Source: a virus | Strand: one strand, 5' to 3' | UHGV virus genome: UHGV-0259485 | Length of the DNA stretch: 28,703 nt | In this document: one piece after another, positions 1 to 28,703 of the stretch | How positions within the stretch are numbered: the first letter of the stretch is position 1 | Layout of the letters: each line of letters opens with the position of its first letter | The notes under the pieces: model-generated | What the model saw: the letters and a program-made list of their open reading frames with translations, nothing else | Database searches by the model: none | What the model was told of the DNA's origin: nothing | Program-made: the position numbers and the translations under genes

Positions 1-722
1 TAGATGACATTGTCATATACAAACGTTTTATCCTGCGTCCAGGCGTTGTACCACGGTGTATCTGTAATTTTAAATAACTCTCCCTGGATAAAATCTTCAG
101 AAGCATAAAAAAGAGGCTGACCCGGTATTCTCTCAAATAAAAAACGAGCATTTTTAAATCGACTGACATCTGGAAGAGTTGATACTTTAAAAGTAAGCCC
201 TCGCCCATCTATCTTTTCACCACCTGTTGCAACAGAAAGTAATTCTGATAGAGCTGATGTATCATCATGAACACCATCACCAATAGCCCCCCAACCTCTT
301 ACATCATAACTGTCTCTCCATCTTGCTATCTGAAGTTTTGGGTATTTATTCGCTCCATCTGGGTCTTCTAATTGCTGCCGTAGTTGATCAGGGTCATACT
401 TCAGCACATTAGGAAAATAGAACTGCTGCGCACCATACGCATCATAAACAGCCATAGAATGGCCTTGCACGGTAACGAACTTGGCAATCTGTCCGTTATA
501 TACCGGATATCCAGCAGCGTTAATGATGATTGGTTGCGAAACAGGAACGTGAGAGCCGTCTTCGTTCTCCACATAAGCCTGAATCTGGTTTTCAGGATTT
601 ACCGGGTCAGTGTCAATTTTACCGATATAAATTTTGCCATTGGCTACAGCTTTAAAAGAACGCGCCATAGTGAAGAGTTGCGAAGGCATGCTTACCACAA
701 CATTTGCGGTGATATCTGTCAT
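1..722 (-). CDS. Tailspike protein, N-terminal head-binding domain plus start of beta-helix (3' end beyond window)
   Basis: Not in ORF track (no stop in window). Hand translation from ATG at 722..720 gives [20 protein letters not shown]..., the conserved P22 gp9 N-terminus; GGAG RBS upstream. Confidence 0.85.
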
Positions 723-780
723 TTAATTTGCTCCAGATACAAGGAATCGCCGCAGCATGGCTACGGTGAATTTTGGGCAT

Positions 781-803
781 AAAAAAACCCAGCCGAAGCT
801 GGG
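781..803 (-). terminator. Rho-independent terminator between ant and tailspike
   Basis: Plus strand AAAAAAA-CCCAGC-CGAA-GCTGGG; on the minus strand a 6-bp GC stem, tetraloop, then U7. Confidence 0.6.
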
Positions 804-822
804 TCGTTGCGTTGGTTATCTG

Positions 823-1746
823 TCAGTAGTTATGTACTGAAGGAGGTAATTCTTTATTCTTAAGTCTCATCCATGCGGAAAGATTCGTTGGTCCGTCTGG
901 CTCATTAATATCAACATCTCGTGTATGGTTGATTAAAACATCTCTCGCCATATCGATAATACGGGAGAACTCATAACCGCAGTCATGACATCTGCCGGAA
1001 TAGTTCGATTGAATTTGTTTTAGCGCCGGATACAGTTCGCGGAATAATGCCTGTGAGCGGTTGGCATAATCCCATAACCATACAAGGCTGTTTGCTTCTT
1101 TTGCAGAAAGCTCGTTTGCTTTCTTCTCTTGTTTGCCAATGAACTCACCTTCAAGTGGAACTCGAGCTGCAAGTGATAGTGCTTCGGTAAACTGCTCCTC
1201 ACTGATCTCTTTGTACGAACATCCAAAATGGGATTTCAGTGACGACCACATGGTGATCATCGCCTTAGCCTGTTTTTCTTTTGGAAGAGACTGACCGCGA
1301 CTCATGACGAGTTGTTTAATGGCTTCCTGCTGTTCAGTGGTGATTTTCCCCGGCAATGCCTTTTTAGCTTTGCGCGGGTTAACTACATGGCCTTTAGTCC
1401 AGTATTCGTAGAGCACATCGTCACACTCTTCCTGATACTGGATTACCTTGTCGCGGATTTCAGGGCGGACTTTGTTTGGCTGAATGCTTGAAAGCCAAGC
1501 CGCAAACTTACGAAAGGCAAGGCATATCATTAACTGTTTACCGCCAGCAGAAGGTATTTCGATTTCCGAAATACCTTTGACAAATCTCTGTTTTAATTTA
1601 ACAAATTGAGCAGCCCAAACCATACCCATGCCTTCTACAACGGGTTTCATAGGAACGTAAGGTTCATTGTTAATGCTGACCAAAAAGAGATTTGTTCCGT
1701 GGAATGGAACGTTGATTGTATGTTCTGCAATTGCTACACTCGTCAT
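823..1746 (-). CDS. ant: Phage antirepressor (AntA N-terminal domain / KilAC-type)
   Basis: 307 aa; N-terminal INVPFHGTNLFLVSINNEPYVPMKPVVEGMGM antirepressor motif; sits between arc-like gene and tailspike as in P22 immI. Confidence 0.8.
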   Translation of the reverse strand: MTSVAIAEHTINVPFHGTNLFLVSINNEPYVPMKPVVEGMGMVWAAQFVKLKQRFVKGISEIEIPSAGGKQLMICLAFRKFAAWLSSIQPNKVRPEIRDKVIQYQEECDDVLYEYWTKGHVVNPRKAKKALPGKITTEQQEAIKQLVMSRGQSLPKEKQAKAMITMWSSLKSHFGCSYKEISEEQFTEALSLAARVPLEGEFIGKQEKKANELSAKEANSLVWLWDYANRSQALFRELYPALKQIQSNYSGRCHDCGYEFSRIIDMARDVLINHTRDVDINEPDGPTNLSAWMRLKNKELPPSVHNY

Positions 1747-1809
1747 GTCGTTAATTCCTATGCGTGGTTTTACGATACCGAAGCCCTGACTGTTCCCGCA
1801 GTTGGGGCT

Positions 1810-1950
1810 TCAACTTTTTAGGCTGCGAATAAGACGCTGCACTATTTCTGAATTTAAAGACCTGCCCTCCTCCTTAGCCTTTTCCTTCAATTTTTCTTTA
1901 ATCTCTGGCGGGATACGAATCCCTAATGGAGCGATGTCTCTAACTTTCAT
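1810..1950 (-). CDS. arc: Arc-like ribbon-helix-helix repressor (46 aa)
   Basis: Below ORF-track size cutoff. Hand translation MKVRDIAPLGIRIPPEIKEKLKEKAKEEGRSLNSEIVQRLIRSLKS with RHH pattern (LGIRIP...GRSLNSEIV); AAGGGG RBS; directly upstream of ant. Confidence 0.6.
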   Translation of the reverse strand: MKVRDIAPLGIRIPPEIKEKLKEKAKEEGRSLNSEIVQRLIRSLKS

Positions 1951-1963
1951 TTCCCCTTGCTTG

Positions 1964-2033
1964 CTACACCGTGATAACTAAATACTACACCGTGTTTATT
2001 TAAAGTCAAAATTTTTTTGCCTACACTGTGTAG
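1964..2033. promoter_or_regulatory. Divergent arc-ant / mnt promoter-operator region with repeated CTACAC half-sites
   Basis: CTACACCGTG at 1964-1973 and 1985-1994 (21-bp spacing); near-palindrome CTACACTGTGTAG at 2021-2033; located between divergent RHH genes. Confidence 0.4.
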
Positions 2034-2058
2034 CTATGCACAGCGTGCAGGAGGAGAA

Positions 2059-2298
2059 ATGAAAGGTGCAAGAGATATCAGTCCATTGGGGATTAGGATT
2101 CCAGACTATTTAAAGAAACGCATTCAGCAAGAAGCGGATAAAAACGGCAGATCAATGAACTCAGAGATCGTGCTTATCCTTCAAAAACATGTTGATAATC
2201 TTGATGGCTCTCGCTCACTTGAAGGATTCGCTAACCAAGAAGCTGATAAATTCAAAGAGGCGCTACTTGAGACGCTAAAGACCATGTATGGTAAATAA
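2059..2298 (+). CDS. mnt: Mnt-like ribbon-helix-helix repressor (start refined to ATG 2059)
   Basis: GGAGGA RBS before ATG at 2059; ISPLGIRIPDYLKKRIQQEADKNGRSMNSEIVLIL resembles P22 Mnt/Arc RHH; opposite strand to arc-ant as in P22. Confidence 0.65.
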   Translation: MKGARDISPLGIRIPDYLKKRIQQEADKNGRSMNSEIVLILQKHVDNLDGSRSLEGFANQEADKFKEALLETLKTMYGK

Positions 2299-2550
2299 TT
2301 ATTCAGGATGTGCCGATGTCTGATCGTAAGTACAAAAACCCTCAAGTGAATCTGAGGCTTCCTGTAGAGATAAAGGAACGTCTTATTGAACTGGCTGAGG
2401 CTAATTCTCGTTCATTAAATGCTGAGATGGTCGCGGCACTTGAAGCGTGGACAGAAAAAAATAAACACATTCAAGCACTAGACCTTGCAACTATAGCATC
2501 ACGATTGATAGATCTTGAACACGATGTTGAGACGCTAAAGACCATGTATG
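2267..2550 (+). repeat. Pair of identical 24-bp direct repeats (2267-2290 and 2527-2550) at the 3' ends of the two mnt-like genes
   Basis: TTGAGACGCTAAAGACCATGTATG occurs twice; both encode the C-terminal ETLKTMY tail. Confidence 0.8.
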
Positions 2551-2567
2551 CTAAGGATGAAAAATAA
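2316..2567 (+). CDS. Second Mnt-like RHH protein (paralog), translationally coupled to downstream gene
   Basis: AGGA RBS 7 nt before ATG at 2316; PQVNLRLPVEIKERLIELAEANSRSLNAEMV RHH motif; stop overlaps next ATG (TAATG at 2565-2569). Confidence 0.6.
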   Translation: MSDRKYKNPQVNLRLPVEIKERLIELAEANSRSLNAEMVAALEAWTEKNKHIQALDLATIASRLIDLEHDVETLKTMYAKDEK

Positions 2568-3103
2568 TGCTGCACACAATTCATTTCTTATGCCCCGTTA
2601 ACACTGCCACTGTTGGGCAACTTCAGAACCACTGTCTCACCGCATTATCTCAAGGCGCAACTGAATTAAATATCCATATATCAAGTCAGGGAGGGGAAAC
2701 TGCCGCTGGCTTTACTGCGTATAACTTTCTTAAGTCACTCCCTGTTACCGTTAGAACTCACAACATAAGCAATGTTGAATCCATAGCTAATATCGTTTTC
2801 CTGGCTGGCTCAGAACGTTTCGCAAACCCATTATCAAGATTCCTGTTACATCCTCTATTATGGTGCTTTGCCTCCCCAGCCGCCGACCATGCCAGATTGA
2901 GAGAGTACGGGAAATGCCTCGATAACGATCTTGATCGCTTCGTTGAGACGTTCAATATCGACATCGGAACCCATATTAGGTGGGCATCCCTGATAGCAGA
3001 CTCGACCATTTTGGATGCTAACAAGGCTCTTGAGCATGGCATAATTAATTCCATAAAAACTGCAAGGCTGGTATCCAATCAGGCAAACTGGTGGGTTGTT
3101 TGA
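2567..3103 (+). CDS. ClpP-fold serine peptidase-like protein (178 aa)
   Basis: NIHISSQGGETAAGF aligns with ClpP YINSPGGVITAG; candidate triad Ser (NVESIA), His (LLHPL), Asp (IADST) in ClpP-like order. Assignment by eye, not by search. Confidence 0.5.
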   Translation: MLHTIHFLCPVNTATVGQLQNHCLTALSQGATELNIHISSQGGETAAGFTAYNFLKSLPVTVRTHNISNVESIANIVFLAGSERFANPLSRFLLHPLLWCFASPAADHARLREYGKCLDNDLDRFVETFNIDIGTHIRWASLIADSTILDANKALEHGIINSIKTARLVSNQANWWVV

Positions 3104-3180
3104 TGGGTAAATCATGATTACTCCTATGGCCGGAAAGATTCGCATCCTTAAATTTAGTGAGCAAGGATTACCATCACACC

Positions 3181-3366
3181 TTAACAGCCTCCGCGTCCAC
3201 GAGTAATTCTGTCGCGGATTTGCTTCCTGCGGTGGTTTAAGCTGGAGAGCTTGGCTTCTGCTTCTGATATTTGCACATCTAGATCTTTAAGCTCAAGATC
3301 TGAAAGTCGCTGGTCAAGCAGGGTTTGATTCAACTCAATGTTGTTCAGACGTTCTTCTATGGTCAT
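3181..3366 (-). CDS. Small coiled-coil protein with basic C-terminus (61 aa), unknown function
   Basis: ORF with AAGGA RBS; heptad-like leucine pattern, C-terminal RRKQIRDRITRGRGGC. Confidence 0.35.
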   Translation of the reverse strand: MTIEERLNNIELNQTLLDQRLSDLELKDLDVQISEAEAKLSSLNHRRKQIRDRITRGRGGC

Positions 3367-3398
3367 GGTATTTCCTTAATCTTTAAAGTAGAGAAGAT

Positions 3399-3421
3399 AA
3401 AAAAACCCACCTGACGGTGGG
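3399..3421. terminator. Terminator-like hairpin, potentially bidirectional
   Basis: A7-CCCACC-TGAC-GGTGGG followed by TTAATTTTT on plus; U7 follows the stem on the minus strand. Confidence 0.5.
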
Positions 3422-3513
3422 TTAATTTTTGCATTTACCTGGGCCATATTGACTACTTATAAAATGAGATCAATATTTAATCGCCCAATAACGGGTATAT
3501 GTTGAGGTATATC

Positions 3514-3693
3514 ATGGCGAAAAAACCAGGTGAAAACACAGGAAAAAACGGCGGAATATACCAAGAAGTTGGCCCACGCGGCGGTAAGAAAGACAATTTT
3601 GCAACCGTCAAGGACAACGAAAGGCTTCCACCAACAACAAAGCCAGGTCATGGCTGGGTATTGGATAAGCGAACTCCAGACAGCAAAAAGTAA
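3514..3693 (+). CDS. YjzC-like small protein (GIY and PPT motifs)
   Basis: GAGG RBS 5 nt before ATG at 3514; MAKKPGENTGKNGGIYQEVGPRGG...LPPTTKPGHGW. Confidence 0.55.
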   Translation: MAKKPGENTGKNGGIYQEVGPRGGKKDNFATVKDNERLPPTTKPGHGWVLDKRTPDSKK

Positions 3694-3706
3694 TACTCAA
3701 GCCGGG

Positions 3707-4072
3707 TCACTCCGGCTTTTTGATATGTCGCTCGCAGAACTCAACAAGCCTGCTCATTAAGTAGCAGTAAGTCTCGTTGGCTCTTCCTGGTTCAACATCA
3801 ACACCTACCCTTGAGCAGATATCGAATGCCATGTGAGCGCACTCATGGGCAATAGTAGATAGTTTGCCATTGAACACGCCTATCACATGCAAAACACCAT
3901 TCTCGCTACTCATTGTATGAGACGCTCCGTTGGCGTCCGAGTCATGCACGTCAACGCCAAGTTTTTGATGCAGGCGTTGCCATTCTGGAAAGTCTCTACA
4001 AAACACAATTGTACCGCTCTCAAAGAGCGGTACTAGCATCTTTGGTACATTTCCAATGTTAACTTTTTTCAT
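3707..4072 (-). CDS. HExxH-motif protein, putative small zinc metallopeptidase-like (121 aa)
   Basis: STIAHECAHMAFDI contains HExxH; no other family signature recognised. Confidence 0.45.
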   Translation of the reverse strand: MKKVNIGNVPKMLVPLFESGTIVFCRDFPEWQRLHQKLGVDVHDSDANGASHTMSSENGVLHVIGVFNGKLSTIAHECAHMAFDICSRVGVDVEPGRANETYCYLMSRLVEFCERHIKKPE

Positions 4073-4106
4073 GGTATCCTGCGCAAAACTAAGGAGAGTT
4101 AATTAT

Positions 4107-4592
4107 ATGAAAAAATCACTGTTAATTATCCCGCTTCTGCTGGCTGGGTGCGCAAAAGTAAGCGACTATCAGGCAAGTTGCGAGCAACGCTATCCAAAGC
4201 TTAGCGATATGGCTAATTGCCTTGATGCCAGCTTGAAGAACGACTCTCGCATGGCATCAGCACCAACACCTAAGCTGTATGTCCTTGCTGCGAAGATGCT
4301 CGGGCAAGGTGTCGATGAAGGCAAGATAAGTGACACACAGGCAAGACTTGAACTTCAGAATCTTTATGTTCAATTACAAAGCCAAGAACAAGCCCAACAA
4401 ATAGCGCAAAGCCAAGCATTCCAGCAGGCTTTATTGAATTATCAGGCTGTAAACACAATGCAAGCGATCGAGCAAAAAGCGCGCCAGCCTGTTATAACTC
4501 AACCTTACCCAACACGCGTTGACACATATACAAACTGCAATTCAGGATTTGGAAACACCGTCACATGCAACAGTAGCAGCAACATTAGATAA
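4107..4592 (+). CDS. Lipoprotein (start refined to ATG 4107), Gln-rich central region
   Basis: AAGGAG RBS 10 nt upstream; MKKSLLIIPLLLAGC signal peptide with lipobox; candidate surface or superinfection-exclusion lipoprotein. Confidence 0.6.
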   Translation: MKKSLLIIPLLLAGCAKVSDYQASCEQRYPKLSDMANCLDASLKNDSRMASAPTPKLYVLAAKMLGQGVDEGKISDTQARLELQNLYVQLQSQEQAQQIAQSQAFQQALLNYQAVNTMQAIEQKARQPVITQPYPTRVDTYTNCNSGFGNTVTCNSSSNIR

Positions 4593-4763
4593 AGCTATTC
4601 ATATTCATTCATACCGCTTAACGAGGCGACAATACCAGCTCTCGACAAGCGATTGAATTCATCGCTACCAATAGCATCGCGTATTGCAGACCAACAATCC
4701 GATATGGTAAAGAAAATTGTCTTTGATACGCTCAGAGATTTATATAAAAAAGACAGCAACTAA
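4593..4763 (+). pseudogene. Remnant of an mnt-like gene (C-terminal ~35 codons, no start codon)
   Basis: Same frame as the lipoprotein gene, immediately after its TAA; translates ...IASRIADQQSDMVKKIVFDTLRDLYKKDSN, matching the P22 Mnt C-terminus (EQSELVKKMVFDTLKDLYKK). Confidence 0.5.
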
Positions 4764-4780
4764 CCATCCGTGGCTTTCCG

Positions 4781-7012
4781 TTACTTCTGGTTATCATCAC
4801 TGTTCATCCAGTACATGATGCCTAGCCTTGATATGGTTTTCTTATCTGATTCTGGAAGTGAGTTGTAAAACGAGCGCCAAGCAGAAGAGCGTCTTACAGT
4901 TGTATCAACGATGCTTTCTGGTGCTTGTTTTACTGCCAGCCTTGCTGCTTTCTGGAATTCTGGTGAGCTAATTAGCTTTTCTGCAGATTCCATTGATGCA
5001 GCGCCGCCCATCGCCCTGATTTTGCTGGCGACTTTTGCCCCAATTTCTGACCCAGCAACAGCACCTACTGCACTGAACGGTCCTGACACAGTTGAACCAA
5101 CCGCAGTGCCAATGCGTTGGGCATGGTTAGCAACAAATTCATTTGCCGCAGTGACGCGATTAAACCGTTTGACGAACTCGTTTAGTCTTCCTGTGGTTAT
5201 CTCGTAAGATTTTGCGTCTTTGATAGCCTTTGCGACCTTATATACATCGTTCAGACCTGACATAGTCTCTTTTGGTAAATGTCGGGCAAGATTGCGCATC
5301 TGCCCGTTTGCTAACATGTTTTGATACCAGTCAGCAAACCCTGCAGGATTAAAATCAGCGCCACGTTTTCCGTTCGAAAGCATATCCCGAAGACCTGTTC
5401 CCAGTAGCTCGGTTCTTAGCTTCCTGGACGGCGTGTTTTGCATCAATTCACGAAATCCTTTGGCATCGCCTTTCGACATTGCCTGTAGTGCTGTAGTTGC
5501 TTTGCGAGAAACATCACCGTTCAGCGTTCTGCCAGTTAGATTAATCATTTGCTCTTCCATGCTTTTTCGCATCTGAACAAGCCTCTGAGCAACTTCAAAA
5601 TCACGTAATGCATTTGTCTCTGACAGCGCCGCCTTTTGATCATCGGCGAGCGAACCGTAAAGCCTCGATAAAGCAGCGCGATCAGTATCTTTATATGGTC
5701 CAGAATTCCTATGAAGTGCATCACCAACAAGTCGTCGTTGCTTATTGAGATTTGCATAAGTTAATGCGCCGTTCTTGCCTGGATTAACTGCCCGAAAGAC
5801 TCTCTTTTCAATAGGGTCAAGGTTTTTCATCCCGCCAAGATCTTCTGCCACCTGTTTGAGCATTGACCTTGTTGATGGCGCATCAATTTTTGCACCTGCA
5901 GGCATCGCCTTTTCAACATTGCGATAAAGCTGGTCGCTTCGTTTCATCAGCGCAGACATTCTTCCATTGACCGTATCAATAAACTTGTCGCTCATACCAA
6001 GAGCATCTTTTGCACCGGAAACGCGATCAATTATCTCCCCCGCGCCCTGTGCTAGCTGCCTGATTGCTTCATTTTCCTGCACCTGTAGAGCAGAACCCGC
6101 ACGGGACTTGATTGCTTGCTCAACTGCCTTGTATTGCTCGTTCCCGGAAAAGTGTGAAGGGAGTAATGAATCAACATTAAGCCTTTCAGCAGACTCCAGA
6201 ACTTCAGCCTGAGGATTGATATCTAGTTCATCAAGCGATGAAGCGAGATTTGGCCTTTTTTGTGCTGCTACTGTGCGAACGACTTCCTCTGGGTTCCTCG
6301 TCGCAGGCGTCATTGGTACACCTTGTGCTACTCTTGCCTCTGCGGCATGAACCGCAGGATTTGTTGCTGCAGCGGCATCACCGGAGAATGGTGATGTTTC
6401 TGTTGGCGCAGTGGTCGCTCTCTGTGCAGATATTTTATTGCCACTAATTATATTTGATGCACCACGAACACCACGGGTAACGCCATTTATCAGGCCATGC
6501 GTAGCAATGTTAAGTCCGGCATTAATAGCGGCATTTTCGGCAAAATCACCCCGTTGATTCGCCGCGTCAGCGAGAGAACCAATGACCATGTTTCCAGCTA
6601 CACCTGCTCCAGGAACAAGATAACCGCCTATTGACTCTCCAGCTTGCGCGTAGGGGTCTGTCGGTCTGTCTACTGGACGATAAACATCATCCAATACTTT
6701 TGGCCCCCCAAGCCCCTGACTGATTGCATTAATCAGACTTGCGCCACCCTGCAATACGTCAAATGGTATGTTTACCAGACCACGACCAGCCTGTTCTGCA
6801 ATTTGCTCTGCACTTTGACCACCAGTGAGCCAATCGCCAGCTTGTTGCATCAATGATGGTTCTTCCCGTGTTGGTGCATTATTGGCCTGATTAACTGTTT
6901 GTTGCTGAACAGCCTGACCAGCAAAATACTCATCAATGGCGGTGCCAATATCTTCGGTGCTCGTACCATCAGGAAAGGTAAATGTCTTACCGTTTGCAGT
7001 TACTTTCATCAT
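4781..7012 (-). CDS. Ejection (E) protein, gp16-like by synteny (743 aa)
   Basis: Last large gene of the virion block in the P22 gp16 position; overlaps upstream gene by ATGA. Confidence 0.55.
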
Positions 7013-8475
7013 TCCACCGTAAATTGAATGCCTGATTTTGAGGTATATGATCCGGATTGACTCTGCTGCTGTTGGGTATTTGTCGGTTGTTGGCTATTGC
7101 TCTGTTGTTGACTATTTGCAGCACTTGAAACCACCAAAGCATCATAAACGCGACCAGACTGACCACGTAATGAGTTATATTGGCCCTGCATTTTTCGCAT
7201 TTTTGTTTCAGTAGCAGCCTTGGAATCACCGGGCTGAGGGAGGTACATTTTGGAATACTCCTGCATCTCTGGCAGAGTAATTGCTGCACCTGTTTCTGGG
7301 CGCAAAATTGCATACAAGGCGTCTCTCGCATTTACCATATATTGCTGCTCCGCTGGTGATAGGCTTAAATTTGCAATAGTTCCATCACCAAGAGAGCGAT
7401 TTATTAATGCAACTCGCTTAGGGTCAATGCTTTTACTAAGCTGATTCATTGAGTCCATTGAATCTTTTAATCGCAAAGCAAATCCCGCCGCCTTCTTGGA
7501 ACCCTCATTAGCCTTATCTATGATGCTTTGCGCTTGTGGCAAGCTAATTGGTTTAATGCCATCACCAGATATAGGTTGGTTTAGTTTTCCGGCTTCCTCG
7601 CTGCCATCGGTGTAATACTTAGTTACCGAGCCATCAGGATTGGTTTCAACCTTAAGTAATTTCTTAGCATTGGGATTAATTCCCGCCGCTGCCGCAAATG
7701 CCGCTGCACCATCTGGATCTACCTTTAACATTTGCGCGTACTGATTGTAATTCTGCATTGCGGCTGTTGGTGCATATGCTGACGTTAACGCATTTGCTCG
7801 GCTAATATCCTGCCCTCTCGCCTGAAGTGCTTCACCAGCCTGATTGCTGCGGATTGTCTCTGCCAGTCTGCCTCGGTCAATCTCACGACCAGCCATCTTG
7901 TCCTGAACATTGAAGTAATCAATCGGACCAAGAGCAGCCATCCCAAGGTGATCAACAAACTCACCAAATCCTGAAGGATTCTGCTGATACATCTGAGCAA
8001 CGTTATTAGGGTCAACACCGACGCGAGTCAGTTCCTTGGCGTTGTTTTGCAGCCATGATTGCATTGCTTCTGGAGACGAGGCCGCAAGGCGTGCGCCAGC
8101 CGCTAAGGTGCCGATAGAATTGCGCTGGTCTTCATCAATGAATCCCATGCCTTTGCGAACAGATTCAATCTGGTCTGGATATTGAGTAGCCAACTGACGC
8201 AAAGCACCGCGATCACCAGACGCATAAGCATTAGCGTACGCCTGCTGAAATTCTTTCTGCCGCTGAGCCTGCTTTTCCTGCTGAAACACCCCTGCAATAC
8301 CTGAAAGGCCTTGCAAAGCAGTCAGCCCAACATTGTTAGCGCCTGAACGCTCAATATCATTGTTCTGCCTGATAAGCTGAAGCGTATTGCCGATGTCATT
8401 TACGCTCGGAGCGTTTGAGTTGACACCACCGATACCAGCCAACAATCCGCCATTTGTTCCTTGCCAAGTAGCCAT
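7009..8475 (-). CDS. Ejection protein, gp20-like by synteny (488 aa)
   Basis: Position and size match P22 gp20 (471 aa); Ala/Gln-rich. Confidence 0.55.
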
Positions 8476-8484
8476 GATTACCCC

Positions 8485-9177
8485 TTAAAACAACGAGCCA
8501 AGCAGGCCAAGTCCGCCGCCAATTGCCGCACCTAATCCAGTGCCAAGTCCTGGAACAATAGAGCCAAGAGCAGCGCCAGTCATAGCCCCTGAAGCTCCGC
8601 CGCTAATTGCTGTCTGAAGGCCTGATGGTTTATTGGCATTAGCAGCGGCAAGAGCCGCACTTTGCTGCGAAATCTGACTCATGTTGTTGGCATATGTCTG
8701 CCCGGCGTTTGCCTGACCTTGCAGCGCACCAAGGCCAATGTTTGCCAGGTTGTTGTAGTTGTTCATCTGACCAGACAGCCACTGCTGACCAAGCGTTGGT
8801 GCGATTGTTGCTAACTGATTACCGGTTGCAGTGGAACCCAATCCACCTGTTGCTTCCGCTGCCGCCAGACTCTGATAGCGAGCCTGACCAGCAAGATCTT
8901 TGTACTGCTGAGAGTTGTAATACTGGTTAAGTGCCTGCCCCTGACCTTCTAAACTGGAAAGGTTCTGAAGCTGGTTAACATACTGCTCCGCAAGAGGCGT
9001 GAACGGAGCAAGGTTTTTCATGATCGTCTGCCACTGCTGATGTTGCAGGTCTGCGGCATACTTCTGAGCTTCTGCTGCATACTTTGCGCTTTTATCGGAG
9101 CCACCCTTCCCGCCTTTTTCAGGGTGATAAGGTTCCTCGCCGCGCAGTTTTCTGCCCAGCTTAAATGCATATAACAT
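8485..9177 (-). CDS. Ejection protein, gp7-like (230 aa)
   Basis: Size matches P22 gp7 (229 aa); Gly/Ala-rich C-terminal membrane-like segment. Confidence 0.55.
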   Translation of the reverse strand: MLYAFKLGRKLRGEEPYHPEKGGKGGSDKSAKYAAEAQKYAADLQHQQWQTIMKNLAPFTPLAEQYVNQLQNLSSLEGQGQALNQYYNSQQYKDLAGQARYQSLAAAEATGGLGSTATGNQLATIAPTLGQQWLSGQMNNYNNLANIGLGALQGQANAGQTYANNMSQISQQSAALAAANANKPSGLQTAISGGASGAMTGAALGSIVPGLGTGLGAAIGGGLGLLGSLF

Positions 9178-9179
9178 GG

Positions 9180-9635
9180 CTATCTCCCGTGATTCAGGAA
9201 GTCGATTAGTTCTTCGCGTGTGGCGCTGTAAAAAGTCACGTCATCCACGCCTTTGAAGTATTTCTTGATGGTTCCTACACGCTTAAGGCCAATAATTGCG
9301 CAGTACATCTGCCCGTGGCGGAATTTGCGTGCAGCGAACGATGTGACGCACTGAACGGTGGTGTTAGTCAGAATGTATCGCCAGAACGCCAGCCCGATTT
9401 CCTTGCTGAATCCGCGAACCTCTGGCAGGTACATGGCGTGGCAATCGAATGTAAGCGGCTGAATCTCCTGGTAGTAAACAATGCCGCCAAACTGACCGTG
9501 CACGTTAACCTCAAAGTAACGGCATTCAGGCTTGTAGTCGTATCCATCACCGTTGTTGCTTCCAGCAATAATGTCAGGGTGATTTCCTACTGCTTCTATC
9601 AGGTCGATGTTTCGCGTTGGTTTGAATGTAATCAT
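9180..9635 (-). CDS. Virion protein in gp14 position (151 aa)
   Basis: Synteny between tail needle and gp7-like gene; no sequence signature recognised. Confidence 0.4.
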   Translation of the reverse strand: MITFKPTRNIDLIEAVGNHPDIIAGSNNGDGYDYKPECRYFEVNVHGQFGGIVYYQEIQPLTFDCHAMYLPEVRGFSKEIGLAFWRYILTNTTVQCVTSFAARKFRHGQMYCAIIGLKRVGTIKKYFKGVDDVTFYSATREELIDFLNHGR

Positions 9636-10336
9636 CAGTCAATCAGCCCATGTAATCTAAGTGCTGTTTCAAGCGCCAGAATACGCTGCCGCGCCTGCTG
9701 CAAACCTGTAGCGAGAGCTGCGACTTCGGATTGTGTGTACGTAGTGCCGACAGTGTATGACTGGTTAGCGTTGAATGAGCCAAGAAGTGGCGTACCTGTG
9801 GCTGCAGTCCATCCGGTATTTCTTGCTCCAACAACCTGAATTCCATCAACTGAATATGATGTTTTTACATCCAGCGGTGACGCAAGAGACTGCGATTCTG
9901 TTACGGTTTTCGATACGTAATCACTCTTAATGCCAGAGACATCGTTTTCTACGTCATCCAGTCTTTTGTCAACAGTGACCAGATGCGCCTGAATATCGAT
10001 AACCTCATCCAGCAAGTAATCAACATCGCTACGCAGTACGACTATCTTCCCTTCGGCGGTTGTTAACCTGACCTCAAGGAGATTTATCGCTTTTGTGTTT
10101 GCGGTGATTCTTGAATCGTGATCTGCCAGTTCGACGTCCTGTTCATCGTTTTTCACCTGAGCATCGTAAGCGCCCTGACCAGCCTGATTTGCCTTCCCGG
10201 CAATTGCGCCGACATCAGCCCCCTGATTAATGACATACAGCAGGTAAGACTGGCTGAATATATTGCGTGGAAGGATTGATGTATCGAGCCGCGTCGCCTG
10301 CACAATAACAGGGGTGTTGAGATTCGAATCAGCCAT
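9635..10336 (-). CDS. Tail needle protein, gp26-like (start refined to ATG 10336, 233 aa)
   Basis: [35 protein letters not shown]... closely resembles the P22 gp26 N-terminus; TAATG overlap with gp10 stop; coiled-coil core. Confidence 0.8.
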
Positions 10337-11754
10337 TACTCGATCCTTATCTGAGCGCCAGACAGAGTGACAGGTGACTTCGTGATAACGCGCAATTTGA
10401 AGCCGACATTTTTCCTGATGCGCCCTACTCGCTTCCACAAAACGCGTTTGTCGTAAACGAACGGTTCATTCTGCTCAATCATCTGCTCACGTCCGTAATT
10501 GATGCCGTCAGTGGTTGCAGAGAGGAACAGGCGGTCAGCGTACTGAGCGACACCAGTCGATGATTCAACTTCCAGATCAAAACATCTGGCGTTCTCAGCT
10601 TTGAAGAGTGGTGTAAACAACAGGTGTTCTTGCTGTAGCCCATACTGGCTGCTGATATCGAACTGCAATTTGCCGATAACCGATTCCAGCTTATCTCCGC
10701 ACGTTATCTGATTGCCTTCGTAAATGAAGTCGATAGCGCGGTACACATCGTCATACAAGCCTGTTTTCAGCACACACCATTGCGGACCATTGGCGCTTGA
10801 AGATGCGTCGTACACGAGAACATGGCGCGGAAGGTGGATAATCAGCAACTCATGAGCATCAAAGCGCAGAGACTCCATCACGCCATCAGCCAGTTCATCA
10901 GCAGTGTAGGAGCGGAGGATTTTCTCAATGCTCGCGCTGGCGATTGGTGACACCTGACCGGAGCCGATGATGTACACAGACGGCGCACCTGTTGCCGGAT
11001 TGCTGATGAACGCATACGAATCAGCAAACGGCGTTTTGCAGTAGGTTCCGGCGATTCCTTTTTGCACCATCAACGATGGCTGGGCGACATACAAAGCGGC
11101 ACCAACAGTGGTTGCGCCCGTCAGGGAGAAATATTCAATCGTCGATGAGCCAAAGCAGACGATGAAGTCTCGCCATGTTCCGATGCCGATGATGCCGTCC
11201 GGCTGAGATTCTGCGCGATATTGTGCGCTGTAACGGTCAGGATGCGATTCGTCTTCAGGGTCAGTGATAAACCATGAATCAGTGCCGTCTTTTGACCACG
11301 CATAACGCCCACGCAAGCGCGTAATGTCGCGGACTGAGCCTAACTCATACTGCGTGAATCCGCTGTCTGTAGGCCAGTTTGAGACGGTTTTAACCGTGCC
11401 ATCATAGCGGTATTCGACCAGTTGACCATTAACGCCTACCGCCTGTGATGTTCGACCATGCGCCATTGATACGCGACCACTTCCGGCGACGTCACCGACT
11501 TCACTTTCTCCTTTGTACAGCTTACCACCACATACGCGATAAACAGCATTCTGCGCCATGTTGTACTCGACGCCCCGCGATACGCCGTTCACATCAGAAC
11601 GTTTGGCAATGCCCGGGAATGAGCGAAGATATCCGCTGCTGTTGAGTATTTCTTTGGGCGTAGCCAGCATATTCACTGGCAGATAGTCGATATAGTCGGC
11701 GTTTCGAAAGTCTTTGCCGACACCTTTCATAAGCGGAAGTTGCTGAATCGGCAT
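10336..11754 (-). CDS. Tail accessory / head-completion protein, gp10-like (472 aa)
   Basis: [46 protein letters not shown] matches the P22 gp10 N-terminus; identical length. Confidence 0.8.
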
Positions 11755-11763
11755 TTATTCACC

Positions 11764-12225
11764 TCACGTACTCGGATCATCTTTCTCGATGTAAAACCGA
11801 TTCCACGTAAACGCGCTTTTTAACCCCGCCCCGCGAGGCATGTCATTTCGTCGCTCAAGTGGTGGTATTTTGGTTAAAGCGATACAGATTGTTTGATATG
11901 CACTGTCAGCAGCGGTAAGGAGAGCGTCTGACGGCTGAATGACGTTATCCATGCACACTTGCACAGCGAGTTTCAAAGCGACGCCATCATTTGCCCATGC
12001 AGGGATACCTGAATCATCGTCAGGTAACGGCATGATGCCGTTTTCTGTATCAGCAAACTGATATCCAAGCTCGATACCTTTAGCCTGCCATGCTGCCATC
12101 ATGTCTTCGAGGTCATTAATGGCATCTTCAATTGCCTGAGGGTCAGCATCTGTCAACGTGGCATTGGAATACAGCCCGGCTTTTCGTAAAGCCTTTAGAA
12201 CGAGATCACCCTTCGTTTTCGCCAT
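11764..12225 (-). CDS. Tail accessory / adaptor protein, gp4-like by synteny (153 aa)
   Basis: Position between coat and gp10 as P22 gene 4; acidic. Confidence 0.55.
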   Translation of the reverse strand: MAKTKGDLVLKALRKAGLYSNATLTDADPQAIEDAINDLEDMMAAWQAKGIELGYQFADTENGIMPLPDDDSGIPAWANDGVALKLAVQVCMDNVIQPSDALLTAADSAYQTICIALTKIPPLERRNDMPRGAGLKSAFTWNRFYIEKDDPST

Positions 12226-12394
12226 CTTCTTCCGCCTTAGCCACTTTTTGCTTCGTTGCGGTTTCTTCAGGAGTTTTTACCCAGCCTTTTTTCAGGTGAG
12301 ATTTAACTTCTTCGTCATCAACGATGATGTAATCCAGCGAGTGGGGGCCGCAGGTGATCATCGATCCCGGCTTATAAAGCATGATTTGAGACAT
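12206..12394 (-). CDS. Small hypothetical protein (62 aa) after the coat gene; start trimmed to internal ATG
   Basis: Track ORF 12206..12562 overlaps coat and the terminator; internal ATG at 12394 has a GGAG RBS and lies just downstream of the terminator. Confidence 0.35.
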   Translation of the reverse strand: MSQIMLYKPGSMITCGPHSLDYIIVDDEEVKSHLKKGWVKTPEETATKQKVAKAEEDGENEG

Positions 12395-12404
12395 TTCGAT
12401 CTCC

Positions 12405-12431
12405 AAAAAAAAAGAGGGGCCGAAGCCCCTT
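12405..12431 (-). terminator. Rho-independent terminator immediately after the coat gene
   Basis: Plus A9-GAGGGGC-CGAA-GCCCCT; on the minus strand a GC stem with tetraloop followed by U9. Confidence 0.7.
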
Positions 12432-12434
12432 GGA

Positions 12435-13694
12435 TTACTGGTTAGCCAGTACCAGGCCGGTGAATTCCGGGACCAGTACGCTTGCGCCAGCCAGCGTGGT
12501 GAAGCGAGTCCACGTTTTGCCAGATTTAGCGTCGAACTGGTAAGCCATGATGATGGTCGCACCCTGCTCGGTCCTTGCGGTCATAACCTGCGGACCCTGG
12601 CCGGTAGGGAATGCCAACTTGCCATACATCAGCTCAACAGAACCCTCAGCGAAGAAGATGTTGGAAGCCGCAGCCTTCTTGTTGAGGATGGTGATCGCCG
12701 CGTTTGCCACCGGATTGGCGGTAACGTTCTGGTAAGGAATAGACGCCTTATCCGCGTTGTCTGGTGGCAGAATTTTCGGGCTGATGGTAACGGTAGTGCC
12801 ATTTACTGCCAGGACGCGGAATACCTGCGGCTTACCTGTATCCACCTTCTTGATCATGTGGACACTGTTAACGCCTGCGATAGTGAATGCATCGCCGACA
12901 GCCAGTACGCCAGCAGTGGATACGGTGATGTCACCCTGGCGGTTATCGGTAGGCGCGCCGTTGGAATCCATCGCGGTAACTTTGTGTTTTACTGCGCCGC
13001 CGAGAGTTACAGCGGTAGCTGAACCAGCCTTCATTGCGCCAGCATAATCAACGCGGAAACTGTCGAAGGATGCCACAGGTGGAATCTGAGCTTTCTCATA
13101 GGCTGTCAGAGTTGCACCGACCGCATATGCGCGAGAGCCAAGCTCCTTAGCCAGGTCTTTGTAGTTGAACGGGTTGTAGAACGCCTTGCGCTGACCACCC
13201 TGAGGCACACCAATGGACAGCATCATTGCATCAACGTCAGCCGATGCGTTCCAGAGTTCTTCGCCGAGAGTGCTACCGGTGGACGCCGATTTAATGGTGA
13301 CCACGTTGGTGGAGCGAGCGACCACCTCATCGACGATCATGTTATCAACCCACGCCGCCAACTGGCGACCCGCCGCCTTGCCAGCCTGCTCTTTGTGCCA
13401 CGGATCGCGCATTTCTTTTGCGTCCAGTTCGTAGATGACGTTCTCTGGCTCGCGGAAGCGAGCAGGCACCTGACGCTGAACGAGTGAGTTTGCAGTGGCC
13501 GAAGTCAGATCAAGTCCGCTCACGGTTTTCAGGTGGTAGCCCTGAGGGCGATAAACAACGTCGCCAGCGCGCTGCATTTCAATGTCGCCCGGTCGGAACT
13601 TGCTGCACTCGCGGGAAACGACATTGGACGCCTCAAAACTATCAATGACGCTCTCAAAGAGGATTTCGAGGTCTTTTGTTAACTGGTTAGACAT
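12435..13694 (-). CDS. Major capsid (coat) protein (419 aa)
   Basis: Downstream of scaffold, followed by strong terminator; size close to P22/Sf6 coat proteins. Assigned by synteny. Confidence 0.7.
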   Translation of the reverse strand: MSNQLTKDLEILFESVIDSFEASNVVSRECSKFRPGDIEMQRAGDVVYRPQGYHLKTVSGLDLTSATANSLVQRQVPARFREPENVIYELDAKEMRDPWHKEQAGKAAGRQLAAWVDNMIVDEVVARSTNVVTIKSASTGSTLGEELWNASADVDAMMLSIGVPQGGQRKAFYNPFNYKDLAKELGSRAYAVGATLTAYEKAQIPPVASFDSFRVDYAGAMKAGSATAVTLGGAVKHKVTAMDSNGAPTDNRQGDITVSTAGVLAVGDAFTIAGVNSVHMIKKVDTGKPQVFRVLAVNGTTVTISPKILPPDNADKASIPYQNVTANPVANAAITILNKKAAASNIFFAEGSVELMYGKLAFPTGQGPQVMTARTEQGATIIMAYQFDAKSGKTWTRFTTLAGASVLVPEFTGLVLANQ

Positions 13695-13714
13695 AGGTAT
13701 TTAGCTCCGATGGA

Positions 13715-14611
13715 TTATTTTTTAGCTTTGTTCTTCGCCGCCCGGTATTCGGTGTAATCACCGGTGTCGCGCGCTTTTTCGAGAAGTTTGTCGAGGTTAT
13801 TGATTACTGCGCCGTTGCTCCCCTTAACTGTCGGGGTTGTGGCTGCCGTGGTTTTTGCTTTTGGCATGATTCTGGCCTTCGATTCGATACGTTCCAGCAG
13901 ACGACCAATTGCTACGGGGTTGGTAGCTTCTGCCAGTTGCTTGCGCAGTTCAGCGTTGCGACCGAGTGCCAGAACAACGATTTCCGGCTTCTCTGACTCA
14001 AGAAGGATCATGTCCTGAATGTGAACAGGAACATCTTCGCGTACAGCCTGCTCTGCATCCTGGTAACCAGCCACTTTCAGTGCTTTTACTCTATGCATGT
14101 AATTGGCTGCTTTCTGCTGAAGCGTTGCGGTACGCGCCTCTTCCTCTCGTTTCCGCTCTCGTACTTGCTCCTGGTATTTGCCGTTATCCTCTGCCCACTT
14201 AGCCATGCGTTGCTGATAGATTTCTTCATCGAAACCGATGTCCTCATCATCCAGTTTTGGCATTCGCGGTGGTTGAGTGATTACCGGCTGCTGCTCGACG
14301 GGTTTCTGAGACTGACGCATCAGCTCTTTCAGCTCACGGTCTTTCTCTTTAATCGTCTTGCGCAAGTGTTTTACCAGTCCATGCTCTGCGCCATCTTCGC
14401 TGGTTGGCGAATCCAGCTTTTCGTCACCAAAGTAGAATTCCTGTTCTGATTCGTCGTCATCAGTGTCAGTAGCTTCCTCTGCATCATTTCCTGAGGACTC
14501 ACTGCCATCTGCTGTTTCGACTTCTTCAGCCAGTTCGACATCATCAGGAATCTGCTCTGACGCGTCGGTTTCGATTTCAACTTCTGGTGTGTTTTCTGCC
14601 ATCTGGTCCAT
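13715..14611 (-). CDS. Scaffolding protein (298 aa)
   Basis: Highly acidic N-terminus, charged helical body, basic C-terminal tail (RAAKNKAKK); between portal and coat; size near P22 gp8. Confidence 0.7.
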   Translation of the reverse strand: MDQMAENTPEVEIETDASEQIPDDVELAEEVETADGSESSGNDAEEATDTDDDESEQEFYFGDEKLDSPTSEDGAEHGLVKHLRKTIKEKDRELKELMRQSQKPVEQQPVITQPPRMPKLDDEDIGFDEEIYQQRMAKWAEDNGKYQEQVRERKREEEARTATLQQKAANYMHRVKALKVAGYQDAEQAVREDVPVHIQDMILLESEKPEIVVLALGRNAELRKQLAEATNPVAIGRLLERIESKARIMPKAKTTAATTPTVKGSNGAVINNLDKLLEKARDTGDYTEYRAAKNKAKK

Positions 14612-14701
14612 TTGTTACCCCTGTTTACTCGATGTTCAGCCCATCGGAAGGCAATAGGGTGCCAGGCCTCATAAAGACAGCCATTGCACGTTATGGGTTA
14701 A

Positions 14702-16900
14702 TTACTGCTGTGGTTGTTGCTGAGTTGATTTTTGCAGGATGCTGCTGATGTCCATGCGCTGCGCATGACCCTGTGCCTGACTTTTCAGGACAAGCTCTGC
14801 ATCAGCACGGGCATTGTCTCCTTGCTGTTGCTGGAACTGTCCGAGCAGTTTCAGAGCCTCGCGGATATCAGATTTCTGCTGGCTATCGGCAGATGCGAGG
14901 ATTTTCACAACGTTTGCCGCTGCAACCTGAGCATCAGTCTGTGCCTGGAATGCTTTAACCTGAATGGCTGCCTGTTCGTTCTGCGCTTTCTGCAATTCAG
15001 CCTGACCTGCAAGAAGCTGACCTTGCGCTGCAACCATAGCCGGATCTGGCTGACTGGCCTGTTGTTGTTTCGCCTGCTCAACCATTTGCTGTTCTTCAGG
15101 CGTTCTCGGCTTGATAACGCCAGAAAGAAGCAACTGATTGCGGTTGTATTCTTTCAGGTCGTCCATCCCTTCGCCGTCCATATTGTCGAGAATCATCGAC
15201 GATACAAGGTCATGCTTCGGCGTTCCTGGCGGGATAAGTGCCAGCATGGAAAGTAACGACTTAACCGTTGCATCACGGCGAGTAGCGAACGACTGACCGA
15301 CATCGACAGTCACTTCATAGTTACCCTGCGAAAGGTCGTTAAGCGCGATAACCTGCCCTGTCTGACGGTCAACCACTTCACCAGTCATCAGCGCCACGTC
15401 ATCGCTGTCATCCTCATTAACGATGCGCATTGGCGTATCGCTGCCATAGACTTCACGAGCCATAGAAAGCCACACGACGCCAGCACGGCGCATGGATTTA
15501 GCCATGTTGTCCATGTAGATATAGGACTGCGTGTCCATCCGGTTAAAGATGCTATCAACGGTATCGGTAGCGACGTTGCTCGGCATGTTCTCAAGCTGCG
15601 ACGCACCTGTAATTTGCTGAATAGCCGTTCCGGTGTACTGCAATAGCCCGGCAAGAGCTGGAGGCATTTGTGTCGGAGGTGTCCAGCCAGCAACCTGAGC
15701 CTCTGAAATGACCGTTCCGTTTTTGTCCTTCTTGCTGGTCATGGGAAGAACTGCAGGTCTTTTCTTATTCCTCTCTGCCCAGTGATTCATTAATGGACCG
15801 GGAATGAAATCAACATCCACGATAGGAATGCCATCACCGCCAGCCTGAGTAGCGTTATCTGCAATCATGGAAACCATCAGGTTCTCAAGACGCTGTGCAT
15901 CCATCGCTTTTGCAGCGTGGCCTTCGATTCGCTCCTGATTATCAACAAATGAACGACGCCCATATACCGGGATGAGAGGAATATGTTCGCCCGGAATACG
16001 CTTCGGTTCTTCCAGCCATTCAGCGCCAGACAGAAGACCGCAATAAACTCGGCGTTTCTTCACTGTCCGCTCACCAATCAGTTCGAATGCGCCATCGGTC
16101 AGCTCGTCGACAATATCTTTGATTTGATCTTCATCATAGATTGCCGTTTCTCCGCTAACAGGGTTACGCCATGCTGTGAGCTTCACCTTCTCTACGCGAA
16201 CTTCGTAGTAGCGACCAACATAGATAGCATCAGGAGTTGACCAGTCATATTGAGTACCAGTGTCATCACGAGAAAGGCTTGCCGCGATGGAATCAGGGTA
16301 TTCAGCCTCGAACGCTTTAGGCGTCATGGAGAACATTTCCATAGCCCACATAGCATCAGAGCGGTCATATTGCTTGCTGTCCTGATCAAAGAAGACGCAT
16401 GTCGCTGGGTCGTAAACAGGGAGAAGGCTTATACGGCGTTGCTCGTTACTCGGATCCATTTCATCTTCGTAATCAGCACACATGCGGAAACAACCGAATC
16501 CGCCCGTTACAGCATCATCAAATGCGTTATCACACGCTTCGCCACCGGATGTTTCCTGATAATCAGCGCGGAATTTGCCGTTCATCTTTTCGGCTAACGC
16601 TTCCGATGCCTTGTCATCCTTCGGCCTGAATTTAACGCTGATGCGATTCTGTCGATACTCGCCAATGATGCGATCACATTCACGGGCAATCTTATTCAGT
16701 TCAAAGCGCGGGTAATGCTCAAACCTGCCTTCATCAAATGAGTAACCAGCGTTTGTGCTGCCTTCCCACTGTGCGCCGGACACCCGGACGAAACGTTGAG
16801 CCTCAATAATCTGCTCACGCATATCCTGCGTTGCTGACCAGGCATTATCAAAGTTGCACAGCACCTTGCGATGCCAGTCAGTCATCTTTTTTTCTGCCAT
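14702..16900 (-). CDS. Portal protein (732 aa)
   Basis: Size and position match P22 gp1; Gln-rich C-terminal helical segment (QQMVEQAKQQQASQPDPAMVAAQGQLLAGQAELQKAQNEQ) typical of P22-like portals. Confidence 0.8.
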   Translation of the reverse strand: MAEKKMTDWHRKVLCNFDNAWSATQDMREQIIEAQRFVRVSGAQWEGSTNAGYSFDEGRFEHYPRFELNKIARECDRIIGEYRQNRISVKFRPKDDKASEALAEKMNGKFRADYQETSGGEACDNAFDDAVTGGFGCFRMCADYEDEMDPSNEQRRISLLPVYDPATCVFFDQDSKQYDRSDAMWAMEMFSMTPKAFEAEYPDSIAASLSRDDTGTQYDWSTPDAIYVGRYYEVRVEKVKLTAWRNPVSGETAIYDEDQIKDIVDELTDGAFELIGERTVKKRRVYCGLLSGAEWLEEPKRIPGEHIPLIPVYGRRSFVDNQERIEGHAAKAMDAQRLENLMVSMIADNATQAGGDGIPIVDVDFIPGPLMNHWAERNKKRPAVLPMTSKKDKNGTVISEAQVAGWTPPTQMPPALAGLLQYTGTAIQQITGASQLENMPSNVATDTVDSIFNRMDTQSYIYMDNMAKSMRRAGVVWLSMAREVYGSDTPMRIVNEDDSDDVALMTGEVVDRQTGQVIALNDLSQGNYEVTVDVGQSFATRRDATVKSLLSMLALIPPGTPKHDLVSSMILDNMDGEGMDDLKEYNRNQLLLSGVIKPRTPEEQQMVEQAKQQQASQPDPAMVAAQGQLLAGQAELQKAQNEQAAIQVKAFQAQTDAQVAAANVVKILASADSQQKSDIREALKLLGQFQQQQGDNARADAELVLKSQAQGHAQRMDISSILQKSTQQQPQQ

Positions 16901-16901
16901 A

Positions 16902-18317
16902 TCAACCTACACCACAAGGAATTGAGTAACTGGAATAGTCGGGTTGCGCAGCCGACTCCGGGCAATGCATACACATCATCAGCGCATCAGCCAGGTTAGG
17001 AGATGGAATACCGAGCTTCTGCTTCATTTCGACCTTAGTCATTAGCTCAAGCTTCCCGTTGTTATTGAATTTGCGCTGAATCTGCGTCAGTTCTGCAAAC
17101 AGCTTCTCCAGCATCTTCTCGCCTATCGCTTCTTTGTCGAAACTCAGCATGTCGTCGGGGTCTGCATACTCACCGTGAACAACCGCCCGATATGTCAGAT
17201 ACAGCCTGTCAGCCAGCGCGTAATAGAATTGTGCTCGCTTATTGCGGAACACATCACCAATAGTGCGAACGTTGTCGCCCTGTACGACTTCATCGGCCCA
17301 TGCTCCGGCCTGATATGGTGCATCTTCATCGAATGGCGATTCGCTGCCCTTGAACATCGTGGCGGTGATTTTCTTGCCGGAGAACGCTTCCGTTGTCTGT
17401 CTGCGTAGCCCAGCACCAACACCATCACCATCCCACAGGTAGTGGTCAGCGCCGTCTTCAATCGCCAGCGAAGTTGCCCAGTCAGCACCCTCGTTGATAT
17501 CCATCAGCAGACCTTCGGCAATGCGCTTAACTACCGAACCGTGACGCGATGCATAACCTTTAGCATCTGGCCCTGTATCTGATGGGTCATGCGCAGAGAC
17601 AACAGCGCCTTTCGCTTTCCATCCGAGTTTCTTGTGCGCATCGGTTGCGGCTTCAAGCCATTCACGTTTGATGATTGCCATATCACTTGCGCTTACTGGC
17701 TCACCAAGCCAGATGTGACGATACAGTGTCGGGTTTCTGCGTTTACACTCTTCCATCTCCAGACGGAGAACTTCAGGAAAATGCGGATTGTCGGTGTAGT
17801 TCACCGTCAGCAGACAAATATCATCGGGAGGATTTACAACGAATCGCTGATAGGTATCGTCGAGTATGTTCTTCGGGTTAAAGCTCACCCATATTTCGGA
17901 AAACGGCTTGCGGATGGTTGGTATCAGGATATCCCACGATTCCTTTGTTACCGCTTCCGCTTCTTCCACCCAGCAGATATCAATGCCTTCGAGCGATTTA
18001 ATCTTCGTAGGGTTGTTTTTTATGCCGTAGAACATGAATTCAGCATTCGTTCCGAGATGACGGATCATTGAACGCTGAATTTCAAACTCAGCCGAATACC
18101 CTTCCCGCTCTATGGTGTCTTCAAGCAACCGGATTACCGAATCGCTGATACTGTTTTGCAGTTCACGAGCGCAGAGAATACGCACAGGCTGCCGACGCGC
18201 CGCCTCAACAAGCAGCCTAGCAATTGCCCATGACTTACCGCTACCTCGACCGCCTTTGGCGACTTTGTAGCGATGCGCCTCAATGAACGGTTCAAAGATA
18301 GGATTAATCGAGGTCAT
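16902..18317 (-). CDS. Terminase large subunit (471 aa)
   Basis: Walker A-like KGGRGSGKS near N-terminus; follows TerS with ATGA overlap; size like Sf6 gp2. Confidence 0.85.
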   Translation of the reverse strand: MTSINPIFEPFIEAHRYKVAKGGRGSGKSWAIARLLVEAARRQPVRILCARELQNSISDSVIRLLEDTIEREGYSAEFEIQRSMIRHLGTNAEFMFYGIKNNPTKIKSLEGIDICWVEEAEAVTKESWDILIPTIRKPFSEIWVSFNPKNILDDTYQRFVVNPPDDICLLTVNYTDNPHFPEVLRLEMEECKRRNPTLYRHIWLGEPVSASDMAIIKREWLEAATDAHKKLGWKAKGAVVSAHDPSDTGPDAKGYASRHGSVVKRIAEGLLMDINEGADWATSLAIEDGADHYLWDGDGVGAGLRRQTTEAFSGKKITATMFKGSESPFDEDAPYQAGAWADEVVQGDNVRTIGDVFRNKRAQFYYALADRLYLTYRAVVHGEYADPDDMLSFDKEAIGEKMLEKLFAELTQIQRKFNNNGKLELMTKVEMKQKLGIPSPNLADALMMCMHCPESAAQPDYSSYSIPCGVG

Positions 18318-18739
18318 TTTCCGAATAGAGTGCTCATCGGTGATGTTTCAATCTGGATTGCGCCGCCGTCTTTGCCGACAAGCTCATTAGTTACCTTGTC
18401 GCCATACTTACGGGGATTCATTCTGGCCAGCGCCCATTTGCGGGTATCAACGCGAAGTCTTGCCTTTGCCACCTCTGCGGCATCAGGGATTACGTCGTCA
18501 GCAATTTCGAATATCTCTTCGAAAATAGAGTCGGCCCGAGTCTCTGTTGCCTTCGCGTACTGGTCACGAAACTCCTGATGTTCAGCCAGCCAGCGAAAAA
18601 CTGATGTTTTGCTCGGCATTCCTGGGCGTTCGCAAACTTTGCGCAGACTCTCACCGGAGGAAAGCAATGCGCAAATGTCATTAGCCACCTCCGGCATATA
18701 ATCAGAGGGGCGACCACCTTTCTTTTTCTCAGTCGCCAT
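18314..18739 (-). CDS. Terminase small subunit, Sf6 gp1-like (141 aa)
   Basis: GGRPSDYMPEVANDICALLSSGESLRKVCERPGMPSKTSVFRWL HTH-type DNA-binding N-terminus; immediately upstream of TerL. Confidence 0.75.
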   Translation of the reverse strand: MATEKKKGGRPSDYMPEVANDICALLSSGESLRKVCERPGMPSKTSVFRWLAEHQEFRDQYAKATETRADSIFEEIFEIADDVIPDAAEVAKARLRVDTRKWALARMNPRKYGDKVTNELVGKDGGAIQIETSPMSTLFGK

Positions 18740-18818
18740 ATTGATTATTTCCCTTCTGCTTGCTTATCCCATTCATCGCGGAATTTGGATGGGTTGTCGA
18801 AACCTTGAGTTGCCATGT

Positions 18819-19061
18819 TTACGCTCCCGTAGTGAACAGGTCTAACGCTTCCTTCGATTTACGTACCGCTTCGATTGTGCGGGTCGTGATATCTGAATTA
18901 GCGCCGCCTGACTGGAAGTGAATTTTGAATAGCTCAAGCTTCAGCTCGTCAGTGCCAATGAACTGAAATGCTTCCTCTGCGGCTGCGTTCTGGTTCATGA
19001 CCAGTTTGTAAATCTCTAGCTGGAATTTCTGTTCTTCAGTCATGGGAATAATCTCTGCCAT
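18819..19061 (-). CDS. Small conserved phage protein (80 aa), P22 orf80-like position
   Basis: Located between Rha and TerS; no motif recognised. Confidence 0.4.
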   Translation of the reverse strand: MAEIIPMTEEQKFQLEIYKLVMNQNAAAEEAFQFIGTDELKLELFKIHFQSGGANSDITTRTIEAVRKSKEALDLFTTGA

Positions 19062-19164
19062 TGTTGGCTCCGTTTATCCGTTAAAAGGGATATCAGTTAA
19101 GTTATCCCGTGTAGGGTATAAGCCATTATCAAAGCCACTCTGTAGGGAATGGCTTTTGTAATAA

Positions 19165-19545
19165 CTACTGTTCGCTTAGCTTCTGCTTCAGCAAGTAACC
19201 TTCGAGCATCCAGATTTTGTTTACAGCATTTTGCCGGGCAATCTTCCGACCAATTTCTGCATCAAAGTTTTCCGGACTTGCACAGGCACTCTCTCCGGTA
19301 ACGGTGAAGCCATTCTTCAGCACCAGTACGCAGAAAGTGAGCAACTTCAATGGTGATAAATCACGATCGCCTTCTTCTGGTTTTTCTCTGCCACAATATT
19401 CGTTGCTGGAAATGGCACCATTACGTCCATCATAAGCAGTAAAGTAATGCTCGCTTTTAATCACGTCTTCGATGTGCTGCGGGGTAACTCGCGGAGCGGT
19501 TTTGCCTTTCTCAACGATTTCTTTTTCGATTTGCTGGTCGTTCAT
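19165..19545 (-). CDS. Hypothetical phage protein (126 aa)
   Basis: ORF between Rha and orf80-like gene; no family recognised with confidence. Confidence 0.4.
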   Translation of the reverse strand: MNDQQIEKEIVEKGKTAPRVTPQHIEDVIKSEHYFTAYDGRNGAISSNEYCGREKPEEGDRDLSPLKLLTFCVLVLKNGFTVTGESACASPENFDAEIGRKIARQNAVNKIWMLEGYLLKQKLSEQ

Positions 19546-19703
19546 AATTATGACCCTGTAGAGTGGTTGCTTGATTAGGATGTCTTTCCATCAGTCCGCC
19601 ACCACAAAGAATCTTTTTTGCCATAAGGCAGGAGGTTCATCTTTCAGTGGCTGCCAGTGTTATTTCCCCACTTACTGGCTTGGGTTGTTTCGCGGTGCTG
19701 CCG

Positions 19704-20246
19704 TTAATTGGTGAGTCCGGGGATTACGGTTTGCCCGTGCTGTTCAAGGCGTTCAATTCTCGCCAGTAGCTGAGGCTTCTTAATTTTTCCCCAGCGATTG
19801 AGCAGACGACCTGACATGCTGGCAACATCCTTCTCTTTCATGTACTCCAGCATTACGGCATTTCTCTCTTCTTCAAATTGACGATGACCAACCTGAAGCA
19901 TGGCGTACATCCAGTTAAATGCGTTGATGTAAGCAATTTTGATACGCATTGCTTCTTTTTTGGTGTAGGACATAACCAAAAGCATCAACCCATCCTTACG
20001 GAGACGGTAGAATTTTTGCGGCTTACCATTCTGTAACTCATTGTTTTTATAGCAAAGCTCAAAGTTGAGCTTTGTATCAAACTCAGGAGGGCAAGCTTCT
20101 ATGGTTCGCTCAATGTCACGGACTACGTTCTTCGGCAGCTTTCCAAATGCTTTTGCCACCATAAAAGAATCTGTAACCGGATCGTTGTTTGCTACAAAAA
20201 TTAGGTCTCTGAAATCTATATCGTTAACAACGGTTGGGTAGTTCAT
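19704..20246 (-). CDS. rha: Rha-family phage regulatory protein (start refined to ATG 20246)
   Basis: MNYPTVVNDIDFRDLIFVANNDPVTDSFMVAKAFGK... Rha-like N-terminal domain; located after the lysis cassette as P22 orf201. Confidence 0.65.
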   Translation of the reverse strand: MNYPTVVNDIDFRDLIFVANNDPVTDSFMVAKAFGKLPKNVVRDIERTIEACPPEFDTKLNFELCYKNNELQNGKPQKFYRLRKDGLMLLVMSYTKKEAMRIKIAYINAFNWMYAMLQVGHRQFEEERNAVMLEYMKEKDVASMSGRLLNRWGKIKKPQLLARIERLEQHGQTVIPGLTN

Positions 20247-20389
20247 TGCGTCTTTACCTTTTAGAAAGTGAGCCTGTCTCACAGAAAAGCCGCCCGAGAG
20301 AGGTCGCCACCTATAACGGCATTTCTCAGGCTCGCTTACTGAAAGGCTCTCGTTAATATGCGCGTGAGATGCGCGTTTACTGCGGACAT

Positions 20390-20412
20390 AAAAAAGCCCC
20401 GCATCGCGAGGC
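20390..20412 (-). terminator. Rho-independent terminator after Rz/Rz1
   Basis: Minus-strand RNA GCCUCGC-GAU-GCGGGGC followed by U6; ~30 bp downstream of Rz stop. Confidence 0.6.
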
Positions 20413-20444
20413 TCATTAAATGGACTTTGTGATTTGCAAAAAAA

Positions 20445-20882
20445 TTATTTCAGGCATTGCGTCCTGATGTATTCCTGCAGGTAGTTAACCTGCGCGGTTA
20501 TCTTGTCGATTCCACTTCGGAGACGGTAATAATTGAGTTCAGCATCTGCTGTAAGTCTTGGGCTTTCTCCATCGCCCATGCTGCTGGCTCCGGTCGTTGA
20601 CTTTGCACAGGTGGCGGCGACTTGCAGGCGCTTACGACCAGCAGAAACATCAGCACGGAGACTTTCGATAGTCGCGTTAGCATCAGCAAGCTCCTTTGTG
20701 TATCTGGCGTCGAGTTCTGCTACATCACGTTGACGCTTCTGCATATCAGCGATGATGGATGTGGCTTTATCGCGCTGCTCTTTGTAGGTCATGGCGTTAT
20801 CACGGTAATGATTCAGCCCCAGACTAAGCGCACCACAGGCCACCAGCAGGGCAATGATGACCACGCACAGTACGCGGTTCAT
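20445..20882 (-). CDS. Rz i-spanin (145 aa)
   Basis: N-terminal TM helix then coiled-coil periplasmic domain; last gene of the lysis cassette. Confidence 0.8.
   Translation of the reverse strand: MNRVLCVVIIALLVACGALSLGLNHYRDNAMTYKEQRDKATSIIADMQKRQRDVAELDARYTKELADANATIESLRADVSAGRKRLQVAATCAKSTTGASSMGDGESPRLTADAELNYYRLRSGIDKITAQVNYLQEYIRTQCLK
20498..20689 (-). CDS. Rz1 o-spanin lipoprotein embedded in Rz in the +1 frame
   Basis: Signal peptide with lipobox (LLVVSAC) then Pro-rich KSPPPVQSQRPEP; entirely inside Rz. Confidence 0.75.
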   Translation of the reverse strand: MLMLTRLSKVSVLMFLLVVSACKSPPPVQSQRPEPAAWAMEKAQDLQQMLNSIITVSEVESTR

Positions 20883-20883
20883 T

Positions 20884-20982
20884 TCACCACCAGCGTATCT
20901 GACCGATGAAATAACCGGAGGCCATAATCACAAACACCAGCCAGATAAGAATGAACTTCCAGGTGGATAATTTTTCAGCCAT
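20884..20982 (-). CDS. Unannotated 32-aa hydrophobic peptide ORF between endolysin and Rz
   Basis: Hand translation MAEKLSTWKFILIWLVFVIMASGYFIGQIRWW; GGGAG RBS upstream; stop 2 nt before Rz ATG. Below track cutoff. Confidence 0.3.
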   Translation of the reverse strand: MAEKLSTWKFILIWLVFVIMASGYFIGQIRWW

Positions 20983-21180
20983 CACTCGAATCTCCCGAAT
21001 CAGTTTGCTAAAATCAAACACACTTTCTCCTTTGACTTTTCCGGAGTCAGGAAACACAAAACCCCGCTTGGTGCCAACAAACGGGGTTTTTACTTTTATT
21101 CACTTACGTTTCGCCAGTTCGCAGGATTTCATGTTATCCGCCCGCGTGGCCATGCCTTATTTTTCAGCAAAATATTCTGC

Positions 21181-21714
21181 TTATCTGTCGATTCCCCAGC
21201 ACGCCAGCGCGCTCTCCTGGTCACGACGGGATACCTGACCATAACAGTTATTTGAGCGGATACGGCAGTCTCTGCCACCGTCCTTAATCCACCAGCGAAT
21301 CGCCTCACACGCTCCCCTGCGATCACCTGCATTAATTCGTTTATAAAACGTCGACGGGAAACACTTACCGGGACCAATGTTGTACGGACAGAATGACGCG
21401 ATCCCCGCTTTCTGGGGTTCGGTCAGCGGCACTCTGATGTTTTTCTCCACCCACGCCAGCGCTTTATCACGCTCAATGGCGTTAACCTGGTCGCATTTTT
21501 CCTTCGACAACTTCATGCCCGGAACGACAGGTTTGCCATCCACCAGGATGGCACCGCGGCAGATAGTCCAGATACCCGCACCATCACGGTATGCCGTGGT
21601 GTGGTTACCTTCCTTTTCATCCAGAAACTGGTCGAGAATGTCAGGCGCAGGCGCACCTGCGGCAATCAGCGCCAGAACGGCAGCCGACAGGCCGTATCTG
21701 ATTTTTGCGTTCAT
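21181..21714 (-). CDS. SAR endolysin (T4-lysozyme family, 177 aa)
   Basis: N-terminal weakly hydrophobic SAR segment (YGLSAAVLALIAAGAPA) then E-x8-D-x5-T catalytic pattern (EGNHTTAYRDGAGIWT); pairs with pinholin. Confidence 0.85.
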   Translation of the reverse strand: MNAKIRYGLSAAVLALIAAGAPAPDILDQFLDEKEGNHTTAYRDGAGIWTICRGAILVDGKPVVPGMKLSKEKCDQVNAIERDKALAWVEKNIRVPLTEPQKAGIASFCPYNIGPGKCFPSTFYKRINAGDRRGACEAIRWWIKDGGRDCRIRSNNCYGQVSRRDQESALACWGIDR

Positions 21715-21777
21715 GGATATTTATCAGGATTTATCGGTTTCTGCCCACGGACAGGTTTATCTGTTCCGGTCAGTGAA

Positions 21778-22131
21778 TTAAGGTTGTGATTCCGGTGGAG
21801 TCTTCAGAGAACCAGTAATTCTTCCCGGTAGCTTTCCTTTGTAGGTTATCAACACATCCTGCGCCTCTAAAATTACGGGGCGCTTTTCCGGCAACGGACC
21901 ATCCCCTTCACATAACCCGGCAGCAACATCCATGAAAAACTGCTTCGCCTGCTTTTTCGCCTCAGCTTCGTAAAACTCCAGCGTGGCACCTTCAGTACGG
22001 TCAAGACTAATCGCCACATCTGGCAACAACAGCGACGCTTGCCCGTCACCTTCCGGCTTCACAGTAACAGTAACCTTATCCCCGTAATTATTTATCCCCT
22101 TAACAACCAGTTCATATTTTTTATTCATCAC
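21778..22131 (-). CDS. Conserved protein between holin and endolysin (117 aa), possibly YdfR/DUF1327-like
   Basis: Position between S and R mirrors ydfR in the E. coli Qin prophage; N-terminus KYELVVKGINNYGDKVTVTV. Family name from memory only. Confidence 0.35.
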   Translation of the reverse strand: MMNKKYELVVKGINNYGDKVTVTVKPEGDGQASLLLPDVAISLDRTEGATLEFYEAEAKKQAKQFFMDVAAGLCEGDGPLPEKRPVILEAQDVLITYKGKLPGRITGSLKTPPESQP

Positions 22132-22132
22132 T

Positions 22133-22348
22133 TTACTCTCCCCGCGCCGCCTTACGCCGGTCCTCTCTGATTTTGAAATACAGGTTAGTCAGATATGTCA
22201 GCAGCCCAAACAGCAGACTCCCCAGCACGCCTATTGCCGCCCACTGAGACGGGGAAACCCTGTCCAGCAACTGCAGGAACCAGTAGCCCGTTCCCACCGC
22301 TGACGTGGTGTATGACACACCTGTTGTGATTTTTTCCATCTGGTACAT
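22133..22348 (-). CDS. Class II holin, S21-like pinholin (71 aa)
   Basis: Dual-start motif (Met1/Met4), two TM segments, C-terminal [15 protein letters not shown] matches phage 21 S. Confidence 0.85.
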
Positions 22349-22423
22349 ACCCCGTCTCCCGCAATCCGGAAGCTCACAACAACAAGTGGGGCATCAGCTC
22401 ACACCGACACCCCCTGCGCATGG

Positions 22424-22696
22424 TTACATCATCATTTCGCCGTCAGGCTGAGGCTCTTCACTACCGTCAGGCTGAGACCCGACGCCATCTGAAACAGTAC
22501 TGTCATCCGCAATGCCTTCCGGCTCCGGAACCGCTGGTACGCCCAGCAGCTCATCCAGAATGGCATCCACTTCTGCATCAAGACGCGCCTCAAGGTTCTG
22601 GCGGAGTTTCTGTTTCAGTGCGCTCAGGACTTCTTCAGAGCGCAGGACTTCCTTCACTGCCTCAGCAGTGACCAGGGATGTGATTTCTGACATGGG
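22424..22696 (-). CDS. Small acidic hypothetical protein (about 90 aa; start trimmed to internal Met)
   Basis: Track ORF 22424..22867 overlaps upstream small ORF; internal start gives MSEITSLVTAEAVK... with Asp/Glu-rich tail. Confidence 0.35.
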   Translation of the reverse strand, partial: PMSEITSLVTAEAVKEVLRSEEVLSALKQKLRQNLEARLDAEVDAILDELLGVPAVPEPEGIADDSTVSDGVGSQPDGSEEPQPDGEMMM

Positions 22697-22730
22697 ATTT
22701 TCTCGTTGAAAGGTGTTGTCAAGAAAGTGA

Positions 22731-22913
22731 CTACGGAATGAGCGGATCTTCGGGTTTGCTTCCGGCTGACTGACTGGCGCTGATTCTCTCAGCGGCCCTT
22801 TTATCAATCTGCCTGCGCCAGAAATCGCGCACTGCCCTGTACCCACCCGAAAGAAGATACATAACACAGACTGCCGTACAGAAGTACAGCATTAACTGGT
22901 TCAGAAATGTCAT
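22731..22913 (-). CDS. Small membrane protein (60 aa), unknown function
   Basis: One predicted TM helix (LMLYFCTAVCVMYLL) then charged tail; immediately downstream of nanS-p. Confidence 0.3.
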   Translation of the reverse strand: MTFLNQLMLYFCTAVCVMYLLSGGYRAVRDFWRRQIDKRAAERISASQSAGSKPEDPLIP

Positions 22914-23064
22914 GGTTTCTCACCGTGATAGTTGACATGATTTACTTATTTTTGTAGAAAAATATCGCAAACTTCGGTGTCATCGTGGTCGTTTTACCAG
23001 CCGCCAGCATTCATGTAGTGGACACAGTTCATCCCTTTCCTTCATTGCTGGCGGCCTTTTTTTA

Positions 23065-25026
23065 TCATGCCGCGGCATCCGCGTTGTTCACTTCCACCTT
23101 CACACTGTCAATCAGCAGCGTATATGTCGCCGCCTTTGATATGGCTGGCAGTTGCAGTTTGTCCGCCGCCCCTGATGCCGGAGATTTCACCAGTGTGAAC
23201 GGCGTCCCCCGTTTCTCATCCAGTACCGGCGTCACCTGAATGCTGTTGTTTCCGGCAAACTCAAAAGCCAGTGTGTGCCATCCGTTATCAAAGACCCCGA
23301 ACGTATCCAGCTTCGCATTCGGCTTCTTGTGGTGCATCGCGTTCAGGTTCGTCGCATCCGTCTGCAGGAAGAAGGACATCAGCATGTCGTTGCCTTCCTC
23401 TGCCAGCGTCACTCCCTCCGGCAGGGACGACAACTGCCAGTAAATGCCCAGGGCAAACTGATTCGGCACCAGTGAACCCGGCAACTTAAACCGTACGCTC
23501 ACACGTCCTCCTTTCTTCAGCAACTCTGCCCCCTGCCCGGCTGCATCATGCTCCAGAAACCAGATGTGGTTTTCCGGTTTATTCAGTTGCAGGGCCTTAC
23601 CTCCCGTAGCCCCCGCATCACTGACCACCGCTTCAGCAATGTTTTTGTTAACATTGTCTCCGCTCGCCGGTTTGTGATAATAGCGCCAGCCCTGTGATGC
23701 CAGGTCTTCGCCGGACGCCAGCAGACTCATCAGGGTTCGGTTACTGACCGGACCTTCCGGCTCTCTCTCCGTACCTTCACCGGAAGGTCCGGTGGGCTTC
23801 ACCGTATCAGGCTGTTTTCCGGTAATGAATTCAGCGGTTCTCCCGGCATGCACAAGAATCGCCGTTGCCAGACGGTCGGAAATAATCCCACGACGTGCCC
23901 ATGATCCAAAATGCGTTTTACGGTCAGCCGTCGTCCAGGTTTTGGCGTCCGTTCGACCACCGGCTCCGTAATACCCAATATCCGCAACATCCGGATCTTC
24001 TGACGGCTCGTTGGTACCCACATTTCGCCCGTTTTCATCCGTCATAAACGGCACAAAGAAGATTTTTTTTGCGGATTTCGTCTTATATGCACCATACACC
24101 GCATCGTATTGCGAAGAATAAGTCTGCTTCCAGTAGTAGGTCGTGTCGCCACAAATCCAGGGAACTGATGACGGAGAGCCCCCGAGACACTGACCTCCGA
24201 ATTCCGACAGGTCAGAACGATATTTTTCCACCATGGAATCAAACAGCCCCGGCTGAGTGGCGTATGCACCCTGTTTCAAATCAAACTCGCCCTGCATCCA
24301 GACCACTGCAAGCAGAATATTTTTAGGGTTGGCCTTCAGTGCGGCCTGAGTACGGGTAAGCAGGTCCTTGTACAGTGGCTTATCTACACCCCAGCGTGCC
24401 GAGGTCTCGCTTGCGCCGGTGGATTCGCTGAAGGTACCTTCATCGCCCGCCAAAAATGCAGAACCACCACGGCAGCACGGAACCAGAAGAATACCGGCAT
24501 TCGCCGGAATAAACGGCAACAATTTCTTCGCGATATGTAATCCCTGCCCCACGCATCCATACTGAGCTGCGCTGGCTTTCGGGTGTGAAAACTTACTCAA
24601 ATCCTGAACATCATGCAGGCAGTGGTCCGCAGGAATAATGTCATTGTAGTTACAGGACGCACCACCCGGCGTGACAGTGCTGCGACGCGCCAGCTGTTTA
24701 ATACGCGGGTCCGGACGGTCATATGTCTCCGGCAGCGGAAGCCCTTCACCATACGCCATACCGTTTGACTGCCCGGCCAGGGCAACAACAAAGTAATACT
24801 CCGGGTTGCTGGTAGTGCTGATAACTGCGCCTTCTCCATCCGACGGCTTCACCACCACAGGTGTGGTGACATCACCTTCCGCCGCAATGGCCTGCATCAG
24901 GGTATAAGGCGTGATGGCCACCGGACTGCCAAATGGCTGCCACCCCTCCTTCAGTTTTTGTGTCAGTCGTTTCGCAAGGTCTGACGGCGATGCCGCCCTG
25001 ACCACGTCATAGTGTTTAAATGCCAT
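23065..25026 (-). CDS. nanS-p: Prophage sialate O-acetylesterase (NanS-p type: N-terminal DUF1737 plus SGNH/SASA esterase domain)
   Basis: 653 aa; MAFKHYDVVRAASPSDLAKRLTQKLKEGWQPFG N-terminus; GQSNG catalytic motif (YFVVALAGQSNGMAYG); located between tRNA cluster and holin as in Stx prophages. Confidence 0.8.
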   Translation of the reverse strand: MAFKHYDVVRAASPSDLAKRLTQKLKEGWQPFGSPVAITPYTLMQAIAAEGDVTTPVVVKPSDGEGAVISTTSNPEYYFVVALAGQSNGMAYGEGLPLPETYDRPDPRIKQLARRSTVTPGGASCNYNDIIPADHCLHDVQDLSKFSHPKASAAQYGCVGQGLHIAKKLLPFIPANAGILLVPCCRGGSAFLAGDEGTFSESTGASETSARWGVDKPLYKDLLTRTQAALKANPKNILLAVVWMQGEFDLKQGAYATQPGLFDSMVEKYRSDLSEFGGQCLGGSPSSVPWICGDTTYYWKQTYSSQYDAVYGAYKTKSAKKIFFVPFMTDENGRNVGTNEPSEDPDVADIGYYGAGGRTDAKTWTTADRKTHFGSWARRGIISDRLATAILVHAGRTAEFITGKQPDTVKPTGPSGEGTEREPEGPVSNRTLMSLLASGEDLASQGWRYYHKPASGDNVNKNIAEAVVSDAGATGGKALQLNKPENHIWFLEHDAAGQGAELLKKGGRVSVRFKLPGSLVPNQFALGIYWQLSSLPEGVTLAEEGNDMLMSFFLQTDATNLNAMHHKKPNAKLDTFGVFDNGWHTLAFEFAGNNSIQVTPVLDEKRGTPFTLVKSPASGAADKLQLPAISKAATYTLLIDSVKVEVNNADAAA

Positions 25027-25208
25027 GAATCCTCCCGGCCGGGATAATATTGTGAGTAAAATAAGGAGCGGGCTGAAGTCCGGAAGTTACAGGACAATGG
25101 CAGAAGAGAGACGACAGCCCGCAATTCGAAAAAGACCGCGCAGTTGCGCAGCCTTATGAATTCTGGTTAAAATCCATTCGATTATAAAAATGTATATCTC
25201 ATGCTGTT

Positions 25209-25234
25209 GCCCGAACCCACTCGGGCTTTTTTTT
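25209..25234 (+). terminator. Plus-strand terminator-like hairpin with no plus-strand gene upstream
   Basis: GCCCGA-ACCCAC-TCGGGC followed by T8; a second GC-rich hairpin (GCCCCTC-CGGA-GAGGGGC) at 25247-25264. Confidence 0.45.
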
Positions 25235-25479
25235 GCCCACAAGAAAGCCCCTCCGGAGAGGGGCTAAAGCCGCGTATCTGTATCATCATGCACATGATGC
25301 CGGGTGCCTCCCGGTGAGTTCAGTATCAGCACCTGAACCCGCACAGAAAGGATAAGGGTCGGTGACAAAACACCAGTTGCTGATTGCCCCTCCGCACAGG
25401 GGGATTCACCATGCCAGTTTCTTTTAACAAACTCCCCGCAAAACAGACAACTGTCAACCGTCTGAATTGTGAGACATTT

Positions 25480-25503
25480 AAAAAAAAGCCCGCAAAAGCG
25501 AGC
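25480..25503 (-). terminator. Rho-independent terminator just downstream of the tRNA cluster
   Basis: Minus-strand RNA GCUCGC-UUUU-GCGGGC (one G-U pair) followed by U8; 16 bp after tRNA-Arg 3' end. Confidence 0.65.
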
Positions 25504-25518
25504 CGGGAAAAATAAGTC

Positions 25519-25595
25519 TGGCGCGTTGTACTGGATTCGAACCAGTGACCGATTGCTTAGAAGGCAATTGCTCTGTCCGGCTGAGCTAATAACGC
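25519..25595 (-). tRNA. tRNA-Arg (anticodon UCU)
   Basis: Hand-folded cloverleaf: anticodon loop CTTCTAA, T-loop GGTTCGAATCC, encoded CCA; one A-C mismatch in acceptor stem. Third of the cluster, like argO in Stx phages. Confidence 0.75.
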
Positions 25596-25608
25596 AGGGT
25601 ACAGATAA

Positions 25609-25685
25609 TGGACCGCCATCGAGGACTCGAACCCCGCGCAACCAGCTTCGAAGGCTGGCGCTCTATCCTGATGAGCTAATGGCGG
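25609..25685 (-). tRNA. tRNA-Arg (anticodon UCG)
   Basis: Hand-folded cloverleaf: 7-bp acceptor stem, anticodon loop CTTCGAA, T-loop GGTTCGAGTCC, encoded CCA; unusual C1-G72. Middle gene, like argN. Confidence 0.7.
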
Positions 25686-25692
25686 TATGTGA

Positions 25693-25768
25693 TGGTGGCC
25701 CTTGCTGGATTTGAACCAGCGACCTGGCGATTATGAATCGCTCGCTCTCACCACTGAGCTAAAGGGCC
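25693..25768 (-). tRNA. tRNA-Ile2 (anticodon CAU, lysidine type) or tRNA-Met
   Basis: GGCCCTTTAGCTCAGTGGTGAGAGCGAGCGATTCATAATCGCC...CCA closely resembles E. coli ileX; anticodon loop TTCATAA. First of the cluster, like ileZ. Confidence 0.75.
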
Positions 25769-25796
25769 GAGCCAAAAAATAATAATCAGATGAAAA

Positions 25797-26510
25797 TCAA
25801 TAATCAAGCCCTTGCCTGGATACATATCTGTCTGGCGGGAAGCCATAATAGCGGTGAAATACAGAAATAAAGTAGGACCTGCTTGAATAACCGCATTTTT
25901 CTGCTATAGCCTGTCCATATCCATGCCGGGAACATAACATATTTACAGCAACACGCATCCGCTCTTCCAGCAACAAGCGACTGAACATGCCCCCTTCATT
26001 TTTCAGTTTTGTCTTTAACAAACTCTCACTCATATGCAACTGTAGAGCAATCGCACCAAGCGTCCAGCTTGCTGATATATCTGTCTGAATTATCGCCCTG
26101 ACTTTGGCACTTATGCTGGATAAACATCCACTTAAAAACAATGACATCCGTTCATCTGTTTCAAACAGAGACAGGCAGGCCATCATAAGAAACATATCCG
26201 TGGCCTCTCCGGAAAATCCCTGGCTGGTAATTAAAGCCGCAGCCAACGCAGGATTGTTGGGTTCCAGCAACAGGTAAAGCGGAATGTCAGTCAGACGAGT
26301 CCTCGTCAGCTTATGCTGACTTTCCAGATATTGACTTACGACGGATTCGCTTATATCGACAATTTTAACTTTGCCATAATGCATAAGGAAAAGCTCCCTG
26401 ATGCATTTGGTGGCCAGAACAACTGAGCCTGGCTTAAGTGACAACGTATCCTTTTCAAGAAAAATATTAATTGGGGAGCAAACCATGATAACTGAACAGA
26501 CAACAGCCAT
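25797..26510 (-). CDS. AraC-family transcriptional regulator (237 aa), prophage cargo
   Basis: C-terminal AraC-type double HTH (SESLLKTKLKNEGGMFSRLLLEERMRVA...GYSSRSYFISVFHRYYGFPPDRY); AT-rich gene; weak RBS. Confidence 0.75.
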   Translation of the reverse strand: MAVVCSVIMVCSPINIFLEKDTLSLKPGSVVLATKCIRELFLMHYGKVKIVDISESVVSQYLESQHKLTRTRLTDIPLYLLLEPNNPALAAALITSQGFSGEATDMFLMMACLSLFETDERMSLFLSGCLSSISAKVRAIIQTDISASWTLGAIALQLHMSESLLKTKLKNEGGMFSRLLLEERMRVAVNMLCSRHGYGQAIAEKCGYSSRSYFISVFHRYYGFPPDRYVSRQGLDY

Positions 26511-26644
26511 TATAATTTTACTTTCATTAGCAATTGGTTAGCTCAATTATAGCCCCAAAAGGTAAATTATCATCAACACATAAGCAAAGGACTGACAGGT
26601 GTCGCCCCCCCACCAGCCGCCCATTCACCACAAATAAAAAGCCT

Positions 26645-26842
26645 TCAGGACTGAAGGCGTCTGTAACAACCGCACTGATAGTCTGCCAGACCCGCCATAA
26701 CAAGCTGGGTCAGTATTAACTGGCAGCGTTCGCGTGAAAGGTAAGTATTCTGCGCAATCTCCCCGACTGTCGCCGGTTCGGTAACGCTTAATTCATCAAA
26801 CACAACTCTGGCGGTTTCTGTCATATCCTGCTGTTTCAGCAT
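26645..26842 (-). CDS. PapI/FaeA-like small winged-helix regulator (65 aa)
   Basis: ARVVFDELSVTEPATVGEIAQNTYLSRERCQLILTQLVMAGL resembles the PapI/FaeA fold pattern; upstream of the AraC gene. Confidence 0.45.
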   Translation of the reverse strand: MLKQQDMTETARVVFDELSVTEPATVGEIAQNTYLSRERCQLILTQLVMAGLADYQCGCYRRLQS

Positions 26843-26966
26843 GTCTTTTTACCCTTTCCGGTTAACGTGACATACCAATAACTCTTGTCTAAAAAGCCAG
26901 CAAGATAAAAAGCCAGTATTCACGACCACCAGCGTGTTTACTGTACTGCACCAAGTTTACAGGTAC

Positions 26967-26988
26967 AAAAAACCCGCTCAGTGGCGGG
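26967..26988 (-). terminator. Rho-independent terminator downstream of the 205-aa cargo gene (tR'-like position)
   Basis: Minus-strand RNA CCCGCC-ACUGA-GCGGG followed by U6; ~130 bp after the gene's stop. Confidence 0.6.
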
Positions 26989-27120
26989 TTTAAGTTGTGT
27001 GGCGAAGTAACCACTCTTAACACACTAATAGCATTTTTGTTATAACACAAGTAGCTCATTCAGTATTTTTAGAATCTTGACTTTCTTAAGCACGGCGAAC
27101 TCTGAATACCAAACATAAAA

Positions 27121-27738
27121 TCAATTATCTTCCAGGCCGGATGCTATCAACGAAAGCCTCTCAAAAAACGCTGTAGCAGCCTTGTCCAAAGTTGAATAAG
27201 TACTGTATTCTCCGTGTTCGGGACCAACCACTACCCATGGTCGTCTTTTTGGGATTCGGGACTTCTCAGAAATCACTGTTCCAGATATACCAATATCAAT
27301 TGTTACACCTGTTATTATTTTCTCTTCATCTCTTTCCCTGAACTCAATTGCCATAAATGCCGTTTTTTTTCGTTTCCCGTTTTTAAAAAAATCAAATAAA
27401 GCAAAGCGATGCTCATTAAAATCAACACCCCATCGTCCTTCAGGATAAAGGGCATGAAAGTTGTCATTTACGCTCTGCATCGTCTCATAAGCTTTAACTT
27501 CTAAATCTCCATAGTGCATAGATACCGCGCAGGAGTCACTGGGTAACTGTATTTTCCCAAGATTGAAAACCTTTACTGCTCCAGAACTATGGCATCTTGC
27601 CCGCAATTTATCCCCATTTATACTAATCGGAGAAATATTCCTTAATGTTCCGGGCTGGCTCCCTCCTAAGTAAACGACTGTTAAAGATTGCTTATTTTCA
27701 ATTGCATCAACTAATACATGCTCTACATTTTTATCCAT
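27121..27738 (-). CDS. Hypothetical protein (205 aa from ATG 27738), AT-rich cargo gene directly downstream of Q
   Basis: GGGAGG RBS 5 nt before ATG at 27738; MDKNVEHVLVDAIENKQSLTVVYLGGSQPGTLRNISPISI...; no family recognised; base composition visibly more AT-rich than the structural genes. Confidence 0.6.
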   Translation of the reverse strand: MDKNVEHVLVDAIENKQSLTVVYLGGSQPGTLRNISPISINGDKLRARCHSSGAVKVFNLGKIQLPSDSCAVSMHYGDLEVKAYETMQSVNDNFHALYPEGRWGVDFNEHRFALFDFFKNGKRKKTAFMAIEFRERDEEKIITGVTIDIGISGTVISEKSRIPKRRPWVVVGPEHGEYSTYSTLDKAATAFFERLSLIASGLEDN

Positions 27739-27813
27739 AATAACCTCCCAATGAACAGGTATCATCAGGAGGTTATAATAAAATATGATTATTTACTTTG
27801 ATTGAATTTATTA

Positions 27814-28185
27814 CTATATGTAACAATCAATTTCTAAAGATACCCCCAACATTGCCAGACAACCGTCAATAAACCCTTCAGCTTTCTGCAGTCTGATAAC
27901 AACCTGATTAAGTGATATCCCCAGTTTTACCCCCAACACCCGTAATGTAACCCCATACACATAATACATTTCCAGTAATTCGTATTGATACGGTTCCTTT
28001 TTCTTAAGAACTGTCATCGCAGAGCTAATGATCAGGCCATCGTCATCGCTACATTGCGGGCGGGATTTTACTTTCGAAGGAATTAATCCCTTAAAACCTG
28101 CAGCAACAGATGACCATTCCACATCCTCGTGATTATTTGCCACCCATGCCCCCCAACGTTCAAGAACCATTTGAATATCACGCAT
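27814..28185 (-). CDS. Q: Late-gene antiterminator Q (QuuD / phage 82-type)
   Basis: MRDIQMVLERWGAWVANNHEDVEWSSVAAGFKGLIPSKVKSRPQC... matches recalled E. coli QuuD-type Q; track ORF extends 5 codons further upstream. Confidence 0.8.
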   Translation of the reverse strand: MRDIQMVLERWGAWVANNHEDVEWSSVAAGFKGLIPSKVKSRPQCSDDDGLIISSAMTVLKKKEPYQYELLEMYYVYGVTLRVLGVKLGISLNQVVIRLQKAEGFIDGCLAMLGVSLEIDCYI

Positions 28186-28202
28186 CAACTTTCTCCACAA
28201 AA

Positions 28203-28703
28203 TCAGGCCAGCACGCCTATTGCCAGCGCACGATCGATAAAACGAAATATCAGCTCCAGCTGGGAGCCATACTTCTCTTCAAATGCCACGGTATCCGCAT
28301 GCAGCTCGTCGTGATGCTTTCTGCACAAAGGCAGCACGAAGAGGTCATGCGCTTTTGTACCCATTCCCCCCTGACCGTGGCCTATCAGGTGGTGGGGATC
28401 ATCAGCAGGCTTTCCACAACATGCACACGGCTGCGTCTTAACCCAGCGCGTGTACTTTTCATTAACCCAGCGGCGACGTTTGGGGCGTAACATAAAAGAC
28501 TCCGGCGACTCCGGATCCACTTTCAGCGCCAGCACCTTTTTCGCTTTATCCTGGATGATGCTGGTGGCAGGAACCGAAGGCACAAGGTCACTTTCCCGGG
28601 TGACAGACGGCACAACAGGCTTCGGTAATCTCAGTGCCTTACGGGCTGCACTTTCCGGTAAGGCATCCGCCAGATCATTACGAATCAGCCACCAGCACAG
28701 TTC
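28203..28703 (-). CDS. DUF968-like zinc-binding phage protein (5' end beyond window)
   Basis: Reading frame stays open to the window edge; C-terminal CACCGKPADDPHHLIGHGQGGMGTKAHDLFVLPLCRKHHDELH Cys/His cluster; immediately upstream of Q. Confidence 0.5.
   Translation of the reverse strand, partial: ELCWWLIRNDLADALPESAARKALRLPKPVVPSVTRESDLVPSVPATSIIQDKAKKVLALKVDPESPESFMLRPKRRRWVNEKYTRWVKTQPCACCGKPADDPHHLIGHGQGGMGTKAHDLFVLPLCRKHHDELHADTVAFEEKYGSQLELIFRFIDRALAIGVLA

Follow-up and report, generated by a model that had tools for sequence, protein, structure and literature searches.

What is a gene with the fold of the ClpP peptidase doing in a P22-type immunity region (immI), and why do two mnt genes precede it? 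We addressed this for virus genome UHGV-0259485, of which the window, i.e., the whole stretch of DNA analyzed, comprises 28,703 nt. The immI of the window is complete: ant, sar, and arc are present, mnt is divergent from arc and ant, and operator-like repeats lie in between (Table 1). Three open reading frames, mnt1, mnt2, and the ClpP-like gene, follow one another on the plus strand, where the original prediction had placed them. The gap between mnt1 and mnt2 is 17 bp, and the final A of the mnt2 stop codon (TAA, 2565-2567) is the first base of the ClpP-like ATG at 2567, generating a TAATG overlap; an AAGGA Shine-Dalgarno sequence lies upstream of the ClpP-like start. The whole locus is probably cargo carried in the P22-type "ant moron," a variable stretch that separates ejection gene 16 from the tailspike gene.

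Table 1. Features of the immI region and its surroundings in the window.
Feature	Coordinates	Strand	Evidence or remark
ant, P22-type antirepressor	823..1746	-	Pfam P22_AR_N E=7e-40, P22_AR_C E=1.3e-27; PHROG 245 anti-repressor Ant E=3e-95; makes up the left part of the mobile block listed below
sar antisense RNA	1748..1815	+	Rfam RF00262, 84.6 bits (gathering 43), E=2e-17, full length
arc, RHH repressor	1810..1950	-	Pfam Arc E=5e-13
Divergent Pant/Pmnt control region	1951..2058	.	Repeats, palindrome, Pant-like promoter
mnt1, resident Mnt-type repressor	2059..2298	+	79 aa, Pfam Arc E=5.6e-8
mnt2, heterologous Mnt allele	2316..2567	+	83 aa, Pfam Arc E=3.1e-10
ClpP-like gene, N-terminally truncated ClpP1-type serine peptidase subunit (by sequence and model)	2567..3103	+	178 aa, Pfam CLP_protease
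Mobile block ant-sar-arc-mnt1-mnt2-ClpP-like	782..3125	.	99.0% identity to E. coli MS 196-1 block
Bidirectional intrinsic terminator	3404..3423	.	Homologous to the hairpin overlapping the P22 mnt stop codon
orf59a homolog	3514..3693		

The control region contains the sequence CTACACCGTG(A/T), repeated at 1964 and 1985, the palindrome CTACACTGTGTAG at 2021-2033, and a Pant-like promoter on the minus strand (TTGACT-16-TAGTAT, 2009-1982). Following the P22 paradigm, the repeats and the palindrome are putative operators. A terminator-like hairpin at 1780-1811 falls within sar, and the N-terminal half of Mnt1 shares 50% identity with the arc product, including the PLGIRIP strand.

The original prediction took the second mnt for a duplicate of the first. 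Mnt1 and Mnt2 share only 33% identity, indicating two different alleles, and the second copy is better described as an inserted heterologous allele. With the exception of its C-terminal end, mnt1 is 99% identical to the lone mnt of E. coli CE10, and its final codons (GGT AAA TAA) derive from the inserted CUS-3-like segment. Phage CUS-3, in which tandem mnt genes had already been annotated, has two of them, and the product of the first is 94% identical (aa) to Mnt2. DNA homology of the mnt2 segment to CUS-3 begins approximately 25 bp ahead of the mnt2 ATG, the insertion is bounded by the common sequence ...GAGACGCTAAAGACCATGTATG, and no CUS-3-type GGTACGCAT operator was found within 1951-2058. 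To judge from these sequence comparisons, mnt2 is a promoter-less and operator-less piece of a CUS-3-type immI, recombined in at the shared mnt 3′ sequence.

Both Mnt1 and Mnt2 have an Arc/RHH domain; PF11423 (Repressor_Mnt, the tetramerization helix) is reported for neither and is on record for the Pectobacterium ortholog. The C-terminal ETLKTMY of the two proteins aligns with DTLKDLY of P22 Mnt, a sequence consistent with the P22 locus. The mnt1-mnt2-ClpP arrangement is rare, occurring in 1 of 5426 complete E. coli genomes, while a single mnt paired with the ClpP-like gene is present in 126 complete E. coli genomes and also in Pectobacterium. The arrival of mnt2 would be an event separate from the placement of the ClpP-like gene, and it would give the lysogen a second Mnt specificity, the cognate operator of which is absent in cis.

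The ClpP fold anticipated by the original prediction was borne out. The Pfam CLP_protease model (PF00574) matches at 44.4 bits against a gathering threshold of 20.2 (E=2.2e-11), aligning residues 24-165 with profile positions 37-180, and the AlphaFold model (pLDDT 92, pTM 0.87) shows the ClpP alpha/beta fold with the handle helix. The best Foldseek match is 9uxt_A (TM 0.92, E=1.4e-21, 38% identity); the next has E=9e-13 and TM 0.80, and the canonical ClpPs of E. coli, S. aureus, and others reach TM 0.79-0.82 at approximately 20% identity. An hmmsearch of PDB sequences with the profile ranked the chains likewise, with 9uxt at E=1e-50 and the next chain at 1.7e-13. No NCBIfam ClpP model comes near its cutoff (19-40 bits, where 228-361 are required), placing the protein outside the canonical housekeeping ClpP group (TIGR00493/PRK00277). 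A viral fold search in BFVD returned only generic ClpP-like viral proteins (TM approximately 0.8, 16-25% identity), none closer than 9UXT, and by both the PDB profile search and Foldseek the nearest relatives are cellular ClpP1-type proteins. By sequence and modeled fold, the protein is a member of the subfamily of N-terminally truncated ClpPs that includes Pseudomonas plecoglossicida ClpP1 (PpClpP1; PDB 9UXT), a family of 229 clusters at E<=1e-30.

The Ser-His-Asp triad proposed in the original prediction stands for two of its three residues. Ser72 and His95 align with ClpP Ser97 and His122 and, together with G43, R84, and F92, are invariant in all 141 family representatives compared. The third position does not hold: ClpP Asp171 aligns with Ser146, a position occupied by G, A, R, S, P, or E across the family, so that there is no conserved triad Asp, and Asp145, the candidate proposed earlier, aligns with ClpP Arg170. 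The oxyanion glycines are Gly42-Gly43, and the C-terminus carries NWWV. The protein begins at approximately residue 26 of mature E. coli ClpP and lacks the axial gating loops and helix A. In the pocket that docks the IGF/IGL loop of ClpX/ClpA, five of the seven positions examined are polar (E. coli ClpP to window: Y60-N35, Y62-H37, F82-S57, I90-H65, M92-I67, F112-F85, and L114-N87).

At >=99% identity, the ClpP-like gene is found in 126 of 5426 complete E. coli genomes (approximately 2%), including APEC O1 and CE10. CE10 is a neonatal-meningitis strain. In E. coli MS 196-1, the block at 782..3125 has a counterpart over 2344 bp that is inserted among lambdoid tail genes, with K on one side and L on the other, and the same layout with one mnt is also seen in PhiR12 phages. 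In the approximately 15 enterobacterial loci and one Chromobacterium locus sampled, the gene is a lone opposite-strand prophage insert. Its slots number at least five, none of them in a head module: between the lysis genes and the terminase (Klebsiella, Leclercia, and E. coli), between N and erf/ssb (Proteus), between tail-fiber and lysis genes (Chromobacterium), beside tape-measure, baseplate, Rha, or TerL genes (Pantoea, Erwinia, and Rahnella), and within a lambdoid tail operon. In the window it sits between mnt and the ancestral mnt terminator. To judge from these genomic contexts, the gene is a mobile accessory gene in classical moron slots.

Among the sampled homolog contexts there was no conserved partner gene offering a functional clue. 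Most homologs lack an RHH neighbor, and the RHH-protease coupling does not hold up as a conserved two-gene system. We also considered whether a gene for a small Gly/Lys-rich protein is a conserved companion of the ClpP-like gene (the orf59a/YjzC-like protein of the window and the KGG protein of Pseudomonas) and rejected this, as the BLASTP match is not significant (E=0.05). Separately, in the APEC O1 ant moron, a YafO-family toxin gene adjoins the ClpP-like gene.

There are no terminator-like sites between mnt1, mnt2, and the ClpP-like gene on the plus strand. In CE10, APEC O1, and phiv205-1 the terminator directly follows the ClpP-like gene; the two are set apart by 274 additional bp (3126-3399) in the window. 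This segment carries a convergent 61-aa ORF that a plus-strand transcript would cross antisense, which counts against the explanation we prefer. The terminator is likely the end of the mnt-ClpP transcript. The overlap of mnt with the ClpP-like gene persists across E. coli and Pectobacterium although the mnt allele varies, with at least four distinct alleles seen. A promoter scan of the plus strand upstream of mnt1 did not find a consensus sigma-70 Pmnt, which likewise weighs against the preferred explanation; Pmnt of P22 is also weak. Scanning upstream of the stand-alone Leclercia and Proteus homologs likewise gave no consensus promoter, and when the upstream regions of homologs were compared by eye, no motif was common to all, with TCAGGATTACAAA present in Pantoea and Erwinia only.

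The mnt gene is regarded as one expected to be expressed from the prophage (PMC2629481), and it is transcribed in an uninduced LF82 lysogen with the P22-like prophage Gally (PMC9928086). LF82 Gally was rejected as a source of expression data for the ClpP-like gene, since this prophage lacks the gene and shows mnt transcription only.

The biochemistry of the subfamily was first described in 2026, together with its structure, for PpClpP1 (PDB 9UXT; PMC12900304). PpClpP1 forms a homotetradecamer with a 42.7 A pore, its Ser and His are essential whereas the third residue (Pro) is dispensable, its peptidase activity is approximately 13-fold weaker, and it does not bind ClpX (PMC12900304). With canonical ClpP it assembles into a heterotetradecamer of higher activity (PMC12900304). 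The earlier statement that no function is described thus holds for a ClpP-like gene at the immI locus but no longer for its family, of which PpClpP1 is a member with 38-40% identity (PMC12900304). We searched the literature for a ClpP carried by prophages or as a moron, for ClpP in defense hotspots, and for the accession of the protein; the ClpP-like gene did not turn up, nor is it discussed in the papers on phiv205-1 and E212.

We propose, with moderate confidence, that the gene encodes a lysogen-expressed accessory ClpP subunit of the PpClpP1 type, carried as ant-moron cargo. The gene would have been placed between mnt and the ancestral mnt terminator, and from this placement we infer that its product is made whenever Mnt is made, i.e., in the lysogen; the TAATG overlap would couple its translation to that of mnt2. 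The protein retains the nucleophile, the general base, and the oxyanion hole; it lacks the gating loops and helix A and has no conserved triad Asp. By homology to PpClpP1, it may form a wide-pore barrel with weak peptidase activity that would not itself dock an unfoldase and could co-assemble with the housekeeping ClpP of the host. The prophage would in this way add an accessory subunit to the host Clp machinery or run a gate-less peptidase beside it, and host fitness, prophage maintenance, and phage exclusion are candidate benefits. The model homolog for this mechanism is a chromosomal Pseudomonas gene of 38-40% identity, not a prophage gene, and E. coli ClpP may refuse the window protein as a partner. 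The lysogen-expressed accessory module of the original prediction fits the position of the gene, which has mnt on one side and the counterpart of the P22 mnt terminator on the other, and it fits the lone opposite-strand inserts seen elsewhere in moron slots.

An unlikely alternative, along the lines of the original prediction, is a stand-alone superinfection-exclusion or anti-phage effector, i.e., a gate-less peptidase that works independently of host ClpP and either degrades phage proteins in an unfolded state, whether incoming or early, or sets off abortive infection. The slots that the gene occupies are those that hold exclusion and lysogenic-conversion genes: the ant moron, with sieA in P22 (PMC2629481; PMC10883804), the post-lysis slot, and the early-left operon near N. 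The gene is always single and on the opposite strand, a YafO-family toxin adjoins it in the APEC O1 ant moron, and a pore as wide as that of PpClpP1 (PMC12900304) would admit unfolded chains. However, PpClpP1 alone failed to degrade casein or GFP-ssrA (PMC12900304), and the chromosomal orthologs of Pseudomonas lie in non-defense contexts, with knockout altering growth and motility. No sensor or partner is evident. With PADLOC-DB v2.0.0 (2023), neither the ClpP-like protein nor Mnt1 or Mnt2 matched any family at E<=0.1, and a scan of all ant-moron proteins gave no meaningful match. None of our results points specifically to exclusion or abortive infection.

An RHH gene followed by an overlapping downstream gene is also the classical type II toxin-antitoxin layout, and Mnt2 might then be an antitoxin that neutralizes or autoregulates a protease toxin, in a toxin-antitoxin-like or abortive-infection pair. 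Weak NCBIfam matches to RelB-like antitoxins (E=0.0025, far under the cutoff) point the same way. We consider this very improbable and rejected it on context, as in the loci sampled the RHH and ClpP pair is confined to P22-type immI blocks: outside them, the ClpP-like gene has no RHH neighbor, and the chromosomal orthologs are solitary. The RHH partner is moreover interchangeable among at least four Mnt alleles, and its known job is repression of ant.

We give similarly little credence to a neutral passenger that hitch-hikes in a mobile immI block and has no function in the lysogen. The block does move as a whole, and the E. coli copies, being >=99% identical, carry little information on selection. 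Against the Pectobacterium ortholog, however, dN/dS is 0.083, indicating purifying selection; none of the 141 diverse representatives departs from the catalytic Ser and His or the oxyanion Gly; and the gene was captured independently into at least five prophage slots without immI.

Least credible of all is a ClpP-related prohead (head-maturation) protease, the reading suggested by GenBank MN340231 (phage phiv205-1), which annotates the protein as "head maturation protease," by the best PHROG match (PHROG 94, E=7e-21), and by NCBIfam Clp_rel_HeadMat (NF045542, E=5e-13). We rejected it on context, in agreement with the original prediction: the NF045542 score is 49.3 bits against a cutoff of 120, PHROG 94 has a profile of 622 positions and is matched over its protease core only, the closest relatives are ClpP1-type proteins of cells, the TerS-TerL-portal-scaffold-coat head module lies approximately 9 kb off without a protease (portal, scaffold, and coat contiguous at 12435..16900 on the minus strand, with the ClpP-like gene on the plus strand inside immI), and none of the approximately 15 sampled homolog contexts falls in a capsid module or between portal and coat.

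ClpXP and ClpAP control many phage and host regulators, and we know of no prophage described as adding its own subunit to the ClpP core. The gene shows that the subfamily, so far described from a Pseudomonas paralogue, includes a branch that is mobile and carried by phages. Because the gene is short, easily cloned, and present in approximately 2% of complete E. coli genomes, and because a solved homolog can guide mutagenesis, the in vivo role of a truncated accessory ClpP in fitness, maintenance, or exclusion is directly testable. A bolder version, which we regard as speculative and rather improbable, is that a truncated ClpP blind to unfoldases was taken up by Enterobacterales prophages, which express it in lysogens and thereby rewire host Clp through a mixed or ungated barrel. 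This would alter the turnover of regulators (e.g., replication or ejection proteins of superinfecting phages, the antirepressor, or RpoS), with the orphan Mnt2 also silencing a heteroimmune CUS-3-type antirepressor in trans. If true, it would represent a new class of single-gene lysogenic-conversion or exclusion factor working via the host proteolytic core.

Among known systems, PpClpP1 is the closest to the window protein, with 38-40% identity over the full length, TM 0.92, and similar size (178 aa in the window and 183 aa in PpClpP1). They share the N-terminal truncation, the retained Ser-His, a non-Asp third position (Ser146 in the window and Pro151 in PpClpP1), and a similar W-containing C-terminal strand. 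PpClpP1 and its orthologs are solitary chromosomal genes beside KGG/CsbD-type stress genes, whereas every enterobacterial relative sampled is carried by a prophage as an insert, as is the window gene, which is fused into the mnt operon. Oligomeric state, ClpX blindness, and mixing with housekeeping ClpP are properties established for PpClpP1 only. A broader parallel is found in P. aeruginosa ClpP2, Listeria ClpP1, Mycobacterium ClpP1P2, and Streptomyces homologs, in which a partly defective second subunit alters the housekeeping core in mixed tetradecamers. PaClpP2 also lacks the ClpX-binding N-terminal elements (PMC12900304). These paralogues are cellular genes of other ClpP clades, scoring far under 9uxt, and the literature searched describes none as phage cargo. 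The NF045542/PHROG 94 head proteases share the superfamily fold and the Ser-His core, but the window protein lacks their scaffold- or capsid-linked extension, scores below cutoff, and is encoded on the opposite strand outside the head module.

CUS-3 (CP000711, ECRS218_0005/0006) resembles the window in having two distinct mnt alleles in tandem on one strand. There the Mnt2-type gene is promoter-proximal, adjoins GGTACGCAT repeats of its own, and has a P22-type mnt but no ClpP-like gene after it; in the window, by contrast, the Mnt2-type gene is promoter-distal and lacks these repeats. The ant-moron cargo of P22, such as sieA and orf59a (PMC2629481; PMC10883804), shares with the ClpP-like gene the gene 16/tailspike compartment, the orientation of mnt, and the position downstream of mnt, and the window keeps both the P22 mnt terminator and an orf59a homolog. 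The ClpP-like gene differs in being of cytoplasmic type and unrelated in sequence, in lying ahead of the terminator, and in overlapping mnt.

All three plus-strand ORFs described in the original prediction are present, with Arc and CLP_protease Pfam matches, the latter scoring 44.4 bits against a gathering score of 20.2. mnt1 and mnt2 are separated by 17 bp, and mnt2 meets the ClpP-like gene in a TAATG, with one base common to stop and start and an AAGGA Shine-Dalgarno sequence upstream. A terminator scan found no plus-strand terminator-like hairpin between the three genes. The remainder of immI (ant, sar, arc and the control region) is intact, and the window overall is a P22-like prophage, with TerS, TerL, portal, scaffold, coat, gp10 and the ejection proteins gp7, gp20 and gp16 on the minus strand. 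We noted that the RBS/start regions of arc and mnt1 (1944-1957 and 2052-2065) form a 14-nt inverted repeat, and that Arc and Mnt1 share the DNA-contacting strand PLGIRIP and 50% identity across the Arc length, suggesting that related half-sites may be read by both repressors.

Features of the immunity I region and adjoining ant moron (window coordinates)
Feature	Position	Strand	Description
ant	823..1746		Pfam P22_AR_N/C
sar antisense RNA	1748-1815		Rfam RF00262, 84.6 bits
arc	1810..1950		
arc-mnt1 control region			108 bp; CTACACCGTG repeats, CTACACTGTGTAG palindrome, Pant-like promoter on - strand
mnt1	2059..2298	+	79 aa; Pfam Arc ribbon-helix-helix, E=5.6e-8
mnt2	2316..2567	+	83 aa; Pfam Arc ribbon-helix-helix, E=3.1e-10
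ClpP-like ORF	2567..3103	+	178 aa; Pfam CLP_protease, E=2.2e-11
Coiled-coil ORF	3181..3366	-	61 aa; PHROG 7586, E=1e-43
mnt 3'-end relic	3400-3412		P22-type mnt last codons embedded in terminator hairpin (AAAAAACCCACCTGA)
Bidirectional terminator	3404-3423		Right edge of ClpP-like region
ORF59a homolog	3514..3693	+	59 aa, Gly/Lys-rich; promoter-like site 3449-3477; terminator 3699-3718
HECAH ORF	3707..4072	-	121 aa; PHROG 1365 (function unknown); HECAH (HExxH) motif
Predicted lipoprotein	4107..4592	+	161 aa; MKKSLLIIPLLLAGC lipobox; PHROG 6067, E=3e-109; strand opposite to that of late genes
mnt 3'-end relic	4653-4763	+	36-codon remnant (...VFDTLRDLYKKDSN) abutting gene 16 stop
Gene-16-type ejection protein	4781..7012	-	743 aa; first 174 residues match 'transglycosylase' PHROG, E=1e-62

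An AlphaFold model of the 178-aa protein, built from a family alignment of 37 sequences, is confident (pLDDT 92, pTM 0.87). Its closest solved structure by a wide margin is PpClpP1, a ClpP of Pseudomonas plecoglossicida (9uxt_A; TM 0.92, 38% identity), with dozens of canonical ClpPs ranking next, at TM ~0.8 and ~20% identity; searched against PDB sequences, the family profile returns 9uxt at E=1e-50 and the next chain at 1.7e-13. Together with the CLP_protease match, these results bear out the proposed ClpP fold. In an alignment with E. coli ClpP (reference taken from LF82), the start of the protein corresponds to roughly residue 26 of mature ClpP, and the axial loop and helix A are therefore absent. 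The SxGG oxyanion segment is retained, and of the proposed Ser-His-Asp triad, Ser72 (ClpP Ser97) and His95 (His122) stand but the Asp does not: Asp145 aligns with Arg170, and Ser146 occupies the Asp171 position. Over 141 diverse family representatives, S72, H95, G43, R84 and F92 are invariant and the Asp171 column holds G, A, R, S, P or E. At seven E. coli ClpP positions that we take to form the ClpX/ClpA-docking pocket, five residues are polar (Y60N, Y62H, F82S, I90H and L114N). The family comprises 229 clusters at 50% identity with E<=1e-30. Members on contigs assigned to an Actinomycetota MAG (locus L008, 48% identity) and an archaeal Nitrosotenuis MAG (locus L021, 33%) may reflect either contamination of the bins or transfer between distant lineages.

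PpClpP1 is an evolutionarily divergent ClpP truncated at its N terminus, and its homotetradecamer has an axial pore of 42.7 A. Activity requires the Ser and His of a Ser-His-Pro arrangement but can do without the third residue. Compared with the canonical paralogue PpClpP1 is a ~13-fold weaker peptidase, and ClpX binding is absent; the heterotetradecamer that it builds with canonical ClpP is more active (PMC12900304). By homology, we hypothesize that the phage protein would be a Ser-His peptidase forming a wide-pore barrel on which an unfoldase could not dock, and which might mix with host ClpP.

The terminator at the right edge, the promoter-like site following it and the 59-aa gene are homologous to the P22 mnt 3' end and ORF59a; the P22 hairpin overlaps the stop codon of mnt. 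This homology places the ClpP-like gene between mnt and the ancestral mnt terminator, within the mnt transcription unit. The mnt/ClpP-like overlap is retained across at least four mnt alleles. The maintenance repressor gene mnt is treated as one expected to be expressed from the prophage (PMC2629481), and in LF82 its transcript was present in cultures of the lysogen without induction and rose ~40-fold in macrophages (PMC9928086). Membership of the mnt unit strongly suggests that the ClpP-like gene would be co-expressed in the lysogen. In CE10, APEC O1 and phiv205-1, window position 3125 joins 3400 directly at the right edge, so that the 274-bp segment 3126-3399 between the ClpP-like gene and the terminator is missing; the coiled-coil ORF in this segment has the terminator directly upstream, leaving its transcription unexplained. 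In CE10 the ORF59a homolog, which has a weak YjzC-like Pfam match under gathering, directly follows the ClpP-like gene. The protein encoded directly after PpClpP1 orthologs in Pseudomonas is a KGG-repeat stress protein, to which the ORF59a homolog shows no significant similarity (E=0.05).

The description of mnt as duplicated needs revision, as mnt1 and mnt2 are only 33% identical. The usual E. coli arrangement has one mnt, which overlaps the ClpP-like gene and corresponds to mnt1 except for its ...TMYAKDEK end; relative to this arrangement the window has 258 additional bases bounded by a common ...ACCATGTATG sequence. The protein encoded by the insert shares 94% identity with the product of the first gene in the tandem mnt pair annotated in phage CUS-3. 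CUS-3 homology starts just ~25 bp 5' of the mnt2 ATG, and the window control region lacks the GGTACGCAT repeats present in that of CUS-3; mnt2 is thus a heterologous allele recombined into the operon with neither promoter nor operator. Its product could plausibly act in trans on superinfecting phages of the CUS-3 type, repressing their antirepressor. The form with two mnt genes is rare, at 1/5426 complete E. coli genomes. Two mnt 3'-end relics lie further right, and the ant moron has undergone repeated recombination at mnt 3' ends.

By blastn, window 782-3125 (ant-sar-arc-mnt1-mnt2-ClpP) matches at 99.0% identity an insert in E. coli MS 196-1 (compared locus L035, 2783-5126) that separates K from L among the tail genes of a lambdoid prophage, and PhiR12 phages (e.g., PhiR12_1, locus L002) carry a one-mnt version at the same site. 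Thus, immI and the ClpP-like gene travel as a cassette and, since these prophages and phages are siphovirus-type, an immunity I cassette of the P22 type moves between podoviruses and siphoviruses, with tail-operon insertion tolerated. The gene 16 to tailspike region is the hypervariable "ant moron," which in P22 also holds sieA (PMC2629481). In APEC O1, the genes for a YafO-family type II toxin and for a partner of 188 aa (locus L048, 4086-4535) lie in the ant moron and converge with the ClpP-like gene, further evidence that this region gathers accessory and defence-type cargo. In the window, the HECAH protein may be a very small metallopeptidase-like protein, and the predicted lipoprotein is a further candidate for a surface or exclusion factor expressed in the lysogen. 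The gene-16-type protein is longer than P22 gp16 (~609 aa).

At ≥99% identity, the ClpP-like gene occurs in 126 of 5426 complete E. coli genomes, CE10 and APEC O1 included, and phage carriers are phiv205-1, E212, EC.P3 and PhiR12_1/4/5. An "Arc family" gene adjoins it in 38/40 of the E. coli records listed. A Pectobacterium P22-like prophage has a 79%-identical ortholog in the equivalent mnt-overlapping position, and dN/dS against it (0.083) shows the gene to be under purifying selection. Remoter enterobacterial relatives (52-74% identity) lack any RHH neighbour; each stands alone in another prophage slot, encoded on the opposite strand from its neighbours, between lysis cassette and terminase (Klebsiella, Leclercia, E. 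coli), N gene and erf/ssb (Proteus), or tail-fibre and lysis genes (Chromobacterium), or adjoining tape-measure, baseplate, Rha or TerL genes (Pantoea, Erwinia, Rahnella). Given these solo opposite-strand inserts in varied slots, the enterobacterial branch behaves as a moron, an accessory gene acquired independently. Pantoea and Erwinia stand-alone homologs (loci L003, L004 and L005) conserve a TCAGGATTACAAA motif ~50-60 nt 5' of the start, which may be a clade-specific promoter or operator element.

The best-supported reading is that the gene product would serve as a lysogen-expressed accessory ClpP subunit. A role in exclusion or defence would fit the prophage slots occupied but gains no direct support: PADLOC returned no match, the chromosomal relatives have neighbourhoods unrelated to defence, and PpClpP1 by itself leaves proteins undegraded (PMC12900304). 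The pairing of RHH gene and ClpP-like gene is not conserved, which contradicts a TA-like pair. Score, strand and context all contradict a head-protease annotation: NCBIfam ClpP and head-protease models score far under their cutoffs, the window head module has no protease gene, and none of the prophage slots listed above for the homologs is a capsid module. Purifying selection and repeated independent capture contradict a neutral passenger.

Literature searches turned up no description of a truncated ClpP encoded by a prophage. The molecular identity of this ClpP-like protein is now ordinary and its biology readily testable. Tandem mnt genes, as annotated in CUS-3, and ant-moron cargo were already known; the ClpP-like protein adds a new, phage-borne representative to a subfamily whose first member was characterised in 2026. 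In Pseudomonas and Azotobacter, PpClpP1 orthologs are solitary chromosomal genes adjoining KGG/CsbD-type stress genes, and Massilia loci look chromosomal too from ORF reading, whereas the enterobacterial relatives sit in prophage slots.

Follow-up and report, generated by a model that had tools for sequence, protein, structure and literature searches.

Cassette exchange behind a constant Shine-Dalgarno sequence beside the zincin-like gene hkcC in a P22-type ant moron

Two short genes that diverge from start codons only 34 nt apart raise the question of whether they act as a pair or are independent neighbours in a mosaic phage genome. They lie in a viral DNA stretch of 28,703 nucleotides (UHGV-0259485, hereafter called the window), where an earlier note had described a divergent couple encoding an HExxH-motif protein and a Gln-rich lipoprotein, located between an ejection-protein gene and immI. 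Both the divergent arrangement, with 4073–4106 as the intervening bases, and the location were confirmed. The features of the locus and its flanks are:

823–1746, Ant homologue gene, part of the immI-like region
2017–2567, Arc/Mnt-like genes, immI-like region on one flank
3514–3693, + strand, orf59a, encoding a 59-aa basic protein; convergent with hkcC and annotated in P22
3699–3718, hairpin in the orf59a–hkcC interval, overlapping the stop codon of hkcC; bidirectional terminator found by terminator scan
3707–4072, − strand, hkcC, encoding a soluble protein of 121 aa with zincin-like features (PHROG 1365); co-directional with the late/virion genes
4042–4072, + strand, equivalent of the annotated P22 PsieA, inside hkcC codons 1–10 (P22-pbi 'P sieA', L001 3643–3673)
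4073–4106, 34-nt spacer, constant through 4096, with Shine-Dalgarno TAAGGAG at 4090–4096 (+ strand) and AGGA at 4077–4080 (− strand); mosaic junction at 4096/4097
4107–4592, + strand, gene for a 161-aa lipoprotein (PHROG 6067) in the sieA/hkcB slot, on the strand opposite to the late operon
4107–4151, + strand, signal peptide with lipobox L12-A13-G14-C15 and Ala as the +2 residue, from the sequence and 23 homologues
4781–7012, gene 16-type DNA transfer protein gene, the other flank
7009–8475, gp20 Inj_translocase gene, beyond the gene 16-type gene

Across positions 3400–4100 the window shares 97% DNA identity with P22, HK620, ST160, SE1 and about 60 further P22-like phages, and the upstream side of the locus carries orf59a, the Arc/Mnt-like genes, a ClpP-like gene and the Ant homologue. 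The region is a P22-type 'ant moron', the same region that Villafane et al. 2008 described as being in rapid flux and in which they catalogued hkcC and orf59a with unknown function; late transcripts cross it to reach the tailspike gene (PMC2629481). Both genes of the divergent couple had previously been catalogued as hypothetical. They are real genes and not chance reading frames, since homologues are numerous (32 close ones for HkcC and 90 for the lipoprotein) and in the comparison with divergent homologues dN is 0.29–0.44 with dS at saturation. Considered as a moron, the lipoprotein gene shows variable presence between conserved late genes and antisense orientation; a promoter is assigned to it by homology to the annotated P22 PsieA only, and a scan of 4593–4780 for a terminator after it detected none. 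Profile scans of HkcC and the lipoprotein with PADLOC, Pfam and NCBIfam gave no match to a defence or exclusion family. Literature on hkcC, orf59a, an HExxH motif in P22 and exclusion by lipoproteins of P22-like phages yielded only listings as 'unknown function', which is also the label of PHROG 1365 and PHROG 6067.

The two genes are separated by a mosaic junction. In a four-way alignment the window equals P22 and HK620 up to ...AAAACTAAGGAG and from there on equals the E. coli phage Gally, where the same lipoprotein is found behind a different upstream region. We then read the divergent slot in each of 80 IMG/VR loci (prophages) with 99–100% identical HkcC, and in 79 of them the distance between TAAGGAG and the ATG of hkcC is always 17 nt. 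Column conservation in the 80 loci is at least 95% through TAAGGAG, save for two spacer columns, and drops abruptly right after it. Behind this constant Shine-Dalgarno sequence we find at least 12 unrelated cassettes, one locus (L077) having no cassette ORF called:

18 loci, the lipoprotein of the window, commonest in the sample
12 loci, SieA
12 loci, 129-aa secreted protein with signal peptide
8 loci, HkcB type
8 loci, 75-aa two-TM protein
6 loci, second 109-aa TM and coiled-coil protein
5 loci, 106-aa TM protein
4 loci, 62-aa TM protein
2 loci, 68-aa protein
2 loci, 149-aa protein
1 locus, 99-aa protein
1 locus, 140-aa protein

A hydrophobic segment (KD(15) of at least 1.77) is present in 11 of the 12 cassettes, indicating membrane or exported proteins, and none is found in HkcC, whose maximum KD(15) is 1.31. 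Pfam assigned no family to any of the 12.

The sieA-type hotspot to which the lipoprotein gene had been attributed is genuine. The gene starts within about 4 nt of the starts of P22 sieA and HK620 hkcB, shares with them the strand and the upstream sequence as far as the Shine-Dalgarno, is like them convergent with gene 16, and like them encodes a (predicted) envelope protein. Within this common sequence, the PsieA stretch 4042–4072 has a single mismatch in the window/P22/HK620/Gally alignment and is at least 95% conserved in the 80 loci; it was not picked up by our scan for consensus promoters, so that its assignment rests on the P22-pbi annotation. The earlier note had further taken the short spacer to imply overlapping regulation of the two genes. 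This did not hold up: P22 PsieA maps within the first hkcC codons, and upstream of hkcC, which is on the late strand, we find no sequence conserved past 24 nt in the 80 loci. Judged from these sequence patterns, the spacer would be a fixed expression dock rather than a bidirectional control region. We propose that the dock (4042–4096) is made up of PsieA in the first hkcC codons together with TAAGGAG, and that it would drive whichever cassette has recombined behind it. Since the dock is antisense to the late operon, it would be active in the lysogen.

The ORF of the lipoprotein was listed mechanically from position 4056. We place the true start at ATG 4107, because TAAGGAG at 4090–4096 precedes it and every homologue begins MKK, giving the protein MKKSLLIIPLLLAGC... 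Its signal peptide consists of M-K-K, then SLLIIPLLL, then L-A-G-C15, with a KD(15) of 2.11 at residue 5. In the 23 homologues compared, which represent several genera, G14 and C15 never vary and L12 shows at least 90% conservation; A16 (the +2 residue), C25, C38 and C154 are invariant as well. Gln accounts for 13.6% of the mature protein, including 14 of the 45 residues in 86–130, so that with the lipobox LAGC the designation as a Gln-rich lipoprotein is upheld. Compared with its Gally counterpart, dN/dS is 0.047. Searches against Pfam and NCBIfam (E ≤ 1), PADLOC and PDB sequences gave no family match, and no homology to characterised exclusion proteins was found. The structural model, of mediocre quality (pLDDT 66), comprises a disulphide-capable helical domain, a Gln-rich helix of about 50 residues and a C-terminal Cys-loop hairpin, and its structural matches are generic helical bundles only. 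From its sequence features we infer that the protein leaves the cytoplasm, receives its lipid at C15 and reaches the outer membrane, as the Lol rule of E. coli predicts for a +2 residue that is Ala and not Asp.

Another product of the same slot is SieA, which experiments have shown to be made by the prophage, to reside in the inner membrane and to block the ejection of DNA; it has several membrane passes and a cytoplasmic FxRYPxEAxxFNK motif (PMC10883804). This motif is absent from the lipoprotein, which is not a member of the SieA family: SieA is a multi-pass inner-membrane protein, whereas the lipoprotein has a lipobox, is predicted to reside in the outer membrane and bears no sequence relationship to SieA. 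Known envelope-acting lipoproteins of phages and plasmids include T5 Llp, phi80/N15 Cor, TP-J34 Ltp, lambda Bor and TraT. All are small mobile-element lipoproteins, as is that of the window, likewise predicted in the envelope; Llp and Cor are however about half its size, and it differs by its long Gln-rich helix and its Cys-loop tail. Ltp and Bor are cited in PMC10883804 and PMC7067206. By analogy with SieA in the same slot, the most likely role of the lipoprotein would be to protect the lysogen at the envelope against incoming phages, where it would hinder the gp7/gp20/gp16 ejection conduit or mask an outer-membrane component. Receptor masking by the lipoprotein is no more than plausible.

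The 121-aa ORF on the opposite strand is HkcC, the product of the gene annotated hkcC in HK620; in P22-pbi the gene is intact though unannotated, with 99% aa identity. When 1.84 billion representatives were searched exhaustively with an HMM, the family came to 546 clusters at E ≤ 1e-3 (151 at 1e-10), with lengths of 105–140 aa for almost every one. For conservation we used a diverse alignment of 94 members, 23–44% identical to the window protein save one at 73%; PHROG 1365 takes in all 94 of these sampled members. Two elements of the sequence are central:

3833–3847, − strand, HECAH motif (H76 E77 C78 A79 H80, codons CAT GAG TGC GCT CAC) in helix 71–88
3773–3778, − strand, N99-E100, with E100 as putative third zinc ligand, at the start of helix 100–116

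The HExxH motif reported for this protein is thus present as read from the codons. Its conservation among homologues had been named beforehand as the test by which the claim could fail, and H76, E77 and H80 proved invariant in the 94 members; E100 is the one further column without variation. A separate HkcC alignment has N99, E100 and T101 invariant. The AlphaFold (AF2) model (pLDDT 89, pTM 0.83) runs from four strands and one helix to the HExxH helix 71–88 and then to the helix from E100, which is 20 residues past H80 and the first residue of helix 100–116. By sequence positions and model, HkcC therefore has the HExxH on an α-helix and the putative Glu ligand on the next helix, as in gluzincins, the thermolysin-type HExxH...E metallopeptidases of families M3, M4 and M9, in which this Glu follows after about 18–25 residues or more. 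The H80–E100 spacing is that of thermolysin, in which H146 and E166 are likewise 20 apart. We suggest that the site is a putative thermolysin-like, gluzincin-type HExxH-x19-E zinc site and, on the combined evidence of conservation and model, that HkcC is very probably a mini-zincin with catalytic competence, from a family without a curated model. Because of this site, HkcC is probably an active metallopeptidase.

Similarity of HkcC to solved zincins is limited to weak matches: the family profile matches myroilysin at E 0.003, and Foldseek of the model against the PDB gave no match. Pfam at E ≤ 1 returned nothing but a spurious lantibiotic hit, NCBIfam gave no relevant match, and Pfam on longer or fused relatives (157–285 aa) was uninformative. 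The ImmA/IrrE, SprT and WLM families, put forward in the earlier note as candidates for profile searches, did not match HkcC, and among the 94 relatives an SprT-like match occurred once, weakly (1e-4), and M78/WLM not at all. Among small stand-alone zincins, neither SprT/Wss1-like proteases nor ImmA/IrrE (M78) including CapP nor minigluzincins gave a profile match to HkcC. The third ligand in SprT/Wss1 and minigluzincins is typically His, whereas HkcC has Glu at +20, and unlike ImmA/IrrE it has no adjoining gene for an ImmR-type repressor substrate.

The ribosome-binding AGGA of hkcC at 4077–4080 (− strand) lies 5–8 nt ahead of its ATG. A consensus promoter scan detected no σ70 site in the 34-nt spacer or on the hkcC side, and distant HkcC relatives adjoin genes for terminase, portal or tail proteins that run in the same direction. 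The sequence context suggests that hkcC is probably transcribed by late-operon read-through only. A late lytic-cycle role is more likely for HkcC than a role in lysogenic conversion, since the gene is on the late strand and has no conserved promoter, late transcripts cross the ant moron, and relatives lie beside virion genes. We envisage hkcC as a separate late-strand gene with its own AGGA, which would provide lytic growth with a cytoplasmic zincin of about 120 aa, probably active as a metallopeptidase.

Whether either gene has a partner can be judged from where each of them occurs. In each of six genera the lipoprotein gene converges on gene 16 and runs opposite to the late genes, and in five instances it is found without hkcC. 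In Proteus phage Brookers it occupies the gene 16–tailspike slot, 18 nt past a same-strand Arc/Mnt-family repressor gene; Gally has it in the same slot, and the Gally gene at the hkcC position, considered as a possible HkcC homologue, is unrelated to HkcC. A Morganella prophage also carries it in the gene 16–tailspike slot, in a Yersinia ruckeri prophage it is the sole gene of the slot, and in Serratia marcescens it is kept intact in a decayed prophage beside host genes. Conversely, hkcC occurs with 12 cassettes, the same hkcC being joined to 11 others than the lipoprotein. Because each gene occurs without the other, we consider them independent, and on this distribution a functional or co-regulated pair, as built on the earlier note, appears already largely refuted. 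In that reading HkcC and the lipoprotein would be a divergent moron pair that acts together, for instance as a receptor-masking lipoprotein with a metallopeptidase or antirestriction factor, with overlapping promoters in the 34-nt spacer. The genes are indeed adjacent and divergent across this spacer, and 18 of the 80 hkcC loci in the IMG/VR sample bear the lipoprotein; yet besides the separate occurrences, the counts in 5426 complete E. coli genomes differ (186 with the lipoprotein and 131 with hkcC, both annotated as hypothetical), the mosaic junction falls between the genes, and upstream of hkcC conservation ends after 24 nt. We hold the proposal to be very improbable. The recurrent neighbour of hkcC in Enterobacterales is orf59a and not the lipoprotein gene, since an Orf59a homologue (76–81% identity) is convergent behind hkcC in 12 of 12 non-P22-like Enterobacterales loci, and orf59a is at a fixed distance from hkcC in 70 of the 80 P22-like loci. 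The prophages that encode the HkcC homologues of the non-P22-like loci (57–65% identity) have tail genes of the siphovirus type (tail tube, tape measure) and come from Klebsiella, Rosenbergiella, Proteus and Xenorhabdus as well as from several uncultivated contigs. These two genes could then be the real pair, in which Orf59a, made in the lysogen, and HkcC, a protease made late, would target one another or something that both recognise, for example to remove a prophage-state factor at induction, or would form a toxin/inhibitor-like couple. The convergent linkage speaks for this, as do the bidirectional terminator common to both genes (annotated at this site as 'bidirectional terminator tORF59A' in HK620 and as 't mnt' in P22) and the position of P22 orf59a downstream of the maintenance repressor gene mnt. 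However, a 74-aa membrane protein replaces orf59a in the other 10 of the 80 P22-like loci with hkcC retained, distant HkcC relatives have no orf59a beside them, and orf59a is found without hkcC, at 66–80% identity, in Psychrobacter, Pseudomonas, Vibrio and alphaproteobacteria. Either a common function or simply the hitch-hiking of one mosaic block may account for the linkage, and we regard the pairing with orf59a as unlikely.

The proposed activities of the two products each face an alternative. Instead of excluding phages, the lipoprotein could be a moron that serves host fitness or virulence, as do lambda Bor and plasmid TraT, and contribute serum resistance, adhesion or envelope robustness. 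A predicted outer-membrane lipoprotein encoded on the lysogenic strand, intact in the decayed Serratia prophage and widespread in E. coli of animals and humans, is what such a moron might look like, but the slot and the promoter/Shine-Dalgarno are those of the proven exclusion gene sieA, linkage to the ejection gene 16 is tight and exclusive in six genera, and Pfam and NCBIfam gave no match at E ≤ 1, although these collections would to our knowledge include models for Bor/TraT-like lipoproteins. We therefore consider a host-fitness moron doubtful, and exclusion remains our preferred role for the lipoprotein. As to HkcC, it could bind zinc without catalysis or serve as a scaffold, or be a degenerate zincin that works as a binding module, and not be a peptidase. 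This would fit with the poor matches to solved structures and with the failure of any Pfam peptidase family to match, and the additional C25, C78, C86 and C103 of the enterobacterial clade could make a structural metal site. Against this, the cysteines are not kept family-wide, and the general-base E77 is invariant across the 94 sequences along with the three putative ligands; a structural-only site needs no general base, so the invariance of E77 argues against one. A non-catalytic HkcC thus seems quite improbable to us, and we retain the mini-zincin.

Taken together, the region is in our judgement probably a mosaic of independent modules within the ant moron, namely a dock with its cassette and a separate hkcC, rather than a gene pair. 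A bolder version, decidedly speculative and in our view improbable, would have the dock act in an integron-like manner upon at least 12 envelope proteins, each with a distinct exclusion specificity, with the lipoprotein as a new blocker that acts on the podovirus ejection conduit from an outer-membrane anchor and HkcC as a late mini-zincin that licenses lytic growth by cleaving a lysogen-state or host protein, possibly Orf59a. The at least 11 other envelope proteins of the dock offer a ready panel of candidate exclusion factors, and the single-copy assays built for SieA are applicable to each cassette. HkcC has been 'unknown' since 2001, and the mini-zincin signature provides a concrete biochemical hypothesis for a gene of P22 itself. 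Both the exclusion panel and the HkcC hypothesis are incremental and leave current concepts unchanged, and they are cheap to pursue experimentally. The novelty is modest and lies in the exact exchange point at the Shine-Dalgarno with at least 12 envelope cassettes counted after a single dock, in the gluzincin-type signature of PHROG 1365 and in the hkcC–orf59a linkage across phage morphotypes.

Some further observations concern individual sequence elements. Orf59a has a weak match to YjzC (E 0.0013), below the curated cut-off. A minus-strand TATAAT at 4102–4107 was considered as a conserved hkcC promoter and rejected, being cassette-specific, absent from P22 and HK620 and without a properly spaced −35. 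Co-orientation with late genes is compatible with a private hkcC promoter in some contexts. Finally, hkcC codons 14–21 contain a hairpin:

4011–4033, − strand, 10-bp perfect stem with 3-nt loop, terminator-like on the late strand

Since divergent homologues do not keep this hairpin it is no family-wide RNA element; in the window its stem has a folding energy of −17 kcal/mol.

The position convergent with hkcC, the gene of the 121-aa HExxH zincin-like protein, varies among related phages. In 10 of the 80 P22-like loci (IMG/VR loci with 99–100% identical HkcC) the place of orf59a is held by a gene for a 74-aa two-TM protein, and this replacement suggests that the position is a second small cassette slot. 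The features concerned, together with others of the window, are as follows.

2310-2567, plus strand: Arc/Mnt-like repressor gene
2567-3103, plus strand: ClpP-like serine protease gene, 178 aa (PF00574, E 2e-11)
3181-3366, minus (late) strand: predicted coiled-coil ORF, 61 aa (MTIEERLNNIELNQ...)
3514-3693, plus strand: orf59a, encoding a 59-aa basic protein, compared with loci L104-L115
4011-4033, inside hkcC codons 14-21: hairpin with a perfect 10-bp stem and a 3-nt loop, −17 kcal/mol
4064-4072 and 4107-4115: 9-nt perfect inverted repeat flanking the 4073-4106 spacer
about 6380-6604, minus strand, in IMG/VR loci L011, L013, L051, L055, L057, L059, L068, L073, L074 and L080: gene of the 74-aa two-TM protein (MISAILSVLLASLF...)

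Conservation of Orf59a is unusually high, with 66–80% identity in Proteus, Xenorhabdus, Psychrobacter, Pseudomonas, Vibrio, Ruegeria, Phaeovulum and Pseudooceanicola. Beyond Enterobacterales the gene occurs without hkcC, its neighbours being phage head-tail genes in one case and an integrase in another. YjzC is a weak match of the protein (E 0.0013, below the cut-off), and no relative was found among solved structures.

On the other side of the lipoprotein gene, a 188-nt gap separates its stop from that of gene 16 (the DNA transfer protein gene), and no terminator was detected within it. The gap contains two matched pieces (stretches 4575-4687 and 4679-4800): a remnant aligns at 94.7% identity with the 3′ end of another gene-16 allele, the ‘DNA transfer protein’ of phages Dewey, Huey, Louie and CurroJimenez, and Sf101 matches the second piece with 92.6% identity. 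Judged by these matches, the remnants are scars left by earlier exchange of the cassette or of gene 16.

Further upstream in the window, the ClpP-like gene begins at the stop codon of the Arc/Mnt-like repressor gene, so that they apparently share one operon on the lysogenic strand. No counterpart of the ClpP-like gene lies at this place in P22, but IMG/VR locus L051 carries the same gene. The coiled-coil ORF, whose sole match is a weak one to XhlA-like proteins (E 0.02), is nearly unchanged in IMG/VR loci whose neighbours differ.

The hairpin inside hkcC is terminator-like on the late strand, with the PsieA-equivalent directly downstream on the opposite strand. It may serve to attenuate non-antiterminated transcription, or act as an operator. 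P22 and HK620 differ from it by one mismatch, and it is absent from divergent hkcC homologues. The inverted repeat around the spacer arises because hkcC and the lipoprotein gene both open with ATGAAAAAA (Met-Lys-Lys); since other cassettes lack it, it is probably incidental.

Longer relatives of HkcC (P0184, P0269 and P0270; locus L091) are 272–285 aa long, their HkcC-like domain being C-terminal. The N-terminal region before it, about 165 aa, gave no family match, and none of the called genes on L091, the phage-like contig on which they sit, has a Pfam match.

The lipoprotein gene also occurs in Serratia marcescens (L102/L103), where it is kept with the Bro-N protein and tailspike genes beside the host genes queH and tonB. 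Either a truncated gene 16 or none is left there, and the DNA that follows is unrelated. This locus looks like a domesticated prophage remnant, and it is present on many contigs.

Follow-up and report, generated by a model that had tools for sequence, protein, structure and literature searches.

A nanS-p- and tRNA-bearing lambdoid late block joined to a P22-like packaging and head module at the 3' end of Rz, probably by a recent exchange

The window analysed here is the whole 28,703-nt stretch of virus genome UHGV-0259485, and the gene order of its late region was read on the minus strand. In this direction, a DUF968 gene is followed by Q, cargo, three tRNAs, nanS-p, an S21-type holin and a SAR-type lysozyme, and then by Rz/Rz1, Rha, gp49/66, DUF2560, an Sf6-type TerS and P22-type head genes. 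Pfam, ARAGORN and Rfam searches recovered every late-region component named in a preliminary description of this DNA, each in its place and on the minus strand. The same description had the whole late operon lying inside the window, which is not so: the window contains the tailspike gene only from its start at 722 down to position 1, and truncates the DUF968 gene at 28703. The features are as follows.

28203-28703, (-): DUF968/HNH-type nin-region gene, cut by the window end (Pfam PF06147, 5.2e-68)
27814-28185, (-): late-gene antiterminator Q (Pfam PF06530, 1.5e-47; 'antiterminator Q family protein' in the E. coli 582 prophage)
27121-27738, (-): 205-aa low-GC moron between Q and the late promoter region (GC 0.38)
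26900-27090, (-): putative late promoter PR' and downstream terminator hairpins, as read from the sequence
26645-26842, (-): conserved 65-aa small protein (hypothetical in the E. coli 582 prophage and Stx2a_WGPS2)
25797-26510, (-): AraC-family regulator, YdeO/GadX-like (Pfam HTH_AraC/HTH_18)
25519-25768, (-): tRNA-Met(CAT), tRNA-Arg(TCG), tRNA-Arg(TCT) (ARAGORN; Rfam tRNA, 56-72 bits)
25235-25443, (-): STnc100-family small RNA (Rfam RF02076, full-length model)
25179-25231, (+): AsxR/AgvB-family anti-sRNA (Rfam RF02703 AsxR, 63 bits, equal to the gathering score)
23065-25026, (-): nanS-p-type sialate O-acetylesterase, 653 aa (Pfam DUF1737, SASA and DUF6645)
22731-22913, (-): DUF1378 small protein (annotation of the identical gene in the E. 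coli 582 prophage; PF07125 in identical loci)
22424-22693, (-): DUF826 protein (Pfam PF05696, 1.4e-36; a 270-nt CDS in the E. coli 582 prophage)
22133-22348, (-): phage-21-type class II holin (pinholin family), 71 aa (Pfam PF04971, 9e-33, full length)
21778-22128, (-): YdfR/DUF1327 protein (Pfam PF07041, 1.7e-41; annotated in the E. coli 582 prophage)
21181-21714, (-): SAR-type endolysin, 177 aa (Pfam PF00959; PDB R21 3hde, 8.6e-16)
20445-20882, (-): Rz spanin (Pfam PF03245, 7.5e-37), with the Rz1 lipoprotein embedded at 20498-20683
20423-20557: crossover interval, 135 bp, the last 113 nt of Rz and 22 nt downstream, the same in both parental lineages
20394-20414, (-): terminator-like hairpin at the module boundary just 3' of Rz (GAGCCTCGCGATGCGGGGCTT, then TTTTAT)
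19704-20246, (-): Rha/ORF11CD3 regulatory protein (Pfam Phage_pRha and ORF11CD3; TIGR02681)
19166-19578, (-): gp49/66-family gene cassette, CDS 19165-19545 (Pfam PF13876, 6.2e-35)
18819-19061, (-): DUF2560 protein, hkbM-like (Pfam PF10834, 1.1e-43)
18314-18739, (-): Sf6-type small terminase (Pfam PF20901, 1.1e-44; exact protein in many P22-like prophages)
16902-18317, (-): P22-type TerL (Pfam Terminase_3)
14702-16900, (-): P22-type portal (Pfam P22_portal, 1.8e-169)
13715-14611, (-): P22-type scaffold (Pfam Phage-scaffold)
12435-13694, (-): P22-type coat (Pfam P22_CoatProtein, 5.8e-69)
1-722, (-): tailspike gene, 5' part (first 240 codons), cut by the window start

The DUF968 gene, 990 nt long as annotated in E. 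coli 582, is 92-93% identical at the nucleotide level to its counterparts in Stx2a_WGPS2 and in one P22-like IMG/VR contig (L165). The similarity of the 205-aa moron to WYL proteins is faint, with Pfam and PADLOC matches only at E ~0.001-0.01, and E. coli genomes label it as hypothetical or as a WYL-domain protein. The putative PR' reads TTGTGT-17 nt-TAGTGT, followed by AAACCCGCCACTGAGCGGGTTTTTTGT; a terminator scan marked a second terminator-like site in this region (26933-26912), and the stretch 26609-27039 is 87.5% identical to Stx2a_WGPS2. A 56-aa ORF in the same region (26889-27059) is probably no gene. The 65-aa protein showed a weak TrmB-like HTH match and nothing else in Pfam, and a terminator-like hairpin lies 3' of its gene (26658-26641). 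The AraC-type regulator matches the NCBIfam YdeO model over its full length (4e-31), yet far under the cut-off, and the GadX model at 1.2e-24; the promoter scan indicated a promoter-like site of its own at 26573-26546.

The tRNA trio, which corresponds to ileZ-argN-argO in Stx phage annotation (NC_049941), is 94-94.5% identical to that of Stx2 phages. The STnc100-family RNA scored 131.7 bits (gathering score 47) and occupies the site where Stx phages carry stxAB; the toxin genes (12705-14041 in the Stx2a_WGPS2 locus, L007) are missing between window positions 25476 and 25481. The anti-sRNA on the plus strand, which the AgvB model scored at 43.4 bits, has its own terminator-like site (25209-25226, plus strand). 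Comparison of the nanS-p product with PDB revealed similarity to NanS (3pt5, 1.5e-118) and to the C-terminal domain of NanS-p (6yp6, 3.3e-60). The proposal that nanS-p is not confined to toxin-converting phages was borne out, but the occurrence of nanS-p and tRNA cargo outside toxin phages had been published before and is not new here; prophages of EDL933 carry seven nanS-p alleles and those of O104:H4 five (PMC8065619).

The translations of the lysis genes contain a dual start, Met1/Met4, in the holin, and an N-terminal GLSAAVLALIAAGAP stretch and an E35/D44/T50 triad in the endolysin; Rz has a TMD at its N-terminus, and Rz1 combines an LVVSAC lipobox with a Pro-rich stretch. Phage-21-type lysis genes and tRNAs had been regarded as hallmarks of Stx-type late regions; the late architecture is indeed Stx-like, but phage-21-type holins and tRNA cargo are also seen in ordinary P22-like prophages, such as AR_0017 with a class II holin and ETEC1703 with tRNA-Thr and tRNA-Asn after Q.

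On the other side of Rz, the Rha gene is 98-100% identical to that of phage CUS-3, and the exact protein is present in thousands of P22-like prophage contigs. The gp49/66 cassette is a clean presence/absence insertion within 19073-19713, flanked by conserved boundary sequences; it was found in Stx2_112991 and several P22-like prophages and is missing in CUS-3, AR_0017, phiv205-1 and the E. coli 582 prophage. The DUF2560 gene is 94-100% identical to those of CUS-3 and phiv205-1, and DUF2560, gp49/66 and Rha are all ordinary members of the P22-like gene set. The head genes are 89% identical to those of CUS-3. Across 240 aa, the N-terminal part of the tailspike shares 98% identity with the endosialidase tailspike of CUS-3, and its gene is 98.5% identical to that of AR_0017; the phage is probably K1-capsule-specific.

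Sequence comparisons confirmed the mosaic nature of the region at the nucleotide level: a late regulatory, cargo and lysis architecture resembling that of Stx phages precedes a packaging and head module of the Sf6/P22 type, and collinearity of the whole region with a single lineage was not found in the collections searched. The closest P22-like (Lederbergvirus) relatives are the prophages and contigs L026, L020, L024 and L027 (e.g., GCA_900707035.1 and GCA_012802815.1). L026 has no mismatches over window positions 4702-20557, a span that includes every head and packaging gene and continues through DUF2560, gp49/66 and Rha into the end of Rz, and it is 100% identical over the TerL-to-coat block (12435-18317); its first mismatch falls at 20558, 12 SNPs and one indel follow up to 20819, and beyond that there is no match, the holin and lysozyme being different. 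L020 and L024 show the same pattern, and L027 has one mismatch. Unlike the window, this lineage and CUS-3 have a short late block with a PF03589-type antiterminator, a 158-167-aa lysozyme and a holin_2_3 or lambda-type holin, without nanS-p, the ileZ-argN-argO trio or the AraC-type gene.

The late block itself matches a prophage of E. coli 582 (L001; NZ_CP120568.1, ~1,739-1,767 kb), which has relatives in S88, MS7163, SCU-172 and FDAARGOS_144. Over 20423-28703 the two are identical save three bases, at 23144 and 23148, both substitutions in nanS-p private to the window, and at 28674; the two also agree in gene order, from DUF968, Q, the WYL-like gene, the small ORF, the AraC-type gene, the three tRNAs and nanS-p to DUF1378, DUF826, the S21 holin, YdfR, lysozyme and Rz. 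Identity begins at 20391, with the last left-side mismatch at 20422, and further left the sequences are unrelated: downstream of Rz the E. coli 582 prophage, which is without stx, carries KilA-N and lambda-type Nu1/A/W/portal/S49 protease head genes instead of Rha, gp49/66, DUF2560 and the Sf6/P22 module. The late block is 99% identical in the S88 and MS7163 prophages, and stx-less lambdoid prophages of this type are common in extraintestinal E. coli. The same Rz was found at ten further places, with Nu1- or Terminase_2-type packaging genes at all ten, and binned identities in the 3' two-thirds of Rz stay at 96% or above in both lineages.

The main joint, formerly placed at 18740-19700, thus sits at 20423-20557. 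An origin of the late block in a Stx phage, joined to an Sf6-type module at that earlier breakpoint, would agree with the DUF968-to-Rz synteny with Stx2-converting phages (Stx2a_WGPS2, NC_049941; Stx2_112991, LC645442), which share DUF968, Q, the tRNA trio, nanS-p, DUF1378, DUF826, holin, YdfR, lysozyme and Rz, and with the 90% identity of 19073-20885 (Rz, Rha, gp49/66) to Stx2_112991. However, Stx phages match the late block only in patches at 70-94%, and the window differs from them in lacking stxAB and an Ant gene between lysozyme and Rz, in carrying an AraC-type gene instead of their DNA methylase, and in its Q allele and head modules. The P22-like identity runs unbroken across 18740-20557, P22-like prophages carry the genes at 18819-20246 as standard, and, since the late block matches the stx-less E. 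coli 582 prophage so closely, its donor was a non-Stx lambdoid prophage; a Stx-phage origin with the earlier breakpoint is therefore extremely improbable.

We favour, with fair but not full confidence, the reading that the window represents the larger part of the late operon of a P22-like temperate phage of the CUS-3 family, whose late block was replaced via a homologous crossover at the 3' end of Rz. A much longer, stx-less lambdoid block would have taken the place of the phage's own short Q-holin-lysozyme-Rz segment, with the downstream exchange point inside 20423-20557 and the upstream one outside the window. As the parents are identical in that interval, such a crossover would leave Rz and Rz1 intact. 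Experiments have documented that temperate phages acquire prophage DNA by recombining at short homologies (PMC3945230).

Perhaps the hybrid was instead present in no cell, L026-type and 582-type prophages of one sample having been joined through the 135 bp during assembly; this appears possible though doubtful. Both sides are identical or nearly so to separately existing elements, and the switch falls exactly in the stretch common to both. The draft contig of the near-identical phage L027 breaks at 20447, so assemblers do encounter a repeat there; the window resembles one entire short-read contig, and the L027 contig would begin at about window position 121, near the window start. The two clustered G substitutions in nanS-p resemble sequencing errors, and lambdoid hybrids are, according to published warnings, difficult to separate from chimeras (PMC12502783). 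Yet typical reads and inserts are longer than a 135-bp repeat, which is normally resolved correctly or, as in L027, left as a break instead of being misjoined, and two parents together would create a four-arm graph, in which an unbroken 28.7-kb contig is not expected. Reading frames and operon logic are kept across the join, a weak argument, because a misjoin of collinear parents would keep them too.

The hybrid is a singleton in all collections searched, a further point for an assembly artefact. The combination of a P22-like head with nanS-p, or the exact hybrid, was absent from 5,426 complete E. coli genomes and 50,697 phage records, and collection-wide scans of genome_contigs, viral_contigs and metagenome_contigs gave no match to the junction pattern. 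Among 160 IMG/VR loci examined, none of the 80 with nanS-p had P22-type genes, and none of the 80 with a ~100% identical TerL (53 with at least 4.5 kb upstream) had nanS-p. On the other hand, L204 (IMG/VR contig 3300029841_000040) is an independent P22-like contig whose TerS, TerL and head genes are 95% identical to those of the window. Ahead of these it has DUF2560, Rz, a SAR-type lysozyme of 177 aa and DUF1327, and then the first part of an S21-type holin gene, in which the contig ends; such combinations therefore arise in nature. Its lysis genes are just 80-85% identical, so a separate exchange produced it.

L204, together with the S21-like holins of several P22-like prophages, might also suggest an older P22-like sub-lineage long bearing the nanS-p, tRNA and 21-type lysis block. 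We regard this as very unlikely: the block differs at only three positions in 8.3 kb from that of a prophage with a lambda-type head, and the P22-like part at none in 15.9 kb from phages with another lysis cassette, which indicates a very recent exchange, and nanS-p was present in no other P22-like locus examined. Overall, the window is a case of ordinary phage mosaicism, although its exact combination was seen nowhere else in the collections searched.

If the late-block replacement took place, the recombinant would presumably have existed in a cell and been viable. By known lambdoid late-operon logic, Q would modify RNA polymerase at the late promoter, probably near 27050, and the modified polymerase would pass the hairpins near 26970, 26650, 25500, 25250 and 20400. 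A single transcript would then comprise the tRNAs, nanS-p, pinholin, SAR endolysin and spanins, and further Rha, gp49/66, DUF2560, Sf6-type TerS/TerL and the P22-type head and tail genes. Having signals of their own, the AraC-type gene and the AsxR-like sRNA are likely cargo expressed in lysogeny. The ecology is coherent with the proposed exchange: the tailspike has a K1-type N-terminus, and the donor-type prophage occurs at 99% identity in S88, which we take to be a K1 strain. A point against it is the distance from Q to Rz, 7.76 kb in the window and 2.17 kb in L020; the added ~5.6 kb may strain the P22-type headful, although Lederbergvirus records of 45.9-46.1 kb exist.

The window represents a mosaic lambdoid/P22-like temperate phage of a well-known sort, and the sequence itself confirms the mosaic. 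Megablast comparisons of both halves with phages and complete E. coli genomes agreed with the hybrid nature proposed in the preliminary description, revealing no single collinear lineage and no place that covers at least 80% of the query. The substantial genes of the window all lie on the minus strand, and searches with Pfam, NCBIfam, PDB, ARAGORN and Rfam bore out the gene inventory proposed there.

Features of the window, from the high-coordinate end
cut at 28703, minus strand: DUF968/HNH nin-region gene (Pfam)
27814–28185, minus strand: antiterminator Q (PF06530, 1.5e-47), upstream of the late block
27121–27738, minus strand: 205-aa gene of low GC with faint WYL similarity, between Q and the promoter/terminator stretch
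about 26900–27090: conserved non-coding stretch; promoter-like element, terminator hairpins
between that stretch and the AraC-family gene, minus strand: 65-aa ORF
25797–26510, minus strand: AraC-family gene, YdeO/GadX-like over its full length, with a score far under their cut-offs
25519–25768, minus strand: tRNA-Met(CAT), tRNA-Arg(TCG) and tRNA-Arg(TCT), in that order, downstream of Q
25027–25518: 492-nt gap with an STnc100-family sRNA and an opposite-strand AsxR/AgvB-family anti-sRNA
23065–25026, minus strand: nanS-p esterase, 653 aa
after nanS-p and before the holin, minus strand: DUF1378 and DUF826
after DUF826, minus strand: S21-family holin, Met1/Met4 dual start
between holin and lysozyme, minus strand: YdfR
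before Rz, minus strand: lysozyme, 177 aa, Ala/Gly-rich N-terminus, E35/D44/T50 triad
after the lysozyme, minus strand: Rz with embedded Rz1 (20498–20683)
between Rz and TerS, minus strand: Rha/ORF11CD3 gene, gp49/66-family gene and DUF2560
after DUF2560, minus strand: Sf6-type TerS, TerL, P22 portal, scaffold, coat and other P22-type virion genes

A base-by-base comparison located the joint between the halves. The P22-like prophage L026 has no mismatches to the window over 4702–20557, followed by a part with 12 substitutions and an indel of 2 nt that ends at 20819, past which the two no longer match, the L026-type late genes past the joint being holin_2_3 and a 167-aa lysozyme. The stx-less lambdoid prophage of E. 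coli 582 is unrelated to the window left of 20391, has a mismatch at 20422 and is identical to it over 20423–28703, bar positions 23144, 23148 and 28674. Since the identity to L026 ends at 20557 and that to E. coli 582 begins at 20423, the exchange lies within 135 bp (20423–20557), a stretch made up of the final 113 nt of Rz and the 22 nt that follow, and not at 18740–19700, where the breakpoint had been placed earlier; a terminator-like hairpin (20394–20414) is found just past the crossover stretch. Conservation of the 3′ two-thirds of Rz is 96% or more among P22-like, lambda-like and Stx phages, which makes this part a natural linker for homologous exchange. The gp49/66-family gene (19166–19578) is a clean presence/absence cassette between two boundary sequences; one of them (19579–19713) is 94–100% conserved in every compared P22-like, lambda-like and Stx-phage locus, and the other (19073–19165) is shared less evenly, at about 70–100% in 50-nt bins. 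Compared with phage Stx2_112991, this gene is mosaic in the middle (48–72% identity) and 98–100% identical at its ends.

The two halves were found joined in none of the 5,426 complete E. coli genomes and none of the 50,697 phage records, and a two-anchor junction pattern, combining a P22-like-specific and a 582-type-specific anchor whose specificity was checked, had no matches in species-representative genomes, IMG/VR or JGI metagenomes. Searches for the exact TerS, portal, Rha and Rz proteins returned only ordinary P22-like or lambda-/HK97-type loci. A P22-type TerS, TerL, portal or coat gene was present in 0 of the 80 IMG/VR loci closest to the window's nanS-p allele, and nanS-p in 0 of 80 IMG/VR loci whose TerL is about 100% identical (53 with at least 4.5 kb upstream). 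Thirty-nine complete genomes, which contain Rha, Rz and a SAR-type lysozyme together at about 93% identity, do not represent the hybrid; those listed among them include STEC serotypes (O113:H21, O104:H21) and have an extra antirepressor gene between the lysozyme and Rz, as in Stx phages.

The hybrid is thus a singleton, and an assembly chimera formed through the 135-bp stretch, which we regard as possible but somewhat unlikely, would be in keeping with this, as it would with flanks that are each essentially identical to a separate element, a switch point sitting in a stretch identical in both parents, the resemblance of the window to a complete short-read contig and the presence of two private clustered substitutions in nanS-p, found in none of the other alleles compared. 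A 135-bp repeat, however, normally leads to a break and not to a misjoin, and an unbroken 28.7-kb contig passing through a four-armed node would be unexpected; a real recombinant is considered reasonably likely. The near-identical 20.3-kb draft contig L027 (GCA_012802815.1, DABDRK010000061.1), which has one mismatch to window positions 121–20447, stops at 20447, inside the crossover stretch; this end can be counted in favour of a chimera, and its position fits a real hybrid and a chimera alike. Because L027 would start only some 120 nt into the window and stops within the shared 135 bp, the ends of the window and the joint seem to coincide with repeats that break short-read assemblies.

The structural half contains an Sf6-type TerS, a Terminase_3 TerL, the P22 portal, scaffold and P22 coat in the Sf6/CUS-3-subtype order (Pfam), and Pfam matches in window-identical loci include P22_Tail-4, Phage_stabilise, DUF2824, P22_gp7, Inj_translocase and Phage_P22_gp16. 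Homologues of gp4, gp10, gp26, gp14, gp7, gp20 and gp16 were judged to be present, together with immI (ant, arc/mnt) and a P22-type head-binding tailspike; the names Ant, Arc and tailspike were taken from the annotation of the P22-like prophage AR_0017, which is 98.5% identical at the nucleotide level to window 1–1155. Among phage records, this half matches Sf101, CUS-3 and phiv205-1 at about 93%, and a search for loci with the exact portal protein uncovered a small group of P22-like prophages (L020, L024, L026 and L027) with the same gene lengths as in the window from gp16 through Rha; DUF2560, the gp49/66-family gene and Rha are usual components of P22-like prophages. The tailspike (1–722, minus strand, cut by the window) shares 98% of 240 aligned residues with the CUS-3 tailspike, 120 of them past the head-binding domain. 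Since the CP000711 annotation describes the CUS-3 protein as an endosialidase shown by experiment, the phage is probably specific for K1-encapsulated E. coli.

The late half resembles Stx2 phages among phage records in patches only, at 84–87%, whereas searches of complete E. coli genomes revealed 99.8% identity to stx-less prophages of strains 582, N10, FDAARGOS_144 and SCU-172 and 99.0% to those of S88 and MS7163. In E. coli 582, the genes after this late block are a KilA-N gene, a lambda-type terminase gene and those for head-tail joining, portal and S49 protease; an identical Rz protein was found at ten further places, all with Nu1- or Terminase_2-type packaging genes. Judged by nucleotide identity, the late block was donated by a lambdoid prophage without stx from extraintestinal E. 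coli; S88, where the genome search found a donor-type prophage, is a K1 strain. The preliminary description had considered this an Stx-phage-style late region, which holds for its architecture, shared with phage Stx2a_WGPS2 (NC_049941) from DUF968 and Q to Rz, with nanS-p, DUF1378, DUF826, holin, YdfR, lysozyme and Rz in the Stx-phage-type order, but not for its source, the donor being stx-less. Stx2a_WGPS2 contains a DNA methylase in place of the AraC-type gene, a different Q allele, and, both missing in the window, an Ant gene between the lysozyme and Rz and stxAB; because of these four differences, the late block is the stx-less counterpart of an Stx-phage late region and not a piece of an Stx phage. 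The tRNA cargo and the S21-like holin, taken earlier as hallmarks of Stx-type late regions, are not exclusive to them, because ordinary P22-like prophages contain such genes: ETEC1703 carries tRNA-Thr and tRNA-Asn after Q (L003, 31721–31876) and AR_0017 a class II S21-like holin and an RrrD-type lysozyme (L002, 31891–32603).

The lysis genes include components of the phage 21 type, namely an S21-family holin, a SAR-type endolysin and Rz/Rz1. The holin matches PF04971 (9e-33, 63 of 64 profile positions) and begins MYQMEK, with Met1 and Met4, assigning it to the class II, S21-family, dual-start holins of predicted pinholin type. Residues 8–22 of the lysozyme, GLSAAVLALIAAGAP, are Ala/Gly-rich and weakly hydrophobic; the protein keeps E35, D44 and T50 (the E-8-D-5-T catalytic triad) and is homologous to R21 (3hde, 8.6e-16), being an endolysin with a predicted N-terminal signal-anchor-release domain. 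Rz matches PF03245, and Rz1 lies in the +1 frame with an LVVSAC lipobox. The contig L204 (IMG/VR 3300029841_000040), with P22-like head genes, carries up to its contig end, at 80–85% nucleotide identity, Rz, a SAR-type lysozyme (177 aa), DUF1327 and the first part of an S21-type holin; therefore, P22-like phages with a 21-type lysis cassette arise independently.

The nanS-p product contains a DUF1737 N-terminus, an SGNH/SASA esterase domain and a lectin-like C-terminal domain (Pfam), and shows clear similarity to NanS (3pt5, 1.5e-118) and the NanS-p C-terminal domain (6yp6, 3.3e-60). Neu5,9Ac2 esterase activity was demonstrated for the NanS-p alleles of EDL933 and O104:H4 (PMC8065619), and the protein of the window is a putative sialate O-acetylesterase with two private substitutions relative to other alleles. 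These, located 4 nt apart at 23144 and 23148 (plus-strand changes: C to G and T to G), are non-synonymous, and each makes a GGC. They were found in 0 of 80 IMG/VR alleles, on which ground derivation from another allele was rejected, and the exact protein has no record among indexed assemblies; possibly, they are sequencing errors. The tRNA trio is 94% identical to ileZ/argN/argO annotated in NC_049941. Neither stxA nor stxB is present between the tRNAs and nanS-p, where the gap contains only the two sRNA matches, nor was stx found anywhere in the window; the stxAB segment of Stx2a_WGPS2 is missing exactly between 25476 and 25481. The two sRNA matches (within 25179–25443), in the gap that is the site of stxAB in Stx phages, are an STnc100-family match over the full model length (minus strand, 131.7 bits) and an AsxR/AgvB-family match on the plus strand, scoring exactly the gathering score (63 bits), with its own terminator. 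That such cargo extends beyond toxin-converting phages is true but was known before: EDL933 has seven nanS-p alleles and O104:H4 five, establishing the gene in stx-less prophages (PMC8065619).

It is plausible that a P22-like phage recombined with a prophage resident in a K1 host, and this would fit the documented behaviour of temperate phages (PMC3945230). By analogy with lambdoid late regulation, Q would act at a late promoter, placed near 27050 from a reading of the sequence and 87.5% conservation with Stx2a_WGPS2; the modified polymerase would pass several hairpins downstream, and one unit of expression would take in the cargo and lysis genes, followed by those for packaging and the head. 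The Q-to-Rz interval is 7.76 kb, versus 2.17 kb in the P22-like L020; the extra length may strain the headful capacity, which is about 43 kb for P22, although there are Lederbergvirus records of about 46 kb.

A real recombinant would represent a very recent and cleanly resolved module exchange between a P22-like phage, infecting or induced, and a resident lambdoid prophage, with both parents identifiable and the crossover mapped to 135 bp, and would show that an Stx-associated, cargo-rich late region can ride a virion with a different receptor specificity, probably the K1 capsule. It is considered improbable that this is a viable K1-specific P22-like virion with an 'Stx slot' late region, comprising the three tRNA genes, a vacant stx site where an AsxR-like anti-sRNA lies, nanS-p and a regulator of the AraC type that resembles those of acid resistance, with the consequences that would follow. 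In that case, one equivalent crossover could place stx on a P22-like particle whose capsule- or O-antigen-specific tailspike determines the host range, because true Stx2 phages have the conserved segment from Rz to Rha as well (90% identity to Stx2_112991 over 19073–20885), offering a route for toxin and cargo genes into K1 extraintestinal E. coli; more speculatively, O-acetylated polysialic acid might be a substrate for the sialate O-acetylesterase of an endosialidase phage, aiding progeny on OAc+ K1 variants. No new mechanism is involved, as boundary-sequence mosaicism, non-Stx prophages with nanS-p and tRNA genes on prophages were all known already; the practical use lies in a surveillance marker for cargo moving between phage types and in caution about chimeras in draft assemblies.

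The 56-aa ORF at 26889–27059, without a family match, lies over the hairpins and the putative late promoter and is unlikely to be a gene; no NCBIfam families were found for it, the WYL-like or the 65-aa ORF. PADLOC returned only marginal WYL and SWIM matches for the Q-to-tRNA cargo, and a role as a defence system was rejected. The AraC-family gene, which has its own promoter-like site and occupies the place of the methylase in Stx2a_WGPS2, is presumably akin to the EHEC prophage-borne acid-resistance/T3SS regulators PsrA/PsrB and PatE. The stretch between Q and the tRNAs (25797–27738) forms a low-GC island (0.38–0.44).

Follow-up and report, generated by a model that had tools for sequence, protein, structure and literature searches.

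The spacer between the endolysin and Rz genes of the viral genome UHGV-0259485, whose 28,703 nucleotides form the window analysed here, contains a conserved 45-codon gene for a small membrane peptide. This gene and a structured leader belong to a cassette that recurs at different places in different phages. In addition, our analysis reveals that synonymous sites in the first part of the gene are frozen across lineages in a way that keeps promoter elements on the opposite strand, which suggests that the 5' end of the gene may also encode a cis-antisense RNA. The peptide itself is already known as hypothetical protein WP_000459345.1 and phrog_6632, RefSeq and PHROGs entries that carry no function. 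The longer conserved frame, a second conserved hairpin and the frozen sites that hint at an antisense promoter were missed in the initial annotation.

The gene (MFDFSKLIREIRVMAEKLSTWKFILIWLVFVIMASGYFIGQIRWW) is located on the minus strand at 20884..21021, with a GTG start and a TGA stop, and a PGAP coding sequence has the same coordinates. Initially, a 32-aa ORF with a GGGAG ribosome-binding site had been reported at 20884-20982. Both the GGGAG and the 32-codon frame (MAEKLSTWKFILIWLVFVIMASGYFIGQIRWW; ATG at 20982-20980, TGA at 20886-20884) are found on the minus strand, and the shorter ORF is a conserved core, but the conserved open frame already begins 13 codons earlier, with a GTG at 21021-21019, so that the ATG of the shorter ORF is an invariant Met14. 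Since the frame conserved in all relatives reaches this GTG, which has its own Shine-Dalgarno (SD) sequence (SD1, AAGGAG, minus strand, 21027..21032, 5 nt 5' of the GTG and lying in the 3' arm of a small mRNA hairpin), we take the gene to encode 45 aa, and this is very likely the conserved form. A single base (20883) separates the peptide stop from the Rz ATG (20882-20880), in keeping with the close spacing first described. The description of the ORF as unannotated needs to be narrowed. WP_000459345.1 is a 45-aa hypothetical protein predicted by PGAP at the same place in E. coli MS7163, to which the window is 100% identical, with the GTG at window position 21021 and the same stop; it is also annotated in O145:H28 RM13514. 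The phrog_6632 profile (function unknown) matches with E=1.2e-29 over positions 1-45 of 45, and the 32-aa core matches it with E=5.5e-20. The description does hold for many RefSeq genomes and for most phage records, H-19B among them, in which the ORF is left out.

The two in-frame starts of the gene, 13 codons apart, are both conserved and each is preceded by an SD sequence. At the upstream start, all full-length Enterobacterales lineages and the Pseudomonas phage use GTG, apart from two cases with TTG, and an SD is kept 4-6 nt ahead of it in all full-length homologs; ATG starts occur in a few copies only, which are N-terminally rearranged or distant. The internal Met14 is ATG in 21 of 21 lineages. 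The codon table of these lineages shows that its SD (SD2, GGGAG, minus strand, 20992..20996, 9 nt 5' of the internal ATG) is kept by codon choice, with R9 always CGG or AGG and E10 always GAG. Because the internal SD and ATG are conserved through codon choice, a second, 32-aa product is likely. The 32-aa core is also kept alone in natural variants, namely in Serratia Ag1 (L011), in L125 and in the tandem copies L122-124. The 32-aa ORF is thus the minimal conserved core and a plausible second translation product.

That the peptide gene is real is practically certain. Pairwise dN/dS values between seven genera, taken over the ungapped 45-codon frame with the first 13 codons included, range from 0.03 to 0.23, indicating strong purifying selection. 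Six of the 45 columns vary at the second codon position as compared to 31 at the third, and the second position is invariant through about the first 12-13 codons. The frame is kept in Enterobacterales and Pseudomonas phages, and a HMMER search over 1.84 billion proteins retrieves 41 representatives of 50%-identity clusters. Conservation of the ORF itself and the pattern of synonymous and nonsynonymous change had been suggested initially as checks on coding, and both agree with it. The alternative considered at the time, a spurious ORF, would have to derive its conservation from DNA-level elements alone, for instance the Rz ribosome-binding site or the terminator. The very short length of the ORF and its missing annotation fit such a reading, which is nevertheless hardly credible: the frame is open in every lineage, synonymous divergence is saturated across the transmembrane part at these dN/dS values, and the amino-acid pattern is kept as far as the Pseudomonas phages, at ~50% identity. 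The substitution pattern, as read from the aligned homologs, already refutes it.

The family is widespread. Protein searches find relatives in E. coli, E. albertii, E. fergusonii and Salmonella; a species-level genome scan adds Citrobacter braakii, Edwardsiella ictaluri, Yersinia similis, Izhakiella, Sodalis, Trabulsiella and Serratia; and tblastn against phage records adds the Salmonella phages SPN3UB, FSL SP-016 and SEN34 and the Pseudomonas phages YMC11/02/R656 and D14H. In some 870 of 5,426 complete E. coli genomes, the stretch is present beside the same type of endolysin and Rz, and its carriers include Shiga-toxin phages such as H-19B.

The single transmembrane helix originally predicted for the peptide is borne out by the longer form, in which one segment (residues 24-42, Kyte-Doolittle mean 2.13) is sufficiently hydrophobic. 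The AF2 model (pLDDT 84.7) likewise places a membrane helix at residues 20-44, and precedes it with an amphipathic helix at residues 4-17 (muH 0.49), with a break between the two helices at a Ser/Pro position. From the distribution of charges, +5/-3 in the N-terminal part and RWW at the C terminus, an N-in/C-out orientation is expected. At 45 aa, the peptide has the small size (<60 aa) and the hydrophobic, membrane-spanning character by which type I toxins are recognized. It is not a member of the known type I toxin families that have Pfam models (Hok/Gef, Ldr, TisB, Ibs), and it matches no holin family in Pfam; more generally, Pfam (E<=0.1) and NCBIfam (E<=1) searches assign it to no family, and the PADLOC anti-phage defence HMMs give 0 families at E<=1. 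A PDB sequence match to an ER helix translocase (E=0.018) was dismissed as noise from transmembrane composition. A literature search on peptide strings and WP accessions found nothing.

The hairpin that had been noted upstream of the ORF is found at 21058..21090 and is called by a terminator scan as a bidirectional intrinsic terminator, with a G+C-rich stem of 13 bp, T-runs on both strands and similar T-tails in the two directions. Every full-length homolog, the Pseudomonas phage copy among them, retains this hairpin and shows compensatory changes in it; it forms the left end of the cassette. The terminator, with its A-tract and T-tract flanks, is followed by ~35 nt that hold a second hairpin (H2), and then by the SD, the weak GTG or TTG start and the ORF. 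This block is common to every full-length homolog, whereas the sequence beyond it differs by context: homology between contexts starts at the terminator, only ~35 nt from the start codon. Natural deletions remove, as one block, everything from the terminator up to codon 6-13, sparing the 32-aa core.

H2 (21028..21052) consists of a lower stem (21028-21031/21049-21052) and an upper stem (21034-21039/21043-21048). RNAalifold, applied to 23 diverse copies, predicts three helices, of 4 bp (lower stem), 5 bp (upper stem) and 9 bp (terminator). Double-sided changes are seen in 12 of the 18 predicted pairs, including 4/4 in the lower stem and 3/5 in the upper stem of H2. Over the 18 pairs, 94.4% of cells are paired, a value that none of 500 column shuffles reaches and that compares with 30-64% in slid controls. 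On the mRNA strand, the pairing partner of SD1 in H2 is a UCCU/UUCU located upstream, and in the predicted antisense RNA H2 would be the 5' stem-loop; pairing is 86% on the sense strand versus 91% on the antisense strand. We are highly confident that the cassette is portable and that its leader is structured. A scan of 20300-21800, which includes the interval between endolysin and ORF, gives no sigma-70-like site on the gene strand; since no such site lies between endolysin and ORF, sense transcription must come from the late operon, through the terminator.

In the window, the cassette is surrounded by lysis genes on the minus strand. These are the S21-type holin of the lysis cassette (22348..22133), a DUF1327/YdfR gene (22131..21778), a phage lysozyme (21181..21714; Pfam Phage_lysozyme, 3.1e-24) that ends 88 nt before the hairpin, and the Rz i-spanin gene (20445..20882; Pfam Phage_lysis, 7.5e-37), in which Rz1 is embedded (~20498-20689; Pfam Rz1, 2.4e-20); a Rha/ORF11CD3 protein is encoded further along (20282..19704, minus strand). 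From its hydrophobic N terminus, we read the lysozyme as a probable R21-like SAR endolysin. The spacer between endolysin and Rz measures 298 nt, and lambda-type phages align with the query only from the Rz start on. The SD of Rz (GGTGGTGA) is made by the Trp-Trp-stop codons of the peptide.

The order endolysin-ORF-Rz is found in ~128 of some 170 collected loci, including every locus from E. coli, Citrobacter and Edwardsiella, and these loci span four endolysin groups that do not cluster with one another by sequence. A further 27 loci lie between gpV-like and gpW-like baseplate genes (including those of Yersinia, Serratia and Salmonella phage SEN34), whereas the copy of Pseudomonas phage YMC11/02/R656 is flanked by tail genes, L177 lies in a head module and L172 follows a portal gene; some copies adjoin an antirepressor. 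The contexts are of at least six kinds, and their counts are not frequencies, because near-identical E. coli prophages dominate the sample. The earlier suggestion of a membrane lysis regulator, which would fit the constant slot between endolysin and Rz in three genera, is weakened by the baseplate, tail and head/portal copies. The slot before Rz repeatedly holds small transmembrane ORFs that are often missed by standard annotation of lysis cassettes. Two others, of 37 aa (phrog_4493) and 48 aa (phrog_4906), were considered as remote homologs of the peptide and set aside: the 37-aa ORF aligns over its last ~14 residues only (hhalign probability 50%), and for the 48-aa ORF there is no alignment at all.

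Across 21 lineages, the synonymous sites of the peptide gene are near-invariant in codons 1-21 and saturated further on, mean pS rising from 0.32 (codons 2-13) through 0.49 (codons 15-21) to 0.82 (codons 22-43). The choice of codon is fixed at D3 (GAT, 17/17 lineages), codon 4 (NTT, 21/21), S5 (AGC, 21/21, never AGT or TCN), E10 (GAG, 21/21) and R12 (the rare CGA, 21/21), and nearly so at K6 (AAA, 19/21). In contrast, R43 uses four codons, F23 both and L25 five. The freeze at R9, E10 and codons 15-20 is accounted for just as well by the internal SD and ATG. On the opposite strand, codons 6 to 3 read TG-C-TAAAAT, TAATAT or TAAGAT, and R12 places a TCG at the -35 position; the frozen sites keep an extended -10 (TG-n-TAAAAT) and a TCG -35-like element. 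TGNTANNNT is present at the same spot in 17 of 17 lineages, as compared to 0.07-0.13 per lineage under random synonymous recoding, and is also seen by eye in the distant copies L092, L171 and L172. In L175, where Ser5 is replaced by Ile, the codon is ATC, so that the third-position C, and thus the G of the antisense TG, is retained.

The predicted antisense promoter (plus strand, 20986..21014) consists of TCGAAT (20986-20991), a 17-nt spacer, TG (21006-21007) and TAAAAT (21009-21014), and overlaps codons 3-13 of the gene. A simple -35/-10 scan missed it because the -35 element matches at 3/6 positions only. It would give rise to a cis-antisense sRNA of ~80 nt (plus strand, 21021..21100) comprising the anti-SD and anti-GTG sequences, H2, an A-rich linker and the terminator with its U-tail. 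This predicted RNA folds with an MFE of -23.2 kcal/mol (z = -3.3), and its consensus structure shows covariation. A covariance model (R1) scores 77.4 bits at the locus and 81.7 bits in an O157/O45-type allele, in which the same 5' module precedes an unrelated 37-aa transmembrane ORF and a 10/12 sigma-70 promoter on the antisense strand points at the same terminator. On balance, these sequence features incline us towards the existence of an antisense RNA.

Several other candidates for an RNA or an overlapping element at the locus were set aside. No Rfam family is found at the peptide locus. The Hfq-CRAC/EcOnc list of Tree et al. contains neither an entry for the locus nor a peak within the R-Rz spacers examined; it is uninformative here because the Sakai prophages covered, Sp6, Sp10 and Sp15, have a different arrangement and lack this allele. 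EcOnc11 sits after Rz and not before it, PasA-D are located between esterase and holin or in structural operons, and the svsR publication contains nothing relevant to the locus. A plus-strand promoter match at the 3' end of the ORF (20899-20928, CTGACC-18-CATAAT) is treated as chance since its -10 is not conserved in homologs. An antisense ORF (20951..21238) that might encode an overlapping protein runs across the terminator, and it cannot freeze the synonymous sites because it shares its wobble positions with the sense frame. A sense-strand structure involving codons 3-13 was likewise rejected, as the leader has z = 0.02 against shuffles and a conserved partner was not found.

Among known systems, P22 sar/ant is by analogy the closest working counterpart of the locus, and a copy of it occurs in the same window, with arc at 1950..1810, ant at 1746..823 and a match to sar (Rfam RF00262) at 1748-1815. 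Psar (TTGATT-17-TACACT, plus strand, 1712-1740) lies inside ant codons 2-12, with its transcription start site at the ant start codon. Both loci place an antisense promoter, predicted in the case of the peptide gene, in the first ~12 codons of the target, with the transcription start at the start codon. In both, the RNA (predicted at the peptide locus) is ~70-80 nt long, has a small 5' stem-loop and is complementary to the SD of the target, and its Rho-independent terminator is situated in the gap between the target and the gene upstream of it. As a prediction, the peptide locus therefore has the architecture of sar. The two are not related by sequence or covariance model homology: Rfam sar finds no match in 20700-21300 even at E<=10, and the covariance model of the locus matches sar through the terminator only (20 bits). 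They differ further in the target, a 300-aa antirepressor in P22 versus a 45-aa membrane peptide here, and in the promoter, which at the peptide locus is an extended -10 with a weak -35 and drives an RNA that is a prediction. In IS10, the antisense promoter of RNA-OUT is likewise contained in the 5' end of the gene under its control, and the ~70-nt stem-loop RNA covers the SD and start; this element is unrelated and, unlike the RNA predicted here, RNA-OUT forms one long hairpin.

The locus also resembles type I toxin-antitoxin systems (hok/sok, symE/symR, ldr/rdl, zorO/orzO, and hokW-sokW of Sp5) in its small hydrophobic single-helix peptide, the 5' structure that sequesters the SD, the cis-antisense RNA, here predicted, over the initiation region and its location in prophages. 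Classical type I toxins have their own promoter, whereas none is seen for the peptide gene, which must be transcribed from the late operon through the terminator. In addition, the putative antisense promoter lies within codons 3-13 of the gene itself, an internal start is conserved and there is no similarity to known toxin families. With the dual-start holins (lambda S105/S107, phage 21 S68/S71), the gene shares small membrane products, a place in lysis cassettes and two in-frame starts that, if both are used, could give products differing by a charged N-terminal segment. Unlike in holins, 13 codons and not 2-3 separate the starts, the product has a single transmembrane helix, and the gene is downstream of the endolysin, belongs to no holin family and also occurs outside lysis cassettes; by family and by position, the peptide is not a holin. 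A classical moron has its own promoter upstream and a terminator downstream. At the peptide locus, in contrast, the terminator is upstream and a sense promoter is lacking. The locus is nevertheless similar to morons (Juhala et al. 2000; lambda bor and lom, HK97 gp15) in that an extra gene is found between genes that touch or overlap in related phages, as R and Rz do in lambda, and at different places in different phages.

We tentatively propose a model, which in our estimation falls a little short of being probable, in which the gene encodes a silenced late membrane peptide that is controlled in a manner similar to type I toxin-antitoxin and sar/ant systems. On this reading, which we favour, the peptide would be late, tightly silenced and probably membrane-toxic. 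The gene would be silent unless strong late transcription passes through it. In the lysogen, the antisense promoter would fire constitutively at about the GTG (~21021), the complement of the start codon, and produce an RNA of ~80 nt that is complementary to the GTG, SD1 and hairpin region and stops at the bidirectional terminator. This RNA may block the translation of leaky transcripts of the 45-aa form or destabilize them, an action modelled on that of sar on ant and on the control of the cognate toxins by Sok and SymR. In the lytic cycle, late transcription, being antiterminated, would pass the terminator, override the antisense promoter and titrate the RNA, so that the peptide is made, inserts N-in/C-out and perturbs the membrane, probably as a depolarizing or toxic agent. 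The copy in the lysis cassette might then trigger or sharpen lysis, as HokW of prophage Sp5 is reported to aid phage-mediated lysis (PMC8621323), and the translation of Rz would be coupled to the peptide stop codon.

Toxicity, or an aid to lysis, is a part of this model that we consider quite possible yet still short of even belief. The one argument for toxicity is the layered repression of the gene. The 32-aa-only variants temper this argument: L011 and L125 lack the terminator and antisense unit, indicating that a late operon can carry at least the short form unguarded.

The regulatory part of the model can be questioned by a simpler reading, which we regard as rather unlikely, in which the peptide gene is real, no antisense RNA is made and the frozen codons 1-21 serve the sense strand only. 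The gene would then have two initiation regions, at the GTG and at the Met14 ATG, with A/U-rich unstructured starts, and the hairpin would be an attenuator or an mRNA stabilizer. Part of the freeze fits such a reading, since R9 (CGG/AGG) and E10 (GAG) keep the internal SD, codons 15-20 are A/U-rich directly behind the internal ATG, and D3 GAT, F4 TTT and K6 AAA end in A or T, a frequent feature of codons close to starts. Folding of H2 is also predicted for the sense strand, where it sequesters SD1, and the simple scan did not call the promoter. It does not account, however, for S5 being always AGC, with the C kept even in Ile ATC, a base that corresponds to the G of the antisense TG, or for R12 being always the rare CGA, the sole Arg codon that gives T-G at positions 1 and 3 of the -35. 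The A-tract 5' of the hairpin, which would be the U-tail on the antisense strand, is conserved as well, deletion variants lose the 5' block and the N-terminal codons together, and a second allele has an independent antisense promoter.

The functional part has its own alternatives. An unlikely one is that the peptide is a dedicated accessory of the lysis cassette, such as a modulator of the pinholin, of the membrane-tethered endolysin or of the Rz/Rz1 spanin, and that its place before Rz and the translational coupling are the purpose of the arrangement. The predominance of endolysin-ORF-Rz loci despite four sequence-distinct endolysin groups, the stop 1 nt from the Rz ATG, the Rz SD supplied by the Trp-Trp-stop codons and the two unrelated single-helix ORFs that fill the same slot in other prophages all point in this direction. 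The locus counts are dominated by near-identical E. coli prophages, however, the same cassette is also found amid baseplate, tail, head and portal genes, and RWW-stop is kept even in front of genes other than Rz that have an SD of their own. Expression in the prophage as a lysogenic-conversion moron, in which case the peptide might act in superinfection exclusion or modulate membrane proteins of the host, is very unlikely. The mobility of the cassette, its insertion between genes that abut in lambda and the small inner-membrane product, which is like some exclusion factors, agree with this idea; the lack of a promoter in or upstream of the cassette and of any PADLOC match speaks against it, and the upstream terminator, sequestered SD and weak start oppose constitutive expression.

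A variant on the proposed silenced late peptide, which we consider doubtful though conceivable, is that a dual-start membrane-peptide gene harbours an sRNA gene within its 5' leader and first 13 codons, the whole being an undescribed mobile cassette of late operons. The promoter would be written in synonymous sites, and the terminator would double as an upstream insulator. Since the antisense RNA would cover only the initiation region of the long, 45-aa form, it could set the ratio of long to short isoforms, and the locus might act as an RNA-tuned switch, similar to holin/antiholin or toxin control, that times membrane damage in lysis.

The peptide family is uncharacterized, widespread and carried by medically relevant prophages. 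If the proposed control is correct, it would add a new family to the few antisense-controlled membrane peptides, and would provide a compact case of a gene whose synonymous sites encode the promoter that regulates it. The peptide would then be a factor in the lysis timing of Stx prophages, and hence in the release of toxin and phage.

The interval between the endolysin and Rz genes, which in the window is occupied by the membrane-peptide gene, holds a second allele in E. coli O45:H2 (locus L003, 1641-1904), and the same allele is found in O157:H7 and O55:H7 (hits H10-H13). The terminator, the small hairpin H2, the Shine-Dalgarno sequence and the start are common to the second allele and the window's cassette (81.7 bits with the covariance model of the 5' RNA module), and the frame opened at the cassette start ends after 7 codons. 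It is followed by a 37-aa TM ORF (WP_000675931.1, phrog_4493) that is unrelated to the window's peptide and that also terminates as IRWW-TGA-N-ATG(Rz). The second allele carries a predicted antisense promoter (TGGACA-18-TATACT, 10/12; L003 1788 to 1759), which is directed toward the terminator.

In loci L122-L124, the peptide core is present in two diverged tandem copies (about 2420-2790), 120 nt apart, that lie 5' of a baseplate gene; the N-terminus is replaced in both, and the 5' RNA module is also present, ~120 nt 5' of the first core (48 bits with the covariance model; L122 2220-2303). Two further loci in a baseplate context (L125 and L011) are natural deletions that run from just after the stop of the upstream gene to codon 7 or codon 13. 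The terminator, H2 and SD1 are missing together with the GTG start and the antisense -10, and an ORF of 32-37 aa remains. In L135 (2639-2660), the cassette runs into the opening few bases of Rz (cATGAAC), after which come unrelated DNA and a fimbrial-like gene; this arrangement suggests that recombination at the Rz start moved the cassette or replaced Rz.

The window's lysis cassette contains one more additional gene, a DUF1327/YdfR-family member inserted between holin and endolysin (21778-22131, minus strand), and a strong terminator follows Rz (20394-20414, minus). Just 3' of Rz and on the opposite strand, Sakai prophage Sp10 encodes the Hfq-bound sRNA EcOnc11 (1946819-1946867), whose relatives are EcOnc10 and EcOnc12. 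Elsewhere in the window, Rfam matches of a kind typical of the Stx-phage late region include an AsxR-like anti-sRNA (25179-25231, plus), STnc100 (25235-25443, minus) and three tRNA genes (25522-25768, minus); no stx gene is annotated in the examined stretch of the identical genome, E. coli MS7163, a stretch that begins within the gene for the SASA esterase, 5' of the holin gene. A P22 immI-like region (823-1950) comprises an Arc-like repressor (1950..1810, minus), the 307-aa antirepressor ant (1746..823, minus), sar RNA (1748-1815, plus; Rfam, 84.6 bits) and Psar (TTGATT-17-TACACT, 1712-1740), which lies within the first codons of ant.

A third small ORF, unrelated to the other two, is located immediately 5' of Rz in the O157:H7 Sakai prophages Sp15 (L179 3249-3395), Sp10 (L180 825-971) and Sp6 (L183 1787-1933). 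This 48-aa TM ORF (MGWLMISDKLITLVKSLCVLVGISFLVMLVAIFFSTAWRVLTLSGLVG; phrog_4906; ECs_5741, ECs_1966 and ECs_5713) is preceded by an antirepressor gene inserted 3' of the endolysin. The pre-Rz slot is thus common to three unrelated small TM ORFs.

Follow-up and report, generated by a model that had tools for sequence, protein, structure and literature searches.

Introduction

The RNAs bound by Hfq in O157 Sakai were mapped in 2014 by Tree et al., who described a dyad of small RNAs (sRNAs) at the moron site (PMC4104026). In O157, Hfq binds the anti-sRNAs AsxR, AgvB and EcOnc03, which measure 51-60 nt: ~42 nt at the 3' end are conserved, and the 14-18 nt at the 5' end vary. Their 5' ends were mapped by 5' RACE to a homologous CGAU (PMC4104026). 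The AsxR gene is found 282 bp beyond the 3' end of stx2AB and lies on the other strand; AsxR destabilises FnrS, by which chuS is de-repressed, and AgvB blocks GcvB (PMC4104026). No target of EcOnc03 is reported in the literature examined on these sRNAs. EcOnc27, the partner of AsxR, appears on Northern blots as bands of ~235 and 247 nt (PMC4104026 Table S2). A review, in its passages on these RNAs, terms the pairs "dyads" and identifies EcOnc27 with sRNA103, the overexpression of which raises fimZ (PMC7873438); as summarised in a citing paper, sRNA103/EcOnc27 raises both the fimZ and the espA transcripts. In recent papers EcOnc27 is taken to be the same as STnc100, to which PasD of EPEC, an RNA of Hfq-dependent stability with many RIL-seq partners, is in turn related; the STnc100 homologues depend on Hfq and measure about 235-247 nt. 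Zhu et al. 2026 suggested that stx was repeatedly lost next to related sRNA loci.

We have analysed a locus of this kind in a stretch of 28,703 nucleotides, UHGV virus genome UHGV-0259485, which at its full length is called the window below. A preliminary description, made from the letters alone, had read the DNA between its late tRNA genes and nanS-p as an empty toxin slot. Our comparisons indicate that this gap is very probably a convergent pair of Hfq-type prophage sRNA genes, of the kind borne by lambdoid prophages of E. coli, and not an empty toxin site. Since the dyad at the moron site was published in 2014, the architecture of the locus was already described and the advance is incremental: what is new in the window is, as judged by alignment, the allele of the short RNA.

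Results

Organization of the late region

Prophages with 100% identity to the window occur in human isolates, e.g. FDAARGOS_144, SCU-172 and 582. Its late region runs from Q through three tRNA genes, a gap of 492 bp (25027-25518) and nanS-p to the holin gene, on the minus strand throughout (Table 1), which bears out the earlier recognition of this order as the late-region framework of Stx phages. The tRNA cassette (25519-25768) gives Rfam tRNA matches of 56-72 bits and is 93% identical to its counterpart in Stx2 phages; its CAT tRNA is named tRNA-Ile by PGAP in an identical prophage. The minus-strand terminator that had been noted after the tRNAs is present, and base-level alignment shows both this hairpin and the run of T residues behind it to be conserved in Stx2a and Stx2d phages, in which the stx2 promoter region lies immediately downstream. 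Between Q and the tRNAs there are extra morons, one for a YdeO/GadX-like AraC regulator and the other a 214-aa ORF. On the other side of the gap, the nanS-p-like ORF is preceded by a Shine-Dalgarno sequence (GGAGG at 25030-25036) and followed by a DUF826 protein and then by the holin. The gap itself is left blank by PGAP and most phage records, so that it is time and again described afresh as "empty" or "structured".

Table 1. Coordinates of the features of the late region, in window positions.
Feature	Position	Strand	Evidence or detail
P21-type holin gene	22133-22348	-
nanS-p-like 9-O-acetyl sialic acid esterase gene, 653 aa	23065-25026	-	Pfam DUF1737, SASA, DUF6645
Putative promoter of the anti-sRNA gene	-35 TTGCGC 25144-25149; -10 TAAAAT 25168-25173; predicted start C25179	+	18-nt spacer
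Anti-sRNA gene, predicted ~53-56 nt	25179-25234	+	RF02703 AsxR, 63.0 bits (borderline), E=6.8e-08
Anti-sRNA terminator	stem 25209-25226, then U8 (T8 in DNA)	+	consensus scan
STnc100-family sRNA gene	25235-25471 (probable start); Rfam match 25235-25443	-	RF02076, 131.7 bits
Intrinsic terminator of the STnc100-family gene	25265-25246	-	8 pairs, 6 G-C, then TTCTTGT
Cargo (moron) junction, unoccupied	25477-25484	.	blastn breakpoints 25476 and 25481
Intrinsic terminator of the tRNA cassette	25504-25487, T8 to 25479	-	7-bp stem, directly after the tRNAs
tRNA-Arg(TCT)	25519-25595	-	ARAGORN
tRNA-Arg(TCG)	25609-25685	-	ARAGORN
tRNA-Met/Ile(CAT), tRNA-Ile2, ileZ-like	25693-25768	-	ARAGORN
Promoter-like site of the tRNA cassette	25807-25779	-	TTGATT-17-TATTAT
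Q	27814-28200	-	Pfam Phage_antitermQ, E=1.5e-47

The block between the tRNAs and nanS-p in Stx2 phages

The preliminary description had placed stxAB between the tRNAs and nanS-p in Stx phages, and annotation and alignment confirm this position for stx2AB in Stx2 phages. Aligned with blastn, both the Stx2a and the Stx2d phage are homologous to the window from nanS-p to 25476, and homology resumes at 25481 on the tRNA side. Between these two stx2-flanking breakpoints each Stx2 phage holds 1,335 bp, which comprise the stx2 promoter and stx2AB. The annotated Stx2d phage reads tRNAs, stx2A, stx2B, a 470-bp homologue of 25027-25476 and yjhS/nanS-p, and in the base-level alignment the sequence that follows stx2B rejoins the window at ..TGTCTCACAATTCAG. 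A homologous sRNA block of ~450 bp is kept between stx2B and nanS-p in the Stx2a and Stx2d phages; downstream of stx2B, the Stx2a phage has an STnc100 match of 206.9 bits and an AsxR match of 88.1 bits arranged as in the window, and STnc100 comes 75 nt after stx2B in the Stx2 phage. The reading of the ~490 bp as an empty toxin slot does not survive this comparison: as the homologue of the gap is present in Stx phages too, the 490 bp are a module, and the slot proper amounts to no more than a few bases, at a flush junction. The toxin genes are, on the evidence of these alignments, cargo upstream of the dyad and do not replace it.

In the window, Q, the tRNAs, nanS-p and the holin are present, with no stxAB between PR'/tRNAs and the dyad. 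Searches for a Stx ORF or remnant across the window, by tblastn with Stx2A/B and by blastn with the stx2 and stx1 cassettes, returned only chance-level matches, in line with the absence of a toxin ORF noted earlier.

A long minus-strand RNA of the STnc100 family

The tRNA-proximal part of the gap matches the Rfam STnc100 model over its full length (model positions 1-206 of 206, E=4.7e-29, with a score of 131.7 bits against a threshold of 47). The GC-rich hairpin listed in the preliminary description is indeed there, and its role is now that of a minus-strand terminator, corresponding to the terminal hairpin of the Rfam model. The U-run of this terminator is interrupted (UUUCUUGU) and no recognisable -35 is found in the window for this gene; together, these two features make its expression level uncertain. 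A -10-like TTAAAT lies at 25482-25477 and is followed by CTCACAATTCAG. This motif opens the conserved block whatever the cargo upstream, as seen by comparing loci in which the block is preceded by the tRNA terminator, stx1, stx2, TerB or TolA-C; in the Stx2a phage it reads TGTAAT. From the conserved -10-like motif and the Northern sizes of the homologue EcOnc27, transcription probably starts near 25471, giving an RNA of ~234 nt (range ~210-235). With a start at 25471, the Rfam model would miss the first ~28 nt. We also considered the conserved TTGACA at 25458-25453 as a candidate -35 element, although a usable -10 is missing at a spacing of 16-18 nt and some loci do not keep the motif.

The central part of the gene (25331-25385) is hypervariable between loci. 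In 15 loci with the window allele of the short RNA, these central 55 nt are 16-100% identical, and at least 7 unrelated central sequences occur in the sample. As a separate observation, EPEC E2348/69, a strain with existing RIL-seq data, has an unrelated convergent RNA at the homologous site, and ISEc13 interrupts its copy of STnc100.

A short plus-strand RNA of the AsxR/AgvB/EcOnc03 family

The preliminary description had also reported a plus-strand terminator-like hairpin with no gene to terminate. The hairpin stands, and the absence of a gene does not, for it ends an anti-sRNA gene of the AsxR family, of sequence CGAUUAUAAAAAUGUAUAUCUCAUGCUGUUGCCCGAACCCACUCGGGCUUUUU. Its score with the AsxR model RF02703, over 25179-25231, falls exactly at the threshold of 63 and is borderline; with the AgvB model RF02702 it reaches 43.4 bits, below the threshold of 56. 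Because the AsxR score is borderline, we compared the RNA directly with the published ones (PMC4104026 Fig. S4). It is identical to AsxR at 47 of 53 positions, including the first seven nucleotides, CGAUUAU, and to the conserved 3' part of EcOnc03 at 36 of 37. Four of the six differences from AsxR are located within the 5' 16 nt. The variable 5' region (25179-25196, CGAUUAUAAAAAUGUAUA) differs from those of AsxR, AgvB and EcOnc03, with a 9-mer, AUAAAAAUG, common to the window RNA and the 5' end of EcOnc03.

The arrangement TTGCGC, ~18 nt, TAAAAT, 5-7 nt, CGAU is found upstream of all four alleles (at least 120 loci), and a conserved palindrome, GCGCAGTTGCGC, overlaps the -35 element. The promoter and the start at C25179 given in Table 1 are predicted from this pattern. 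Across 15 distinct loci with the window allele, the anti-sRNA together with its promoter is at least 95-98% identical and the anti-sRNA itself at least 98%; the neighbouring DNA of the same loci falls to 16-80% identity. The core of the anti-sRNA lies 166-176 bp from nanS-p in nearly all the nanS-p-holding loci among the matches listed. A stable anti-sRNA beside a variable STnc100 centre indicates that the two genes recombine independently, each with its own variable cassette.

The window RNA thereby combines a borderline score at the model threshold, the conserved 3' region with its terminator, a variable 5' region and the predicted length with the position typical of the family, convergent to a longer sRNA and between the moron site downstream of PR' and a conserved phage ORF, here the nanS-p-like gene that bounds the pair. 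We conclude from its sequence that it belongs to the anti-sRNA family without being AsxR in the functional sense, and it is a fourth, uncharacterised allele, distinct from the three published ones.

Two genes, an insulator or small proteins

The 3' ends of the two sRNA genes abut at 25234/25235 without overlap. The earlier suggestion that the gap may encode a small RNA can thus be extended to two, on the basis of homology, and with two Rfam families matching (E=4.7e-29 and, for the borderline AsxR match, E=6.8e-08) the gap is no longer anonymous structured DNA. Thermodynamic fold z-scores are modest, -1.5 and -2.0. By consensus scan, terminator-like sites number 5 in 1.2 kb, compared with 1.7 ± 1.3 in shuffles.

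The hairpins could conceivably form only a bidirectional terminator or insulator that stops tRNA and moron transcription from entering the lysis genes in the lysogen, with no trans-acting RNA, given that three terminators are packed into 300 bp and that only 12 nt separate the two that stand tail to tail. However, such an insulator would leave unexplained the conserved promoter and the 100%-conserved 53-nt body that precede the plus-strand terminator, the full-length match to a structured RNA family of 206 nt and the abundant Hfq-bound RNAs at the homologous O157 sites (PMC4104026). We regard it as very unlikely as the sole explanation; shielding of nanS-p and the lysis genes is plausible as an added role, compatible with the sRNA pair.

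That the gap encodes small proteins is hardly credible. ORFs of 37-51 aa do exist on both strands, at 25087-25242(-), 25326-25457(-), 25384-25515(+) and elsewhere, and two phage records annotate a "hypothetical protein" under the match, but homologues of the gap block differ by indels of 1, 2, 4, 5 and 14 nt. As these are not multiples of three, no reading frame is kept and the block is non-coding, and conservation tracks the promoter, hairpins and terminators, not codons. What the analysis shows for the two convergent sRNA genes is their homology and position, a conserved promoter, the terminators and the lack of a coding signal.

Predicted pairing of the short RNA

We computed the pairing of the four alleles with the host sRNAs FnrS and GcvB. 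AgvB was the best of the four on GcvB (-19.9 kcal/mol, z=-2.1) and AsxR the best on FnrS, with a duplex of -10.4 kcal/mol at the terminator loop, although as a positive control this AsxR-FnrS pair reached only z=-1.35. The window allele performed no better than shuffled seeds on GcvB (-8.3 kcal/mol, z=-0.6) or on whole FnrS (-5.0 kcal/mol, z=+0.6), and it lacks CACAACA, the AgvB mimic of the GcvB target consensus. With such a modest z for the control, an 18-nt A/U-rich seed cannot be given a target from energy alone.

The short RNA might nevertheless be a true AsxR orthologue that sponges FnrS and de-represses chuS as in Sp5, as its best Rfam match is AsxR and it has the AsxR identity and CGAUUAU start described above. 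Against this, the differences from AsxR concentrate in the 5' 16 nt, and one of them, U8A, breaks the duplex of 11 bp that nt 1-11 of AsxR are predicted to form with the loop of the FnrS terminator. On the FnrS terminator fragment AsxR gave -8.5 kcal/mol and the window allele -5.0, in the range of the unrelated AgvB (-4.8) and EcOnc03 (-5.8); on whole FnrS its energy is likewise less than half that of AsxR. The window allele also occurs without stx2 linkage among the matches listed. We consider this orthology unlikely. Instead, the divergent 5' end of the window allele makes it probable that its target is an RNA other than FnrS or GcvB.

Pairing between the two members of the dyad was examined as well and discarded: the window pair, at -6.9 kcal/mol, was no better than non-cognate pairs (8 loci), and a single anti-sRNA allele occurs together with at least 4 different STnc100 centres.

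Distribution of the alleles and occupancy of the cargo junction

When IMG/VR was scanned for exact copies of the conserved 3' part of the anti-sRNA, at least 120 loci were retrieved. At least 59 loci have the AgvB-type allele, with various junctions and no stx among the matches listed. At least 25 loci have the window-type allele, also without stx among the matches listed. Among at least 21 loci of EcOnc03 type, at least 5 carry a Stx1-type toxin and at least 14 have the tRNAs directly adjacent, i.e. an empty junction. The AsxR-type allele was found in at least 15 loci, or 16 with the reference phage L001, and stx2AB is present in 16/16 among the matches listed. Within the 25 window-type loci listed, the junction is empty in 5, as in the window; a TerB-domain gene occupies it in 3, and 5 carry a TolA C-terminal lipoprotein gene, which replaces the tRNA-Arg(TCT) gene too. 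One locus (L103) has a short insert, another (L034) a partial duplication of the STnc100 block, and in the others the contig ends too soon or no tRNA cluster is close by.

The full window allele is present in 175 of 5,426 complete E. coli genomes (~3%), many of which come from human isolates that bear no O157 label. In O157 genomes, the match to the window anti-sRNA is confined to the 40 nt of its conserved 3' part. An exact-pattern scan of one genome per species matched only an 888-bp "Xanthomonas pisi" contig, which is probably contamination and uninformative as to the spread over species.

Over these phages, the junction holds stx1, a TerB-domain gene or nothing. Both junction edges are common to loci with TerB cargo or nothing, those with stx1 share the sRNA-side edge, and those with the TolA-C lipoprotein gene share that edge only; in TerB-cargo loci the breakpoints fall at window 25481-25484 on both sides. 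A 100-nt probe of the junction is intact in 184/5,426 complete E. coli genomes, and in many other E. coli genomes it splits at query positions 46-48 (window 25481-25483).

These data bear on the possibility that the prophage derives from a Stx phage that lost stxAB, the gap being what the deletion left. The flanks are those of Stx2 phages, recombination between the tRNA terminator and the TTAAAT..CTCACAATTCAG block could have removed the toxin genes cleanly, and the repeated stx loss suggested by Zhu et al. 2026 near related sRNA loci would provide a precedent. Yet the window has no stx remnant and its junction is flush; linkage to stx is 16/16 for AsxR-allele loci vs 0/25 for window-allele loci, among the matches listed; the same junction is found with unrelated cargo or nothing across three anti-sRNA alleles, and intact and empty in the 184 complete genomes. 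Descent from a stx-bearing phage is not favoured because identity to Stx2 phages amounts to no more than 76-83% over the allele and its flanks. We judge a post-deletion scar quite unlikely. As the junction bears no scar and is known in several cargo states, its empty state may be either ancestral or derived.

Discussion

The convergent sRNA pair lends itself to a simple scheme. Three separate transcription units would operate in the lysogen, namely the tRNA cassette and each of the two sRNA genes, all with a terminator of their own, and by homology both sRNAs would be made from their own promoters, independently of Q. The variable 5' 18 nt of the short RNA may pair with a host sRNA on Hfq and titrate or destabilise it, as a sponge does. 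The long RNA may act in trans on mRNAs through its variable centre, as EcOnc27/sRNA103 and PasD lead one to expect. Upon induction, polymerase modified by Q would ignore the three terminators and continue into nanS-p and the lysis genes. The function of both RNAs, that is, their expression, Hfq binding and targets, is proposed here by analogy with these relatives.

As a tentative proposal, which we hold to be possible and somewhat short of an even chance, the short RNA represents a fourth specificity class, defined by CGAUUAUAAAAAUGUAUA, that sponges an sRNA other than FnrS and GcvB; non-toxigenic prophages would in this manner rewire core Hfq networks outside EHEC, and the dyad would be a two-cassette system in which the anti-sRNA 5' end and the STnc100 centre are swapped independently. 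Should a new host sRNA prove to be sponged by this allele, prophages would control core regulatory RNAs in strains not labelled EHEC as well as in EHEC. Both genes of the gap can now be named by homology, which corrects the annotation, and the stx cargo is placed to within a few bases relative to flanks that also take other morons, which helps trace the gain and loss of stx.

Compared with AsxR (EcOnc02, Sp5/933W), the window anti-sRNA has the same family and strand relation, lies likewise ~170 nt upstream of nanS-p and converges with an STnc100-type sRNA; promoter, CGAUUAU start and terminator are the same. Unlike AsxR, it carries four substitutions in the 5' targeting region, with loss of the predicted FnrS pairing, is not linked to stx2AB among the matches listed and has a 3' part closer to EcOnc03. 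With EcOnc03 (Sp9) and AgvB (EcOnc01; Sp10/Sp17) it shares the gene module and the conserved 3' region, whereas its 5' region is a different sequence. The long RNA resembles EcOnc27 (Sakai), which is sRNA103 (EDL933), and the PasD1/PasD2 relatives by its full-length match, 5' hairpin and 3' domain, and as in Stx2 phages it is situated 75 nt downstream of the upstream gene. Its central 55-70 nt, in contrast to those of the Stx2-phage STnc100, belong to another sequence class, with 18% identity there, and its terminator is of the AgvB/Stx2d type. Finally, module order and junction sequences are those of the Stx-converting late region (Q, PR', tRNAs, stxAB, dyad, nanS-p, S-R-Rz), from which the window differs in that its cargo site is unoccupied.

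Variability of the sRNA pair next to the cargo junction

The convergent sRNA genes that lie beside the cargo junction, the site that holds stx2AB in Stx2 phages, proved variable in several respects. In the STnc100-family gene, conserved 5' and 3' domains enclose a centre of 55-70 nt (window 25331-25385, minus strand) that constitutes a swappable cassette: among the 120 loci listed (L005-L124) we found at least seven unrelated central sequences, and at least four were linked to the window-type anti-sRNA among the loci listed. In two IMG/VR loci, L045 and L055, part of the STnc100 block is duplicated in tandem, with two copies of the homologue of window 25238-25484; in both, the duplication adjoins a TerB-domain gene that occupies the cargo junction.

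A Stx2d phage (L002) and EPEC E2348/69 (L127) have, in place of the AsxR-family gene, a convergent hairpin followed by a T-run (GCCCGCG..CGCGGGC T7) that is unrelated to it and may represent another short sRNA occupying that site; the STnc100 copy of EPEC E2348/69 is interrupted by ISEc13. In the window, the palindrome GCGCAGTTGCGC (25139-25150, plus strand) overlaps the -35 element of the anti-sRNA promoter; kept in all four anti-sRNA alleles, this palindrome may serve as a binding site for a protein. Among species-representative genomes, the sole match to the anti-sRNA pattern was L125 (NZ_JPLE01000080.1), an 888-bp contig labelled Xanthomonas pisi, which most likely reflects contamination of that assembly by E. 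coli or phage DNA.

Accessory genes of the late region and an immI-like module

An ORF of 214 aa, which had no match in Pfam or NCBIfam and is labelled WYL-domain protein by PGAP in some genomes, lies between Q and a stretch (26962-27022) matching DNA upstream of stx1 and upstream of the tRNAs in Stx phages. In this position the extra gene would part Q from its late promoter. Closer to the tRNAs, the AraC-family moron was aligned end to end by the YdeO model; the score, 108 bits, falls far short of the equivalog cut-off. GadX was matched as well. We presume that the moron resembles the GAD acid-resistance regulators encoded by EHEC prophages (PsrA/PatE).

Elsewhere in the window, a match to the P22 sar antisense RNA abuts the start of an Ant-like ORF, and two small ORFs adjoin. 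The arrangement resembles that of an immI (ant/sar) module of the P22 type, here within a lambdoid prophage, with putative roles for the ORFs.

Coordinates of the features (window positions unless a locus is named)
Feature	Position	Strand	Remarks
P22 sar antisense RNA match	1748-1815	+	RF00262, full-length, 84.6 bits
Ant-like ORF, 307 aa	823-1746	-	putative function
Small ORF near sar match	2017-2298	+	
Small ORF near sar match	2310-2567	+	
AraC-family moron	25797-26510	-	between PR' and tRNAs
tR'-like terminator	26933-26912	-	
214-aa ORF	27121-27765	-	between Q and stretch matching Stx-phage DNA
STnc100 duplication and TerB-domain gene	L045 596-2580		oriented coordinates
Replacement hairpin and T-run	L002 4100-4230		
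Replacement hairpin and T-run	L127 1640-1760

Follow-up and report, generated by a model that had tools for sequence, protein, structure and literature searches.

A probable psrB ortholog in a variable slot of a lambdoid prophage late region, beside a separate and widespread winged-helix gene

The AraC-family regulator gene lying between the antiterminator gene Q and a tRNA cluster in the virus genome UHGV-0259485 is very probably an ortholog of psrB, carried as a moron in a variable slot of the lambdoid late region, and its product would act on the GAD regulon of the host. Held jointly with this explanation, and with the same high confidence, is the reading that the 65-aa winged-helix ORF directly upstream is a separate and widespread gene of the lambdoid backbone and no PapI-like cofactor of Psr. 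By the window we mean the whole stretch of DNA that was analysed, 28,703 nucleotides in length. The action of PsrA and PsrB on the GAD regulon and on type III secretion has been known since 2011-2015, and the AraC gene is in this respect the rediscovery of a named regulator. The neighbouring small gene is an uncharacterised phage gene of very wide occurrence, and psr itself is common and not confined to O157.

The features of the locus are collected in Table 1. Q, the WYL-like gene, both ORFs and the tRNAs are all co-oriented on the minus strand, and the plus strand across 25797-26842 contains only short ORFs of at most 61 aa. The setting is that of a lambdoid prophage, as found for the Psr genes, with Q, lysis genes, nanS-p, terminase and P22-like head genes around psr, and the copy of the segment in strain S88 lies inside a prophage at argU. 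The likely start of Q is the ATG at 28185, which has GGAGA upstream and agrees with the 372-nt annotation in S88, and the Q protein is 59-62% identical to those of Sakai Sp4 and of a lambda-like phage. Between the WYL-like gene and the 65-aa ORF there is an intergenic region of 278 nt, and at the other border ileZ differs from Sakai ileZ by 1 nt across the aligned stretch. Two regulator genes, AT-rich and with weak ribosome binding sites, had been placed between Q and the tRNAs by the initial annotation. The position is correct for both, although they are not alone there, as the WYL-like gene and the terminator at 26991..26967 occupy the same interval. The AT-rich composition applies to the AraC gene (43.8% GC, GC3 45%) and not to the small ORF (50.5%), compared with a GC content of 48.5% over the whole window and of about 55% in the flanking nanS-p and tRNA genes. 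Similarly, no Shine-Dalgarno sequence occurs within the 25 nt preceding the ATG at 26510, whereas a modest AAGGG precedes the small ORF by 10-14 nt. PADLOC gave no defence-system match of note (14 bits to SWIM_XIII for the 65-aa ORF and 16 bits to WYL models for the WYL-like protein), and an Rfam match to STnc130 within 25797-26842, on the opposite strand and below the threshold (28 vs 55 bits, E=0.23), was set aside as due to chance.

Table 1. Features of the region between the DUF968 gene and nanS-p, in window coordinates
Feature	Coordinates	Strand	Remarks
DUF968 gene	28613..28203	-	first in gene order, followed by antiterminator Q
Antiterminator Q, QuuD/PF06530 type	27814..28200 (start 28185 or 28200)	-	PF06530, E=1.5e-47
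WYL-like gene, 205 aa	27738..27121	-	between Q and the 65-aa ORF
tR'-like intrinsic terminator	26967..26991	-	AAACCCGC-CACTGA-GCGGGTTT and T-run; upstream edge of the conserved block
Conserved leader of the 65-aa ORF	26843..26964	-	near-invariant among seven loci with four antiterminator types
65-aa ORF	26842..26645	-	ORF list
Terminator-like hairpin over the stop codon of the 65-aa ORF	26631..26658	-	7-bp stem, then TTTTTATTT
psr module, 825 bp	25784..26608	-	takes the place of the methyltransferase segment of loci that are otherwise homologous
Candidate sigma-70 promoter of psr	26546..26573	-	ATGATA-16-TATAAT; 10/12 consensus; within the module
237-aa AraC-family ORF	26510..25797	-	ORF list and Pfam
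Candidate tRNA promoter	25807..25779	-	TTGATT-17-TATTAT; consensus scan; -35 inside the last psr codons
tRNA cluster ileZ(CAT)-argN(TCG)-argO(TCT)	25519..25768	-	ARAGORN and Rfam tRNA; downstream border of the slot
nanS-p-type sialate esterase gene	25026..23065	-	lysis genes after it

That the ORF at 25797-26510 encodes an AraC-family regulator, as had been proposed, is borne out by two Pfam models above their cut-offs. PF12833 (HTH_18) covers residues 155-230 of the 237-aa protein (E=5.8e-10, 39.8 bits against a cut-off of 33.6), and PF00165 (HTH_AraC) matches it in two stretches (E=2.4e-13, 50.3 bits against 26.6). In NCBIfam, the YdeO model aligns to residues 1-229 with E=4e-31; in the equivalog set NF007407/NF007432, however, the protein reaches 108.5 bits of the 348 required for YdeO and 87 of the 500 required for GadX, and judged by these scores it is a relative of YdeO and GadX and a different protein from either. 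Within the AraC/XylS regulators it belongs to the type represented by GadW, YdeO, AppY and PatE. The N-terminal motif M-x-x-V-C-S-V-I is common to the AraC protein, PsrA and YdeO, with the close variants MDYVCSVV, MATTCSVI and MTHVCSVI in AppY, PatE and GadW, respectively. Because this motif is shared, we take the ATG at 26510 as the start rather than that of the 195-aa form annotated in Sakai, which is probably too short.

Among the loci that were fetched and searched by tblastn, the gene ECs_2191 of Sakai prophage Sp11 encodes a protein identical to the window protein at 234 of 237 residues (98.7%). The copy of an O157 PT54 strain is likewise 98.7% identical, that of an O111:H8 strain 99.6%, and that of the Stx2k-converting phage phiSTEC1575 91.6%, while ECs_1087 of Sakai Sp4, the gene named psrA by the laboratory that discovered it (PMC13502914), shows 90.7% identity over 237/237 residues. 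By identity to the O157:H7 proteins, the window protein therefore belongs with the Psr regulators. The three differences on going from the window to Sp11 are A103V, H196Y and I202V, of which the latter two fall within or beside the second HTH. Residue 196, histidine in the window, is histidine in PsrA too; at position 202 PsrA has valine as does Sakai PsrB, so that the isoleucine, a conservative change, is found in neither O157 protein. Identities to other members of the family are much lower, namely 39% for the AraC gene of a lambda-like phage, 37% for PatE, 35% for GadW, 31% for YdeO and 29% for AppY, and, in the DNA-binding half only, 41% for GadX and about 40% for EnvY.

The link from Sp11 to the published PsrB is given by prophage content. 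PsrB (z2104) is encoded on O-island 57 (PMC8565820), the effectors of which are NleG2-3, NleG6-2 and NleG5-2 (reviews PMC10877973, PMC8565820), and Sakai Sp11, the counterpart of O-island 57, has exactly those three, nleG2-3, nleG6-2 and nleG5-2. Moreover, the identity between the Sp4 protein and the Sp11 protein is 90.7%, in accordance with the 90% published for PsrB and PsrA (PMC10877973). On the basis of prophage content and of this figure, ECs_2191 would be z2104, that is PsrB, and the near-identity to Sp11 then argues for the window gene being the psrB ortholog. A literature search for ECs2191 or Z2104 returned mentions only in the two reviews PMC10877973 and PMC8565820. Following the O-island numbers given in the reviews, psr was also sought in Sakai Sp6 (the counterpart of OI-50), Sp10 and Sp14, where tblastn found none; the Sakai copies are those of Sp11 and Sp4. 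The comparison with characterised prophage AraC-like regulators that had been suggested as a check thus leads to an ortholog of PsrB with 90.7% identity to PsrA and 37% to PatE. The name Psr is absent from all source annotation in the protein collection, and the records seen carry 'helix-turn-helix domain-containing protein' or a generic AraC-family name; because the name is missing from database annotation, genome scans will keep flagging psr anew.

What is known of the function of PsrA and PsrB is taken here from reviews and from the 2026 paper on HnrS (PMC13502914). PsrB is reported to bind at hdeA (-132 to -45 of the promoter) and at the promoter of gadE, and to increase survival at pH 2.5-3.5, including the acid survival of EDL933 (PMC10877973). 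PsrA and PsrB alike raise GadE and YhiF, and through these they indirectly repress type III secretion (PMC10877973; PMC8565820). In O157, secretion goes up on deletion of psrA and not on deletion of psrB alone (PMC10877973; PMC8565820; PMC4456613). AppY, another AraC regulator of prophage origin, acts directly on gadE (PMC10057817). The suggestion that the AraC gene acts on chromosomal targets of acid resistance and virulence is in agreement with these reports for PsrB, through the 98.7% identity to the Sp11 gene. In a lysogen, low-level Psr would be made from the AT-rich promoter-like element of the gene itself; as expected from the near identity, it would bind upstream of gadE and hdeA through the two C-terminal HTH motifs and turn on the glutamate-dependent acid-resistance (GAD/AR2) regulon, and in LEE-positive hosts the rise of GadE and YhiF would lower type III secretion. 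Upon prophage induction a high-level read-through of psr would be expected from its place after Q and from the orientation it shares with the late genes. The activity of this allele in its own host is predicted from sequence.

Some of the same reports could be read in another way, namely that psr is intact and yet effectively silent in its host, being silenced by H-NS/Hha and without a Shine-Dalgarno sequence, and is hitch-hiking cargo. The missing recognisable RBS and the GC content of 43.8% would fit this reading, as would the little effect on secretion of deleting psrB only in O157 (PMC10877973; PMC8565820). The sRNA HnrS represses Hha, a partner of H-NS, and psrA and gadE go up together when HnrS is expressed and down together without it (PMC13502914); such behaviour would fit an AT-rich module silenced by H-NS/Hha and makes the expression of psrA dependent on relief of Hha. 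We nevertheless regard a silent psr as unlikely, since the ORF is of full length in all 726 psr-carrying genomes, 595 records are at least 99% identical to the window copy, the -10 element of its promoter is invariant, and PsrB is reported to raise the acid survival of EDL933 (PMC10877973).

The reading of psr as a moron agrees with the structure of the slot it occupies. By blastn against the methyltransferase-type loci L012 and L013, homology extends over 26988..26609 (or ..26574) and again from 25783 on, with none between. The segment in question is the psr module, made up of 98 nt upstream with the TATAAT, the ORF and then 13 nt, and it is found at 92-97% DNA identity in Sakai Sp4, Sakai Sp11, the O111:H8 strain and the Stx2k phage phiSTEC1575. 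Both psr-less loci that were inspected have, after the 65-aa ORF, a gene for a 349-aa DNA methyltransferase that fills the gap, and Sakai Sp5 (Stx2), Sp10 and Sp14 have an empty slot, the tRNAs coming directly after Q. Hence, as far as these alignments go, the slot between the tR'-like terminator with the small ORF on one side and ileZ-argN-argO on the other is variable. The order Q, small ORF, psr, ileZ-argN-argO is the same in Sp4, Sp11, the O111:H8 strain, the O157 PT54 strain and the Stx2k phage, except in Sp11 and the O157 strain, where the tRNA cluster consists of ileZ and argO. Within the module, the TATAAT at 26551..26546 and its surroundings are invariant across all five aligned psr loci, and the candidate promoter lies downstream of the hairpin that follows the 65-aa ORF. 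All loci, with or without psr, retain the TATTAT taken as -10 of the candidate tRNA promoter. A sigma-70 scan found no enrichment over shuffled sequences (7 found vs 6.2 expected), so the promoter calls rest on conservation.

It might also be asked whether the AraC protein mainly controls functions of the phage, such as the tRNA promoter, the late operon or the timing of lysis, with incidental effects on the host. The 3' end of psr reaches into the -35 proposed for the tRNA promoter, the gene sits in the late transcription unit, and certain prophage transcription factors are described as governing both phage and host operons (PMC11879457). Against this stand the loci in which the slot is empty or holds the methyltransferase gene; because the same late regions function without psr, the phage does not need the gene for its development. 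The targets that have been published for PsrB, gadE and hdeA, are chromosomal (PMC10877973), and the closest chromosomal relatives of the protein, GadW, YdeO and AppY, act on the GAD regulon. A main role in phage functions is, in our opinion, highly improbable, and the preferred reading remains that of a host-directed regulator of the PsrB type.

Turning to the small ORF, the initial annotation had described it as PapI/FaeA-like and had paired it with the AraC gene. PapI is a small stand-alone winged-helix protein, and proteins of the PapI/FaeA type have about 65-80 aa. The small ORF is alike in size, and also in fold: an AlphaFold2 model of the 65-aa protein from an alignment of 24 sequences (pLDDT 89.5, pTM 0.75) has helices at residues 4-16, 26-33 and 37-49 and strands at 53-56 and 59-62, that is, three helices followed by a beta hairpin, as in a winged helix. 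No similarity that would single out PapI was seen. The best 50 Foldseek matches in the PDB are wHTH domains of IclR, MarR and Rrf2 regulators and of O-methyltransferases, with TM up to 0.81 for the IclR type, and PapI is not among these 50; phmmer against all PDB sequences gave nothing at E<=10, and the Pfam model FaeA (PF04703) gave no match at E<=10, a search in which the HMMER filters discard most matches above about 0.1. The protein is hence better described as a generic winged helix, and it differs from PapI/FaeA in being a phage late-region gene with no fimbrial operon context. Many of its homologs are named 'TrmB family' by PGAP; the Pfam matches are to generic wHTH families and all below threshold, and the best of them, TrmB (PF01978, E=0.003), has 17.8 bits against the cut-off of 25.6, so that we did not adopt the name. 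In PHROGs the ORF belongs to phrog_331 (E=6e-37), which is labelled 'unknown function'. The differences among loci in the DNA of the ORF are mostly synonymous, for which reason we consider it a real coding gene, and its homologs at 77-98% identity are found in Escherichia, Shigella, Salmonella, Klebsiella, Citrobacter and Buttiauxella.

The distribution of the two genes in 5426 complete E. coli genomes bears most directly on the supposed pair. psr is present in 726 genomes with 1324 copies, usually two copies each, and the small ORF in 2141 genomes (about 40%) with 4059 copies, about three times those of psr. In 725 of the 726 psr genomes the small ORF is directly upstream of psr. This adjacency, together with the common orientation and with the winged-helix fold and PapI-like size of the small protein, is what could be adduced for a functional pair, in which a PapI/FaeA-like co-regulator alters the DNA binding or the expression of the AraC protein and both travel as one cargo cassette. 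However, the association is one-sided: psr always uses the slot at the small ORF, and the small ORF occurs without need of psr, with the methyltransferase gene next to it in two psr-less loci. The homology break, together with the terminator-like hairpin, falls between the two genes, and because of the position of this break the swapped unit is taken to be psr alone. Furthermore, the small ORF beside psrA in Sakai Sp4 has lost 1 nt at codon 49/50, a frameshift that replaces the wing of its product, and psrA is nevertheless reported functional there. With the missing similarity to PapI/FaeA in sequence and in the best 50 structural matches, these facts make the functional pair very unlikely. 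The designation as cargo, which had been given to both genes, can be kept for the 825-bp psr module and should be dropped for the small ORF, a conserved backbone gene.

The small ORF and its leader stand at the head of a conserved block. When seven loci with four antiterminator types were aligned, an intrinsic terminator was found at the same place in all seven, and conservation starts abruptly there, while the sequence upstream of it varies with the type of Q. In the window, the terminator at 26991..26967 has a folding energy of -13.8 kcal/mol (z=-4.0), and none of 200 shuffled sequences is as stable. DLP12 and a lambda-like phage have a comparable A/T-rich stretch and terminator directly after quuD-type Q genes; because of this same layout we read the terminator as tR'. 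The late promoter would then be located immediately before the tR'-like terminator and after the WYL-like gene, and the location of psr 'inside the late operon', as it had been put, is plausible by position. A candidate for PR' picked by eye, TTGTGT-17-TAGTGT at about 27050..27022, falls short of what the scan accepts and is conserved with Sp4 in part, so that it could be offered as PR' only tentatively. The hairpin at 26631..26658 has -10.8 kcal/mol (z=-2.6), and its stem is kept in the methyltransferase-type and Stx2k loci with different loops. A second leader hairpin at 26933..26912 is weak (z=-0.9), no more stable than shuffled sequences, and was discarded.

Outside O157, psr was found in O111:H8, in O103:H2, in the Stx2k phage and in the S88 lineage, and at the DNA level the region is up to 100% identical to complete E. 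coli genomes and 99.8% identical to S88. The matching genomes thus include S88, which we take to be an extra-intestinal strain, and because of this the type III secretion arm of the proposed action probably does not apply in the host of the window; in S88-like strains only the acid-resistance arm would apply. A further proposal, which we consider rather unlikely, is that the 65-aa gene serves as a regulator at the head of the late operon for whichever moron follows, psr or methyltransferase, and that the PsrB allele in LEE-negative extra-intestinal strains links prophage induction, via Q-dependent read-through, to the acid-resistance regulon of the host.

Compared with the named systems, the window locus resembles that of PsrB in Sp11 by the same position between the small ORF and ileZ in a lambdoid prophage and by the same upstream region and TATAAT; in contrast, the Q of the window is of the QuuD type and that of Sp11 of the DUF1133 type, and the window has an extra WYL-like gene after Q. 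The locus of PsrA in Sp4 shows the same order of QuuD-type Q, inserted gene, small ORF, psr, ileZ-argN-argO and nanS-p, but the proteins differ by 22 substitutions and the gene after Q encodes a CAAX protease in Sp4 instead of the WYL-like protein. The reviews describe psr genes as associated with effector loci and Pch regulators (PMC10877973, PMC8565820), and in Sp4, Sp11 and the O157 PT54 prophage we found pchA, pchB or a PerC-family gene in the interval from lysis genes to terminase. Inspection of the ORF list over the same interval of the window showed no pch-like ORF and no effector locus, although the window covers part of the prophage and effectors may lie at its far end. This difference from the O157 context, like the occurrence of the segment in S88-type strains, is worth recording. 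PatE (z0321 / ECs_0287, Sp1/CP-933H), a published activator of gadE and hdeA (PMC10877973), is a full-length and prophage-borne homolog of the same AraC subgroup; it differs by its 37% identity and by its place at the end of a decayed prophage beside an IS, outside the slot between Q and the tRNAs. GadW, YdeO and AppY also align with the AraC protein over the full length and GadX over the DNA-binding half, and these chromosomal and DLP12 regulators all act on gadE, as is reported for PsrB, whereas their genomic context, and presumably their input signals, are different.

The psr gene, which encodes an AraC-family regulator, is also found in an Stx2k-converting phage. At positions 5643-8324 of phiSTEC1575-Stx2k (L002), the small winged-helix ORF, a psr gene 91.6% identical to that of the window, the three tRNAs and stx2k A/B are arranged in this order on one strand, and therefore the Psr regulator of this phage would be co-transcribed with the toxin upon induction.

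The prophage of the window is a mosaic. Its first 20,819 nucleotides carry P22-like morphogenesis genes, namely those for the portal, gp10, the P22-type coat and the DNA transfer/ejection proteins, whereas S88 combines the same Q-psr-tRNA-nanS-p segment with head and tail genes that are lambda-like. Among the complete E. coli genomes of the collection, none reaches 80% coverage of window 1-25000. The leader that separates the small ORF from the tR'-like terminator is about 120 nt long and near-invariant among prophages with four antiterminator types, and this conservation exceeds what is expected of a simple 5' UTR. The slot between Q and the tR'-like unit is filled in the window by a WYL-like gene (Pfam WYL score of the product just 16 bits), in Sakai Sp4 by a CAAX protease, and in strain 504211 by an Stk kinase with a PP2C phosphatase; the complete arrangement of Q, WYL-like gene, small ORF and psr occurs in only 27 of 5426 genomes. 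Read from the sequence, the Shine-Dalgarno GGGAGGTT (27749..27742) immediately 5' of the WYL-like gene has a complementary stretch, AACCTCC, at 27774..27768 (-), and a candidate hairpin formed in this way could sequester the ribosome-binding site.

Features of the segment from Q to nanS-p
Feature	Position	Strand	Basis
STnc100	25235-25443	-	Rfam match, 131.7 bits (gathering score 47)
Anti-sRNA AsxR	25179-25231	+	Rfam match, 63 bits, exactly the gathering score
Small-ORF leader	26843-26964	-	
WYL-like gene, 205 aa	27121-27738	-	phrog_8498, E=2.9e-126, unknown function
Candidate hairpin	27742-27774	-	complementarity

Regarding the placement of psrA, two reviews (one being PMC10877973) equate it with z1789 on O-island 50, whereas the discovering laboratory gives ecs1087 on Sp4 (PMC13502914). 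The OI-50 counterpart in Sakai, Sp6 (L005), carries espK, espN and espX7, and tblastn found no psr homolog in it; the two placements reflect either a strain difference or a discrepancy of locus naming in the literature. In Sakai Sp4 the small-ORF homolog ECs_1086 (L011:3344-3583) has a 1-nt deletion at codon 49/50, by which ATGGCGGG becomes AT-GCGGG, and the frameshifted product of 79 aa ends in an unrelated C-terminus.

In the window's tRNA-to-nanS-p interval, AgvB scored 43 bits in Rfam, which is under threshold. The interval, which is the site of the stx genes in Stx phages, is here occupied by the STnc100 and AsxR matches.

Follow-up and report, generated by a model that had tools for sequence, protein, structure and literature searches.

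The DNA analysed here, referred to as the window, is the whole 28,703-nucleotide stretch of the virus genome UHGV-0259485, and all features located below are read from its minus strand. A gene for an antiterminator Q of the short Q21-family form (27814-28185) codes for 123 amino acids from the start assigned by PGAP, matches Pfam family PF06530 (E 1.5e-47) and is homologous to Q of phage 21 (PDB 6P18/6JNX, E 5.6e-10); in the list of open reading frames it reaches to a TTG at 28200. An ORF for a 205-aa protein (27121-27738, WP_000360285.1), an HTH-less member of the WYL family, follows 75 bp downstream of the Q gene in the same orientation, and neither the sequence nor a terminator scan revealed a terminator between the two. 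The reality of the gene and its place upstream of a terminator are as described in the original prediction, and so is its strong ribosome-binding site, a GGGAGG Shine-Dalgarno (SD) sequence at 27749-27744 with a spacing of 5 nt to the ATG at 27738, the start chosen by PGAP for WP_000360285.1. The ORF list contains a 214-aa version with an ATG further upstream at 27765; this start was discarded, because it lacks an SD and lies inside a hairpin arm, while PGAP and all relatives begin at the 205-aa position.

The gene has a GC content of 39.6% (GC3 0.32), compared to a mean of 48.5% for the window, and a value this low is seen in just 2.3% of 618-nt windows. Its AT-richness, previously taken as a sign of foreign origin, is genuine yet moderate, and the gene counts as compositionally foreign. 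Compared to the 71%-identical allele of strain UPEC 26-1, it shows a dN/dS of 0.22 and is under purifying selection. Because of this value, the presence of the identical protein on at least 1000 E. coli contigs and the spread of homologues over several phyla, the ORF is more than a chance reading frame; a pseudogene is ruled out by the same dN/dS value and conservation, and what is encoded is a functional protein of two domains. Phage morons, as known from the HK97 and HK022 literature, are accessory genes of deviant composition with their own promoter and terminator. The gene resembles them in its composition and in its pattern of presence and absence, since Stx2-type phages have nothing in the same slot and other phages carry unrelated genes there.

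Downstream of the gene follows an array that very probably represents the intact late-promoter module of the phage (27050-26967), comprising a Q-binding element (QBE), pR', a leader and tR', as judged from sequence comparisons. It begins with an allele-specific element, TTGTGTTATAACAAAAA (27034-27050), which is a candidate QBE over the -35/spacer region of pR', as indicated by its covariation with Q, its register and the corresponding place of the QBE in phage 21. The best candidate for the pR' -10 hexamer is TAGTGT (27022-27027), which has the form TAnnnT in every allele (once cAnnnT) and abuts an invariant block. The candidate hexamers, TTGTGT-17-TAGTGT, agree poorly with the sigma-70 consensus (7 of 12 positions) and were not flagged by a promoter scan. 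The invariant block, GTTAAGAGTGGTTACTTCGCCACACAACTTAAA (26989-27021), is the putative initial transcribed region, as suggested by the annotation of phage 21, and hardly changes among 71 distinct variants (about 126 loci), unlike the sequences on either side, which diverge. It contains TAAGAG at 27019-27014, comparable to the TAAGCT pause element of phage 21, and a 5-bp hairpin (27014-26999). Visual inspection and a comparison to phage 21 narrowed the -35, -10 and transcription start of pR' to two registers: either TAnnnT serves as -10 with a start near 27015, or transcription starts near 27021 as in phage 21, with TAAGAG as pause element. The module ends with an intrinsic terminator, the putative tR' (26967-26988), which consists of a CCCGC(C)/GCGGG stem (26988-26973) and a T-run (26972-26967). 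It lies 132 bp past the stop codon of the 205-aa gene and folds with -12 kcal/mol (RNAfold, z -3.4), in agreement with the clean terminator some 130 bp past the gene that had been noted before. Each of the 13 variants chosen to represent about 120 related loci retains it; a simple consensus terminator scan did not list it. No double compensatory changes were found in the terminator and leader in the variant comparison.

The assignment of this module is based on the relation between Q and the upstream element. Other E. coli Q alleles align to only the first 150-177 nt of the Q gene, and the C-terminal two-thirds (27814-28026) are allele-specific and AT-rich (39% GC vs 45% in the N-terminal part). 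The upstream element occupies a fixed register relative to the invariant leader and terminator in all loci and matches the C-terminal class of Q in 102 of 102 loci, which are those with detectable Q among about 126 related loci recovered and are not phylogenetically independent; they fall into four major classes, and the match holds regardless of cargo or distance. In Stx2-type phages the module follows Q after 27-38 bp, elsewhere after 620-3041 bp, and after the E. coli gene the module always occurs at +99 or +56. The array also resembles the cassette of phage 21, which is annotated in the order -35, QBE, -10, transcription start, the SDPE TAAGCTG and terminator within about 85 bp: the order and length of 27050-26967 are the same, the Q proteins are homologous, and in both cassettes a TAAG-type element stands just behind the likely start, followed some 50 nt later by a terminator. 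They differ in that the cassette starts 6 bp past Q in phage 21, whereas 792 bp with the cargo gene intervene here, in the length of Q (123 vs 162 aa in phage 21), in weaker promoter hexamers, and in the QBE, which consists of two 8-bp direct repeats in phage 21, whereas the candidate described here is a palindrome and the putative QBEs across the loci are palindromic or tandem short repeats.

The 205-aa gene therefore appears, with strong support from these comparisons, to be cargo of this E. coli prophage in a hypervariable slot between a Q21-family Q gene and the site and promoter module of that same Q. Elsewhere the slot contains unrelated cargo in either orientation, mostly on the strand opposite to Q, including genes for Kiwa KwaB (E 2e-150), Lc/NmpC-like porins, an HNH effector and a PDC-S20 KAP NTPase. 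Porin genes of the Lc/NmpC type are lc of phage PA-2 and nmpC of DLP12. All these genes share the insertion point, are accessory and independent of Q; however, the porin, Kiwa and KAP NTPase genes are almost all encoded on the opposite strand and have their own signals, whereas the 205-aa gene is co-oriented with Q and preceded by an SD-sequestering hairpin. Because of this co-orientation, its regulation may differ from that of typical morons expressed in lysogens. Q presumably works only if its DNA-recognition half is passed on jointly with the cognate site, so that any gene located between the two would be dragged along. From its place in this variable slot, the 205-aa gene is probably a hitch-hiking accessory gene serving phage-phage or phage-host conflict. 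We found no earlier description of a defence hotspot between Q and pR' in a literature search.

The 75-bp spacer between the Q stop codon and the gene start (27739-27813) has a GC content of only 25% and was delimited from the sequence and an alignment with the UPEC 26-1 allele. A promoter scan found no consensus sigma-70 promoter in it. A weak -10 candidate, TATTAT (27775-27780), is suggested by the sequence, by population variants and by the allele alignment: 12 related loci have TATAAT at this site, and the divergent allele has TACAGT. This hexamer is speculative, was not flagged by the promoter scan and has no convincing -35 partner; a start about 7 nt past it would, speculatively, fall into the left arm of an RNA hairpin. 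The spacer also contains TTATAAC, which resembles a QBE but was dropped as a candidate, being missing from the UPEC 26-1 allele. The hairpin (27740-27776) is predicted to consist of a 15-bp stem, formed by arms at 27776-27762 (left) and 27754-27740 (right), and a 7-nt loop, with a folding energy of -23.3 kcal/mol in a 67-nt context (RNAfold, z -5.2), and the whole SD is base-paired within it. It is kept in the 76%-identical UPEC 26-1 allele (z -3.75), where the pairs are preserved via G-U/G-C/A-U switches, and one population variant turns a G.U into a G-C pair. Upstream of distant family members the hairpin is absent, except for a 9-bp analogue in phage PY3. An Rfam search (E<=1) over 25000-28703 yielded no family for the hairpin, the spacer or the leader; on the opposite strand, a weak match to STnc130 was below threshold and discarded.

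The claim that the gene belongs to no recognisable family holds only in part. There is indeed no characterised full-length family: the matches in PHROGs (8498 and 31886) are both of unknown function, an NCBIfam search yielded nothing, the single 205-aa sequence found no match in the PDB, Foldseek found none among the viral BFVD structures at E<=1e-3, and PADLOC-DB v2 returned only weak generic WYL models for the protein (E 1e-3) and no consistent system among 107 relatives. The N-terminal third, however, is a WYL domain, as became apparent from the profile and structure searches that had been proposed. Following a helix (residues 3-14), residues 16-65 or thereabouts (27544-27693) form the five-stranded Sm/SH3-like beta-barrel expected of a WYL domain. 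The protein itself scores 16.5 bits against Pfam WYL (PF13280), below the cut-off of 21.8, while 63 of the 107 aligned relatives match this family (E<=0.1, best E 4.8e-8), and the family profile matches the WYL chains of DriD with E 1.3e-4. Y23, G26, R33 and K56 of the barrel are invariant in the family and G25, S27, G30, P37, A47, F58 and K62 nearly so; among the 107 relatives, Y23, R33 and K56 never vary, and F58 and K62 show 94% conservation. The residues in beta2, the beta2-beta3 loop and beta4/5 that make ligand contacts in WYL domains are thus represented. In the family profile, Y23, S27 and R33 align with Y168, S172 and R178 of DriD, while the position of DriD R176 is not conserved and carries a Thr in the 205-aa protein. 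The three aligned DriD residues are reported to contact the phosphates of ssDNA (PMC9186387). Some WYL domains bind c-di-GMP, as reported in PMC11880434. RNA is bound by some as well.

The known wHTH-WYL-WCX regulators, such as DriD of Caulobacter, CapW of CBASS, BrxR of BREX and PafBC, measure about 290-330 aa, whereas the 205-aa protein lacks both the winged HTH and the WCX/dimerisation domain and therefore has no route to sequence-specific control of transcription. None of the 107 relatives has an HTH match in Pfam, and the barrel begins around residue 16 behind a single helix. The protein also differs from WYL1, the accessory protein of Cas13d, which has an N-terminal RHH domain and a CRISPR link, with neither such a partner nor such a neighbourhood being present here. 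A further known protein with a WYL domain is the PIF1 helicase. The C-terminal part (residues 87-204 or thereabouts, 27127-27480) is a previously undescribed basic/aromatic alpha/beta domain composed of a helix, about five strands and a long helix, with a low-confidence insert at residues 134-167. Its conserved residues are W103, FKNGK (118-122), K125, RPW (166-168), A187 and F191, and it contains no acidic/His catalytic set. Searches of Pfam and the PDB showed no relation of this domain at a useful score, nor any informative structural neighbour.

The family of the 205-aa protein is uncharacterised and comprises 954 clusters at 50% identity, mostly of 187-210 aa, ranging from E. coli to Flavobacterium and a cyanophage; the gene described here is common in prophages of extra-intestinal pathogenic E. 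coli. Its members are stand-alone genes, found within defence islands and at accessory sites of temperate phages, and the distant ones are not linked to Q. Relatives adjoin a CI-like repressor gene in two related prophages, and one is convergent with a repressor gene and must therefore have its own promoter. The relative in Pseudoalteromonas phage PY3 lies between the genes for an integrase and a LexA-like repressor, and another is positioned after tail genes, while others are found beside genes for an Mrr-nSTAND3 protein and an SMC-like ATPase, or for an OLD-like ATPase and an HD protein. In nine contexts no conserved neighbouring partner was found beyond the repressor common to the two related prophages. 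In longer relatives the fusion partners are limited to zinc ribbons and transmembrane helices, with no enzymatic domain among them, the fusions to transmembrane helices having arisen independently.

With moderate confidence, we regard the gene as an uncharacterised WYL-domain cargo gene in the slot between Q and pR', coding for a non-enzymatic conflict protein that senses ssDNA or RNA. It would be transcribed from the early rightward operon by read-through of Q and possibly from a weak promoter of its own. The hairpin burying the SD would restrict translation of the read-through transcripts, and an mRNA beginning within its left arm would be translatable, resulting in low expression of the type seen in lysogens. 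By extrapolation from DriD and CapW, the protein may bind single-stranded nucleic acid, such as intermediates of replication, recombination or injection. It would be neither an enzyme nor a transcription factor and might act stoichiometrically, either excluding competing phages or modulating the response of the host. The tR' terminator would also halt any unmodified read-through from the gene.

The original prediction had placed the gene in the interval of pR' and tR' and, on the condition that pR' lies in the spacer, had expected a constitutive transcript in lysogens like the 6S RNA of lambda. This arrangement, which would make the gene the body of the pR'-to-tR' transcript, is very improbable, even though the spacer is AT-rich with -10-like hexamers and pR' lies within a few bp of Q in phage 21 and in Stx2-type phages. 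The Q-covarying element, the -10-like hexamer, the pause-type leader and the terminator all lie past the gene (27050-26989 for the parts preceding the terminator), in a fixed register at every one of about 126 related loci recovered (102 with detectable Q) and in the layout of phage 21. The spacer has no consensus promoter and is not conserved in comparison to other Q-proximal regions, the SD is buried in the predicted hairpin, and phage cdtI offers no space for a promoter between Q and its reverse-strand cargo, because the gap is just 23 bp. Since the probable pR' module lies downstream of the gene, the terminator would be a tR' that closes a leader of about 50 nt rather than the end of a pR'-driven mRNA of the gene. 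The counterpart of the lambda 6S RNA and of StxS, a small RNA of Stx phages, would be this leader (from about 27021 or 27015 to 26967), which does not include the gene and is probably made constitutively in lysogens, following the concept of pR' transcripts ending at tR' in lysogens (PMC7547250). The leader shows no similarity to StxS and matches no Rfam family, and a literature search for its sequence or the protein accessions gave no match in published papers. Even less credible is a role of the protein in the late switch of the phage itself, where it might bind the nascent RNA or the non-template strand of the complex paused at pR': single strands are bound by WYL and Sm-like folds and in E. 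coli the gene is physically enclosed by Q and the site of Q, but distant family members are unlinked to Q, and the same module works in phages with wholly different cargo or none at all.

The two remaining alternatives concern the direction of the conflict. It is possible, albeit not probable, that the gene codes for a single-gene defence or superinfection-exclusion protein, expressed in lysogens from its own weak promoter with a start inside the left arm of the hairpin, so that no other transcripts would be translated, and that this protein senses the ssDNA of an incoming phage and blocks that phage; this corresponds to the defence branch of the favoured explanation. It would agree with the known defence and lysogenic-conversion cargo in the slot, with relatives next to prophage repressors and within defence islands, one of them convergent with a repressor and in need of its own promoter, with the transmembrane fusions of some relatives, and with the TAnnnT hexamer, whose register is shared by both alleles and which 12 loci improve to TATAAT. 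However, the promoter is only putative and without an evident -35, TAnnnT is common by chance in DNA of 25% GC, and the protein neither has a recognisable effector domain nor matches a PADLOC model. An unlikely alternative function is counter-defence or host takeover, with delayed-early expression together with Q, the protein acting as an HTH-less WYL decoy that takes up the ssDNA, or another ligand, serving as alarm for host WYL regulators such as CapW and BrxR or for DNA-damage sensors, or as a protector of phage ssDNA intermediates. CapW and DriD are reported sensors of ssDNA (PMC11662680, PMC9186387), and the DriD-type contact residues are kept in the absence of an output domain, in a gene that directly follows Q in the same orientation with no terminator between them. 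The sequestered SD speaks against strong expression by read-through, and positions in chromosomal defence islands or next to repressors, as seen for the relatives, are atypical for anti-defence genes.

In recent work, WYL domains have come to be seen as alarm sensors for ssDNA, through which CBASS, BREX and damage responses independent of SOS are activated, and to our knowledge all characterised WYL sensors of ssDNA are transcription factors. We only tentatively propose a joint reading of the locus, which combines a class of stand-alone WYL sensors, a promoter-dependent translational switch and a linkage trap around the Q site. Under this joint reading, a widespread but unrecognised class of WYL sensors without transcription-factor output may have its founding E. 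coli member in the 205-aa protein. These could act as ssDNA-triggered single-gene systems of anti-phage defence or superinfection exclusion, or as phage-borne ssDNA sponges that blind the WYL-controlled immunity of the host. The ribosome-binding site may be closed on mRNA reading through from Q and open on mRNA from a proximal start, and the interval between the Q recognition domain and its cognate site may constitute a linkage trap and a hotspot of immunity cargo in lambdoid phages, which already contains Kiwa and other defence candidates. A large family that has kept the sensor and swapped the output for a basic domain would imply a second, non-transcriptional use of WYL domains in phage-host conflict, and the presence of the exact protein on at least 1000 contigs, in prophages of pathogenic E. 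coli, makes this easy to test. As by-products of the analysis, pR', candidate QBEs and tR' are placed for the whole group of short Q21-family antiterminators, four specificity classes of Q are predicted, and Q-independent cargo upstream of pR' can be separated from Q-dependent cargo downstream of tR', the site of the Stx toxin genes in related phages.

The prophage is of the lambdoid type from extra-intestinal pathogenic E. coli and carries its rightward/late genes on the minus strand; over a 1.7-kb query (26600-28300) it is 100% identical to S88 and other strains, next to intD. In minus-strand order, a DUF968 gene is followed by the antiterminator gene Q (27814-28185), a 75-bp spacer of 25% GC, the 205-aa ORF (27738-27121), 132 bp of non-coding DNA and an intrinsic terminator (26988-26967; -12 kcal/mol, z -3.4), after which come a 65-aa ORF, an AraC-like gene and three tRNAs. 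The original prediction had placed ORF and terminator correctly to the base, and its description of a strong ribosome binding site (Shine-Dalgarno GGGAGG 5 nt before the ATG) and of AT-richness (39.6% GC vs 48.5% for the window, with 2.3% of equal-length windows this low) was likewise borne out. At least 1000 contigs of E. coli encode the exact protein, under the label 'hypothetical' or 'WYL domain-containing', and the ORF is under purifying selection, with a dN/dS of 0.22 against the 71%-identical allele that strain UPEC 26-1 carries at this position.

As judged from sequence comparison, both pR', together with its Q-binding element, and tR' are very probably located on the downstream side of the 205-aa gene, and the leader measures about 50 nt. 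From about 27039 downward, the 3' flank of the gene is common to many lambdoid phages: in the Stx2 phage Stx2_14040 the shared block starts 20-38 bp past the Q stop codon, and in cdtI and mEp460 Q and block are 1.5 kb apart, with unrelated reverse-strand genes between them. About 120 further viral contigs were gathered by the invariant core GTTAAGAGTGGTTACTTCGCCACACA(A/G)CTTAAACC plus the terminator, and the distance from Q to the block ranges from 27 to 3041 bp across the collected loci; in the E. coli loci recovered with the 205-aa gene, the module always follows it, at +99 nt or, for the second allele, +56 nt. Directly upstream of the block (26989-27021), a 16-17-bp element is found in fixed register, followed by a hexamer TAnnnT (once cAnnnT). 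When four major classes are distinguished, the element class equals the class of the C-terminal (HTH-like) part of Q in 102 of 102 loci, counts which are not phylogenetically independent, yet single Q classes span 10-12 cargo lengths. Q proteins with ...ISKR... go with GCGGTCCGC, those with ...ISLR... with GCGTACGC, those with ...MTFM... with TACG(T/A)(A/T)CGTA and those with ...VTLR..., the type of the window, with GTTATAAC, and the match persists over many cargos and distances. Within the 28 nt that precede GTTAAGAG in the related loci (L001-L135), there is a short palindromic or tandem element, which in the window occupies 27034-27050. As each sequence class of the Q C-terminus pairs one-to-one with such an element next to pR', these elements are predicted to be the binding sites of short antiterminators of the Q21 family, with four specificity classes or more.

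The Q of the window is homologous to that of phage 21, whose annotation lists a -35, a 16-bp QBE, a -10, the start site, the pause element TAAGCTG and the terminator within about 85 bp, beginning 6 bp after Q. Positions 27050-26967 of the window agree with this cassette in order and size and contain TAAGAG in the invariant block. The regulatory module resembles an ordinary Q21-type cassette which has been moved away from Q by cargo. Its candidate pR' hexamers are weak by consensus and were missed by the promoter scan. The short leader appears to be the counterpart of lambda 6S RNA and StxS (PMC7547250), but without the 205-aa gene. The earlier assignment of the gene to the pR'/tR' position is not supported, because the Q-class-matched element, the invariant block and tR' all follow it. 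Past tR', the sequences split into several late-region types, some of them with a holin gene within about 120 nt.

Read from its flanks, the 205-aa gene appears to fill a cargo slot between Q and pR', neither replacing the pR'/tR' segment nor sitting within it. This interval is a cargo hotspot (loci L016-L135, viral contigs), occupied most commonly by Lc/NmpC-like porins on the reverse strand. Other occupants are the Kiwa pair KwaA/KwaB in L025 (KwaB at E 2e-150, the other member a membrane protein), a PDC-S20 KAP NTPase in L103, an HNH effector protein of the PDC-M68A type in L059, a DUF6731 protein with a membrane protein in phage cdtI (L003), as well as lipoproteins and Rha-like genes. The two- and three-gene cassettes of L021, L042, L063, L113 and L114 gave no match with PADLOC and may represent candidate defence genes. 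Similarity to other E. coli Q alleles, including quuD, is confined to the first 150-177 nt of this Q (83-93% identity), and an AT-rich tract spans the C-terminal part of Q through to the leader, indicating that Q specificity domain, cargo and cognate element together make up a single mosaic unit. Any cargo between two such co-adapted parts would be co-inherited with them, as in a 'linkage trap'. The mosaic junction falls within the Q gene, with 28027-28200 shared and 27814-28026 allele-specific.

Since no terminator was found between Q and the 205-aa gene, and the promoter scan revealed no consensus promoter in the 75-bp spacer, read-through from the early rightward operon would be the default source of its transcript. 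A 15-bp hairpin (27776-27740; -23.3 kcal/mol, z -5.2) pairs the entire Shine-Dalgarno sequence. It is kept in the 76%-identical UPEC 26-1 allele (z -3.75), where wobble or Watson-Crick switches preserve the pairs and one pair is lost, while population variants show a G.U to G-C change in one case and a broken basal pair in another. The hairpin is absent upstream of distant relatives, save for a 9-bp analogue in phage PY3, and thus looks like an adaptation to the co-oriented position. A -10-like TATTAT is present at 27780-27775, reading TATAAT in 12 loci and TACAGT in the other allele; an mRNA started from it would have its 5' end within the left arm, so that GAGG of the Shine-Dalgarno sequence stays unpaired. 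One may envisage a candidate switch by which read-through transcripts are silent and proximal transcripts translated. Some E. coli copies of the gene are frameshifted or truncated (L190/L191 region; P0003, P0006), and in one locus the left arm of the hairpin has been lost by rearrangement, suggesting that the gene is dispensable in some lineages.

Searched as a single sequence, the protein reaches 16.5 bits with Pfam WYL, below the cut-off of 21.8, yields generic WYL models only in PADLOC, matches PHROG 8498 ('unknown') and has no match in NCBIfam or PDB. An exhaustive profile search with clustering at 50% recovered a family of 954 representatives (191 at E <1e-30), nearly all of 187-210 aa with end-to-end matches. 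The view that the protein has no recognisable family is not supported, because 63 of 107 relatives match Pfam WYL and a confident two-domain AlphaFold model, built with a 107-sequence alignment (pLDDT 86), shows a WYL barrel at residues ~16-65, as do the profiles. The family profile matches DriD (E 1.3e-4) via the motif YxGGSxPGxxR, with Y23, S27 and R33 aligning to Y168, S172 and R178, which are reported as phosphate contacts in the DriD-ssDNA structure (PMC9186387); Y23, R33 and K56 are invariant across the family. The alpha/beta domain (residues ~87-204; a helix, about five strands and a long helix) has no Pfam match among the relatives searched, and its conserved residues (W103, FKNGK, K125, RPW, A187, F191) include no acidic/His cluster. 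The protein would be a WYL sensor standing on its own, with a C-terminal domain not described before. Among the relatives with extra domains (including P0127, P0143, P0144, P0090, P0194 and P0180), some carry N-terminal transmembrane helices and a coiled coil, others C-terminal zinc ribbons and transmembrane helices, and one a duplicated WYL barrel; such fusions suggest that this sensor also occurs in membrane-associated forms.

In those contexts that were readable, family members are solo genes in accessory positions, and no conserved partner gene was found. Relatives lie directly after, or convergent with, a CI-like repressor in two related prophages. In Pseudoalteromonas phage PY3 the gene has integrase on one side and a LexA-like repressor on the other, and its product is fused to a further 170 aa. 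One follows tail genes and adjoins a Rha gene, another lies upstream of terminase and another near an integrase; further ones have as neighbours an Mrr-nSTAND3 protein with an SMC-like ATPase, or an OLD-type ATPase with an HD protein, or belong to an array that includes SUKH-type immunity genes. Such a distribution suggests a part in conflict, between phage and host or between phages, without telling which side is served.

The favoured reading is that of a non-enzymatic protein which binds single-stranded nucleic acid and serves such a conflict. It may be likened to the sensor half of DriD, CapW and BrxR, but it lacks the HTH and the WCX domain, two features by which that family is defined. 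In structural terms, the protein therefore has the sensor of WYL regulators without their output, its ligand binding being predicted. Superinfection exclusion or defence of the lysogen is a tentative possibility for a protein which belongs to no described defence system, and a delayed-early counter-defence, with the protein serving as a decoy for ssDNA to counter host systems under WYL control, is less likely. That the protein takes part in the late switch of its own phage is hardly to be expected, since the relatives are not linked to Q. Very improbable, too, is the original prediction of a pR' in the Q-proximal spacer, transcribing the gene constitutively in lysogens like lambda 6S RNA: its notion of foreign, uncharacterised cargo after Q holds, but the mechanism is not supported.

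The 65-aa ORF past tR' (26645-26842 (-); PHROG 331) shows weak winged-helix matches (TrmB/MarR-like), all sub-threshold, and is followed by a terminator-like hairpin of its own (26658-26641); in many related phages, no other gene lies between it and tR'. A second, weaker terminator-like hairpin with a T-run (26912-26933 (-)), about 35 nt past tR', falls within sequence that one subgroup of the related phages conserves. The AraC-family regulator (25797-26510 (-); PHROG 1450; 43.8% GC vs the window mean of 48.5%) is closest to YdeO/GadX (NCBIfam E 4e-31, far under the equivalog cut-off) and occupies the position of a DNA methylase in other phages; its location between tR' and the tRNAs predicts Q-dependent expression, an own promoter being also possible. 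The tRNA genes (Met-CAT, Arg-TCG, Arg-TCT; 25519-25768 (-)) are arranged as those preceding stx2A in Stx2_14040; no toxin gene follows them here, the S88 annotation giving a SASA/NanS-type esterase and then lysis genes. Just downstream of the cluster, there is a full-length match to the STnc100 sRNA family (25235-25443 (-); 131.7 bits, E 6e-30), together with an AgvB-like match below threshold on the opposite strand and, at 25179-25231 (+), a match to the anti-sRNA AsxR whose score (63 bits) just equals the gathering score.
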